From the NCBI GenBank assembly GCA_965644295.1, contig CBFFRP010000080.1:310001-374000 (forward strand): a DNA stretch of 64,000 nt, written 5' to 3'. Both the position numbers and the translations under genes were made by a program. The notes below the pieces were generated by a model. It saw only the letters and a program-made list of their open reading frames with translations. It ran no database searches and was not told the origin of the DNA. Below are positions 1 to 64,000 of the stretch, one piece after another (positions within the stretch are counted from its first letter, which is position 1; every line of letters begins with the position of its first letter). This DNA is from Paraphysomonas bandaiensis. Lineage: Eukaryota; Protista; Chrysophyceae.

Positions 1-1
1 A

Positions 2-740
2 ACTACCACATTGTCTTGTTCATTGAATAAAGGTATATAATCCACAGCGGAACTGACAGGGGTCTTAATGTCAAGAGGTCACCCAACAGCACCACATATA
101 GTTGCACGTCAAATTGACGGCCCGAAACACACAAGAGAACTAGTCGAGTGGCTTCGAGGGAATAAGCTTGTAAGTGGGAGTGATGTAGCTACTCCACGAT
201 ATTATCCAGACTCACTCTCTTTTATGAGAAGTTTACTAGAGCTCGACACAGACTTAAAAGTGGTGGACATTGCTGTGCATTCCGAAACATAGCAATGCTG
301 ACCCTAACATAGCAATGCTCCATGAGGCGATACTTGCCAAACAGAAACTTCTCCGGCAGGCAGGCGTTAAAGGAGTTGGTGTATCACAGTTGTGTTTTGA
401 TGCATACAGCTTTATTGAATGGCTCCGTGCCGAACGTGACACCGGATTTGAAGTACCGTTCATGGTTCGTATAGCCAGTGTTGTTGGTGTACATAGGCTT
501 GTAGAAATTGAATGTAAGTTGGGAATCGGAAATTCTCTTCATATGCTAGGAAAAATGAACTCGGGTCTTCAACCACTACTTATGACAAGTGGCTATGATC
601 CTTCTGATTACTTAGATTCGATTGACCCTGAAGCCAAGCGGCTGAATATTGTAGGTATTCATAGCTGCACTTTTAACTGTGTTGCCTCCACTGCGCAGTG
701 GCGTAAACAGCATGCATATAATATTGACTGGTTAATATAA
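2..740 (+). pseudogene. metF: Bacterial-type methylenetetrahydrofolate reductase (MetF-like) pseudogene, 5'-truncated by the window
   Basis: Frame 2 reads TTTLSCSLNKGI*STAELTGVLMSRGHPTAPHIVARQ (in-frame TAA at 38-40). A frameshift near 285 (IAVHSE/KHS, expected G.PEGH) leads into SQLCFD..FIEWLR..R..G..VP...LGIGNSL...YDP...GIHSCTFN..STAQW. The motif order matches short bacterial MetF proteins. No introns. Confidence 0.75.
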
Positions 741-984
741 TTATTTGTTTTTCTCTAAAACAACCTGATAGAGCATCATATAGGTAGGAATGACCAACGA
801 ATCGCGAGCGAGAATGAAATAATACTCACTATAGTCAATAAATATTACGAATTAAAAGTGACGTTAGGTATTGCCCCATTCCGAGGGCGTGGTCATGTGG
901 GCTCGCTGGTATACTGGTATATCACATATAACACTGACTCTACCCCTCGCCTACCCGTGTAACAACGTAGCTGACCGCATAGAT

Positions 985-1260
985 CACGCGCAGATTCTGT
1001 TGCCGCCCCACCCGTGTTCACATTTGCTAAGATTACGCGGGATTTCTCATAGCTATGCATGACTTATATATGTAATTCGCGCAGATTCTAGTGGGACCAT
1101 GTTTACCTTCCCATTGCCTAACAAAGATTACGTGGAGCTTCTCGTGACCATGCATGACTCAGTATAGGTCTAGTGTGACATTGGCCGCCCCTTCCCTCTC
1201 CTAGAATGCGCGGGGTTTCTCGTAATCCCATATGGGCTATGCAAGCATAGTGTAGATCTA
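985..1260. repeat. Degenerate tandem repeat, ~80-95 bp unit
   Basis: CGCGCAGATTCT at ~987 and ~1078; GATTACGYGG..TTCTC...ATGCATGACT at ~1031 and ~1126, with a weaker copy at ~1204. Confidence 0.5.
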
Positions 1261-1805
1261 GCTAGAGTTTGCTTGGTGCCGACACACAAAGAATACGCTG
1301 AGATTTTATTAACAATCTATACGTTACTTAGCTTAATCAACGCTAGCACTTTACTAGGGTACGTTCTCGGAATGGGGAAATATCAATTTACGAAAAGCGA
1401 AATTACCTTCTCCATTGACACCCACGACAACTGTGTCAGATTTATTGTCATAGTATATGCGATGAATTGTCCACAATTGGATTACATTCGTTTTCGCTTT
1501 CGTCATTCGAAGCAAAACTACCATAGAACCTTCACAAAATACGCCTAATTTATCTATAATTTCCCCACAAGGAGTGTTAGTGGGATTAGGAATGCGACAA
1601 CGTCCATCATAAGGAGCTTTTGGCCCCGCTCCATGTAAATATTAAAGAAAGAAACGCTGGATTTGAGATATTTCATTGAATAGCTAACACGATTGTATTG
1701 CTACATTGTTATACCACATCAGTGTTGTTGTTCACTCATTCCACTCTATAAAGAACTCGAAAGCCCTCTGCATAGCTTCCAGATAGGACAGCACAGACAT
1801 CGAGA

Positions 1806-1960
1806 GCAGTGGACCAGACCGTTGGACCACTGGCAGTACATTTAGACCAAAACAGTTGGACCACTGGCAGTACCATACAGTTTGCTTGACCATTATAGTT
1901 ACGATGAAGACCAGTACAGTGGACTGCTGTACTCGTTTTTTCTGTCCACTGTAGTGTACC
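1806..1960. repeat. Short direct repeats (GTTGGACCACTGGCAGTAC x2 plus partial copies)
   Basis: An exact 19-mer at 1821 and 1855, with related CAGTGGAC/GACCAGTAC fragments nearby. Confidence 0.55.
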
Positions 1961-2547
1961 GTATAGTACGACCGTAGAGTTTTTATAGGTTGCGTTTCTT
2001 TACATAAAACCGGCACTTTTTTTGTTAAAAACCTGCTTATTCGTGAACCCTACTCCGTAATCGCGTTATATCGCGAGTATGCCTGTCGTCCACCTCGTTT
2101 TCAATGATTGGCTGAAGGTATGTATATTATGATTTGGTTGGCCGGTGGAACTCCATATGTACTCTGCTGTATATGTAAACCACACCTATCCTTCTCCATG
2201 CTATACTGCCGTATACTCACCAATTGTGGCTGTGAACAAAAAACATGACCTGAACCTCATACTCCTGTACAATTGATGTGACTTACATTACATTGTGTAC
2301 ATCTAAGACAGGGACCGACCTCTGCTCGTAGAAAACAGCTGTGCGCTTCCTGACAGTTCGTTTCTTCGGTATGAAGATATTTATTGGAGGATTGAAGGCT
2401 TTGCAGTAGAGACTATTGTAGTGTAGTGTAGCTTATACAGTGGACTGTGATATAGTGCAGGAGAGATATAGTCTGATTAGTGTCATGAGACTCTGGAGAC
2501 ACCTCCCCTCAAATTATCTCAAGCTCAACTATCAGAGCACACGGCTC

Positions 2548-3741
2548 ATGACCGATAACCTGAAAACTGTTGCAGTTTTGGTTGATGCGGACAACGTGAA
2601 ATGGTGTGTCGTGTGTGTTGGCTACGTATATGTATGTATGCTGATGTGTTACTCACAGTTCTCTTGCGAATGAATATATTAAAGTGGCATCGCGTTATGG
2701 GCGTACGATAATACGAAGAGTGTATGGCGACTGGAGCAAGCAAAACCTATGCGGATGGAAAAAAGCTTTCGCAGAATCGGGTTTCGTCAAAGTCCAAGCA
2801 TCAGCATGTGTGAAGAAGAAGAGTACTACGGATTCTACCCTGTTGATTGGAGCTATGGACCTTCTACATGAAAACAAAGTTGATGTGTTTTGCATCGTAA
2901 CTAGTGACAGTGACTTTGCTGGCCTCTGCCATCGAATAAGGTATGCATATTGGCCTCGTATTGAAATTTATGTTCCTGTGGAGTTATCTATGTTCAGTTT
3001 TAATATTACGCGAAGAATATTTTAAAGTATATTACAACTCTCTCATGTGTTTGCAGACAGGACGGGAAGCTTGTTGTCGGAATTGGAAGAGATATAACTC
3101 ACAGCGCATTCGTCAATGCATGTGATGATTTTATTCAGATAGAGAAGCTTGAGAAGTCAAATAGTAGCACATCAGAAAATCAAAAAATGTTATCAAGTAA
3201 CACATCAATATGTCAAGTTTTTGGGAGACCCATTGATATGGAAGCCATTCACAGGGCATATACGAAGGCGATAAAAGTGAGTGATAAAAAGGGTGTCTAC
3301 AGCGGAATATTTGCGAAGACGATTCGACGTGAAATCAATGGGTTCGATGTAGTGCACTATGGATTCAAATCATTCATATCATTTTGTCAGTCGCTCGAAG
3401 GATATGACGTTCACTTTGTAAAAGGGACGCGCAGAGAGACGGCGTATATACGTCGAGTCTCAATGAAAACTGTCCCTGCAACAGATGATGCCAGTTCTGA
3501 TTCTCAAGACTTTAACATTAAAGATATGCAACGTGCATACCAATCGGCTATGGATGTCAACGGAGTGCCATACCTGTCTCTAGTTAATGCAGCTCTTCGC
3601 CGGCGTAACCCATCCTTTGATCATAAATCGTTGGGGTTCAAAAGCTTTCGATTATTCTGCGACTCTCTAGCACCACATTATCATGTTAGTTTCAAAAACA
3701 ATAAATCCACAGCGATACTTGTCCCAGGGCAGAAAACGTAA
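2548..3741 (+). CDS. NYN (LabA/DUF88, PIN-fold) ribonuclease with two C-terminal OST-HTH/LOTUS domains; exons 2548-2603, 2659-2940, 3057-3741
   Basis: The spliced product has VAVLVDADN, RRVYGDWS, KSTTDSTL..GAMDLL, FCIVTSDSDF, GKLVVGIG..T.SAFVNACDDF. Two repeats end in FD..HYGFKSF / FDHKSLGFKSF. Both GT-AG introns restore the frame. Confidence 0.9.
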
Positions 3742-3996
3742 GAGGATTGATTTCATGATTCAACACGTGCGGTTGCGACCTCCCATGAGATGTGCATACA
3801 AATGGCATTAGGTCGTATATATCCGTTGTAATAGCTATTGTAGATATATAGAATGTAGTTTTGTCTCGAAAGATATTAATACATATACTATGTTGACTTG
3901 TGGACCATTGGCTTTAACTTCCAATTATGTTTCTTAAGGCAACTCTCAAATCTTATGTGTAGTGATACCAAATATTAACTTACCGGGACTTCTGCA

Positions 3997-4228
3997 GTAG
4001 TGAATGTCGTATTTTTAACAATAGGCGTGTAAGAGTCAGAACTAATGTAGCAATACAATTTAACTAACTAGTGCTTAACTCTGATATCCTGCTATTTTAC
4101 GTTACAAGAGCTGCTTGTGCGTCACCGCAAGCGCCAAGGTTCAACCAATTTCGCTCGATCGCTCTAAGCAAACGCAGTGAGCAAGCAGAATGTTGATATA
4201 CCTGACATCTGCTGAATTCAGGGACTTC
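3997..4228 (+). repeat. Dispersed repeat family C, partial copy
   Basis: Aligns by eye to 43316-43384 plus 44545-44705 (AATAGGCG..AAG.GTCAGAACTAATGTAGC; ACTAGTGCTTAACTCTGATATCCT; GTTGATATACCTGACATCT). Confidence 0.8.
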
Positions 4229-5470
4229 AACAGTATGCGATACTACAACATTACTTCTGTTACAACCCTGCACTCACTACGTACATTTGAGTTTTGGGAG
4301 GCTAAGTTTTGGTAGTTAATCCAGCGTTAACGGGTATAGTAGAGTCGGCATATCAATTATAATTTATCGCAATTTTAAGAGTAAGTAAAATTAAATATGT
4401 TTGGATAGACCTTAAAAATTTGATTCTAAGTTGGCTCTTACTGTAATGTAAATTAGATTTATATCGCACTTATTAGGTGTGAACGTAGACTATTATACTG
4501 GGTAATGTGTTTGAAAATATCCAACAGCTTGTGCATTTAGATATGGCGTGTTAAATATGTGTGGCGTATATTTAGATGATTAAAACATTCTGGTGATAAA
4601 GTTGTTAACATAATAGCAAAAAATGTGCTAATTTAGGAGGAGGGCGTGATGCGAATGTACAATTCAATACGTATATTGGTTTGTATATAATGGTAAAGGC
4701 CATGCAGGTGAGATGTTTTGAATGGGATCTGGATATCTGGGTTTGAATCATTTTAAAGGAAACCCTGGAGTTTCGATGTGCTATTGCATATTTGCAAACT
4801 ATTTTGGTGAACAACCTGCTTTGTAATATGAACATATGAATGTATAACCCATAATATGGTCACCAATAATATTGTAGTGGATGACTGTGATATTATTGTT
4901 TCGTAGCACTGTCAAGTTATGACACAATTGGATGATTTACTAACAAGTTAACTGGACGTGTATTCACTCATTAATCTTGTTATAAAATTATAATCAATAT
5001 CTCTTCTCATTCATCAATTTCATGTTATCTATACGACCAATCATTTCTTGTACGATCTTACATCATCACTATCTTGTATCATCAATATATTATATTCAGT
5101 TTCATTACTACAGTAGCTATCATGTTGTTAGTTCTCATAATACTGTTAATACTACTACATTCTTCGACAACGGTCAATATTCCAATACCTTAGAATTACA
5201 GCTTTTAATTGCTCCAACAGCATAACTCAACAAGCACTGCTAATTCTGTGCCTGTACAAACGAGCTTTTACTATGCGTTGGCAAACTTCATGTCAATAGA
5301 ACATGACTATTCTTTTCAATGAGATTAGTTGTAAGTTGTTATAAGAGCATGTGAATGTAAAGTTGAATAATTCAGCAGAACTATACTGTCATGCTAATAT
5401 CAGATACGTTAATTTTTAAACTTAAGATATTTTTTCTGATATATATTAATTTTTGGATAAATATACTTAT

Positions 5471-7405
5471 TCATTCTGTCATAATTCTAACACCAGCAAC
5501 AGAAGCTGACGACTCATAGTCTAAATCTGGAGTTACAACTATCTTTTTAGTCACTGAAGCCATGATATGCAATGAATGATCATCGTTCTCGCATGGCGAG
5601 GCATTGGAGGTGGTGTTCTCCGCGAGGGGATCTGCAATCGTGCTATCGGTAGGAGAAATACTGGCAATAAGTTGCTGGAAAGATGACGATATACCAGGAG
5701 ATATCTATACAAATAAACAATGAAAGATGCACAAATAGTACACGTATACAATGAAATATGTACTCACCTCATAGTGCATATCAACCTGATGCTTCTCTTC
5801 CTCGTGATGGGAATCCATCGAAAAACTTCTTTCCCTCCCACCCACACTCCCACTTCGTTGACGCCCTCTATAGGTATCACGCTTAATCGCCTCTATCACC
5901 AACTCTATTTTTCCTGACTTCCGAATTCGAATTTTACCTATGATAATCCGAAGATATCAATTAGAGATACTGCAGTGTTTAGGCACTTCTATGGTACCAA
6001 TTTTTCCTTTGGGAAGCTTTAATGTGGATTTATTGACAGTATGTGAGTTTATATCGTGCTTCACATGCTCTGATCCAGCCTCGTTGTCGTCATTCTTTGC
6101 AGCCTGATACATACTGACACCACACAACATGACTACGAATAAAAGCTCACGGGTACACGTAATGGGGATTTAATAAAACACAGTTATATTTATCGTATAA
6201 TATGGTTACACATATACCCATGTGCCTGGCATGAGCGACAGATAGTGATTTTCAAAAATATACTCGTACCTCTCAAGAACCGACGGAAACTGCAATAAAT
6301 ATACAGCTTCCCGCTCCTCCGCCTCCAAGCCCTCTGGATCATCCGCCGCGGCAAATGGAGGCTATATATATCACAGTACCAATTATCTTATTTACGTAAA
6401 ATGTGCCATTACATCAAGAGGCACAAGCACTACTTCTAATACATTGGGTATCTCAGCGTTATATTATACTGAGAGACAAAGCATTGGGAAATACATGTCC
6501 ATACCTTCTCAGTCTCCTGCTGTCGACCTCGCATGGTGGGCGGGCCCAAAGGGAGCACAACAGGGTCAGTTTCTGAATAGTCTGTAGGGGGCCAAGCGAC
6601 TGGGCTGAGATCCTCCGCTTCAGCAAACTACAAGTGACGCAGGTCAGTAAGGCCACTACTTTACAATACCCATAACGGTAGGTGCGATACGTGGATTTAA
6701 CAACAACGATACTTCTACAATATTACAAAAGAATAATTTATAAATCATATGACCCACCCCATCTTCTGTTTTAACAACTCTTCCGTCGTCTTCAAAGTCA
6801 GTGGTCGGGCTTCGTCGATGTGCCGAACTCTGATTAGCATCATCGGAGGCCTAGGTGAACAGCGGAAGCATTTGAAACTAACACAGGAATCTATGCAAGT
6901 ACTACCTTCGAGTTACTACCACCTTCTCCGATGGTCGTATTGAATCTATTTGCTGGGAACAAGTTGAGAAGAGGTCACAGAGGTTGCAATGATATCAAAC
7001 CTTGGCTACTACTTGATGCGGATGCACCACCTCCAGTAAAGAATGCTTGGCCAGTAGGCATTACGAATCTGCCTCTACCTTCTCCTCTACCCCGACCACG
7101 CCCAGAGTTCCCATCTCGGCTGCGGGAATTGTTTTTTCGGAACTTTTCTTGTTTCACTGGAACAGTGCGCACGCTGCACATATATCAGCACACTAACAGA
7201 CAGCACCACATCACACTAAGGCCATCACTCTACCTGGCAGCCTCTGATGATTCATGAGATGGAACCGGAGTGTCGTTTGTTTTCTTGGGTGGTTTAGGAG
7301 TGAACTGTGCGTGTATCGTATAGACATGACATGTCGTGTCATCGCATCGTATCATATACGCACCTTTCTCTTTGGAATGCCCCCAAGAGTCTTAGCAGGA
7401 TTCAT
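5471..7405 (-). CDS. POLR3D: RNA polymerase III subunit RPC4 (C53), multi-exon
   Basis: N-terminal KRK|FTPKPPKK and GRGRGRG; C-terminal RPC4 motifs GKIRIRKSGKIELVI...YE|ISPGISSSFQQ...VTKKIVVTPDL; stop at 5471-5473. Internal exon boundaries only partly resolved. Confidence 0.8.
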
Positions 7406-7753
7406 GGGCGGTTGGATTGACTTCCAGTCAGTGTTAGTCTCTGTGTGTGTCTATGTCTATGTCAGTGTATTTGAAGCACTGCACTGCAATGTTTATGGCC
7501 TCCTCTCATACCATCCCATAGCTACATATACACACCAGAGCACTATAGAGCAGACTCACACTATCCACTGCTGTATACTGGTGTAGTACTGTACTGTATA
7601 TGTGTACGTGTATGCTCCACTGCAGGTACTTCTGTACTCCTGCACTGCACGGCAGGGTGGCTCTGTACATGCGTATATGACTATCATGCTGAGTGCAGGT
7701 AGAATGCTATGGACACATACCCCTCTAACACACTACCCTAAACAGCAATAGGG

Positions 7754-9760
7754 ATGTCGCTCCTGTCAGGCATACGGTTCATATCGAAGTCTGAGCGTGA
7801 GTCCAGTGACTCCAAATCAAAAAAGAAAGACCACAAGAGCAGCCGACATAAGAGCAAGAAACGATCAAGACGAGACCACCATGAGCGATATAGAGGTAGA
7901 GATGGGGATAGAGATGGGGATAGAGGGGAGGAGGAGCAGGAAATACCAGATTTTGCAGATTTTGATGAGAGTGTGTATAATAATGCTGAGAAGCGGGTCC
8001 GTCAGGATGACCATGAGAGGGACGAGGGACAAGAGCCCTCCTCTACTGCACTGCATCAAACAGAAGAAATAGGAGCGCACGCTTTCCAGGGGCTTGGAAA
8101 TCAAGACGCGGCGTCTATGCTACGCGCACGGTTGAAACAGAAACCTTCCGGTGGGACCACTGTTCCGGCCCCATCGACTTCATCTGCAGCTAACGATCGT
8201 GCCAACATGGCTTCAGACCTATCCAGCTTCCTCACTCCAGGGGAGCGAAAGTGGATGTCTACATACCAGCTGAAAACTAGTGGAGAGGGTAATGTAGTGG
8301 AATCAGGCGCTAGTAAGAACAAGCCTTTAACCTCCGAACAATGGGATATCCATCGCATGGCTGCGGAGGAGCGTCTTGGTGGAAGTGACATGGACCGCAT
8401 TCTCGCCTCTAATATTATTCGCAAAGGAAGCAATTTTAAGGGCACAGAGCTGGGGCTGGGCTCATTAAGTAAGGGTGGAAGTGGTTTGGGTACGGACAGG
8501 GCAGGCAAAGATGAAGATCCCGAAAATGGCGCTGGGGAAATAGATATGCGCATGCTTCAACAGAAGGAAGAAAAACTCAGTGAGGCAGAAATTGCACAGC
8601 GGATGACAGCCCGTGCAGACGCCGCGCGTAAAATTCATACTCAGGTAGTCGTGAATGATATAAGGTTATGAAAAATGACATATGTTTCACAAAGGTCGTC
8701 GAAAAATGTCCTAGATGTCGCGAAAGTTATCGCTACCAGCCACACCGAACAATTTGCAGTGGCCAATATATTGAGCTTCGAATAAAGCCAGGTTGAAACT
8801 GTTAAAATTGAGTGATTGCGTTATTTGTATGTAACACGAAGTGACAGTGGTTGCGTCACAGTATATAATGCCATTGTAAAGAGTACATACTATTGCCCAT
8901 TGCATGAATATCTCTGTTCAGAGTACTGTCTAATATGGTTTGTATTAGCTTCACATGCCCTCGATGAGCGTTGGCATTGCGAACTAGTTCCCATATCTCA
9001 CTCACCTTCCCTGCTGCGAGCTATAGAGGGCGATGCAGATGGCGAAGATGGAAAAGGAATCTTACGAGAATTAGACCGATTCAAGTCCTGCCTGGTGAGA
9101 ATGTTTGAAACTCTCGATATGGGAGTGGCGTTTATGGAAACCGCTTTACACGCGGGTATCGGCCCGGAAGATTCTGCCGGCACGCGGAAGACATCTAGGC
9201 ACCATACTGCAATAGATGTGGTGCCCTGTGAAAGAGGTATGGAAGCAGACCTGGAGATGTTTTTCAAGCAGGTGAGGAAATTCAGTTCGATTAGAACGGA
9301 ATCCATTTGTCGCATGATTGCTTTGTTGGAGTAGAAACAGTATATACACGTAGTTGATATCTATATATAGGCCTTTATGACCGCTGACGACGACTGGGGA
9401 ACTCACAAGAAGCTCATATCGATCGGACCAAACAAACCCCTTCAAAAAGCCATCCCCAGTAGATTTGCCTATATATGTGCTGAGTGGACAACTGCAACTT
9501 CGAATTCAGATGAAGAGAGAAGAGTCCAGGGAATTGCTCATATAGTGGAAAACATTGGTAAGTATAATAATGCGTTTTGCTTGGACGTTGCAGCTGGGGC
9601 GTTGGATTTAGATCCATTTGTAATGAGAAAGTTAAAGAAAAGTGCGAACAGTGACTATGATGACGTTGCACAAAACAAAGCGAGAGAGATTGAGGTTGTG
9701 GAAGCATTTAAAAGAGAATGGCAGATGTTTGACTGGACGCAGTATATTTCAATGACGTGA
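7754..9760 (+). CDS. CWF19L2: CWF19-like protein 2 (CwfJ C-terminal domains), spliceosome disassembly factor, multi-exon
   Basis: Lys/Arg/Ser-rich N-terminus, MD..LASNI, CPRC, HCELVPISH, FKSCLVRMF, FMETA, HTAIDVVP, FFKQ|ALMTADDDWGTHKKLI, GIAHIVE, FKREWQMFDWT. Confidence 0.88.
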
Positions 9761-10921
9761 AATGTGTTTGTACATGCGCTCTAATAATATTAACCAGAGA
9801 GATTTTCGACTGTGTTACATTTCAGTGTTTGATCGCCCTTAGTTTTGAATTTTTTTATATGGTGTAAGGTGCTAATAGTATTATGAGGCTATTGAAAATA
9901 GATACTAGTATATATGCGTATGCGAAGACGCTATATGTAATTCTTTTTATCATGCTGCAAAAAGTAATGTATAGTATTTAGGTAAAAATTATTTGAATTG
10001 TTTAGTTACAATTTGCAGGTAGTCCTTCTCCGTCTCTTCTGATGTAAACCATACTTATCTTTTCGTCATTCCATATTGTACATTTGTAGTGTACAATATC
10101 AATAGTGCTTCAACAACTGGATGTTCTAATTTCTTTTGAGTTAGTTTGTCGTTTGTCGATATGTCGGAAAAATCAGTACAAAGCAATATATATCGTACTT
10201 CACCGTCGAATCGCTGACTTTACTGTAGGAAAACATGATTTTAAAATGATGAATGATAAGCTTATTTCATTACTATTGTGAATAGGCCCACTTCCAATAT
10301 TGAATTCTCTTTTTGTCGGTGTGTATTTGATTGTATTCGTTTCTCTCATGCTTTTTGCAAGCTATAAGAAGCAATTCTCTTGGCTGCAACAGACAGCTTC
10401 TTGCTAACTCCTCATTTGAATTTGATTGGACCTCTCCCGGTATCTGATGAGGCAACAGAGCCTAAAAGAATTCTTGTCCACAGCTGTGTCCACGGATAGG
10501 ATATATATACAGCAGTATATACACCATAATGGTGTACGGTCGTACTGGAACATTTTCCTGCAGGCAGTTCCATATTGTTCACCATGATCAAAAAATCGCA
10601 TCTCGGCAGAGTATTCCTCCAAATACTGTGCTGTATGCGGAGGGAATGGAATGGTCTCTTCCCTTCCCGTCACATGCAAGAATGATCTCACCACACGCAG
10701 ACACCAGCAGCACCAGACACAACAACCAGCAGCACCAGCAGACACTCGGATTTCCTAGCAGTGAGAACAAAAATAGGTCCGTTTACAAGATATCGCTCTG
10801 CTCTGCGTTACACTCGCATTCCTCAGCCTCTCTATTCCACATCACACTATACCATACTGTTATAGTTAACTGAACTGATCTTACGTGCGATTATTTCCTG
10901 CTGTATCCTTCTATATCGACT

Positions 10922-12298
10922 ATGGGAAACGGAATTTCCACCCTTCCCGCAGATGACCGGGCGGAGATAGCTTTCAAAATGCGATCTATCTACTTGCAAA
11001 CTACTGACAGCGAGGAGATGTCTGATTTGGACGTACACGACAAGATGGCGAAGGCATACGATGAACTCGTAAGGGAGAAATATACACACAGTGCTGAGAA
11101 GGCTCATTCAAAACCGAAACAAGAAAGCAAAAGTACAACCATCAAGAGAAAAACTCCCTCAAGAAGACGATCGTTTGAAAACCCCAACATTCCTAGTAAG
11201 AGCGGAGCGACTAAGGCAGCTGCCAAAAAACTTCCTCCACGTGTTCCAAGCAAGTCCACTTCTCTACCTGATACTGCCGATGAAAATGAGGTCGAAGGTG
11301 ATATTTCCAAAGAGGCTGAAGTAACTGTACCGCCTAATGGTGAGCTCGCTCTACTCACAACGTTCATCCTATAATTTATATATTGTGGTATGCAGTTGAT
11401 TCTTGGGACTCTGTAACTGAGCAGCCATCATGCATAATATGCAAAATGGTGTTTTCAACTGCGACAAAGCTCGATACTCACTTAAAGTACTCGGTATGTA
11501 GAGAGGGGAAGTCTCATATATGTACATTAATTTTATTTATAGGAAGTCCACAAAAAAAATGTGATGGCCATCAATGCAGAAAAAGAGGCCAAAGAAAAGC
11601 AATCTGAGCCAAAGCCTGATATCCTTCCAGCTATTTCAAACAACCGCTGCCGAGAGATATACAGTGGCTCGAAATTCTTCTGGAGAACAAAGAAAACGCT
11701 TGAGATCAATTTATTTGTGCATTTCGAACAGAAATGCATTGAAGTCTGTGCTTACGACAACTCCACTGGTGAGGAATATCCTCGCATCTACTTGAAAGAA
11801 GAGACCGTATATAATTATATCGGTGGCGATACGGCCATTCAACACCGTGTTCAAACACGTTCCGACAGCAGGATTAATGGAGGGTTATCAGTGCCTCCTG
11901 TCGATGTATTACACGACGAAGAACGTCGATTGGCAATTTCATCTCATATCATGACTTGTTTACAGTTACCTGACGATATTGTGACACCTGATGGCGATGT
12001 TGGCAAGAATTCTATTAAATATATCTTTTCTCCAACTACCGTTGCTCAGGACGCAGGTTCACCGCTACTTAGCACTAAGCCGGCGGACCTCACTCCTGTT
12101 CTAATTCCACGCCGGCGACTATCGAGTTCTGAAGAGATCGAGAATGTACTACAGAATATCGCCTCCATGGAACAAGACCTACAAAAACGAACCGCTAATG
12201 CGGAAGCGGTAGCACAATCTATGCTGTCTAAAAACGAGGAACTCTTGAAGCACAGTGCTAGCACTGGAGGTATTGCGATGACGACTAATCCGCTGTAA
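10922..12298 (+). CDS. Hypothetical protein with an N-myristoylation-type start and one C2H2 zinc finger (introns ~11340-11396 and ~11494-11542)
   Basis: Starts MGNGIS; spliced CIICKMVFSTATKLDTHLKYS|EVH; C-terminal coiled coil. The introns join three ORF segments in frame. Confidence 0.7.
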
Positions 12299-12789
12299 GC
12301 TTTTCAGCCTCACAGCAATTATGAATGAAGGATTTTATTCAACGATTCTTTGTTTTATCAGACTGGTTTATTGCTTTATGATATTTTTGAAATTCATTAT
12401 GCTGATACTTTGAAGTACTGCTACCTCGGAGTATTCATTTTCACTACCAATGATGACAATTAAATACATTAAATGTTTTGTTTTACCGCTAAATATTACG
12501 TCTAGTTCTTTTTTACGAAGATCTGATTAACAGCCACTGGAGTGATTTGTTGATAGGTTTTAAGTATTAGTATGTACGTATGTACTTCACATGAGCTCAG
12601 TGATGGGTGCGTTATTAAGGTTGCCAGTTTAGACTATTCTTGTAACAATCGTTCCTTACGTAAGAGAATAGAGAATACTTCACTAACTTTGTCAACATTG
12701 AAACTCTTTGCTTCGGACATACACCTATAGTATTACTATGCACTATGCATGACATGATGACATGTGCACATTGTTGAATAATTGTTGCA

Positions 12790-13280
12790 TCCCTCAACAA
12801 AGTCGGACTCGCACCTTTTCGTGGTGTTCTGGGAGATAAGTACCGGAGGGATTCTCTATGGGAAGCTAAAGTGAGCCGCAAACATAGTCAGCAGTCAGCA
12901 GATATTATTCTGCCCACTCATAGCCGAATGCTTGTGTGGTACAAGGGACACCAATAAGTGTAACTTTTTTAGACATCTTTGGGCCCTGACGAATAAACAG
13001 GCATCCGGGACAGGGCCCACCTGAAAGGTAACCGGGGTATTGGGCTGCCTGCTGAAATCAAGCATCCGGGATGTTCACCTTAAGAACTCAGAGCGGAAGT
13101 GGTCGCACCTTGGTTCTTGCGGCGACGCACAAGCAGCTTCTGTAGCGCTAAATACTAGGATAATAGAATTTGTGCTGATTAGTTATGGATAGGGGTCTAA
13201 ATAGTATGTCTAGCATTCAACTAGCCACTATATTGGTGCAGGTTTTTAACGCCTATTGCTAAATAATAAGACTTTCATAA
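12790..13280 (-). repeat. Dispersed repeat family C, near-complete copy
   Basis: TCCCTCAACAAAGTCGGACTCGCACCTTTT... is the reverse complement of 45325-45360 and is colinear with 54902-55354. Confidence 0.85.
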
Positions 13281-13782
13281 TACATAATGTAGTAAAAATT
13301 AAAAATAATATTACCGCTTCTAGCTTCTAATAGTCGCACCACATATGGAAGACAACTATTACCAAGGTTTTAAACTAAAAGTATGTTCATTTATACTAGC
13401 GACGAAGCAACAATCTGCATAGTACAAAAATTGATTAAGCCTTTTTACCACTCGCAAAGCCATGAATGCCTTAAGTTAAATGCTTCACGCTACATAGTCA
13501 CTAGCTCAGTTACTCGTAGTGATCTGTTTACAAACATATTATGCATATAAGTATATATATATCTCTGTTAATCAGTCCGTATGTATCTCATTAATCTCTA
13601 CGGTTGCATGCAGCACATTCTTCATTTAAAATGTGAAAAACAAGATTTCATACGCATTCTGCATTGTGTGTACCATTACACGAAAAAGAATGCAAGTGGC
13701 GAGTAACTTTAAGCAATTGACTAGTTAGTACAAGACAACAAACTCTCTAAAGTCAATAGTATATTACCCCATAGCTAAAGAC

Positions 13783-14531
13783 CTAAGGCTGTTTAATAGT
13801 TCCTACTTCTGCAGCACGGATCACTCTATCGTTTAGCTTGTATCCTGCCTTCAAAACCTGACCGATAGTCCCCTCGGGTTTTTCGGGGTCAGGAATCTGG
13901 AAGAGAGCATCGTGAAGGGTAGGGTCGAATTGCTCACCGACTTCACCGTACTGTCAAAAAGTAAATACAGAATGCAGAACTTTCGATATCAACACACCTT
14001 AACAACGCCGTGAGACTCGAAGACTTTCTTCAGTTGGTTGTGTGTCATTGTAACACCTTCAACAAGCATATCGAAAGGTTTATTTTCGCCTTGCTTCTCC
14101 GCAGAGGCCGCCTGGAGAGCTCGCTCGAGGTTGTCAGCGACATCAAGGAGAGACTTTGCAAATTTCGTGTTGGCATACACTCTGGCATTTTCAACATCTC
14201 TCTTAGCAATTCTTCTCACATTCTCTTCATCAGCATATGCTCTTAACACTTTATTTTTCATATCCCTGACCTGTGCCTCTAGAGCCTTGTTGAGTTCTTC
14301 CAAACTCTGCTCCACATTTTCATCTGATGCAGCATCACTAGGAACTTCCTTATCGACCTCCTCGGCCTCCTTCACCTCTGCCTCGGCTGATTCCTTCTGA
14401 TTGGTACAGAGAAACCTTCGCTGAACGGCAAAAGCTGTAGCCTTCTGAAGAGATTTGGCAGAAAACGCCAATTTTCCAGCTGATGGCTGGGACATAACAA
14501 CAGGTGCAGACACGAGTACTCTTCTCAACAT
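13783..14531 (-). CDS. GRPE: Mitochondrial GrpE/Mge1 nucleotide exchange factor; exons 14531-13998 and 13950-13783
   Basis: Arg-rich presequence; LRAYADEENVRR, FAKSLLDVADNLERAL, EGV.MT, FDPTLHDALF, GQVLKAGYKLNDRVIRAAEVG; 47-nt GT-AG intron. Confidence 0.95.
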
Positions 14532-14787
14532 TATAAGATGTAGCTATATGGAAAATATGTATTCAATAGTGATGCGATAAGCTCAGCTAACTGTTAACAA
14601 TAATTCGGAATTGTTTCTAGGCTATATGCCACTTTATCGTCTGCTGTGTGCTTAATGTTTGGTCAAAAACTATTCCACATCAGATGATGTCTACGCACCG
14701 CACAGTGAGCAGAAGGCATCAGCAGCAGACAGAAGTATTCTGCTGTACTTTGCACGGTGCACAATACCGGGAATACGGTGTCTAGAA

Positions 14788-14994
14788 ATACATACATACA
14801 TACATACATACATACATACATACATACATACATACATACATACATACATACATACATACATACATACATACATACATACATACATACATACATACATACA
14901 TACATACATACATACATACATACATACATACATACATACCTACATACATACATACATACATACATACATACATACATACATACATACATACATA
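14788..14994. repeat. (TACA)n microsatellite, ~51 units with one substitution
   Basis: Read directly; single A>C interruption at 14940. Confidence 0.98.
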
Positions 14995-15091
14995 ATCTCA
15001 TGTGAGTGTGAGTGACATTCACATGTAATTCCCCTCTATATGATCTGTCAGTCAAACCACTCCTCTATTAATCTTGATCACAGGATTAATA

Positions 15092-16427
15092 ATGGCCGTA
15101 CACACCTCTAAAGTCTTTCGATGTATCTTGTTTCCCATACTTATGACGTATGCAGGGTTCTGTGTGTGCATCCTGTTATTCCCATCTATACTCCTCATAG
15201 CTGTTCCTAGTCGTCGCGTCATTCAAGCACGTCGTATATATAGCTCACTAGTGTGCGGGATGTACGTCGATTATGCTGCTTTCTTAGTAGAGTATTTGTG
15301 CGGGACTACAGTGTATATACACTGTGGTGATAGGGATGTGCTGCAGGAGAGTATGGGGGCGCTCATAATATGCAACCACCGCACTCGCATTGACTGGATG
15401 TTTATTGGGTGGTGTTATGGCTCTGCTCTGAATGTCGTGAACGAAATGCTCATTATTCTGAAGGATGCGCTGCGATCAGTGCCTGTGTATGGCTGGCTGA
15501 TGCAACTGGGCCTATACATATTTTTGCAACGGAAACGGGACAGTGATATTCCCCATATCACGCGAATGTTGAATTATCTTATCCAACTTGGTACCCATCC
15601 ATCTCTACTTCTCTTCCCTGAAGGTACTGACTTGAGTAAATCGAATGTCGCCAAGAGCAACCAGTATGCCCAAGCCAACGGACTAAACGAACTCACTTAT
15701 GTCTTACACCCCAAACCGTCAGGCTTTGTTGCTGCTCTACAATGTATGCGTAACACTGGTGCTGCCTTACATGACGTTACTATTGCGTATGATGACCACG
15801 AACGAGGGAAAAGACCTTCTGAGAAAGACCTTGTCACTGGAAAGTTTCCTAGAGCGATATACTTACACGTAGAACGTCATGAAATGAAGAGTCTACCTGA
15901 AGGAAAACGAGAGCTAGAAGCGGTGAGTGCTAACATGTAACCTTGAATGTAGATAATTCCATGTGAGATGCAAGCATATCTGAGCATATGACACTGGGGT
16001 GTTTATAATACTGACATTTACATTTGACTAGTGGCTACGATCAGCGTTTCAGAAGAAAGAAAAACTCCTGAAAGAATTTTATGAGGCCGAAGAAGGTGAC
16101 GAAACTGACACCAATGGTGGGGAGGAGACATGGAGAGATGCGCAAAGAAATGTCGTTCGCAATTCGTGGCCACAGGAGGTCCTCCGGTCCCCTCCTGCGA
16201 ACAGTAGCATGGTCCGATCTGTTTTAGCAATACTAGTGGTAATGGTTGTTTGTACGGCGACATTGTATCATTCCACGATATCCCGTTGGGTTTGCGTTGG
16301 AGTGATCATAACTCTAGTCAGCTCGAAAGCGTTCAATGGTTTTGACAATCTAGAACTTGGTTTACATGGGGAGCATATAATGGGACATTTGCACCACACA
16401 GCAGAATCACATAAAAAAATGAAATAA
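15092..16427 (+). CDS. LCLAT1: Lysocardiolipin/lysophospholipid acyltransferase (PlsC family, LCLAT1-like); intron 15923-16031
   Basis: NHRTRIDW, ILKDAL..VP.YGW.MQ, FLQRK, FPEGTD, VLHPK.SGF, DVTIAY, WL..AF.KKE.LL..FY. Confidence 0.88.
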
Positions 16428-16717
16428 ATTTAGCGCGTAATATAGTACAATTGTATATGTATACAGTTTGTTGTTGCAGCCAGTGCCTGTAATTGTATAG
16501 AAATCTTCTACCAATATATTGTAGTGAAAAGAGTTTAAAGTAATATTGCAATATATTGTGAGCTACCTTAACAGCAACAATATGAATGGAATTTTTGACC
16601 GGTCCACCAATCAATATATTTTACAATATATGCAATTCGATATACTGCTCCCTAGCCCCAGTAGGAAGTGTTAGAATTGGACATCGAAGTTAAACTTGCT
16701 TTGTTACACACAACGTA

Positions 16718-17069
16718 TGTTAACAATGGACATTTCACTGAAGTTAACTTTGCTCTACGCGTAAACCGTAACCTTGCTGTTGAACACAATGCACTTTCAA
16801 GTAAGAAATTATAATTATTATTCTGAACACTTCACTACATATTCGTGTAACATATGTTGAAACATCTGTTCTTATAGCAACATCTGTTTATCATATGTTC
16901 ATCAGTCAGTTCTATATCTTGTATAGTCACACATCAGTAACTGAATTTAATTCCTTTGTAACTACTATAATCACCCGTTACACCTATGAGTTGACTTTAC
17001 CTATAATTGCACACTGTTAACTCACTTCAATTGCACAATATATATCACATCATATTGCAGAACTCAACA
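16718..17069 (-). repeat. 3' LTR of the copia element
   Basis: Direct repeat of 21832-22183. Confidence 0.97.
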
Positions 17070-17080
17070 CTCCCACTCAA
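17070..17080 (-). promoter_or_regulatory. Polypurine tract
   Basis: Minus strand TTGAGTGGGAG immediately before the 3' LTR. Confidence 0.85.
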
Positions 17081-17213
17081 TTGGATGTAGTTAACCATTC
17101 TAAAATTTGTGAAGAACATTGCTATCGGATACGCAACCACCGAACCTCATAGGACACTGGTGGACGTATGACTCCGCTGGTATAGCTAGCTCCCACCATT
17201 CATTCACCTCTAT

Positions 17214-20200
17214 CTAGTTACGACGAACTCTCTTTACCTTGGGTACCTCTGCGATAATTTGTGCAGTAGTCTTAAATTTTTCCCCAAGATTTCGCTCCCT
17301 CTGTTCAATGAATATTGGACCACACAAAGCCTTGGTATATATATCAGCCATCTGTTGTCGACTGCTCACATGAATTAATTTCGCTGTATTAAACTGTTCG
17401 GGATCCACATGCTCTCTAATCATATGATACTTAATCTCAATATGTTTCGATCGTTGATGTTGCACTGGATTTTCCGATATATCCTGAGCACTTTGACTAT
17501 CCAGGAATAATGGTGTGGGCTCGTCAATTTTCAATCCTACTTCACCAGTCACCCCCCGAGACCATATCATTTCCTGTAATCCATTATATAAGCATTGATA
17601 CTCTGCTTGCATAGTCGATGTAGCTACAGTAGACTGAAGTTTGGAACCCCACGATAGTGGTCCACCAGCTCCAAACATAACATAACCTGAAGTTGATCTC
17701 CTCGTCAACGGGTCACCCGCCCAGTCAGCATCCGTGAACATATGAAGATCAAAATCTTTCCCTCTATATTGAATGCCTTTTTCCGTAGTACCTCGTACAT
17801 ACTGCATTAAATGTATCATTAGTTTACATACAGTGATATTCACTTTCGTTGAGAATAGTGACAATACTCCCACTGCATATGATATATCCGGCCTTGTATT
17901 CATAGATAAATAGAGTAACGCTCCTATTAGTGGACGATAGGGAAAATTGTCAACTAATTCCTGCTCTTCAGTCGAATGCACATGTTCCACTCCCACTTTG
18001 ATCCTATCCATGACATCACTAGGTAGTGGGTATCGCCGAGTCTTGTCCCTTGGACCCAGAAAGTCCACATACTTCGCCAATACCTTTTTGATGTACACTG
18101 TCTGGTCAAGTTTGAGACAATTCTGAGTTCTCGTCACTCTCACGTTCAAAAACTGGCCAATCTCATTCATATCTGTAATATCGAACCTTTCACATACTCG
18201 TCGCTTAATTTCCAAAATAATACTCGTATCTCGACATGCTATCAGCATATCATCTACATATATTACTAACAGAACTAATTCACCCCTGATCCGTGTAAAA
18301 TATAAACATGGGTCAAGTATACATGATATAAAATGTAAGGACTTAATAAACTTGTTAAGACATTTATACCATGACCGTGGTGAGCTTCGAAGACCATATA
18401 AACTTTTCTTCAGTTTAAAGCAGTGTCCTGGTGGCAATTTAAAATCTGGTGTAGCATACATATACACATCTCCTTGTATATCTGCATACAAAAATGCATT
18501 AGATACGTCGAGTTGATGCACCACCATATTCATAACAAAAGCGATTGCTAAAAGCAATCTCACTGTTACCGCTTTTACCACTGGAGCATAATTGTTGGCT
18601 CTGCCACCTTCATGGTCTCCGCATCCAAGTACCACAAGTCTTGCCTTATATCGTTGAATCGCACCCTCTTTGTTGCGTTTCAAGGCGAAAACATACTTAG
18701 ATTTCAATGGAGTGACACCGGTAGGGATGGGCTTAACTTCCATGACTCCCCTACGTTCTAAACCGTCACGTTCAGCTTGTCTTGCTGAACTCCATTGCTT
18801 CCGTTCCGGCAACTCCAAGGATTCGGAATATGTCTGAGGCACCTTAGGTCCCGCTGACGAGCACCAGATGGAATCTGCCTCCTGTAATAGGCTGCACTCG
18901 TCTTCGACACATGACGACAATAAATGCATCTCACCCAAAACTGACACATTCGTCACCACCCTTGGAGCCCTTGCACGCCTGCCCCTTGATGAGCGATCTG
19001 ATGGAGCTTCCTCTCCCGGAGCACTTACGAAGTCAGAAGGGGATGGAACCGTCCCAGTCAACTGCTGTGATAAATGTCCGCTGGTCCCGTCGTCACGAGA
19101 TCCAGAACTTGCAGATGCTCTTGTTGCAAGGTCTTCACTCATCCGCTTTATATCGGCGATGTGAATAGGAGTCTTATCTTCCACTTGCTCCGCACCACCA
19201 GACAATAGGGATCTATACCCTACAATTAAACCTTTTCGAACCAATATTCGTGTGGTCTTGTATAGGTGGCCGCCATCTTCATGGGTCTTTCCGATTAAGT
19301 AATCGAAGTCTCTAATATTTCGTTCCTGAGGATCCACAGCAACCATGGCCTCGTCCATTTCTCGATAATAATCCGCCGATCTCTCAGGCACAGATTCATC
19401 GAATAAAACATGCACAGACGTAACTATAGTATCTCCAATCAATACTTGGTATCCCATTTGCTCCTCTGGGAACCCTACAAAGTATCCAGTCTGTGCCTTT
19501 TCTTCCCAGTCTTTCCTGCGATCTGCCTTCGGGATGAGAACGTACGCCTTGCACCCCCATTTCCGTAACCAAGAAAAATCTGGCACCGTTCCTCCAGGAA
19601 CACACTCGTAGGGTGACATCCACCCTCTATAGGTCTTTGTGGGTAATCTTCTAAGAACCCAGCATGCATGTCTAAAGGCTTTCCACCACTCCGCTTTTGG
19701 CATACCCGATGACAATAAAAGCGATAATGTCATTTCTCCTAGTGTCCTGAATTTCCGTTCTGAAACACCGTTTAATTCTGGTGTCTCCCTAGTAGTGTAG
19801 GAGAATGTGGTTCCAAATTTTTGTAACAAGTATTCTTTGATTCGCCTGTCCATCAACTCTGGTCCACCATCAGCATGGTACTGCTGTATCCTGTTCCACC
19901 CTGGGTATTTTGGTAGCCTGACTTCACAGAGATGCTTCACGCATTTTAACACTTCATCCCCAGTTCTCGTTCGTAGACCGTATTCCCAGAATTCTTTCGT
20001 AGCCGTATCTACAAATACAAGTGCGTACTTATACCCCTCCACAGATGGACAATTCATATAAACCGAAATATCCACTGTAATACGCTCCAGGAATGCTGTC
20101 GCCTTCATCTCTACATTCTGGTCACTTTGTCCTCGAAATGCATGTCTAGTGATCTTCGCCTTAGCACACCACTTGCACAAACTGGTCTCACACTTCTTTT

Positions 20201-20320
20201 TGGTAGTCTTAGATAAATGATGTCGCTGTAGCCCTGTTCCCTTGATCAGCATATGTCTATGAGCCTCCAGTAGTTTTCCCTTAGCAACATGACCGGCCCT
20301 TTCGTGCAGTAAATCGAGGG
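17214..20320 (-). CDS. pol: Copia integrase-reverse transcriptase-RNase H frame
   Basis: LLHERAGH...CKWC (HHCC zinc finger; begins upstream of the listed ATG), FVD / ADGGPE / NGVSER (integrase core), YKARLV, QLDVSNAFL, SLYGL, YVDDMLI, TDADWAG, RSKHIEIKYH. Confidence 0.95.
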
Positions 20321-21847
20321 GTCCTGCTGAACTGTATCGGACAGCATCACTTCACTGCTTCCCCCCCCCATTACATAATGGCAGGACGATATGCAAGGTA
20401 AATTTAACACATCATGCAATGCCACCCATGGCATTCCTCCATGCTCATCGTAATTTCCAACCAACACCTCTCTGCCAGTGTTCAATTCTACGATTTTTGG
20501 TACTCTCAGTAATTCGAGTCCATACCCCATAGCCCGCAGCATACCTCCAGAGACAATATTCTTCACTGCATCGTTACATACTTTGATGCCGTGCCACTGC
20601 TGAAAACTTCCCACTCCTTGGGTCTCCATCGCCGATCCCTTTTTGGTCAGTGATATTACTCCCGGCTCTTCTACATACTTCTCCAGCACTCTATCATCCT
20701 TGACGATAAACAACTGCTTTCCAGCACAACTATCCAGGTACACTCGTTCATCTCCAGTTTCAGTCAGAAGTACTTCACCATCTATCATGTTGGTCTCCTC
20801 TCCAGATGAAACGTCATCATCTACATATTTGGACCACCCCACTGATGAACTCTTCTTAACCTTCTTGGAGCCTTTTTTCTCATATTTTCTATCGATCTTC
20901 CTCTTGTTCCCTCTTTTGCACTCAGCAGCCTTGTGTTCTTTGCTACCACAATGAAAACACCCTGTATATGCTTCTGAACCCACTTGTTGCGCTCCTTTCC
21001 TCATATTCTTTGCTTTAGCCTTCCCATTTCGCTTGAACTTCTGGAAAATTTTATTTTTGTGTTTGACACGACACACACTTGCAGTATGCCCTTTTTTCAT
21101 ACAGAATGAGCATTTGACATTCTCCACACCTCCTTGTGGTCCGAGCATATTGACCTGTTCTCCTTGTTTGTCAATTTCGAACTCCTCCAGTTGTCGTTTA
21201 GCCTCATCGAATTCTTCGCACGCGTCTTTAACTATCTGATACGTGGTCGTTGCTTTAGGCAGCATTGCAATAGCTAACCACAACTCCTTCAGCTCTGGAG
21301 TATGTATGGACTTTTTGATCTTGGCGAGCTTGCTCTCCTCGGTTGGCGGCTGTCCCAACTTTGTTAACTTCTGAATTATCCCATTCAGCCTATCAATACC
21401 AATAGCGACCTTTTCATTGGCTCTAATTTTAAAGCTATGGTATTCCGCTGTAGTCTTCTCGAGTACATTTCCCAACTCCCCTCTAAACCTATCCACCAGC
21501 GTCTGAAGCATTTCATTGGACAAAACTTCCTTATTGGGATCATCATCTGGAAGTAACGCCTTCGCCTCCATGTATTGATTGGCAACCTCCAATACATCAG
21601 CGTCATGTTCACAAGCCTCCCAAATCGTTGCAACACACGTGTCATTTCGCTCATGCCATAATTCTCGTGCTCTGCCTCCTCCAGCAGGTTTCGGCTCTAA
21701 CCCCAGATGGTTCCGATTTTTCTTCATCAGATGAATCCTTATTTTTTGAGCAGACGCCTCCGCCTGATACTTGTCGAACTTCAGCACCTTGTTGTCCTCC
21801 TTCGTCTCTTCAGTGCTACCACTCGCTACCATGTTAACAATGGACAT
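20246..21847 (-). CDS. gag: Copia gag-protease frame
   Basis: Two CCHC knuckles (CSFCMKKGHTASVC, CFHCGSKEHKAAEC), protease VYLDSCA and NIVSGG. The frame shifts near 20320. Confidence 0.9.
   Translation of the reverse strand: MSIVNMVASGSTEETKEDNKVLKFDKYQAEASAQKIRIHLMKKNRNHLGLEPKPAGGGRARELWHERNDTCVATIWEACEHDADVLEVANQYMEAKALLPDDDPNKEVLSNEMLQTLVDRFRGELGNVLEKTTAEYHSFKIRANEKVAIGIDRLNGIIQKLTKLGQPPTEESKLAKIKKSIHTPELKELWLAIAMLPKATTTYQIVKDACEEFDEAKRQLEEFEIDKQGEQVNMLGPQGGVENVKCSFCMKKGHTASVCRVKHKNKIFQKFKRNGKAKAKNMRKGAQQVGSEAYTGCFHCGSKEHKAAECKRGNKRKIDRKYEKKGSKKVKKSSSVGWSKYVDDDVSSGEETNMIDGEVLLTETGDERVYLDSCAGKQLFIVKDDRVLEKYVEEPGVISLTKKGSAMETQGVGSFQQWHGIKVCNDAVKNIVSGGMLRAMGYGLELLRVPKIVELNTGREVLVGNYDEHGGMPWVALHDVLNLPCISSCHYVMGGGSSEVMLSDTVQQDPSIYCTKGPVMLLRENYWRLIDIC
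21822..21831 (-). promoter_or_regulatory. Primer binding site, probably for initiator tRNA-Met
   Basis: TGGTAGCGAG directly after the 5' LTR, similar to the Ty1 iMet PBS TGGTAGCGCC. Confidence 0.75.
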
Positions 21848-22183
21848 TTCACTGAAGTTAACTTTGCTCTACGCGTAAACCGTAACCTTGCTGTTGAACA
21901 CAATGCACTTTCAAGTAAGAAATTATAATTATTATTCTGAACACTTCACTACATATTCGTGTAACATATGTTGAAACATCTGTTCTTATAGCAACATCTG
22001 TTTATCATATGTTCATCAGTCAGTTCTATATCTTGTATAGTCACACATCAGTAACTGAATTTAATTCCTTTGTAACTACTATAATCACCCGTTACACCTA
22101 TGAGTTGACTTTACCTATAATTGCACACTGTTAACTCACTTCAATTGCACAATATATATCACATCATATTGCAGAACTCAACA
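21832..22183 (-). repeat. 5' LTR of the copia element
   Basis: Direct repeat of 16718-17069. Confidence 0.97.
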
Positions 22184-22201
22184 ACGTACTTTCAAAAAAC
22201 A

Positions 22202-22553
22202 CACACACAACGACGACGAAAAAACATTTCCTATACCACTTTTCTTTAGTTATATGTCATATGTCATATATATCTTGCGTATTTCTACTACTTCCAATCT
22301 TGCTATTTATTTTTTCTTCTTTAGAATCTAATAAATACACCTAATATATCCATAGAATTAATGCAATTACTATATCACTTTTTGAAAAATATTTAACATT
22401 TAAGGGTAATTATTAAAGAGTAATTTTATTATGTTAACTTATTATTATATTATTCAATTTTATATATTTTTAACAGAGGGCGTAATATGAAGCGAATGTG
22501 AAATGTTAGATGAAAACAAAGGAAATTGATTTTTTTCGTCGTCGTTGTGTGTG
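22202..22553. mobile_element. MITE with perfect 23-bp TIRs
   Basis: CACACACAACGACGACGAAAAAA ... TTTTTTCGTCGTCGTTGTGTGTG around an AT-rich interior; it interrupts the old solo LTR. No clear TSD. Confidence 0.85.
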
Positions 22554-23020
22554 ATGTCAACACTTCAAAACATATTCATGTTTAACACCTGACGAATAGT
22601 AACCCTGTTTATCATGTGTTCACCAATCAATCATATTTATATAGTCATACACCAGTAACTGAATTTGCTTCCTTGGTAACTATGTTGTATATTCACCCGT
22701 TACAACTGTGAACTGATTTTAGACTATAAACTCACTTCAATTGCACAATATATATCGTATCATACAGCAGAACTCAACAAGAAGAGTCCTTATGCATGAA
22801 ATATGCTTCTTCTATTGTACGATATAATAGTCAACAGGGATGTCCAGTAGAGAGAAGAGGAACACTGAAAACTAAAGCTAAGTCGTTCTTAATTAACATT
22901 CCCCCTAACTGACATTGTTGACCTATCACTGCGTAATAAATACCGCAATAAGATTTAAAATATAAATAGATAGATCTATATTGATTAGTCTCTTCGTTGG
23001 TTGTAGATATCGACAAACTA

Positions 23021-26000
23021 TTACGGTTTCGTACTATCAACAGTGATTTCCATATTTCCAGAACTACCGGAGGTTTTCGACTTTGAATCACCATCATATT
23101 CGTAATCTTTAGGCTTTTCTCTCTGCAGCAGACATTACTAAAATGGATCAAACACTGAAATTCATGTAATACCTCAAATACTTCGCCTTCTGCCATATTT
23201 TTCCGGGACTCGACGTAATCCAGCAGTTCTTGCACAGATACTGTACACAGAAACAAGGAAGATGTCAAAAACATGTCAAAAGCACAAGTAAAGGTGCAGT
23301 CATTCTATACACGTCGATCTACCTTTTCCATCGTTGTCTTTATCTAGAAGCTTCACGAGCTCGTGCGCTTCGTCCGATCCAGAGTGCTTGCGTAATACCT
23401 TCACAACTGCATCGGTTAGCTCTTCTGAGTTGAGGACACCGTCTCTGTCTTTGTCAAGTCGCTGGAGCTTATCCCCTAGAGCATTTTCGGTTTGGGTAAT
23501 GTGATACTCAAGTTTCTTCATCATCCCGTTCAGAGCGGATTTCATGCGAGTCATACTAGGGTCTTCACTTTCATCTTCCACCTCTTCTACATCTTGTTCA
23601 GAGGCATACTCCTCTGTTTCACACAACTACGGTCAGACTACATGTAATACTACCAAATTAGCAGCAAGTGCAACTATCGACTACTCGTTTACACAGGACA
23701 GCACATAAAATGTGGTTCAGTGAACAATGATTTTCACTACCTTTTCCATCTTCGGGTGGAGATGAACTCATATAATCCGATGCCGATTGCTTCTCGCGCT
23801 GTATGCTATCAGACACATCATCTTGAGACCGTCGGGTGGCCTCGGCCATGTCGAGATCGGCTTCGTATTCACTCTCCAGCGATCCAATCATCTCCTTCAG
23901 GACAGCCAACTGAAGTTTTTCTCGCTCAACCTGGAATAGCACGTCAAATATATCAGGTCATTGCAATAAGTGCAAAATACACAACAGCTGTGGATTATCT
24001 GTCTGATTCCACTGTCTGCACAAACCCGTGGTACTACGGTAGTGTGTGATACTTACAGCAGATATGTGAGTTAAATCGCTTAGAGCCTGCAATTCAGCCA
24101 CAGACAGCGGTCTGCATGGCTTCTCCGCAGCAGGAGCATCAGCTTCTTTTTCCTTATCCCCTGGTGACACTGGTACAGCATTTACTGCATCAACTTCGGA
24201 CTCTTTGCTGCTTCCAGGAGCAGCTGAAGGAGGACGCACAGGAGACGTTGCTTCAACTTCTACCACCCCCTTGTCTTCCCCAAATTCTTTCTCCTGCTGT
24301 ACAACCTCGGCCAAAGACAGCTGATCTGGACCCTCTACTTCCACAGTCGGTTGAGGTACTGTATCTCCAGGGTGAATCGCGCCTACCAATCGAGAGCCCG
24401 CGGACTGTTCAGTTTCCCCATCCGGCAAGGCCGTATGAGCAACAGGTACAACGATATCGGCCTTTTCGCGCCGTTGCTTTTCTTCTTCCTCTCGCTTCTG
24501 AGCCTCTGCGCTATCTTCTCGCTCCTCCCGAATTAACTATACGAACCACATTGTCAACATACACCACCAGTACAAATTCAACTACAAATTAATGAAACCG
24601 CAGACAGACAAGGTTCATCACAAGCAATACCTCATTTTGGTGTATAATCGACTCTAGCTTGCGCTTTTTAATCTCCGCCGTGTTTTCTCCAGCAAGTGCA
24701 CTGTCCACAATAACTTCATTGATGATATCATCATCTAGAGCGGACAGAGAGGTACGGAGGGTGTCTTCCGCGGTATATTTGGCGATATTCGCCTCAGTTG
24801 TTTTGAGTACAAATGCCCGAGACATAATCAACAGTGAGATAGGGATCTGTTTCTGCATTGACAGGTCTAGCCACTCTCGGATTTGTTTGCGATAACCAAA
24901 CGTGTTTAGTCCAGTCGCTCTCATACCGCGTTCCTGACCTACACCACACACAAACTACCATCAGAATGATCATAACAATTGTACATATGTCATTCTAATT
25001 TTCCTAATGGAATAAGGGCACTTACATGCATCTCTGAGCTCTTGAGAGGTAAGAGACTCCACACCTTCCCATAGGATTCTTTTGTCATCTTCCTTGATGC
25101 TTGTTATTTTGGTCCTCAACTATAATCACGGGTTACATACATACATTAACCGCAAGGTGAATGGGCACACAATGGTAGACGCATGGTTCGACTTGAAGGT
25201 AGCATATAAAATACTCTCGTACAACACTGTCTATCCTCGTGAACACATGCATACTAACCTGAAATCGAAGAAAAGCATCCGTCCCATAGGGAGCCAGGCC
25301 CATAAATTGACACATGGTAACAAGCTGGGGTCTTGATACGTTGCCCAGTGTAAGTTCATCCTTAAAAAGGCGAGATATGCGAAGTACAGCCTCGTTAGGA
25401 AGAACTTCTCCCATCTTAGCCTTTTCCATGAACTGAATCAACTGCGATAGGGTAATCAACGGTGAACCCATGATTGAAATACATATGTAGCAATTATGCG
25501 TCGGTTTATACAGACGAAAAAGCATGTATGCACATGTCAGTCGTATGTGTATGTTAAAGCGATGTATTGATGCAGCCACGAATACATTTGTATGATGCGC
25601 GTTGGACTAACCTCTGAGGCACTGGCCACTTCATCAGAATTAGAGGCTTTCTTCTTTTTCTCAGCCATCGACTGAAATGTTTCGATAAAAAATGTTGCAA
25701 CGCCAAGACGCATCGCCAACTCTTTTTTCAGAGCTTCTTCTTTCTTTAAAGAATCCTACACAAACAACAATAAAACCACAACACCAGATGCACATATTCA
25801 TACCTCAAACGTAGACGGTAACATATTCGGAAAAATTTTAATTGCCAACGGTAGCAAGAATTCGAGAAACGGCACAACAACGAAAACGGAAAAAGGAACC
25901 AAACGGACGAGATCTTGCGTAGTACGCAGAAGTTGGAGTCGTTCACGACGAGTCATATGATGGCCTTTCAGTACTCTAGACATAATTTCTGTCGCAGTTT

Positions 26001-26476
26001 TCACTTCGACCCACAGTAATTTTGATCCCACCTAGAGTATTAATCACACAATCGGGATCACTGTGAGAATATACAAACAAAGGTATAAGAAAACTTCATA
26101 CCCAGTAATGGTGAGCTTCATCTTTTACCGCTTGCCACATGTTACGAAGCTTGGAGGGTATTTGCGTGGGGTGACGCACGAAGTCATAAGACGACACCGC
26201 CAGTCGTTTGGTTAAATTTCCAACAGTCACAGCAGCGTCCCATGCTTTCTTCTTATAGTCGATCTTCTTCTTGCCGCCCTCTCCTTTCTTCTGAACAGGA
26301 CTCAGAGAGGGGTCCTTGTTCGTATTGTTTTGTTGAGAGGATGAAAAGGCCCTCACAGTGAAGTATAGAGGGCTCGTGGAGTGCAGTGGATGCAGCCGGT
26401 GAGCATATCTATGAGTATGAGCTGATAGTCCATAGCAGTGACGAGACAGAGCAGAGGCTACGCGTCGACGAATCAT
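23021..26476 (-). CDS. LETM1: LETM1/Mdm38 mitochondrial inner-membrane protein with C-terminal EF-hands, ~11 exons
   Basis: Presequence; KDEAHHYW|[42 protein letters not shown]...[39 protein letters not shown]; EF-hands DKDRDG and DKDNDG. Confidence 0.93.
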
Positions 26477-27145
26477 ACTATATCCGATACACTATTAAAT
26501 ACACCGCATAGTGACAGGAATGAATAGAGGAGAAGTGGGCTATGTGTGTTGTTGCTATGGGTGTACACTGTGTGTATGGGTGGCTTCTTCAGTGTGATTG
26601 CATGCCATGATGTATGTGTGTGTATGTATGTATATGTCTGTGCAGAGGTATATGCATGTGTGAAATGTATATGTATTGTATATACACACCGTAGTAGAGA
26701 GATGTACTGCAGTATGAGCACAGAGACGAACTCTTGTGTACATTGTGGTGTATACCGTGTATGGAGCTGTATACTGTGTAGGAATTCCTGCAGTGAAGGA
26801 ACGCTGTGTCCTCACCACCAGCAGATACGAGAAGTCCCGCTCTTCACACATTCATTGGCTGTCTTCTCCTTCTTCACATATGGACATGTGCAGAAGTACA
26901 TCCCTACACTCTGTATCCACAGGAGCAGCAGGAGAAGTACACGTACAGCGTACAGCACTTCTTAGTTATTTTTGAGTGGCCATTCTGCCTTCAGTATACA
27001 TACATGCACAGGAACTAACTCGAGAACACGGACCTCATCGCATATATCGCCTTAGAGGATTCAAATCTATTCCGCTTTGTTCGCAGAGACGAAATAGTTG
27101 TTGTAATCTTTTCATTCGCTGTGTAGTGGTCTCTGTGTGATACAT

Positions 27146-30100
27146 ATGCCGCGACAGGGAGGTCAAGGGAAGGGTGAGTTACTGGTAACAACAGCGCTGT
27201 ATTTCATGTTATGGTTAATCACAGGAAAGCCAAAGCTGAAAGACAGAGGCTTCGGCAAAGCTCTTCAGAAGAAACATGTGCAGGGCTCTCAGGGGATGAG
27301 CGGTGTAAGCACACGCGAGAAGGGCAATCTGATTTCTATACTGGACAACTCCTCATTGGTCAGTGCCCGTCACTACCACATGATATGTGCTTAACAGTGT
27401 GTAGGATGATTTTGTTAGCACTGCTATTATGGATGGCCGTGAAATTGAAGTTAAACGGTCGGTACACGTCTCTCTTGTTGCCTTCTCGTGAATTTAATAT
27501 GGAGAACAGAGTACACAAGAACCACGCATTTCTTGTGGAGCCAACGATCCATACAAACATGCAGACACTAAGGTTAGATCATGTAACTGATATGCGACAT
27601 GGTAGAGGGGTGTATATATTGCAATTGCTGTTGGTCAATGGCGCATGTTGCCAAGATTCAACAGCTTATTCTAACCGAAACAATCAGCATGGCGCAGTAT
27701 GATTTCGAGCACTTGAAAATTCCTCGTAAGCCTTCATGGACAAAAGATATGACCGCAGAAGAGGTGGATATGCGAGAGAGAGAGGCCTTCCTAAATTGGC
27801 GACGTGAAATTGCGGTACGCTTTTTTTGTATTGATGCGATATGTGATGTTAATCATTTAAAGAATGTGTCATGGTGCACATCTGCATATAATCCGTTTCG
27901 ATAATTTGTTGAACGCAGAGCATGGAGAATACAGTCACACACGCTAGGGCAACCCCCTTTGAGAAAAATCTGGAGGTCTGGAGACAGCTTTGGAGGGTAA
28001 TCGAGCGCTGCGATATTGCCATTCAAATCGTGGATGGAAGAAACCCTTTGCTCTACTAGTAAGCATGCCTTCCACGTATTGTATAAATTCGTACAGTGCA
28101 TTGTATGAACCACTTGGTAATATGAAAGTAAATTTCACATCGGTGTTGACCACTAAGATGATATAATCGTGATTAGTGTATACGCTTCTATATAAAACCT
28201 TGGATCTGCTTTATTCATATATAAAACTATGATCTACGAACATGATTCAGTCTTTAATCTGATACACATTGTCTGCTCTACAATATTATGTTTTTTGTTG
28301 TAAATGGTGTCGGAGTCTAATTTTGGGATCTATGCAGCTCTCGGGACCTTGTTGCCTATGCCGCTGAGCATAGCCCTCCTAGACCAATGATGATCCTAGT
28401 TAACAAGGCCGACTTTCTCACAGAGAGACAGCGCCGAGTGTGGGCCGAATATTTGACGCAAATGGGCATTAAATTTGCGTTTTACTCCGCCCACCGGGAA
28501 CAGGAAAAGTAAGTGGCAATATTCTTAAAAATTATTTCTGGAGAAGGTGCCTTTGCATTCTTACTTTTCCCTATTGAATCGTGTATTCATTGGTCTATGC
28601 ATCCCTTATTGTTTACTGACCTAGAATTGACGCTGCGGCTGCCTCAAAGAACACTGAAGCTACATCCCCTCGCGGAAACACACTTGAATATGACGATATG
28701 GATATTGCGAACTCCATCGTGCGAGGTGCGTTTTGTGCTATCATGTTGAGAGGGATTTTGCTGCAATTCAGATAATTTTTAGTGTTTTTTCTACCATATA
28801 ATCAAAGGTGTTGTAAGTTTGTAATGTCTACAGATCTAACGACATTGTCGCTGGAAGAAAGAAAACCCCAAAAGGAGCAAAAGACTGAATCATTAGATAC
28901 ATCAAAACTGGAATTCGTGTGGGGAGATATGGACACTCAGAGTACCCCCATAGATGGCGAGGGGAGTGAACCCACATCAAACACTTCTACCATTCCATCT
29001 ACCTCTTCCACCACTCGCAGCACTACACCCATTCGCCTGACACATGTATTGACCCGCGAGGAGTTAATCCACTTGATGAGTAACCTCCCTGGGTCACTGG
29101 GTGTGCAGCCGCAGCAGAGGCACCGCGGTAGAGTATGCGTAGGACTAGTCGGGTTTCCCAATGTTGGGAAAAGTTCAGTTATCAACAGTATTCTTGGCGT
29201 TTCCAAGTCATCCCATGGTACGCATTGGCGTCAGTAGTTGTTGTAGCATTTTAATTGTGGTGATACATCTATGTACATGTTGAGTGTATTTTTGTTGATA
29301 AATATATTGTTGTATAGGTGTTCATCGTGTTGCTGTTTCTTCCACGCCGGGAAAGACGAAGCACTTTCAAACCCTAGATGTGAACGAAAACCTGATGCTG
29401 TGCGATTGTCCTGGATTAGTGTTTCCTTCATTTATGAGCAGTAAAGCCGACATGCTTTGCTCTGGTGTGCTTCCTATTAATCAAATGAGAGACTATGTCG
29501 AGCCGGCGAATATCATTGCCAGTCGCGTACCTCAACATCTTTTGGAGGCTGCATATGGAATACGTATAAAGCGAGAGTTGGACATGAAGGATAGTCCTGA
29601 TCGTCCTCCAACCGCTCATGAACTGTTAAGTTCATTTTGCGCGGTCAGAGGATATATTACGAGTGGCACGGGGCGTTGGGACGAGTTTAGAGCTTGTAAG
29701 GAGATTCTGAGGGATTTTAATGACGGAAAAATTTTGTTTGTTGTCCCCCCTCCATCAATATCATTTGATACGAACAAGCCTGATGATTCCAAACCGTCAG
29801 CAGATGACAAGGACAATAAAGTTTGTGATGTAACAATGGAAGAGTGGCTGTCAGATATCGAACAAACAATGGCGCGCAGAGAAAAGGTAGCCACAAGGAT
29901 TGCCCAACAGAAGCTCCGTGCGATAGAAGAAGCTGAGGCGGCGGGACCCATAGTAGGTGCACAAGGGGACATGGTCTTCGGTGATGCAGAAGGATATGAT
30001 GTAATCGATCCAACGTGTGATGACTTTGAATATGTGGATGGTGACGCTGGAGGGTCTGTGGCGGATTCAACGAGCACATCCACTGGTAGGGAACACAAAC

Positions 30101-30375
30101 GACTGAAGCACTGGGGTAAGAAGAATAGAAAGCTAAGACAAAAAAACCCTTATGGTGAAGACGATTCCACTGGAATATCGTATACGGTTCACACAACCAA
30201 TCGAACTGGCATAGTTAGTGGACGGGGCGGAGGGTCGTCCAAACCCTCCAGGTCTAAGAGACAGGACCCTCATTTTAATCACAAGCATGAGACGTCATAT
30301 GTACGAGCACAACCTATTCCTGCTGCACCAGAGGTGGAGACAAAGAATTCTAGTAGCGTCACGTCTCAAAAGTAG
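27146..30375 (+). CDS. LSG1: Large subunit GTPase 1 (60S export GTPase), multi-exon
   Basis: IPRKPSW, EREAFLNWRR, TPFEKNLEVWRQLWRVIER, QIVDGRNPL, LVNKADFL, GLVGFPNVGKSS, TPGKTKHFQT, LCDCPGLVFP. Confidence 0.95.
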
Positions 30376-31165
30376 GTCATGAAAGCGTGTAGACACTGTT
30401 AGTAACAGCTTTTGTTATATTTCATACAATAACACTAATGGGTGCAACCATTTTCTAGCCTGTACAATAGATGTTAAGTTTAAAACGAAGGTGGCATCTA
30501 AGCTAAGTAGGCATTTCAGTTTCCATAAATTTCAATTTCACACAACATCGAATGGTTATTTTCCTTATATCGCTTTCATGAAGCTATGCCATTTGACTGG
30601 GTATTTTTCCGTGCCCCACAGCTACTCGGTATGTTTTAAGCATTGCATATTGCAGCAGTATAATGTATATATTAGAATATGGATCTTATTCTAGTATAAT
30701 CAGTATGTCACTTGAAGACAATGTACGAGAATACAGTGAAATATAGTGATGTACAAATGCTGTGATGATATTGAGAAACTGAAATAGTTTGATCTTTCAA
30801 GATATGTTCAGTAACGAGAGGTTCGCATATGTAGGATATTATGCAGGGATTATAATGAGTTAGTGTTGGTTATCACAACTTCGTGTAAACGATATTAATA
30901 AATCTATCTAGTCTTACGACAAATTCTCTCTGTGATCTAGCTTAAAATGAGCAATTCTCAATAGTATAACCTATTGCGTTCGTTTCATATATTGATCACG
31001 TGCTTTTTCAAGTGGCTATAGGGTATAGTACCTACGTATCGACCTTATCAAGATTACAACACAGAACAATATGGTTTATACGTTTATACTTTATAGTTTG
31101 AGTTATTTATCTCTCTATATCAGACCTAGGAGACGAACAATATATTAGTAATGTCTGATTAATAG

Positions 31166-31478
31166 CAGGGCTAGGAAACAATATATTGCAATACTATTTC
31201 TAGAAAGCGTTCCAACAATACTATTGATGGAGATATTGTTTTTAGGTTTTCATGTAGCGCTCGCTCTGCAGTACTCTATACACGTACAGTACTTCTCTTA
31301 ACATATATTTTTCTGTATGAATAGTTAAATATTAATGATGTATCAACGCTTGTGTTTAATTGCTGATTAGTGGCACTACTATATTGAAATAGTAATGTTG
31401 GACCGGTTTAAATGACTCCATCTATACTATTGATGAGGTGCTATCTAGCAAAATTGCAAAATATTGTTCCTAGCCATG
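31166..31478. mobile_element. hAT-like MITE
   Basis: Imperfect TIRs CAGGGCTAGGAAACAATATATTGCAAT / ATTGCAAAATATTGTTCCTAGCCATG. TSD not recognisable. A related end lies at ~16545-16660. Confidence 0.7.
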
Positions 31479-31919
31479 ATGCTGACTGCTGATACACATC
31501 ATCAAAATCACCTAGTGTCACAATATTATTTTAAAACTGTACAGCGCTTTTAGCGTTTAGCGGTATGTTATAAGGTAGCTATAACACGTTGAGATTTGTT
31601 GTACGATAGGCTATACATTATGCAATGAATAAATAATTGTGTGTAGTATGAAAGAAAAAGGAAATATATTCATTTACAAATAAACAAGAGTTTAATTCCT
31701 AGCTATTAGTTAGTGATTACTGTCGACTGCCGGTAAGACCTCAAGACCGATATCTAAATGATTTAAAGTAGACTGAATTCATGTAATATTTTGGTAATAG
31801 TGCGGTTTCATGATAAAGGAAAAACTTTATTAGTCTTAACTACTATTACGGATTCTCGACTGCAATCATTTTCCAAAAAAGTAAATGACATCTACTTCTA
31901 TTTCGCTGAACCGCAGCAA

Positions 31920-34238
31920 TTAAAACTCGTCATGATAGGAATCGGCGTCCAAATCCTCTTCATCCTCCTCCTCTTCCTCCTCAAGCTCGACCTCAATCTC
32001 CTCTGCAAGTTCCATCGATTCCAGATTCAAGTTACTGGCAATGGTTCGGTACATACGCTCCGCAAAGAGCTCAGTCTCGGTCTGCGCAAAGCCACTGCTG
32101 AGCAATGCCGTATCGTACAGCAGCCATGCAAGATCTTTGGTTGACTCCGCATCTGGTGCTGATTGGGCCAACGAGTTGAGCTCAATAATAATGGGGTGAC
32201 GAGGGTTCAACTCCAGCGTACGAGAAGCGGTCATCTGCTTCATGGCCTCAGGATTAGCGAAAGTCTGAGCACGCATAATGCGCTCCATATTTGCTGTGTT
32301 TCCATAGGCTCCAGTGACAATAACAGCCGGTGATGTCTCAACACGTTGAGAAACCGAAATCTTTCCGATTTTCCCGGAGAACAACTCCTTCAAATATTTG
32401 GTCAGAGGACGGAAGGTTTCCTTGTAAATCTTGGTGCGTTCCTTCACAATCTCCTCGTCCTCATCACCAAACTTGAGGCCCTCCTTGCTGAGAGACTGCA
32501 GTTTGTGGCCATCAAACTCTCCCAGATGCTGCATAGTGTACTCATCAATTGGCTCATCTAGGTACACCACTTCCACGTCCTTACGGCGTGCCTTCTCTAG
32601 GAAAGGACTCTTGGAGATAGATTCCATCGACTCTCCAGCAAGGAAGTAGATATCTGTCTGCCACTCAGGCATATTGCTAACATACTCATCCAGAGACACA
32701 AACTTGTCCTCAGATTTGCTAGTCTTATAGCGGAGTAACTTTGCTAGTTTCGATCGGTTCACACCGTCCTCAACAATACCCATTTTGATAGACTTACCAA
32801 ACTCCTTCCAGAATTTAATGTAAGGGGTGTCAGTCTCACCATCTTCAGCAGGGGCATTCGACAGCTTGCGTAGCATCTCCAAAGCCTTACGCACAAGCTT
32901 CTTGCTCATGACCTTGAGGATCTTGTGCTGCTGTAGAGTCTCACGAGAGACGTTTAGAGGGAGATCATCACTGTCAACAACACCACGAAGGAAATTGAGA
33001 TATCTTGGAAGAAGGTCCTCAAAGTCGTCCTGAATGAGCACCTTGCGGACATAAAGGCGAATACCAGCTACGCGGTTGTTGTAGTCGTCGTAAAGGTTGG
33101 AAGCAGAATCAGGGACAAATAGTATGCTCTTGAACTCGACTTCTCCCTCGGCCTTGAAGTGAATCCATGTATCGGTTTCGGTCCCATCCTTGGCGATACT
33201 GTTGTAGAAGTTGCGGTACTCATCATCGGACACCTCATCCTTATCACGGGCCCAGATGGCAACGTTGCTATTTATTCTGTGCCAATCCCACACATCAACC
33301 TTCTCAGTCCGCTTCTCGGTATCAATTTCCTCATCCTCCTCATCTTCCTCATCAACTTCGACGTCATCTTCGTCCTCGGTTTCATCCTCGTATTCTTCAT
33401 CTTCATCATCTACTTCAACAACCTCCTCCGTCTTCTTGTAAAGATGAATGGGGAAAGTGATAAACTCTGAGTACTTCTGAATCATCTCCTCGAGGCGCTC
33501 CTGCTTCAAGAACTCATGGGCATCATCCTTCAAGAACATAGTGATTTCAGTTCCACGTCCGAGGGTATTGCCACGGGGGTCCTTGGCCACAGTGAAAGAA
33601 GAATCAGCGGTGGACTCCCAGATGTGCTGATCATCGTCATTGTGCTTGGACACAACACGGACCTTGTCAGCAATCAGATACACAGAGTAGAAACCAACAC
33701 CAAATTGACCAATCAGCGACATGTCCTGCCCATCAGCCAGAGCTTCCACGAAATTAGTAGTACCGGATTTGGCGACTGTTCCAAGATTGTTCACCAGATC
33801 AGCTTTCGTCATTCCCACACCCGTATCTCTCACAGTGAGCGTCTTGAGGTCACTGTTGAACGAGATGCGAATCTCTAGATCCTTGGTGTCCCCCAACACA
33901 TCCTCAGGAGATGCAACAGAGAGGAATCTTATCTTATCAAGAGCATCTGATGCATTCGATATGAGCTCTCTTAAGAATATCTCTTTCTTCTTATAGAGAG
34001 AGTTGATGATGATATCCATCAGACGGTTCACCTCTGCCTGGAACTCAAACGTCTCCTGAGTGGTTGCTACGGCCTGTTCATGAGCCTCATCGAACCCATC
34101 CATAGCAAACTTTCTCTGAGATCCTCCAGACTCCTCTACCTCCATATCAGGCTCTTCATTGGCCAGTGCAGTGGATGTCGTGAGGACAAGCAGAGCACAT
34201 GCGGACACAAGAAATAAATGCTTAATAGAAAACTTCAT
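31920..34238 (-). CDS. HSP90B1: Endoplasmin / GRP94 (ER Hsp90), intronless
   Basis: Signal peptide [11 protein letters not shown]..., [61 protein letters not shown]-terminal HDEF. Confidence 0.97.
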
Positions 34239-34379
34239 AACGAATAAGTGCACAGAGCTAACTACTGTAGACAACAACTGATGCGGTAGCCTTCACTATG
34301 AACCAGATAATACTGTCCGTCTCTATAGGCGAATTCAAGTACTAATCTATTGACGAAGTCGAAGTGAAAAGGAGCGGCT

Positions 34380-34500
34380 GGGGTTCTAGAATGCAGGGAG
34401 GTGTGTACAACACACTGTGAAAACATGCCGCGTGGCAGCCGGACTTCTCGAAAATTGTGTACACAGCAACCAACATGGCGATCCTCGAAAAACAGTGTTT
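34380..34500. promoter_or_regulatory. Possible heat-shock-element-like TTCnnGAA motifs upstream of GRP94
   Basis: TTCTAGAA at ~34384 and TTCTCGAA at ~34445. Only two-unit elements, and similar motifs occur upstream of other genes. Confidence 0.3.
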
Positions 34501-35501
34501 TCAGGATGTTGTACATACGGTATACCGGTATACGTGGTATACCTCAACAGATAAAAAAACAGGACTCTCAAACAGAGTGTGGATGTCAGATATGGGCATC
34601 TCCAGAGTCAAGATACACACACAATGCCTCTGGATCTCATTGTGGACCATAGAACACTGGATTGCAGAGAACAGTTGCTTTTGATGCAATAATACAATAG
34701 GCTATGTCCACCAATGACCACCTGGCGGCTTGTCGACATGATTCAATAGGCTGAGTGCCTGCAATGACATGTATACGAGGCGGGAGTGTTGGATAGTGTA
34801 TGCACTTGTGGTTAGAGGGTCATGGTTAAGATAATTTCTGGAGAGAATTCTTCTAGAGAAGTCACCCAATGAGAAGTAACCATCTGTCATCAGCTCTCTC
34901 TACATCAGTGTGTGGTATCAATTATGGCGTGCAGCAGTGAGGGATTATGACGGCATTCAATTGGTGTGTATTGCGGTCCTAAATATTTAACACTCGTATG
35001 ACGTGTGGTTGACGGATCATATAATTTACTGAATTTTGTAATATTTAACAATAATAAGCCAGTTGGCATGAGGATATGTGATGGCTCAAGGTTGGAGTAC
35101 TTAGTATTTTATGTCGTATCAGTTCTACTCCTGTCGGTATTATTATTACCTGCTGTTAGCAGACACCAGTACTCTTAAACACAGTCGTGCTGAATTGACT
35201 ATCTGAAGTTTATTACGTAGTTTCCGACGAGAATCATGAGCGCATATATTCGTTATAGAAGGAGCGTGCCATGCAAGAGAATTGCGTTCTGCGTTTTAGA
35301 GAATGTGTGGATAGTTGGTAGGGTGATATATATATTTAATGCATACCATATTTATTGATTAAGCTCATGCTTTAGTAAAAGAAGTAGTCCGTGAGAAGCA
35401 TCAATATTTTGTACCTGTGCTGTGTTATTTTGCACTATCGAATAGTATTCCTCAATTTTCTCTATAATCGGCTGAGCAGATGTCTCCCTCACTATATTTA
35501 T

Positions 35502-35954
35502 CAGAGCCAGTCAACAGTATATTGCAATATATTGCCAACAAAATAAATAATAATAATATTTTCAACACCAATAATAATTACTAAATATGTTGAAATATAT
35601 TGTAATAGATTGATATATATTGGGCAATAATAAGAAGAAATGAGCTCGGTCGGTAGTTTACAGTTAGTAGAGGATACAACATAATGATGAAAACCCAATA
35701 ACAATGCAGCAACTAGTACTCTAAGTGTTCCAACTCTTTGTCGCTGTCGTCCTCATTCTTATGATCGGACAGTCCATCATCGATGACCTGTTGCACTGTC
35801 TTTGCGGTCCACAAGTGCTTGTTGAAGTGAAGGACCAGCAAAAGTTCGAGGCGACGTGGGGTAATTCCTTGTCGCAAGTGTGTCATGATAATCTTGGCTC
35901 TGCTGAACAGACGTCCACAATATATGCAATCCAATATATTTTTGACTGGCCCTG
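35502..35954 (-). mobile_element. Non-autonomous hAT element retaining the transposase C-terminal dimerization region
   Basis: TIRs CAGAGCCAGTCAACAGTATATTG / CAATATATTTTTGACTGGCCCTG; perfect 8-bp TSD ATATTTAT (35494-35501, 35955-35962); peptide CGRLFSRAKIIMTHLRQGITPRRLELLLVLHFNKHLW. Confidence 0.92.
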
Positions 35955-36298
35955 ATATTTATATTGCAACTCTATCATTTCTACATTTTTCTAAATGACA
36001 CTCACAAATACTTGCATTCTATATAGCATGACTATGTGCACCAACATATCCAAGAAATCTCGAAAAAAGTAGTATGGGGAATTGATTCAGATCCGTAACA
36101 CAGTCCAGTTTCGGGTGAACTCACTCGTCCTATCCATGAGATGCGCATACACTATAATTAAAAACTAGCCGCATAATTATATCTTACTGGTAGAATCGGC
36201 GCACACAAACTATCTAACAGCATATTGCATGTCGCTTGTATACATGATTCAGAGTATGACTCCAAATTATTCATATTGAACTTAAAAGCCTAAATAGA

Positions 36299-38673
36299 CT
36301 AGAAACGAGCCATGGGCGTATTTCTTTGACTGAGCAAGTCTGCTTTGTGTCCGAACAAATCACGAATGTTCTCAATACGGTATTTGATCATAGTAGGACG
36401 CTCCAGAGATAGACCCCACGCAATGACTCGCACATCCTCTGGTAGACCCATAGGGCGTAACATTTCTGGTCGGAACATACCGCTATTTCCAATTTCTGTC
36501 CATTTTTTGAGTTCAGGATGATACCCGAAAATTTCCATAGAGGGTTCAGTGTATGGGTTATACGCCGGTTTAAAGCGTAATTGTGTGATACCGATTTTCT
36601 CAAAGAATGTGCGTATCGTACCAATTAAATTGCCCAGGGTGAGATTGCGATCAGCGACGAGACCCTCCACCTATACATGCAAATTAGCCAAAGTCTAATG
36701 ACCACAATATAAATAATCACAACATCATTATAGTCTAACCTGATGAAATTCACACAAGTGAGTTGCGTCCATAGCTTCATTACGGAATACTCTGTCGATA
36801 CTAAAATACTTCTGAGGAGTAAAGCCACCTTTTTGATTGGCAAGTCTGCATAACATGAGTTGTAAATTCATGCATACACTCACGATTAATACAAGAACTA
36901 ATTGCACTATGATATAGTGCCATTAACTCTAAACACGTGAAAGACCACATTTGGATCAAATTAACAACTGCATACACTACACAACAGGTTTACACATTCA
37001 TGCAGTCAACGCTCATACTTGTAAAGCATCTGGGCAGAAATGGCTGTAGTGTGAGTGCGGAGAATATTCTTGAAAGCTTCTTCTCTCTTGAACACACATC
37101 CATATCCAATACTCTCGAAACCGCCACTCTCATGGGTGCGCTTGACAACCTCGTAATAGTCCTCTGGAACACCATTAGCAGAAGCCGGGTCCTAAAAACA
37201 GAAAAAATTATAATACATACTGAATAGAAAAAGTTCTGAAATATACGTTGACACAACTCCGAATGATTCATAACGCACTAAGCATTGAAAGAAAACAACA
37301 CTAACTCTCAGCGTGCATACACGAACCTTCATAAAAAATGTATCATGAGCGTCGCGTGCTGGGTGGCTCTGAGGTTGAAATAATGCATCAAAGTTCCAAA
37401 AAGAACTCTCCACCCATTTGTTAGTCGGCATTTCTTCGAACCCCATTTCCATAAGAATACGACGGAACTCAGCACGGACCTATACAACAACGTATGTCAC
37501 TGAGTATATTAATTTACACACACTACGAATCCATCTACATCCAGTCAAATTGACAATCAATAGTTTACGCAATCATAGAACAAAAGAGAAGTCCAGCTTA
37601 CCTTCAGCAGAGGATGAAAGCTCCCACCTTGAACAGATGCTCCCATGGCCGAAAGATTGACAGACTTGAACTTTCCCACCTCACTCCAGTGAGTACCAGG
37701 AGCCATCTACATCACATGCACATTTTAGTCACTTACGTGCCCAGAAGATATAAAGCAATAGAAAATGTTATTATAGAAAATGAATTTTAAAAAAATAGCA
37801 TTTTTGCTACAGAAAGTAGTATACCTCCTGTTTATTCCCAAGCATTTCCTTGGTCAAATCTGCGTATCTCTTTTTCCTAACTTCGCTGAACTCCTCCCCC
37901 TTCGATATTGTGTACGATTTTCGAACCTGTTGCTGTACCAATTTGCGACGTTTCAGGTTCTTTAAATCGTCATCAGATATCCCTGGAGCGGATGCGGAAG
38001 ACCGAATGGTTTGCAATAGCATAGCAGTGTCATCTTGGACATTCTACAGTGATGTGTTGTCATAAGATATATATTCTGCAAAATTTAGGAGTAGTACCTC
38101 CGCCACCTTACAAATGGCATCCTTATTTTTCTTGAGCCATTTATTTTTCATGCAAGGTCCAAGACCAATCTTTGCAGCATCTTTTCCCACCGCACTTTGT
38201 AAGGTACTCATACTGATTCCGTCTGGTCCAGGAGGAACCGCCATATACACTAGGAACTCCGGGGAACCCTTGCTGGCAATTTCTTCACCCTCTGATGTCA
38301 GATACCAAAGATTAGCTGTTTTCTCTTTTTCAGTAACGTATAAATCTGCTAGTAGTGACTTCATCTTCCCAACAACGACTTGGTGATCTATATTATGCTG
38401 ACTGGCGAAGTCCCATGAGTCCGATATGATCCCTGCATAGACAGATTCAGTCAGTAACTCCATATTGAGACCCTATCCCTCACCATCCTTTCCAATAGTT
38501 GAAAGAATCAACGCTTCTACGTCTATTTCATTTTCCACTTTGACTTCACTGGTTGCGCGAGGTCTGTTAGAGGGCACTTCTACTGCAGCCGCAGACGACA
38601 CGGCCTGCTGGCTGCCCTCCAAATCCAATACGTTGAATTTACGTGTTTTACAACAACTAACCTTCTGTGACAT
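36299..38673 (-). CDS. FARSA: Phenylalanine-tRNA ligase alpha subunit (cytosolic), multi-exon
   Basis: [118 protein letters not shown]. Start codon tentative. Confidence 0.95.
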
Positions 38674-39097
38674 GTTAACCACAGCTATATGAACCCCGGC
38701 TAATATAGATGACTATATATATGTGTGCATGTAATACTCTCTCTGTATACACCGCTAGAGAGGAGATCCGTACAGCCCATACAGCACACAGCAGACTCAC
38801 CTGTGGACCTGAAGGTGCTTCAGTGGTTGCCAATACCTTGGAATACGCTGTATAGTGGTACGAGTGCAAGTGATTGTTATAGGAATATGGTGCACTGCAT
38901 GTACTTCTCTAAAGTGCAGAAGTACCGTACCACACTATTTCATTGCGGACGGTATCTAGGACAGTACCCATAGACTGCTCTGTAGTCTACACCAGAACAA
39001 TACAGCAGAATGGAGCCTGACTCTCTGCCTGTGCATCTTATCATACACATACTCACATACAGTACACAACACACCTCGATGACAGACCTCCTGTAAC

Positions 39098-41862
39098 ATG
39101 GCCCGAGTGCGCAATCTAATCGGGTCAAGCGAGAAGAAGAAACAAGCCCGTCCTCTCAACAGCAGCAGCAGCAGAGGATGGGAGTCTCTTCACAAGAAGG
39201 ACATCACTCTGGAGGAGCAGACAATCGGAGGGTTCACTCTTATATTCCAGGATCCTAACACAGAGAACAAATGGCAGTCTGCTCACTTGATACGACAGAT
39301 CCGTCTCACTCAGAGGCTGTTGTTCTGCTCCGCTCTGTTTCAGGGCCTGTTCTTCTGTAGTGATATGATAGACGGACAGGCAGATCACTACTTGCTGTTG
39401 ATTGGCTCCACTCGACTGCTCATTACCATACTGTTCATCCTTGGATCATTTCTAGTTGGCACTGGCCTCTTGCTGCCTAACCAACTCTATCTTTGTTTTG
39501 CTAAAATAATATACGGTGGCCCCACACTCGCTATTTACTGTCTGACTCGCGCGAGAGCATCTCAGTGGGATTTCTTATTTTTAGTGTACGGGCTGTGTTT
39601 CTTCGGTCTTCCTAAGATCAGCCCACTGAATTTTATTTATGCGTTCTATGGAACCGGAATATATACTTTTCTGTTTATTTATTTCTCTGCGTTTCGATTG
39701 ACCTTGGCGGAGTGGATGTTGTCCAGCACGTATCTATTGATTATCGTCCTTTTATTTATGTATATTTCGTATAGCTCCGAGCGCAGTGCGAGGGAGCGCT
39801 GGCTCCTTCGCGAACGCCTCCATCGAGAGCATATTGATATCAAAATGGTTGCTTGCAGCATTGAAGAGGACTTGAGTAAGGCGGTAGAGGCGAGAGGTGA
39901 GAGATATTCCTCTCTTCAGGGATCCCATAGTAGTACCAATAGGAGGTCACAATCCCAGTCGAATGACGAACCTGTAAATACCCCGGCTTCTCGACCAGAG
40001 AAATCCATGGTTCTCTTCTTTAAAGGACTCGCTGCATGGGGCTTAGTTATGGTTATGGGCTATGCTTTTGATAGCTTTACCATGTCTGTGGAGGAATCTG
40101 GTGTTGCTAATGGACAAGATTCGATTCCTCCCACTCGACGAGAGATGGTTAATTCGGCCCCATTTGCGCTGCTGTTACACTCGACAGGGTTCAGTATTTT
40201 TCTGCTATATTTTACAGGACAAGTGCGATGGTTTATACTGAATGGCCTCGTGGGACTCGGGATGATTTGGGTGTTTCATCAATCTGGCATGAACAATCGC
40301 TGGATTGTCTTTTCAACCCACTCTGTGGGTTACATTTTATTGGCTGCTGTTGTAGTCATTATGATTTTGGTGTTCGGCGGTGTTGTCTTGGTATGGACTC
40401 ATTTAATCGATTTCTTGAAGGATATATTGGTGCGATATCCACAGGTATGTTGTGTGTACAACACCACAGTGAAAATATTATGCGAATAAGTAGTAGCAAT
40501 AAATAGTGTGCCTATTTAAGATGTGTATAACTGCGAACATTATTCGATTTATACGTGTTCATGGAATTTTCATTACAGGTAAAGAATAATTTACGCGAAG
40601 AGAAAGTTTTAGAACAAGTATTAATACGATACCTCTCCGACATGCCTTCTCCCTCTCTTATTCATCCCACCGTACCCGCCTTCACGTCTGCCAATGGAGA
40701 TGAAGAGTCGGGCCTTCCATTGACTAATTTCTCTTCTAAAGAGGCGCCTGTGCGAGTCGAACACCAAGCCCACAGCTCACCCATTGAAAGTAAGAAGGAT
40801 ATACCTCTGTCACGTGTTATCAGTGCGAAACGAGACAATTGCTGTTACTTTTGTCTTCGTGAAAATCCCAAATTTCTCTTGCCTGTATGTGATGGCTGGA
40901 CTCCCACGACTCTTTCAGAGGAATGTGGGGATAACGCTGAAGGAATACCAATGTGTACGCCATATACTCAGCTGGTAAGCATGAAAGACAAACTTTTAGT
41001 AACCGTACAGGATCGAAACGAAGCGATTCAAGGTTTGAAAAAGTTAACTGATGAATTACAATCGAAGCTTAAAAGTGCAGAAAGTGATATAATAAGTTTA
41101 CAGTCCACTCTCCAGAACTTACAATCTCAGGCAGTCACTAAAGAAAAGGAACATGCCCTTCTTTTAATGCAGGAGCGTCAGCGTCGAAACGATGATATTC
41201 AGCGAATTATTGGACAGCACAACACCCAGTTGGCGGAACTGAAGAGGCTACATAAGCTCTCGTTGGCTGCTGCACGAAAGCAGGCGACCAGCCGAAAGTC
41301 AGTAGAAGTCTCCGCATCCTTCACGGAAGTACACAATGCTGAGTGTAGTCCGGCTGCAGTCGCAGTTGAAAAAGACAGCAGTCAAATGAAACAGAAGGTT
41401 GTCGATACGAAATGTAGTGTGAAAGCTTCTAGTAGCTCACCAGATAGGAATATATCGAATTTCAAGGAACGTGGTCAGGCCCAGCCCACCAGCAAGAGGC
41501 AAAACGCTGGTGGAGGTCATTGTCGGACACCAAATGTTTCTTTAGTCGACGACGATCGACATAGAGAGTCTGTTCCTTCGTCTCAGTCGACCACAAGTGA
41601 AAGTACAGAGCGAACTGACCCGCCCATATCTATGACAACGCCCGAAGATGATGATTTTAATAGATTCTTTTTAACAAGCATGAATGATATTGAAGCTTTA
41701 CTCAAGTCCCTGTCAACTGAAGAGTTTGCTGTTAGTACATCAGCTGGGATTTCAACTGATGCGCTACTACAAGCAACTAGTGCATCAAAAAACCAAGATT
41801 TGGCTACATCAACCACATCTAGAATGAAGTACGCGGTTGATATTGAGAACAAGTCTTTGTAA
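39098..41862 (+). CDS. Multi-pass membrane protein (~11-12 TM) with CxxC and a coiled-coil/low-complexity tail; intron 40445-40578
   Basis: Two long ORFs joined by a GT-AG intron. Hydrophobic helices; TLIFQD..TE and SYSSERSARERWLL resemble the flanks of the adenylyl/guanylyl-cyclase-type TM module. No catalytic domain seen. Confidence 0.75.
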
Positions 41863-42231
41863 CAGACTATATGGCGATAATGACGTAGGTATGTAATCAC
41901 AGTAACTTAAATCAAGTTTAATCCCGATATTCGAATTAACGAGAGACAGAGTTTGATTGAAACGTCAACGGCAGCTATTGTATCGGCTTTTAATTTGTCA
42001 TATAGTCGTGAAGCTTCAATGGCTTTAACGAAAGGCAAATGCAGCTATATGAGAATATGATCTTACAAAGGACTTGTAGCAGTAAAGCAAAATATTATTG
42101 TTTTAATAATAACTGTTATTGTGATTTTATTCTTTGTTTTTCATATTTGTTGAGATAAACATACAATAATCATCGAAATCTTAGGTGTAAAACCTACTCA
42201 AATCCCTTTTATCAGGTTGTGGTGGTGGTAT

Positions 42232-43147
42232 CAGGGCTGCGTATCAATTAATTGTCAATTATTGAAATTGCAATTGTTGAAATTGGGACATCGATTCATA
42301 ATTGCAATTATAATTGACTCCAGCTAGCTTCAATTAATTGTCAATTAATTGCAATTAATTGATATTAAAAAACCCACCTTTTTATGCTGAAAAGTTGTTA
42401 AAAAACGGTATTTTTAGTTAAAAAATCCAATTTTTAGGATAAAAATCGAAGATTGGTGAAAGACTATAATATCCATAGGATTATCTCACATAGTAATTCA
42501 TTTAATTAATTAGCGATAGGAGCGACAAATTGGCACCAGAAGTCATTGCACGAGTGTTACTTGAGAAAGTAAATAAATGATGAAAATAATAACGAAGAGG
42601 CTGCAATAGAGATTTGTCCTGCAGGAAAAGGGGCTCCACATTTTCCGTGATTGACCGCTACTTGCTTCTATCTAATCATATGCGATCTTTCGAGTTTGGT
42701 TCCGATGTGTTAAAAGTCTAATTGTAGGACTATCCACCTATATACAGAGTATATACATGTATATTATGCCCTGTATTATAAAAATAAGTGTTGTACAATT
42801 ACAGAAGTAAGGTTAACACCAGCTTCACTTCCACGACGTTTGCACATTGATTGACGAACCCTTCATAATGCACCCGATTGTTGAGCGTCATCTGGGCGAC
42901 AGTGTTGCTATTATTTTTAACGCTGCTTTCGAAAAGGCAGTCGTGAAGATTCAATGTGGCAACGAAGCCGTAACTCGGACGGCAAAGGATCAAACTAAAA
43001 TATATTTGTTCGATGAGGAAGAAGATTATGACGGTGCGAGTCTAGCTCCGAATGACGACGCAGCGCAACGTTTGTTTGATGGTAGCAGGCGGCGGAAGCG
43101 AGCAAGACTTAACAAGCAATGCCAACCGTGGTATTCCAACCTAAAAT
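42232..43147 (+). mobile_element. Decayed hAT element (left end plus transposase fragment)
   Basis: CAGGGCTG terminus with many CAATT/AATTG subterminal repeats. Peptide HPIVERHLGDSVAIIFNAAFEKAVVKIQCG...RRKRAR...Y.NL is cut off at 43148 by another TAGGG-starting element. Confidence 0.75.
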
Positions 43148-43310
43148 TAGGGACTGGTAACCATTGATAGTCCACTAATGGCTAATGGGTGCCCCGTTCA
43201 CGGCAATTACAGTGACAATTTGACGATTAATAAATAGCTCGACAATGGCATTGCATTGCCTTCACTAGAGATAATATCGCTCATAATAGATAGTGTGGAG
43301 GTGTGGACCC

Positions 43311-44960
43311 CCCTCGTAGTGAATATCTAATCATTAGCAATAGGCGTTTAAGTGTCAGAACTAATGTAGCATTGTAGCTTAACCTGGCTACAATTAATTA
43401 ATTGGTGACAGGTGTCCAACAATAACGATTGCAATTATTAATCAAGCATCCAATTATTGGCAATGCAATTAATCGGCAAATTATCGCCAACTAATTGCCT
43501 TTACTTTTATTGATAGATTTTAGCATAAGTTTCTGAACTATAATCTCATCCCAAAGAGACATTAACATTTCTACGCAGAAAATTTAATATTTCAAGGTGT
43601 CTAGGTGTCATTCTCTTGCGAAAATCTAGTCATAACAATCTTAGCACTGCTAAAAACAACATCTCACAAACATTGGTATTGCTATACAAATATTTCATGC
43701 AACGATATCGTGTTGGAAGTTTGATGCGTGCTTTTTGGCGCTTTCGGTTGTCTTTAATAAGTACACAAATGGACTCGTCTTCCTCCTTCTCTTCATCTTT
43801 CTCTTCATCAAGTTCACCTTTGCGTGCAGGTACATCATTTATCAAAAGCGTCGCACCTGTGCTTTTTCAGAGCGGTTCAGTTGTACTTCCCTACCGCGCT
43901 GAATTTCGACTACTACTCTCTTGATCTACATTTTGAACAATTTCCGCGTCTGCACCCAAGTAAAATTTCATTCCAGGGTACTGATCAAATTTGTTCATTC
44001 GATGCCATCTTGTTGAATAAATAAGAATGATAAGTATGGCTATATCCAATGCTTCTAGTCCATTATTGTTGTACACACACACTGCGGATCCTCTGTATTA
44101 AGGTATTCTGCACACACACATACTTTTCTTCCTCTGATAGTGGTACCTAACGGATGTACTTATATATAACGTCATTTACACTACTATACTTGAATATTTC
44201 AAAGCAGTTGAATATGCTGTCACATTATATGCTATGTTTCTAGACGATCGTTATGGAGACGCTCAGTTTGCTCTTTGCCAACGATCTTTGACATGATATA
44301 TTACTCTTGCATGCTGAGGTTTAAGTGTATACTAACAACCCTAATTACTATTAATAAAATGATAAAGTGATTGTGCACATCCATCCATCATACTCTACTA
44401 CTATCTATTACATGCTAACATATAATGGGTGTTTACCAAATATCAATAGCTAGAGATATAATTGGCAATTAATTGGCAACATTTACAAATAATAATAATT
44501 GAAATTATCACTTTTAGAACCAATTAATTGTTTTGCAAGCCCGAGCTTAACCAACTAGTGCTTAACTCTGATATCCTACTATATTTATCGCCTCGAAAGC
44601 TGCTTGTTGTGCATCACCGAAAGCACCAAGGTGCAGCCACTTTTGCTCTATCACTCAAAGCAAGCAGATTGTTGATATACCTGACATCTACTGACATCAG
44701 GAATTTTGAGTTCTTAAGCTAAACAGCCCGGGTGCTTGACTTCAGCGGACAGCTCAATACCCCGGATGCCCTTGACGTGGATCCATTCCCGGATGCCTGT
44801 TTATTCGACAAGGCCCAAAGACGTCTACACAAGCATTAGGCTATGAGTGAGCAGAGAATCATCTGTTGATTATATATATACGGCTCACGGTAGTTTCCCG
44901 GAGAAATATCTCCGGTACTTATCTCACAGAACATCACAAAAAGGTACTTTGTTGAGGGAA
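43311..44960 (+). repeat. Dispersed repeat family C copy interrupted by a hAT element
   Basis: 43316-43384 continues at 44553 exactly as in the uninterrupted copy at 3997-4228; ends CTTTGTTGAGGGA. Confidence 0.85.
43385..44544 (-). mobile_element. hAT derivative with decayed transposase
   Basis: 8-bp TSD GCTTAACC (43377-43384, 44545-44552); imperfect TIRs containing AATTAATTGG; minus-strand remnants YPGMKFYLGADAEIVQN, YRCMKYLYSNTNVCEMLF, DFRKRMTPRHLEILNFL. Confidence 0.88.
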
Positions 44961-45191
44961 AGAGTTGATTATGACACCTGAGCGTAGAAGCATGAATCCA
45001 TATCGTCTAGAATCGTTGCTATATTTCTAATTACATTGTTGTGGGATGCTAACACCCTCCATGAAGCCTGCATGATGATTCTGCACCAGTGGAGAATGTT
45101 ATTTAACTAATTAGTAATTAAGGGAACATCACTCGACAACAACTCTATCTATTATGAGCGGTGTTATCTACTTAGGAATTAATGGCCACAA

Positions 45192-45360
45192 GTGACACTT
45201 ATATTAGTTTCCCTTGTATCACACAAGCATTTAGCTGTGTGTGGGATGAGCGTTATATGCTGACATATATATGTGGCTCATGTAGTTTCCCGGAGAAATA
45301 TCTCCGGTACTTATCCCCCAGAACCACACGAAAAGGTGCGAGTCCGACTTTGTTGGGGGA
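45192..45360 (+). repeat. Dispersed repeat family C, terminal fragment
   Basis: Reverse complement of ~12790-12965 (CCGGTACTTATC.CCCAGAAC..CACGAAAAGGTGCGAGTCCGACTTTGTTG). Confidence 0.85.
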
Positions 45361-45785
45361 ACTGTCTAGTATCAAGTATGCTGTTGCTCACGAAACTACT
45401 TTTTTAAACTTATATCAATAAGTTTGCCACTGAAAATGCGCAAAGATGCCACAAAAAGTAGCTGTGGAGTTGCATGAAAATAGTCTAGTTTTCTCGGAGA
45501 AGCAATAGAGGAGGTACTACATAATACATCATAAAACACTCTATTCTTTATAGCATATTATTACAAGCATCAAGTTCCCGGCTATTATAATAATAGCAAT
45601 TAATGAAATATATCCCGGCAATTACGATGGCATTGCCATTTACGGTCCATTGATAGCCACTAAATTGCTATTCCCATTAATGGTTACCCATTAATGTCGA
45701 AAACGAAGACAAGCACTGATGCCTTAATATTATCTGTGTCTACGCCCAAGTCTTACTAAATAGTAAATTTAAAAGTTTTTTTATT

Positions 45786-48700
45786 CTACACTTGCTTCAA
45801 CACATTTTTAAACTTTTTCCAATTCCCTGTCTTGGCATGATCAGCTAAATTTTTTTCAGTACTTTTGCAGCACTTTCCACTTTGACCAAAACTCTCTTTC
45901 AATAACACTTCAGAGCGATCTGTGCCTAAAATCAGAAATGATTTGGCGAGCAGCCGAATGTACTGCTCTTTTATAAGTGCAGGGCATATGTGTGACCGCA
46001 GAGACTTAATAACACAATCTATGAGTACTCTGTCCCATTCAGATGTACAAATGTCGGTAAGAATCTATTCATCATTACACATAAGTATACGATAAAAATG
46101 TATAAAAATACATACTTCTGGATCACCAGCCGGTTCACAGTCACATTTCAAAAGTTTTAATATATCCGGCGACAACAGTAAATCTATGTGTACATATTCA
46201 TCACAATCAAATCATAAGAAAAATCGAATAACCGTAACCTTTGTCGTGCATAAGATTTATAAAGTCAACAGAACTCGAAGTAGGATAATTCACGTCAGTC
46301 CTCGAGTCAATAAGAGAGTATCTCTGCAAGTATCCCAAACAACATGAGAGAACTATAACTATGCTACTGAAAAAATCGCCTAGTTGTTTTTTTCCCTCAA
46401 ATGAGAACATATTACATATCACTGCCTGAAGAACGTTCCAACAAAAGCAAATAATGCAGGATCGGTCAGATAAACGAACAGGGATGCAGTACTTCCACGA
46501 AAATAAATCTGAATCCATCCCTGCAACTGTTGTGGCACCTAGGAACCCCCCCCATAAAAGGAATAGTTTCGTAAAAAGCGATGTTGGTATTAAATGTAGC
46601 TTCTCCGTGGACTGTGAGTATTCCACAAGTCGTATACATGCACCCGATATATCGCGGTAAACATTCTAGAATAAACGAATCCAAGCATCAAGCGATTGAA
46701 TCAGCTATATAAGATTGATACAACTACCTGAAAAACATCATCAATAGGCACAAAGTAACCCCAATCCTTGATGTGACTGAAATTCGAGCATATTAGTGAA
46801 GGGAAGGCATAATATTATGCATACTCTTCATACCATCTACAAATCATACATTCACTAACCTTACAACGGTAGATAAACAGTTAAAGCCACATTGTATCAC
46901 GTCGAATTCTTCAGTACTGTACATATTTCTAACACCACCCAGCCTTTTAATCAGCAGAGATGAAAGTGCTGTTATTATGCTACGCCCATTTTCTGCCAAG
47001 AGTTGCACTGTAATTCTGTAACTGCAACGTGTCAACGATGGGTGTTGGGATGTCACACAGTCTCGTACTAGATGATACGAACGGGATCCAGGGGTCAACT
47101 TCGGAAAAGGTATACAGCATGAAGACCACACATTACACACACACATCAGCACACTGTTCGACTGACAATTATCTAGTTGGAGAATAGAATCAACTGTAGG
47201 AAGAATGCAGGCATGAATGCATATCAGCACAGCTGACAATTCGTGCTTCCATGCCAAAGAAGCACTTTCTATTTTTGATGAAGGAAACAGATATTTTTGT
47301 GTATTGGCAAGAAGATCATAAGCGTACTGTTGAGGAAGAAGAAATCGACCACGTGAATGTAGGGCCTGGTAGAGTGTCAAGTGACGATATTTCAAATTAT
47401 TTTTTTGATCATCACTCAAGCACCCACAAGGCCGCATAAACTGCTCCAAAATATTTTCTATTAGCACAAAACTGTATCCAGAATCGACGGCGCAGTGCTC
47501 CAGAATAGAATGCAGCGCGATCACTACTGCGGGTAAAACACTGCTACCGTACAACAACCCACATGAATTAATTGGTCCATTCTGTTAAAGAAGACTTGAA
47601 ATTAATAGGTTTTAAAGCTGACATTGACATCTACACATACCTTCATTTCATTGCGTGTACTGATTTGAGCAGAAAGAACAGTTAATGAACATGCGGCCTC
47701 ATAAGCAATCAACGCGCTTTTCCAGGTCGTTCCTCTGATATAAACACAGTTCAACGTCGTCATTTCAGCAATCAAATTTGCAATACCTATTATCTTTATC
47801 ATTTCCAGGTGATGAGAAGTCACACCGATACGACAGAATCAATGCCCACACACCTTCCCAAACCTGGCGAAGACTTGGTATTTCACACCTTTCGGATGAT
47901 ATCAAATTAATACTGCTATCTAAACAGGATATCCAGCTTTGCAAATGGTCACCCAAGCTAAATTTCAACATAGTACACCAGAATTCACTATCCAAGAAAA
48001 GTTTCCTTATACATTGTACCATTTTCAATAGCGCTACTGTACCGATATGATCTTGCTTCAGTCGGAAGGGCACAACACTAACACATAGTGCCAGTTCCGT
48101 TTCGGACAACATTCTCCAGTCCATTACTTCTGGCAAATTCAGTGAGACAGTAAAATAGCAAAAACATTTATTTGTCCAATAGGTTACGATCTCTACACTT
48201 TTCTGGGTAGCGGTTGTTATATGTTCCGCAACTATCACAGGATATAAATCCACAACTAGCTGCACTGACATTCGCATAAATACTCGACAAGCAGATGAGC
48301 TCAATAGCGAACAACCCGAGTCAAATATCTTTTCTGTGTACACAAACAGTGCTTCCATAAAGGTCATGATAATATCTGGGCATTTTCCAATAGATGCACA
48401 GGATACTAAATGCGTAATAATTTCACTGAAAAACATTGCTGCGGTTCCGTGTAGCAAACTTTCTAGCACTATAGTTCGCTGGCAAAACACAGCAACATCT
48501 AATACAACAAATTAACAACACATACAACCATATCATGAAGGATAAAACTACACCACGCATACCTACCTTGTGGCGCAACATTTATCATTCCACTCAATTG
48601 GTCCAGTTCGTTGATAACGACGGGCAGAAACCATTGTATAACAGGCAGCTCCAAATGCGTTGAGTCGTGAAGATCAGACACTCGACTGCTAGCCAAGCGC

Positions 48701-50507
48701 AAGAAATCTCTCGTATCCTTTCTGCGATAAAGAGTTACACAGAGTTTAATTTCAAGTACACTGCATGGCTTCTGAAACTTACCGTAACATGTAAAGCTCT
48801 TCATCTTGTATATCAGTCCATAAAAAGTCATGACCGTTACCGATTCCGGCTCTAGCTGCCACGAATTCAGGGCAGTCTACTATGCCACACTGAAGTATAA
48901 TTCCTCGAATAATTCCTGGAAATACATTCGAATACAAACTACTATAGTCCGTGTTCAAACTCTGCACGATCTCTAAAACATTGTGCCAGAAGGCCAACCA
49001 TATTGTCCCCGAGCGTACAGATATTGCGCTCAGGGCATAATACATTTCGTGATGCGATGGATTACACGTATGCACGGCTAGATACCATTCATTACGCGTA
49101 GCATGCAAAGCATCTGCCAGTTTAACTGATTGGGTGAATAACTCATACATCGCGGTCATCAGAAGGGTGTCTGAATGATGTAGGCGATATACATCCACGA
49201 TCGCTTGTGATGTAACTATTCCGCTACATATCGTTAGTGTACATATCTCCCCGCTTGAGCTAGCAGCTTCCGTTATTGAATCACACATATTTAATTTCGG
49301 ATTAGAGATTGACGCGATATTAAAGTTGGATTTATGATAGATAGTCGAGCATGTACGGAGAACTTGTGTGTGCATTTCCAAACACTACATTACAACAGGT
49401 CACTACAACAAACAACAGCAGAATAATGCTCATGTCACATGTAATTACCGTTGTCAATATATGTCGCCCTAAATCTTCACGAGACCATTTTACAGCAAGC
49501 AGACTGCTCACCACCTAAGCAAAGAATACGTTACATACTTCGATAGAATTTGGATATCAGCAAGAAAATGTGGATACGAAAACCAACGAGAAGATGACGA
49601 AAAATATTTTGCTTACCTCACCGCATAGACACAGTAGATTGCTTAATTTGGTGTCAACAATGACGCTCATGCTGGCCTCAACAAAACCGAGGACCTTCTT
49701 GTACAATGTAGCCACAAGAGATAGTACACGACTGTGTAGCCAACACTCTTCATCATACGCCGGAAAAATCGAGTGCTCTGTCGAAAATTTTGACAAATAA
49801 TCCAACCAAAGTTGTGCAGCCGTCAGAATACTCATAACAGGTCCAATACATGCGCCATCGGTCGTGGAATTTAGCAGGTTGTCAACTAGGTTTTCGATAC
49901 CATCACACGAATACTGCTGCACTAACTCACAGATGTACTTATCTAAGAGTTCCAGTACGACTTGAACTTCAGATAAAACAGAACTCTCAAGGCTTATTTG
50001 GTTTGCTTTTACTGATTCTTTCTTACCTCTGAAAAATGTAGTCCTGCAACATACTTCGGGAACTGTTTGAACGACTGACGCCAACACATTCAGCGGAAGA
50101 TGAGAAGAGAATGATTGCAGCATACTATCAATAATATTCATACCACTACACTGTGGGTCTAGGCTTACAATACGATGCCGAATGATCATAATGGCGAATG
50201 AAGCAAAGAGATTACATGATATTTGTTTAGGCAAAGCAGTCGGTATACTTTGCAATATATTAGCCAGTTCGAATATATTCATATCGTCTACACGGCAATG
50301 AGAGCATACCCACTTCAGCGACTGAGATATGAGTATCAGCTCACCAGTTGATAGATTCATCTTAAGCATATGAAGCAGCACGCTGCATGCTTCAGGAGAT
50401 TTCCTGAATGCTTCTATCTTTGCTGTGGCTTGTCGGATGGCATCATTCGAGCTTGGATGGATAAGAGCAGCAGCAGCAGCAAGGAACGCATCTGCCTGTC
50501 TCTCCAT
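45786..50507 (-). CDS. Large divergent HEAT/ARM-repeat protein with an importin-beta/exportin-like N-terminus, multi-exon
   Basis: N-terminus AAAALIHPSSNDAIRQATAKIEAFRKSPEACSVLLHML resembles IBN_N. A chain of helical minus-strand exons with GT-AG boundaries ends WKKFKNVLKQV* at 45786-45788. Confidence 0.65.
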
Positions 50508-51294
50508 CGCTTATATCCGTTCTTGTCGTTGTTTCAGAGATGGGGTGGACAAGCTCGTGTTATTATTGGATCTATGGGGTGTTATTCTGTAAGGAAAGCA
50601 TAGCACAGAGGAGTATAGCGACCAGCGGGGCGAGACATGTGCAGTACAGCAGTACAGTCCTGTATGTGCAGTGCACTTGAGAGTATGACTGAGCGCAGTG
50701 ATTTGGATGGTAACATGCAGGAGCGGCCGTCCACTGGAAGAATACCACGCCATGCATCACTTCCTCTTCACTTCCTCCTTCAGTGGGGTTTGGTGTATGG
50801 TATTCCTTTGTATTCACTGTATACATCGTAAAATACTATTATTATTGAATATCTGCGATATCTAGATATCTATTCATATATGTCAGGAAATATAGAAAAA
50901 TTATCGATATCTATATAAAATAACCGGAGAAATCGAACCTTCGAAGGCACATGTCAAACATACCATCTGTGCAGTTCAGCAGTATTCCTTCATATACATG
51001 CACGTATATATTCACATATATACTTCACTGCTGAGGTGTATGTGGGAGCTTCCAGTGGGCTGGATATACAGATACAGATACAGAATATATGCATGTACAG
51101 TACTGTAATAACATACACGCATCTGCTCTGTACATCAATTTCTGTCGATGTCAGACTCTGTTCGACGCATGCAGAGAGGAATATATCACTAACACACAGC
51201 TCACACCGCATGCAGGTAGTGATATAACTATTAATAGACACTGTGGGAGTATTCGAACAGCAGCAGCATGAAGAGATAGTTGTCGTCAGTCGTA

Positions 51295-54200
51295 ATGAGT
51301 AACGAAAACAAGAGCTTGCGGAAAGACGTGTCCATGCTACCAGCTCTGCCTGATTGCAGCATACCCAGAGAGCATGCGATACGAGAACTCACGGAATCTT
51401 TTGGAAATATTAATTCATCGAGCACTATAAGCCCCCGGGTTCTATGCGGCTGCACTGGGACTGGGAAGTCCACATTAGCTCTTCAGTACGCCCATGCATC
51501 CAAGGAGCAGAATAGGTATGATTTGATACGGTGGATGACAATGAGTACGGAAAATATTTTCTCGGAATGGCTGAAATTTGCAGCATCTCTTAATATTGTT
51601 TTGGAAAACACATCTCGGACACCCCTGACGGAGATTATACGTCTTGTTTTTAATCGACTGAGGCAATATCGATACCTTCTAGTTTTTGATGATGTAGATG
51701 CTTATGATAGCATTCAGTCATCCCTACCTTTTGATGTTCAGCAACAACAACATATTTTAATTACCACCGAAGTGGAAATGGAATGGCCAAGTCACGTATT
51801 TTGCATTCGCCTTGAATCCTTCACTCCCACGGAATCCATGGAGTATATACGGTGTATTTGCAAGAATTTAGACATGACACATGTGTTTTCAGAGTCAGTA
51901 GCCAATTTAATTCATGATACTATGGAGGGTCTGCCGTTAAGCCTTTCATTGACTATGCATTTCATCTCACTTCAGCACAAGACGGGGAGTGACGTGTCAT
52001 TCGAATCTTTTCTGGGCATTTACCGTACAAAGAATTTAGCAGTGAATAATATGCGTCAAACTCGGGGTAGTCAAATGCATAGTATATGTACACTTTGCGA
52101 CCTGATATTTGAGCATTTATGCAACTCTCCTCCTGCTGTTCAAGCCAGTGTCGTGGTTGCCCAATTAAGTGCATTGGGTAATGTCCCAGTACCAAGATCC
52201 TTGATTAAGAACTTGTGTCGATCCGATTCTGTGCTGGAATCAGTATTATTTTTCATTACCGATAGTGGAGTTATTAGAACGATGAATCAGGAATTTCTTT
52301 ACATGCACCCAACAGTGATGGCAGCTCTCGCTGAATGTGCTGTGTTTATTGATCGGTGGACTGTAGACATAGGGTGTTTGCCACAATTCAACAATCATAG
52401 TGTGGAGCTATTTTTAGAGCCATTGGTGGATGCTATTTGTGATATGACTTGCAGCTTCGATCGTAAAAGGTATACAGACGACGAGTATAAATTGACGTTT
52501 AGTACAGCGGTGGACGCGTACCAACACAGTGTGGTTCTGCTCTCTATATTGGACACTCTGATAAAGAGCGATACGGTAGGGTCAGCGTGCAGGCTGGTAC
52601 TGAGCAAAATGAAATGCAGACTCCAATTAAGTATCGGTTATTGTCAAGCAATACAGAAGAAATGGGAAGCTGTGTTGTGTTTATGCAACGAGTTGAAACA
52701 ATTAGTGCTAGAGTGTTATGGCGCGGAGAATATCATGTATGCCCGGTTACTGTCACTGAAAGCGAAATCATCTTCAAGGATAGAGGTAGATTCATCTGAA
52801 GCCGTAGAGTTGTATACTTCCGCGTTACAGATATTCACTGCTGTATATGGAAAACCCCATGACGATGTTGCTTATACTCTTTGTGAGTTAGGTTCTCTTC
52901 ACTTGTCTTTACATGAATACACTGAAGCCATGAGTCATTTTGAGCAAGCCATTATTATGCAGAGAAAAATGCACCGTGATGAAAGCCACCCCGTTATTGC
53001 ACACACTCTGGACTATATTGCCACAGTGAATACGTTGTTGAAAGACTATGTTGAGGGATTGTTACTATGTCGAGAGTCGCTTATGATTAAAAAACGTGTC
53101 TACAACTCATACCATCCGGAAATAGCTGCCACGATACATCAGATTGGAAGGATATACGAGCTCCAAGGTAAATATTCTGATGCATTGGCACAGTATGAGC
53201 AAGCTCTTGTTGTCAAACGGAAAGCTTATGGTGAAAATCACATATCGATTTCAACTACTCTAGAGTGCATGGCGGCTATTTACAAACGCCAGAGTAAGTT
53301 TGCGGATGCTGTTGGTGTTCTTCAAGAGAGCTTACTCATTCGAAAACATGTGTTTGGCGACAAACATATTGATATTGCACGTACTTTGTACAGCTTGGGA
53401 GACATTGCAAGGTCCCAAGGGAGATACAGCTTGGCCATGGAGATGTTTGAGGAGTCATTGCAGATGACGGTTGACTTGGTGGTAGAAGAAGATGGAGCAG
53501 AAGAAGTTGTCCGCATCCGAATAGCTATTGCGTCTGTTTACTATGCTCAAGGAAAATTTGTAGAAGCGTTAGAGCACTTTGCGCGGTGTATTGACACCCT
53601 GCGAGCTGTGTGCCCTTCTAATCACCCTGCTCTTGCCGAATGTTTAGGGTATATTGGGGGAGTATACGAAAGCCAAGGCAAGTATTCACTTGCATTAGCA
53701 CAATATGAAGAGGCACTTGGCATTGAGCGAGCCGTATATGGCTTAAACCATGTTATGGTTGCACAGACACTGACACGAATCGCTCAAGTATATAAGTTCA
53801 AGGAAAAATACGTCGAAGCGTTGACAACGTACGATGATGTTTTACAAATACGTCGAGCTATACATGGCACGAATCACGCAGAGATTGCATCCACGTTGTC
53901 CGCCATCGGTCAGATATACACCTGCCAGGGAAAGTATACGGATGGCCTGGTGTATCTAAAACAGGCCTTGGAAATGAAGAAACTCGTGTATCCTGCTGAC
54001 CATCAGTCCGTAATAGCGTCTCAAGAAACTCTTACTCGTGTTGAAAAACAGGAACGCTTTCGTGAGGTCATATTGAATAGATTCAGAACATATATCGATG
54101 CCCGACAACATGAGTCTGCGATGAGCGTTACTCTCGGAATGGCATATTCTCGAGAGGAAAAAGTAGCTGCAGCCGAATTCGTCATAAATCATATCAAGGA

Positions 54201-54378
54201 GAATGGGTTCGAGCGAATTAACACCCTTCAGACAAGTGATGAGTACAAGAAACATGAAGGCCCGCTTACAAATGGTAGGTTGGGAAAGTTGTTGTCGGAT
54301 TTGTTTGAAGAATTTTATTCCTCTCGGGACACAAGTGGGTTTGAGCGTTCTCGTACAGCTAGAGGAGCTACCACGTAA
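51295..54378 (+). CDS. NLR-like STAND protein: NB-ARC ATPase, ~12 42-aa TPRs and an unannotated C-terminal domain; intronless
   Basis: Walker A GCTGTGKS, Walker B LLVFDDV, HILITTE, GLPLSL, YMHPTV; repeats of HP..A.TL..IG..Y..QGKY..AL..YE.AL...YG..H. Confidence 0.93.
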   Translation: MSNENKSLRKDVSMLPALPDCSIPREHAIRELTESFGNINSSSTISPRVLCGCTGTGKSTLALQYAHASKEQNRYDLIRWMTMSTENIFSEWLKFAASLNIVLENTSRTPLTEIIRLVFNRLRQYRYLLVFDDVDAYDSIQSSLPFDVQQQQHILITTEVEMEWPSHVFCIRLESFTPTESMEYIRCICKNLDMTHVFSESVANLIHDTMEGLPLSLSLTMHFISLQHKTGSDVSFESFLGIYRTKNLAVNNMRQTRGSQMHSICTLCDLIFEHLCNSPPAVQASVVVAQLSALGNVPVPRSLIKNLCRSDSVLESVLFFITDSGVIRTMNQEFLYMHPTVMAALAECAVFIDRWTVDIGCLPQFNNHSVELFLEPLVDAICDMTCSFDRKRYTDDEYKLTFSTAVDAYQHSVVLLSILDTLIKSDTVGSACRLVLSKMKCRLQLSIGYCQAIQKKWEAVLCLCNELKQLVLECYGAENIMYARLLSLKAKSSSRIEVDSSEAVELYTSALQIFTAVYGKPHDDVAYTLCELGSLHLSLHEYTEAMSHFEQAIIMQRKMHRDESHPVIAHTLDYIATVNTLLKDYVEGLLLCRESLMIKKRVYNSYHPEIAATIHQIGRIYELQGKYSDALAQYEQALVVKRKAYGENHISISTTLECMAAIYKRQSKFADAVGVLQESLLIRKHVFGDKHIDIARTLYSLGDIARSQGRYSLAMEMFEESLQMTVDLVVEEDGAEEVVRIRIAIASVYYAQGKFVEALEHFARCIDTLRAVCPSNHPALAECLGYIGGVYESQGKYSLALAQYEEALGIERAVYGLNHVMVAQTLTRIAQVYKFKEKYVEALTTYDDVLQIRRAIHGTNHAEIASTLSAIGQIYTCQGKYTDGLVYLKQALEMKKLVYPADHQSVIASQETLTRVEKQERFREVILNRFRTYIDARQHESAMSVTLGMAYSREEKVAAAEFVINHIKENGFERINTLQTSDEYKKHEGPLTNGRLGKLLSDLFEEFYSSRDTSGFERSRTARGATT

Positions 54379-54649
54379 AGCATATAGACTACCAACATCA
54401 TTTCACTCAATGTTTTACCTTTATTTCGAGTTGCTGAGGAGTTGCTGATTTACGGTGTCGTCATATTTATTTATGGATTGTCGCAGAACGTTGATGACAT
54501 TTTCTGTGTTTATGAAGAGTTAGTTGTCGATTGTTTTGCTAAATTGTTACCGATAATAATATCATGCGCTTGAAATATGTACTATGTACTATATTTAGAA
54601 CTAGACCATATTATTGCCATTAATGGTACTCCAGTTCCCGGTAATTATA

Positions 54650-55354
54650 ATGGCCATTAATACACCGCTCATAATAGATAGAGTTGTCGAGTGATGCTCC
54701 CTTAATTACTAATTACTTAAATAACATTCTACGAATCGTAACAATACATCATCATTCTTTTCACTCTCCACTGGCATATCAGAATCATCATGCAGGCTTC
54801 ATGGAGAGTATTAGTATCCCACAACAATGTAATTAGAAATATAGCAACGATTCTAGACGATATGGATTCATGCTTCTACGCTCAGGTGTCATAATTAACT
54901 CTTTCTCTCAACAAAGAACCTTTTTGTGGTGTTCTGGGAGATAAGTACCGGAGATATTTCTCCGGGAAACTACCGTGAGCCGTATATATATAATCAACAG
55001 ATGATTCTCTGCTCACTCATAGCCTAATGCTTGTGTAGACGTCTTTGGGCCTTGTCGAATAAACAGGCATCCGGGAATGAATCCACCTCAAGGGCATCCG
55101 GGGTATCGGGCTGCCTACTGAAGTCAAGCATCCGGGCTGTTTAGCTTAAGAAATCAAACTTCCTGATGTCAGTAGATGTCAGGTATATCAACAATCTGCT
55201 TGCTTTGAGTGATAGAGCAAAAGTGGTTGCACCTTGGTGCTTGCGGTGATGGAGTGATGGACAACAAGCAGCTTTCGAGGCGATAAATATAGTAGGATAT
55301 TAGAGTTAAAGTTTGACTCTTAAATGTCTATTGCTAATAATAAGACATTCACTA
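54650..55354 (-). repeat. Inverted copy of ~44560-45190 (family C plus adjoining sequence)
   Basis: Long near-identical reverse-complement match that includes sequence beyond the family C end and a shared deletion of TCGGACTCGC. Confidence 0.9.
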
Positions 55355-56050
55355 CAAATCAACTCTTTGTACGACATCTGATAGAATACGCATCTATATT
55401 GCCTTGCTACTATAACTCCGATAGGCCGTCTACACACCAGTGGTTTACATACCATTCGTATTCTATACTTGGCCTTAATACTCCCCTTTCCCTAGCAAAC
55501 AAGGTCGTGACCCATATTATCATCTACCTCTCATTCCTATATCGTCATTACACAGCAAACCTCTTACTTTTGCCACTATTACTTCAGTACCGTTACTTCT
55601 CTGTATCTGTATCACTGGAATATAACCCTAGCCAGTCATTACCACCAGTCCTCACGTGTATCGATCTCAGTTTTCCCCAGCAGTTCATTCCGCTCCAAGT
55701 ACTCCCTTTGGAATATACGATACGTACTTTCGAGTGACATATTTCGCATTTGACTGTCGAATATGTGCACAAGAGCACTGCACGTCTCCGAACACTCATG
55801 CTCATTCCATCTATTGGCTGGTGGCGGTTTTCTCTCGTTCTGTCAGCCTGATGAATAAGTGCATATACGGAAACAGCTTGAATGATCTGCGATATGACTA
55901 TCTGTGACTTATGGTCATCAGGCATCATATCTTAGCTCCGACATTGCTCTAATACACCATAACAACTAACAGCACCATGGATCACAACAGATTTACACCT
56001 ATGCCACCTCTATACCTCTCGCGTGGATCTGCGCTGCAGAGTGCAGTGTC

Positions 56051-56139
56051 CTCTATCCCTGTCTGTCCCTGTCAATCCCTGTCTGTCCCTGTCTATCCCT
56101 GTCTGTCCCTGTCCGTCCCTGTCCGTCCCTGTCTGTCCT
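56051..56139. repeat. 10-bp minisatellite (CCCTGTCTGT)n, ~8-9 units
   Basis: Read directly. Confidence 0.9.
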
Positions 56140-56515
56140 GCATGTGTGTGTGTGATATCAGCAAAATATCATGTTAAAAATCCCGAAATACGTGTGCAGC
56201 ATACGAATAACCCGACTATTGGAGATATAATTCCAGGATTTTTAGGAACTCAATTCGTAACCGTTGTCTGAGGAAGACATGCAGTCATATCTATATATAG
56301 GTATACGGTGTGGTGTGGTATGGTGTGGTTAGGTACGTGGAGCACCCACACAGAGATCAGAATAGAGTCAGCGGCTCATAGAACTGTGCTGCAGTTATTC
56401 GATTCGCTGTTACAGAACAGTGCACATACACACTGTAATCAGCAACTGGAACACATATTCCGCATTCTTTCGTAGCAAAGAAGCGCCAACTCTAAATACT
56501 TATTGTATTCGCAGG

Positions 56516-57768
56516 ATGGGTGGTGCAGCAAGTATTGAATCTTCGGATGACGTTTCCAAAGAAGATTTGATCAACCAACTCCTTCCTCATTACTTAGCTA
56601 ACCCACAAAAGTATGACGATGTGTATCATATTTTAAGAGATCGAGCTAAGTTGGAACAGAAAAATAAAATGCGAAACTCATCCAATGCAGCAGTTAGCGA
56701 TATATCTGAGCCTGTACCCTTCACTGAGGATATAGTTAATGCACTGAATAATGTGAGATTAGATCCGAAATCCTTCATTCCTGTTGTTGAGGAGCACCTT
56801 CAGTCATTCGTAGATGACATGCATTATACGGATAAACATGGAAGGGAAAACATGAGGATACGAACAAGGGAGGGCAAGGCGGCAGTTGAAGAGTTAATTG
56901 AGTACTTGAAGGTAGGGCATAATAAACTTCGCCCCAACATAAATTCACGCGTGTGTACTAAAACCATGTGTATTCCTCAAACAATGCATTGCTCACATGC
57001 TGTAATGCTTACATGTTCTAATATCATCCACCAACAGACTGCTGAACCTGCCCGTGCCATTTCATCCAGTGAACTTCTCGAACAAGCTGCTATGGACCAT
57101 GTTAAAGATCTATCCGAAAACAACACTCTCAGTCATACTGGTGCTGATGGAAGTACCATCCAACTTCGAATTGAAAAGCACGCTACATGGAGGGGTATTA
57201 TTGGAGAGAATATTGACTGCGGCAACCGATCTGCGGAGAATGTTATTCTCATGTTGCTAATAGACGATGGGTGTCCAAAACGCGGGCACAGAGACAATTG
57301 TATGAACCCAGAGTTCCTGCAGGTTCGACGATTTTCGCTTGACTCTGTAGCTGACGAATGATACAACACTTCTATCTATTATTCATTGAATGTTTGCATA
57401 TATTTTATGACATTAGTTAATAATATCTCCATTAGGTAGGGGCTGCTATGGGACCGCATCAAGACTTTCAGTACTGCTGTGTGATGGATTTCGCAACATC
57501 GGTTCTGCCATGGTCTGAAGTTCAAACCTCCAATACTACTGTCACCGCAACAGCAGCGGAGTATGCTGCTGGAGAGCACTCGGAAGAATTTAAGAAAGTC
57601 CTTCGGTCGATACCAATGGACAATGTAGTATCTGAAGTGGAAAAAATGTTGGAGTCGGAAGACAGTACTGTGACCATAGAGTTCAATGCAGAGGAGTCAT
57701 CTGCTGTGATTTCATGTAAGAAAGGAAAGACAACCCGCAAGTTAAACGTCACCTGGGGAACGAAGTAA
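56516..57768 (+). CDS. CAP/SCP (PR-1 family) domain protein with an N-myristoylation motif; introns 56912-57037 and 57323-57434
   Basis: MGGAAS; LNNVRLDPKSF, TREGKAAVEELIEYL, AAMDHVKD, SHTGADGS, GENID, LLIDDG.PKRGHRDNCMNPEF, G.H......VMDFA. Confidence 0.9.
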
Positions 57769-59333
57769 TGTATCTAGTGTATATTGTGCCTTGCCAATAT
57801 TGAATGCAATCTAGTGTGTATTGCTTTATTTCCGTGATAGTTGATTCTGTTTACCAGTGGGGTTGTGATATTATGAAGCCCCATAGCTTCGTATCCACCG
57901 CTGTTATTGGCATTGTTGACTTACTTTTAATTATTTATAAGCAGAGTAGCTATTACTTATGGCTCCAATTTATTTGCCATAAAAACTAAACGTTTCTATT
58001 GTAGAGTTAGCAAGATGCACGAAGTTATAGAGTATAGAATTATATACTTTGGCTGCGTGATGCAATTTTAATCAATTTAATCGTTGCTTGAGTTCTAAAG
58101 TTCACATACTAAGTATTTGTAATACTAGACACATCAAGTTTGGAAAAAGAGGCAATATATACTCCTATGATAGTACGATTTAAAACTATCAATTAGTGTG
58201 ACATAGCACCTGATTAGTATAGAATTTGCGACACATGTATTTTGTATTTAGTATTTAGGAAGCGTACATCCTTAAATAGCACATAGATACTAAATACATC
58301 AAATTATAGAAAGGGTATAATTAGGATAACGTAACCACCAATTAGCAGAGTACTTTCTTATTGATGTGATGAATAATTTCATATGTAATGACCATCTACC
58401 TGCTACTTTGTACTTTGTAGTGATATTGATACATTTAATGTAACACAAATAGCGTACCATACTAACCGTCTCTCATAAACAAATGCAAAAATTGCAAATA
58501 ATGTAAGATGTTTTTACATGCAGTTAACAACGACTTCTACTAATCAAATAGATATTGGCTATGTCGCTATGTGCGTTATACCAACAGACGCGTTCTGTTA
58601 TATGTCTAATTCATACTTAATAATAAGTAAATAGCAATGCACCAGTCCTTTTAAGGTCTTCTTAATTACTTACACACAAACACAGAATGGAATGCCGTGT
58701 GATATGCTATCTGCGATGATCATATGCATGTTGCTTATACGCTGTGTGGAGAACGCTGCTAATAACAGCAGAGCTAATAAATAGAAAGAAATAGACAAAG
58801 GTACAAATACGACAGTGAGCTAATCGCCGTTTAGTTGCATGTGATGCTCTCGTTGCATTTCTTTATATCTAGCTCAGGATATTCAGGATAGATACGACAT
58901 CAAGATACTGTATCCGTTAAGATATCCACACACTTGCACTTTGCACACAGCACATCTGTTTTCTAGAAATTCAACTTTGATGATGAAGTTCTCGAAAATA
59001 CACATATTTCAATTTCTATAATACAAATCCTATATATTTAGAAAAAAACTCCTTAAAAAATGCCAATAATGTGACGAGCGGACGGCACGGAAGCGGGAGT
59101 TCACCGGATAGAACAGCATGAAGTACGTGTCGGTGGAATTTCAACACCATAGAATTTCTTCAATATGAAAATTTGCAGAGCGAGAAAGTCAGTTGAGGTC
59201 AGAGCACACACACATGTATGTATGTCTATGTCTAGACACAGCAGTCACATCACACCACTGAGAGGGTCAAGTCAGTCCCATTGAATGATCGAATCCATCA
59301 TTTGTATATTCCATTTCCATAATCAAGTAGCTC

Positions 59334-60404
59334 ATGTCTCAGTCTCATACGAAGCAGTTAGAGCAGAGTCTGTCGAATGCTCGTCAAGTATACGTACCCT
59401 CTGATCCGATAGTCACTAACATCATGGATCAGCTCGGCGCTGCTTATTATTCAGAGGGGAATTACACGGATGCGATGGAGAGATATAAGGAGTCACTGGA
59501 GATGAAGAGTAAGAGACAGCACGCGGACTACTCCTCTATAGCCGCATCTCTATACGACATCGCTGCTGTTAATATGGCGCAGAAACATTATATCGCTGCA
59601 TTGTTTTGGTTGAAAGAGTGCCTCAAGACTCGCTTGACATTTGTTCAAGAGGATCAGGTGGCTATTTCAGACACAATGCATGCGATGGGGCAAGTATACA
59701 TGTATGAAAACAAAGCCGAGTTGGCACTAGAAAGTTACCTTGAGGCTCTAAGTACTCGAGAATTAGTACTTCCTGCTGATGATTTGTCGAACGTCGGTTT
59801 AATTTGCAGTTTGGGGGCCGTATACTGCCAATTAAATCATTTAGATAATGCAATTGAATGCTACAAGCGTGCACGCGACATACTGTTGAAGCATGAAGGC
59901 AAGGAATGCAAACGACAGGTTGCAGAAGTATTCAAATGTATGGGGTGTGTTTTTAAACACAGAGGTGACTACAATGATGCTCTTGTACAGTATAAGGAAG
60001 CACTTGCAGTTTATAAGGAGTTGTATGGGGATTTATCCGCACCTGTGAATTCAACTGTGGCTATGATCGCCCATATTCAGCTATTGGAGAGTCACCGCCA
60101 GTCGTGTATTTTGAAAATCAAAGAATATATTGCCTCTCGCTCCAAAGAAATGAGATACGATTTTCTGTCCTTTACTAAAGAACAAAAAATTCAAGCGGCG
60201 AAGTATTTACTAGATTATGTCACGACTTGTGATGTGGGGAACGTTTGTCAAGCGATTGAGCATTCTGAAGGGTTTCTCATACACAAAGCTGCACTCTCTA
60301 ATGGACGCCTGGCGAAGATACTGAAGTCTTTATCCTTGGTTCGATCTAGTTCTCGTCAAGAGGATATAGATAACCCCCAGACACAGGTTACCATGTGCAT
60401 GTAG
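59334..60404 (+). CDS. TPR protein (~5 42-aa repeats) with the same C-terminal domain as the upstream NLR; intronless
   Basis: LGAAYYSEGNYTDAMERYKESLEMK and similar repeats; C-terminus YIASR..E...SFTKEQKIQAAKY...HKAALSNGRLAKIL. Confidence 0.9.
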   Translation: MSQSHTKQLEQSLSNARQVYVPSDPIVTNIMDQLGAAYYSEGNYTDAMERYKESLEMKSKRQHADYSSIAASLYDIAAVNMAQKHYIAALFWLKECLKTRLTFVQEDQVAISDTMHAMGQVYMYENKAELALESYLEALSTRELVLPADDLSNVGLICSLGAVYCQLNHLDNAIECYKRARDILLKHEGKECKRQVAEVFKCMGCVFKHRGDYNDALVQYKEALAVYKELYGDLSAPVNSTVAMIAHIQLLESHRQSCILKIKEYIASRSKEMRYDFLSFTKEQKIQAAKYLLDYVTTCDVGNVCQAIEHSEGFLIHKAALSNGRLAKILKSLSLVRSSSRQEDIDNPQTQVTMCM

Positions 60405-60891
60405 GGTCCGGCCGTGACCGACCTTCAAGCAAGGCAGCCGTCGATACACCTCAACATTTTTGCCATTTCAGGTGTTTTGTAGAAATATGTTCTATTGTAG
60501 TTATAATTTTCTTGTTCGTGACGTATTTTATCGCCACAATTCATTTGCCTTTTTCACATGATTGCCATATTTTGATATATTTTTGCGGAGTTTTTATTAC
60601 TGTCTTTGAGAGATAGTAATAAGTTCATTTTATCATCGTAGAAATCATGATATTATTATTTTAATTAACAATCCTACGTTCTGACGATATGGCGACTTCA
60701 GAAAAAATAATTTCGCTGTATACTTCAATTATATACACTTCCAAGAAATAAATACCATTAAAACTACACATTTCACTCATCTCTACACCAGCAGTCCACA
60801 GTAAAACATACACACTCCACAACTACACATAGACATCTCCACTATAAATGCGCTAATACCATATTACTAAATGGCACTATTTTCTATCATA

Positions 60892-63800
60892 TCATGCCTT
60901 CACCGATCCTGGCCTCATTCCTCGGCTCGGAGATCGATTGCGTGCCAATGCTGCTTTGTCAGTAGGGGCAGAACTTGACCCCTTGACGATTTTACTTTTA
61001 CTTTTCTTCTTTTTACTGGCGTGTGGGGAAGCGTCGTCAAACGCTGGTTTAGCGGGGGTTGCGGGAGTCGCTACAGGATCTTCTTTTTGTAAAGGAACGG
61101 TTGTATGAGATACGCGATTTCCTTTGCTGTGATATGTCAAAAAACAACCAGGGTTCCCCATCCATGTGCGGGAGCAGTATAAGTCTCCGCACTCGACACA
61201 TTTCTGATCCGCCTCCTCACCGCATGATACACATATATTTCTGTTGTCACTTGCGATCTCCTTCGCTAATCGCACACTACATTTCCGGACATGTATACAC
61301 TCCATGCAGGAATTGCAAAAAGGAATGGAGCAATCAGGACACGACTCCGTAGCCGGTCTGCGTTCGCATTCGTAGCATGCCATTGTACCTGGAGGCATAT
61401 CCTCCTTCATGACATCGCTTATATGCTTTCGTTTCCGGCCTTTGTTATGGAACACTTTGTAACAGGACCGACAGAAAAGTGCGTTGTTGCAATCACGGCA
61501 AGAAAGTTCAGCCGGTGAACGATCACACACTCCACACACTGGGGCTTTCGGGGCAAATCCTACCCACCTACAATACGTGAAAAGCGCACGACGAACAATG
61601 TGCTACGTATACAGAAGTATATGAACCACTCAAAAAATTAAGTACACGAATATATATATATATATAATTACATACTCTACGCACCTATGGAACGCACGCT
61701 TTCCATTTGAATGGATATCTTTATAACATCGTTCACAGTAGCATTCATCGCACTCTGCCCGAGTTCTCTCCAACATCATGCGGACCTGTTGTAGCTGTGA
61801 AGGGTTAAGAAAGACAGCATGGCCATCCTCTCCTGCTCCTGAAGCACTCAACTGATCCATCATAATCGCTAATCGACGCTCGCCACCAACATTTGCTGCT
61901 TTCAACACTTTCCCCCAGTTTTGAGAATTGGCTCGGTGGAGCTTGCTACACAAGTCGTCGATCTCTTTGTCGTCAAGTATACCCATACATTTCCTTGTTG
62001 CCGGCTCCGCACACTCACAGCAGGTCAGATACTCCACGAGTTGGTCGTCCAAATCTGAAAGAGACATGTTAGTATTCAAGCGCTGGTTAAGCCATGGAAG
62101 AGATACTAAATGCACACCAATTCCAAACAGGTCACTTTAATCATACCTTGATATTTGTGATTGATACGAGTTGGATCATTGGAATGAATCGAAGCAAAAC
62201 AAGGAAAACAATATGGCACGGGCTGTCTGCGACCTCGCTTTTGAGGACTTTTTCCAGGAGGCTGACACTCAAAACATACTCGCATCGTTTTTCGTTCTTC
62301 ACAGTTCACACAGACAGTGTTATCTCGTAAAAACGACGCAGTTGAAGCACCCACAACATTAAAAGCTGTGCCAGCAGAACCTAAATTGGAATGAAAAGCA
62401 TTATTGGGTCAAACGCCGCAGCAAGCACCACAGTAACTGTACATCGAGAACAGAAACAATGCAGTATATAGGCCACACAGAGCACTCCATATATGCACAT
62501 ACCCGCGCTCAATTGTCCCTCCTCCATGGTATCGAGATGTGGCCAAGCTTGGATCAAAGCGTCTGATCGTAGGTCACGTACTAGAGGTCGATACGGTTCC
62601 AGCGGCTCTTCGTAGGTAGACACACCAACTGCACGGTTGTAGTAGTACAGACACTTGTCCCGGTCATTCCACAGCTGTTCCCAATCGGAGTTCTGCTGGA
62701 CGCGGAGATTGGCAGCCTTTATGCGGGCTGACATGCGTCGCACAAAACTTTGCACAAGAATGCACGCCTGAATGCAAAAACAGTTTTAAAATATGCGCAC
62801 ATTGAATTGTACATATTTTCAGAACAATATGCAATCCATTCTACATATGTCGAGACCAAATTAACTAAGAAATATGCTGCTATCATACTAAATGACGGAG
62901 TTTCACCTTAAGACGAAGTGCTGAGATGCGCAAATATCGAAGCCTCTTGCCGATTCCTCTCACTCGCTTCTGGACCAAAAATGTCGCATCTTCAACTTGC
63001 TGTATGTAGGCCATCACGTCCCGACGTAGTATCAGACATGCTTTAGCTTCTGGTCCCCTAATAATTTGTACATGCGCATAAAACGTCGACATAAGTATTG
63101 AAGACACCATGCATTTCAAGTCAAAATAAAACTTACGTTATTCGTTCCCGGGGTCTCTCTGAGTTTTCATACTCGTGATCAACACCAACAATCAAATTAT
63201 CCGCTCGCTGTAAAGCATCTACCAAAACTTTGCGAATAATATTTATCTTTAGAGCGCGACATATAGCTATTAGACGACGGGTTGCGCCTTTTAAAATCAT
63301 GTATGCCTCACGTTCTTCCACATATGTACTCGTCGTCGGCTTGTCCACAATCAAATCCACGTTTTGCTGACAGCAAAGACACGTCAACAAAAATGTAATC
63401 CAACATAAACAGCACAATAAGAAATCATGAAAAAACATGCAACACAAGTAGGGTCAATTACATACAGCTTCAACGAAGTACCTGTGCAAGGGCGGGCTTT
63501 CCCGGATATCTATCTAAGAAAGAGTCAAACTGCATCTTTGTAATCGGAAAATTTGATTCCAGCATTCCAGCAGAAATATTTTGAATTCTTGAAACACTGT
63601 TGCGATAAGCTCTATTCAGCCGCTGCTTAATTGCTTGCTCAGATGCCAATATACACTCTTTAATTGTTCGGGGATCATCTGGTCCAGTGAAGTAGTTGAT
63701 CAACGTAACTGCTTGAGTTCGTTTATCCACAGGGGTATTCTTCCACCATTCTTGCAGCTTCGTAAAGTCCCTGACATCCCCATGACGGGTAATCCCAATA

Positions 63801-63961
63801 TTCACAAACTTATCCTTCGTAAAATGCATAACGTCTTCGAATGTGTACTCTTTGGATGCAGAAGGCTTGGAGTGGAAGTAGTTTGAGACTGCCTCAGCGA
63901 CTTCAACGTATCCAGTTCGATGCAACATTTGCACAATCGACACACCTGAATGACACCCCAT
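60892..63961 (-). CDS. 3' part of a large IQ + WW + multiple B-box zinc-finger protein; 5' end lies beyond the window
   Basis: IQ-like VQKRVRG and VQSFVRR; WW SDWEQLWND...YYYNR..GVSTYEEP; B-box-like CGVC..SPAELSCRDC...FC.SC...FH.KG.KRKH, repeated several times. Confidence 0.82.
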
Positions 63962-64000
63962 GAGCCAATCATAACATTAAACATTAGGAAAGGAATATCT

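What the first reader, a model, noticed from the sequence alone, without database searches (positions are those of the whole stretch)
51295..60404. Candidate paired immune module: an effector-less NB-ARC-TPR NLR and a TPR-only partner share an unannotated C-terminal domain
Seen: both genes are intronless in an intron-rich region, lie on the same strand 5 kb apart, use 42-aa TPRs and end in an alignable ~80-aa domain. NLR (54061-54310): ILNRFRTYIDARQHE...AYSREEKVAAAEFVINHI...HEGPLTNGRLGKLLSDL. Partner (60096-60335): ILKIKEYIASRSKE...SFTKEQKIQAAKYLLDYV...HKAALSNGRLAKILKSL. The consensus is YI..R..E, [YF][ST][RK]E[EQ]K..AA.[FY], H...L[TS]NGRL.K.L. Known: fungal, plant and bacterial STAND/NLR proteins normally carry the signalling domain N-terminal to the ATPase and often work with an adjacent partner gene. 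Inference: the shared C-terminal domain is either a homotypic signalling/effector module at the opposite end from usual, or an integrated sensor/decoy, and the short gene is an adaptor or negative regulator.
Basis: partly seen in the sequence, partly recalled or inferred. Interest (0 to 1): 0.85.

Follow-up and report, generated by a model that had tools for sequence, protein, structure and literature searches.

The report
Diatom NLR-like proteins with RavZ-type tail
A marine diatom has a small family of NLR-like switch proteins and short TPR proteins that all end in a domain related to the membrane-lipid (PI3P) anchor of the Legionella effector RavZ. The two neighbouring genes are more likely family members aimed at the same membranes than a dedicated immune pair.

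Summary
Window 51295-54378 (+) encodes a 1027-aa NB-ARC + TPR protein with no N-terminal effector domain. Window 59334-60404 (+) encodes a 356-aa TPR-only protein. Both are unspliced and separately transcribed, and both end in an alignable ~85-aa helical domain.

That domain is not a generic TPR cap. It is a remote homologue of the C-terminal PI3P-binding, membrane-targeting domain of the Legionella pneumophila effector RavZ (Pfam RavZ_C):
- A profile of 42 domain copies matches RavZ at E 5e-6.
- The AF2 model of the domain matches RavZ residues 327-416 at Z 9.1-9.6, rank 1 of 48,161 chains.
- The same profile hits 86 of 151 genomes sampled from the order of a Legionella genome and 0 of 151 in the Pseudomonas-order control.

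The genome, a diatom with silicon-transporter genes, holds five copies on four contigs: three of its four NB-ARC-TPR genes and two short TPR genes. One paralogue also carries a FYVE finger.

The "pair" is weak. An expressed CAP-domain gene lies between the two genes. The short gene's paralogue and the other NLRs are unlinked. Two relatives' contigs show no second copy. The neighbours' domains are not each other's closest kin.

Best reading: a PI3P/membrane-targeting tail. Lipid binding is untested. This scan had already noted the same domain on other DNA of this genome (s1-439158).

The parts
51295..54378 (+). NLR-like gene: NB-ARC + TPR + RavZ_C-like tail, 1027 aa, single exon. The mRNA spans about 51139-54569.
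   Evidence: ORF; Pfam; RNA contigs of 3403-3431 nt ending at 54553-54569; in-frame stop at 51277.
51442..51975 (+). NB-ARC NTPase module (aa 50-227). The P-loop G52-T60 lies at 51448-51474. Walker B (LLVFDD) and GLPL are present, and MHP stands in place of MHD.
   Evidence: Pfam PF00931, E 1.1e-14, 54.8 bits; motifs read from the translation.
52792..54009 (+). TPR array of the kinesin-light-chain / TPR_10-TPR_12 type (about aa 500-905).
   Evidence: Pfam TPR_12 at 1.3e-68 and TPR_10 at 1e-57; BLASTP to the partner's TPRs.
54058..54312 (+). C-terminal RavZ_C-like helical domain of the NLR (aa 922-1006). Conserved residues: Y933, R937, R953, K956, A959, A960, G994, R995, L996.
   Evidence: Profile A2 hit at 1.5e-27; AF2 model pLDDT 88.3; RavZ 327-416 at Z 9.6 and 9.1; column conservation.
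59334..60404 (+). Short TPR + RavZ_C-like gene ('partner'), 356 aa, single exon. Its own mRNA spans about 59223-60590.
   Evidence: ORF; Pfam finds TPR only; RNA contigs of 1296-1360 nt starting at 59223-59296; full model pLDDT 90.2, pTM 0.83.
60096..60338 (+). C-terminal RavZ_C-like domain of the short protein (aa 255-335). Conserved residues: Y265, R269, K282, K285, A288, A289, G324, R325, L326. Its first helix continues straight from the last TPR helix (helix 236-270).
   Evidence: Profile A2 hit at 2e-23; invariant columns; secondary structure of the model.
56371..57916 (+). Intervening gene, not part of the family: a CAP/SCP-domain protein, spliced, with introns at 56910-57035 and 57321-57433.
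   Evidence: Pfam CAP at 1.2e-6; GT..AG joints in all four RNA runs.

Best explanation
The two genes belong to a five-gene family in a marine diatom: three NB-ARC-TPR STAND ATPases and two short TPR-only proteins. Every member ends in the same ~85-aa helical bundle.

Shown: this bundle is a remote homologue of the C-terminal domain of the Legionella effector RavZ. Published work shows that the RavZ domain binds phosphatidylinositol 3-phosphate and tethers RavZ to membranes. The same module sits at the C-termini of many different proteins in the Legionella order.

Inferred: in the diatom the tail is a phosphoinositide (probably PI3P) membrane-targeting module. It would place the TPR scaffold on endosomal, vacuolar or autophagic membranes. 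Four conserved basic positions (R937, R953, K956, R995 in the NLR) lie at the end of helix 1, the start of helix 2 and the start of the last helix. They would form the lipid-head-group site.

The RavZ module alone is reported to bind too weakly for membrane targeting. So a monomeric NLR would be mostly cytosolic, and nucleotide-driven oligomerisation after the TPRs bind a ligand would multiply the tails and clamp the complex onto PI3P membranes. One paralogue adds a FYVE finger, which fits this reading.

The short TPR proteins would occupy the same membranes. They may act as constitutive scaffolds or competitors. Their position next to one NLR is best explained as a remnant of ancient local duplication, not as an obligate two-gene module.
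For: Homology to RavZ:
- Profile A2 (42 copies) against PDB sequences: six RavZ sequences at E about 5e-6, residues 331-409.
- The eukaryote-like copies alone still rank RavZ first, but only at E 0.06.
- Foldseek's seven best matches, and rank 9, are all RavZ.
- VIA second look: Z 9.6 over 88 aa to RavZ 327-416, with the next unrelated chain at Z 5.1.
- Unbiased scan of 48,161 chains: RavZ is rank 1 and the only chain with Z of 8 or more.
- Pfam RavZ_C is the only family hit by more than one copy.

Function of the relative:
- The RavZ C-terminal domain (329-423) binds PI3P and is needed for membrane binding (PMC5388539, PMC7676224).
- Alone it does not reach PI3P-rich membranes and needs a second contact (PMC6851389).

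Behaviour as a portable localisation module:
- It is found in 86 of 151 genomes sampled from the order of a Legionella genome, often 2-5 per genome. It is found in 0 of 151 genomes of the Pseudomonas-order control.
- It is fused C-terminally to Ras-like GTPases, ankyrin repeats, an F-box-like N-terminus read from the sequence (P0027) and a LepB_N/PI-kinase-like region.

Diatom family:
- Five copies in the genome.
- Three of the four NB-ARC-TPR genes carry the domain.
- The C399 paralogue also has a FYVE finger, Pfam E 1.8e-17.
- Conserved basic columns: R20 88%, K/R36 90%, K39 98%, R/K78 64%. Three of these align with RavZ R343, K359 and K362.

Expression: both genes appear in all four RNA data sets laid, two of them culture-type runs of the same coded organism and one a marine poly(A) metatranscriptome.
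Against: - Lipid binding has been shown only for RavZ, which is a divergent member (AV for AA, SSLG for GRLG).
- The Pfam RavZ_C model itself finds nothing in this genome. No window copy reaches its cut-off.
- I could not read the paper that maps RavZ's PI3P contacts. So it is unverified that the conserved basic residues are the lipid ligands.
- The model coordinates could not be inspected. The clustering of those residues is inferred from helix boundaries alone.
- For small helical bundles a Z of about 9 is suggestive, not conclusive, on its own.
- Two of five copies lying within 5 kb in a 62.5-Mb genome is unlikely by chance (roughly 0.002 by my estimate). Some functional link between the neighbours is therefore not excluded.
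Confidence: 0.55

Rival explanations
1. A true two-gene module. The short TPR protein is an adaptor, guardee or negative regulator of the neighbouring effector-less NLR. The two meet through their shared tails or TPRs, possibly on the same membrane.
For: - Two of only five copies lie 4955 bp apart on one strand. That is about 0.002 by chance on my estimate.
- The NLR and its orthologues have no N-terminal output domain, so they need some partner.
- Both transcripts are present in all four RNA data sets.
- The short type is an old, conserved form with orthologues of 358 and 392 aa.
Against: - An unrelated expressed gene lies between them, and each has its own transcript start.
- The partner's 55%-identical paralogue on C214 has no ORF of 150 aa or more on one side and no NB-ARC among the ORFs scanned on the other, within about 10 kb.
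- The C69 and C399 NLRs have no short copy within about 10 kb.
- Contigs of the NLR orthologues P0005 (23 kb) and P0036 (12 kb) carry only one copy.
- The partner is no closer to its neighbour (23% identity) than to any other family member. Their tails are not sisters.
- The partner carries no executioner domain.
Confidence: 0.2
2. The tail is a protein-protein interaction or oligomerisation domain, homotypic or binding a host factor, and not a lipid binder. RavZ's lipid binding would then be a derived speciality.
For: - The best-conserved positions (Y16, A42, A43, G77, L79) are core-like rather than ligand-like.
- The partner model gives a rigid, continuous helix from the TPRs into the tail, with pTM 0.83.
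- Some Legionella-order proteins carry 2-4 tandem copies.
Against: - The only experimentally characterised member binds PI3P (PMC5388539, PMC6851389).
- Four basic columns are conserved at 64-98% across eukaryote-like and bacterial copies.
- Its position at the C-terminus of unrelated effector-like modules, including Ras-like GTPases, is typical of localisation domains.
- FYVE co-occurs in one paralogue.
Confidence: 0.18
3. Integrated decoy. The tail mimics a host domain that effectors of intracellular bacteria bind or copy, and the NLR monitors it.
For: The same domain is abundant in proteins of the Legionella order, an order of intracellular bacteria. The NLR lacks other obvious sensor-specific additions.
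Against: - Three of the four NB-ARC-TPR genes and two non-NLR genes carry it, so it is a family trait and not an insertion into one sensor.
- It is homologous to a part of effectors, not to a known effector target.
- I know of no evidence that such bacteria infect diatoms.
Confidence: 0.04
4. The shared piece is only a generic TPR capping or solvating helix bundle with no function of its own.
For: Its first helix is continuous with the last TPR helix.
Against: - It occurs without any TPR in many bacterial proteins.
- Its fold matches RavZ, and no TPR cap appears among the listed matches when 48,161 chains are scanned.
- The fourth NB-ARC-TPR gene of this genome (C143) ends without it.
- A diatom-only profile finds just 35 proteins among 1.84 billion, although TPR proteins are everywhere.
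Confidence: 0.03

Closest known systems
RavZ C-terminal PI3P-binding / membrane-targeting domain (Legionella pneumophila Lpg1683, residues 329-423; Pfam PF22225 RavZ_C)
   Same: - Same size and all-helical fold: Z 9.1-9.6 over 86-88 aa.
- Profile match at E 5e-6 over residues 331-409.
- Shared motif order: Y..R, then S-K..K, then L-G-K.
- C-terminal position in a modular protein.
   Different: - The diatom copies fall below the Pfam family's cut-off.
- RavZ lacks the near-invariant AA and G-R-L-G.
- The diatom copies follow TPR arrays, not a cysteine protease, and I saw no LIR motifs next to them.
- Lipid binding is untested here.
NB-ARC-TPR STAND proteins of stramenopiles (24 genes in the brown alga Ectocarpus; PMC3341825) and of bacteria and fungi
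   Same: NB-ARC NTPase followed by TPR_10/12-type repeats. These proteins are candidate intracellular receptors.
   Different: - The family here is tiny: four genes.
- The TPRs lie in one exon, with no exon shuffling.
- The window gene has no N-terminal domain, and three of the four genes carry an extra RavZ_C-like tail. In my term search of that paper, no passage returned mentions such a tail on the Ectocarpus NB-ARC-TPR proteins.
Legionella effector phosphoinositide-binding helical modules (P4M, P4C, LED006/027/035; PMC13435680, citing Nachmias 2019)
   Same: - Small C-terminal helical bundles shared by many effectors.
- Basic residues at helix junctions.
- Prevalent across the genus.
   Different: - I could not establish whether this domain equals one of the numbered LEDs, because the defining paper is not held.
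[quoted passage not shown] This one has eukaryotic relatives.
Paired NLRs (plant head-to-head sensor/helper pairs) and fungal NLR-plus-adjacent-effector gene pairs with shared amyloid motifs (PMC5485727, PMC9815663)
   Same: An NLR-like gene and a nearby gene share a short terminal module.
   Different: - The genes lie on the same strand with an unrelated gene between them.
- The partner has neither an NTPase nor an executioner domain.
- The shared module is a folded 85-aa bundle at both C-termini, not an NLR N-terminal motif matched to a partner's prion-forming motif.
- Linkage is not seen in paralogues or relatives.

Membership tests
STAND NB-ARC NTPase (NLR-like) | NB-ARC domain above the curated score | tested here: met
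   PF00931 at 54.8 bits against a cut-off of 23.5, aa 50-227.
STAND NB-ARC NTPase (NLR-like) | Walker A P-loop, Walker B, GLPL and an MHD-type histidine | tested here: met
   Read from the translation: GCTGTGKST, LLVFDD, EGLPL, and YMHP (His kept, Asp replaced by Pro).
STAND NB-ARC NTPase (NLR-like) | Sensor-1 arginine (the 'TTR' of RNBS-B) | tested here: inconclusive
   The window protein reads ITTE at that place. Relatives vary: TSR in P0004 and TTR in P0007. The motif placement rests on my own knowledge, not on a structural alignment.
Canonical tripartite NLR | N-terminal effector or signalling domain | tested here: not met
   Only 51 residues precede the P-loop. There is an in-frame stop at 51277. 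The mRNA contig starts about 155 nt upstream of the ATG. Orthologues P0004 and P0005 are equally short.
Canonical tripartite NLR | C-terminal repeat (sensor) domain | tested here: met
   TPR_12 at 1.3e-68 and TPR_10 at 1e-57.
RavZ_C (PF22225) | Match to the Pfam model above its 27-bit cut-off | tested here: not met
   Neither window copy hits the model. The best among 42 copies is E 0.008. The model finds nothing in the genome.
RavZ_C (PF22225) | Significant profile-to-sequence similarity to the RavZ C-terminal domain | tested here: met
   A2 profile: E about 5e-6, residues 331-409. With eukaryote-like copies only, RavZ is still first but at E 0.06.
RavZ_C (PF22225) | Same fold as RavZ residues 329-423 | tested here: met
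   Z 9.6 (rmsd 3.6, 88 aa) and Z 9.1; rank 1 of 48,161 chains; next unrelated chain at 5.1 and 7.3.
RavZ_C (PF22225) | Binds PI3P | not testable with these tools
   Conserved basic columns align with RavZ R343, K359 and K362. Their role in RavZ could not be checked, because Horenkamp 2015 is not held.
Paired NLR / NLR-effector gene pair | Directly adjacent genes forming one unit | tested here: not met
   A spliced CAP-domain gene lies between them, and there are three separate transcripts.
Paired NLR / NLR-effector gene pair | Linkage kept in paralogues and relatives | tested here: not met
   C214, C69 and C399 have no counterpart within about 10 kb. L111 (23 kb) and L113 (12 kb) hold one copy each. 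The relatives' contigs are short, so this test is limited.
Paired NLR / NLR-effector gene pair | Partner carries an executioner or second NTPase domain | tested here: not met
   The partner has only TPRs plus the tail.
Integrated decoy | Unusual domain present in single sensors of a family and homologous to an effector target | tested here: inconclusive
   The domain is present in 3 of 4 NB-ARC-TPR genes and in 2 non-NLR genes. Its known relatives are parts of effectors, not effector targets.

The most novel reading that the evidence does not exclude
The RavZ-type PI3P anchor is not a bacterial invention. It is a protist domain, or one exchanged between protists and their intracellular bacteria. 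In diatoms it would tether NLR-like STAND switches to PI3P-marked internal membranes, with a FYVE finger added in one paralogue. Oligomerisation would give avidity-driven recruitment. The short TPR-plus-tail proteins would be membrane-resident co-factors of that surveillance system.
Probability: 0.25. Interest if true: 0.8.

Novelty: new variant of a known kind. Interest (0 to 1): 0.58.

Why it matters
- RavZ's membrane-targeting domain is called "unique" (PMC6851389). [quoted passage not shown] Clear relatives at the ends of eukaryotic STAND/TPR proteins would give this module a eukaryotic counterpart. That opens the question of who borrowed it from whom.
- NLR-like proteins with a built-in phosphoinositide anchor, and no N-terminal executioner, would be a different way of wiring a STAND switch. 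The output would be a change of location rather than a death domain.
- The domain definition built here (alignment A2) picks out many proteins in more than half of the Legionella-order genomes sampled. It is a ready handle for annotating effector localisation domains.
- All of this rests on untested lipid binding.

Tried and rejected
With P0027 it found nothing.
- I tried to name the bacterium behind P0027 through its ATP synthase beta subunit. That gave 81-86% identity to many gammaproteobacteria and no assignment. It did yield Legionella loci that served as handles.
- The ESM Atlas search by features gave no usable hit. The search by shape gave unrelated rows.
- The Pfam RavZ_C model searched in the genome and in 14 control genomes found nothing.
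- Horenkamp 2015 and Nachmias 2019 are not held. A search for RavZ residue numbers found nothing. So the PI3P-contact residues and the LED number of this domain remain unverified.
- The weak NCBIfam Ceg19 match could not be followed up in papers.
- The domain tree of 61 rows and 95 columns left the deep nodes open, so the direction of transfer is undecided.
- Contigs of the partner's orthologues P0015 and P0023 are too short for synteny.
- Rfam found nothing between the genes.
- P0014 and P0017 are repeat proteins that match only part of the profile. I set them aside as doubtful.
- The genes downstream of the partner hold a B-box and a WW domain but no FYVE.
- The three exons of the C399 paralogue were searched apart by reference. 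The joined spliced protein was not built.

Full report
**1. What is there**

The + strand holds an ORF at 51280-54378. Its first ATG is at 51295, and an in-frame TAG lies at 51277-51279. It encodes 1027 aa. Pfam finds NB-ARC (54.8 bits, cut-off 23.5, aa 50-227) and a long TPR_10/TPR_12 array. Read from the translation, the protein has a P-loop (G52-T60), a Walker B motif, GLPL and an MHD-like His. Only 51 residues precede the P-loop.

A second ORF at 59334-60404 gives 356 aa with TPR families only. The two C-terminal ends alone align at E 5e-9. A profile places the shared domain at 54058-54312 and 60096-60338.

**2. Transcripts**

I laid 54000-59999 on contigs of four RNA or RNA-like runs. All four carry the spliced form of the middle gene, so they do derive from RNA.
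- The NLR transcript contigs are 3403-3431 nt long and end at 54553-54569. They are colinear over the part laid. Their length fits an unspliced message starting near 51140.
- The partner's contigs of 1296-1360 nt start at 59223-59296.
- Between them lies a separate spliced gene at 56371-57916, with two GT..AG introns. It encodes a CAP/SCP-domain protein.

So the two genes are 4955 bp apart on one strand, are transcribed separately, and are not adjacent. The stretch is also held by marine poly(A) metatranscriptomes.

**3. The organism**

The 62.5-Mb genome carries many silicon-transporter (PF03842) loci above the cut-off. Together with the marine RNA data, this supports the "marine diatom" label that earlier notes of this scan use.

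**4. The family in this genome**

A six-frame search with the NLR's tail finds five copies on four contigs.
- C80: the window NLR and the partner.
- C69: an NB-ARC-TPR protein with a long N-terminal extension.
- C399: an NB-ARC-TPR gene in three exons whose first exon also encodes a FYVE finger (Pfam E 1.8e-17). I searched its exons apart and did not join them.
- C214: a 357-aa TPR-only protein, 55% identical to the partner.

The NTPase module has only four relatives in the genome. The fourth, on C143 (1505 aa, NB-ARC + TPR), has no tail even at E 100. The tail is therefore a trait of a small family: three of four NLR-like genes and two short genes.

**5. What the tail is**

Pfam has no family above threshold. 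The only recurrent weak hit is RavZ_C.

A profile of the five diatom copies, run against 1.84 billion representative proteins, found only 35 proteins. They fall into three groups:
- NB-ARC-TPR and TPR-only proteins.
- Asparagine-rich TPR proteins.
- Proteins without TPRs that carry one to four copies and look bacterial. One of these has an N-terminus that reads like an F-box.

A 42-copy alignment (A2) matches RavZ of Legionella pneumophila in the PDB sequence set at E about 5e-6, residues 331-409. With the eukaryote-like copies only (A4), RavZ is still first, but at E 0.06. The link by sequence therefore runs through the bacterial intermediates.

The structural evidence agrees.
- The AF2 model of the NLR tail has pLDDT 88.3.
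- Foldseek's seven best matches, and rank 9, are all RavZ, with probability up to 0.94 but weak E-values.
- VIA gives Z 9.6 (rmsd 3.6, 88 aa) to RavZ 327-416, with the next unrelated chain at 5.1.
- In an unbiased scan of 48,161 chains, RavZ is rank 1 and the only chain with Z of 8 or more. No TPR cap appears among the listed matches.

RavZ residues 329-423 are its C-terminal domain. That domain binds PI3P and is needed for membrane binding (PMC5388539, PMC7676224). On its own it does not localise to autophagic membranes or early endosomes, probably because PI3P binding is weak. It helps targeting only together with other contacts (PMC6851389).

**6. The bacterial side**

Using a Legionella qingyii locus as a handle, the A2 profile hits 86 of 151 genomes sampled from that genome's order. 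There are often two to five hits per genome, and some large ORFs carry tandem copies. It hits 0 of 151 genomes sampled from the order of a Pseudomonas genome.

The complete ORFs I scanned carry the domain at the C-terminus of several different modules:
- Ras-like GTPases.
- Ankyrin repeats.
- A LepB_N/PI-kinase-like region.
- Proteins with no other known domain. There is also a weak match to the C-terminal half of the Ceg19 model.

One metagenomic gammaproteobacterial contig has three consecutive genes ending in it. This is how a portable localisation module behaves.

**7. Conserved residues**

Across A2 the near-invariant positions are Y16, K39, A42, A43, G77 and L79. Basic residues dominate at positions 20 (88% R), 36 (90% K/R), 39 (98% K/R) and 78 (64%). 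In the NLR these four are R937, R953, K956 and R995.

By the predicted helix boundaries they lie at the end of helix 1, the start of helix 2 and the start of the last helix. That would be one end of the bundle. I could not inspect the coordinates, so this clustering is an inference.

Three of them align with RavZ R343, K359 and K362. I could not check in a held paper whether those residues contact PI3P.

PMC13435680 reports that other Legionella four-helix lipid binders carry their validated basic residues near helix junctions at one end of the bundle.

**8. The partner as a whole**

The full model (pLDDT 90.2, pTM 0.83) shows about five and a half TPRs. A 35-residue helix (236-270) runs from the last TPR straight into the tail. 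The TPR part resembles kinesin-light-chain and LGN-type peptide-binding TPRs.

**9. Is it a pair?**

For:
- Two of five copies lie within 5 kb. I estimate this at about 0.002 by chance (10 pairs x 12 kb / 62.5 Mb).
- The NLR subfamily lacks an output domain.
- Both genes are expressed in the same four data sets.

Against:
- An unrelated gene intervenes, and the transcripts are separate.
- The C214 paralogue has no ORF of 150 aa or more on one side, and no NB-ARC among the ORFs scanned on the other, within about 10 kb.
- The C69 and C399 NLRs have no second copy within about 10 kb.
- Contigs of the NLR orthologues (23 kb and 12 kb) hold one copy each and different neighbours.
- In the domain tree the NLR's tail groups with P0004 and P0005 (97/93), not with its neighbour.
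- The partner is 23% identical to its neighbour, the same as to every other family member.

I read the proximity as an old local duplication. I keep a functional link at about 0.2.

**10. Mechanism proposed**

The mechanism is inferred except where I mark a step as shown. The tail is a PI3P or phosphoinositide anchor. This rests on shown homology to a published PI3P binder. As a weak single site, it would give strong membrane binding only when multiplied by NB-ARC oligomerisation, or when combined with a FYVE finger as in the C399 paralogue. The TPRs would bind the activating or cargo peptide. The short proteins would be constitutive residents or competitors at the same membranes.

**11. Novelty**

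NB-ARC-TPR proteins are known in stramenopiles (PMC3341825), and RavZ_C is known in Legionella. In the papers I could search, I found no description of the combination or of eukaryotic relatives of this domain.

The same scan had already noted the Legionella-like tail on the FYVE-bearing paralogue elsewhere in this genome (s1-439158).

The direction of transfer between protists and the Legionella order remains open.

Noticed in passing
window 54800-55400: Contig depth in the RNA runs rises up to about 100-fold over the flanking genes (for example 34,756 against about 300). There are many variant letters and irregular joints. It looks like a dispersed, highly transcribed repeat. Rfam finds no family there.
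   Followed up: partly
window 58645-58905: An isolated piece of about 260 nt is present in three of the four RNA runs, between the CAP-domain gene and the partner. It has silent flanks. No Rfam family matches and no ORF of note is present.
   Followed up: partly
window 56042-56141: Seven overlapping copies at 10-nt spacing (a 10-nt unit, TCTGTCCCTG-like) lie about 230 nt upstream of the 5' ends of the CAP-domain gene's transcript contigs (56371-56397).
   Followed up: no
window 17214-21847 (-): Two long ORFs of a Copia-type retrotransposon (integrase core, SH3-like domain, RVT_2).
   Followed up: no
window 31920-34274 (-): A single-exon Hsp90-family gene of 784 aa with an N-terminal extension of about 100 aa before the ATPase domain. 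This may be an organellar or ER form.
   Followed up: no
window 60892-62755 (-): Just downstream of the partner, on the other strand, lie exons with an ANCHR-like B-box (E 7.6e-13) and a weak WW domain. No FYVE finger was found.
   Followed up: partly
L012 3300-4700 (G000 C69): The C69 paralogue has an N-terminal extension of several hundred residues before its P-loop, read from the translation. By eye it shares short motifs with P0007 just upstream of the P-loop. It is a candidate output domain that the window NLR lacks. Upstream of it, a microsatellite reads through in frame as MYVC repeats.
   Followed up: no
L009 7682-8803 (-) (G000 C214): A FYVE-finger protein gene lies about 7 kb from the partner's paralogue.
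   Followed up: no
window 60390-60401 and L004 1435-1446: Both short paralogues end in Cys-Met ([M/I]-C-M). Their orthologues P0015 and P0023 do not. This is not a CaaX box, and its meaning is unknown.
   Followed up: no
L013 4557-12250: A metagenomic gammaproteobacterial contig carries three consecutive genes that all end in the RavZ_C-like domain: two ankyrin-repeat proteins and one protein with an F-box-like N-terminus and two copies.
   Followed up: partly
L105 1444-2358 and L107 1453-2532: Genomes of the Legionella order encode Ras-family GTPases whose C-terminus is the RavZ_C-like domain. I did not look for a prenylation motif in them.
   Followed up: partly
PDB 4m0m (lpg2422), residues 627-737: The C-terminal region of this Legionella protein of unknown function is the third-best structural match to the tail (Z 6.9, 17% identity). 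It may be another divergent member.
   Followed up: no
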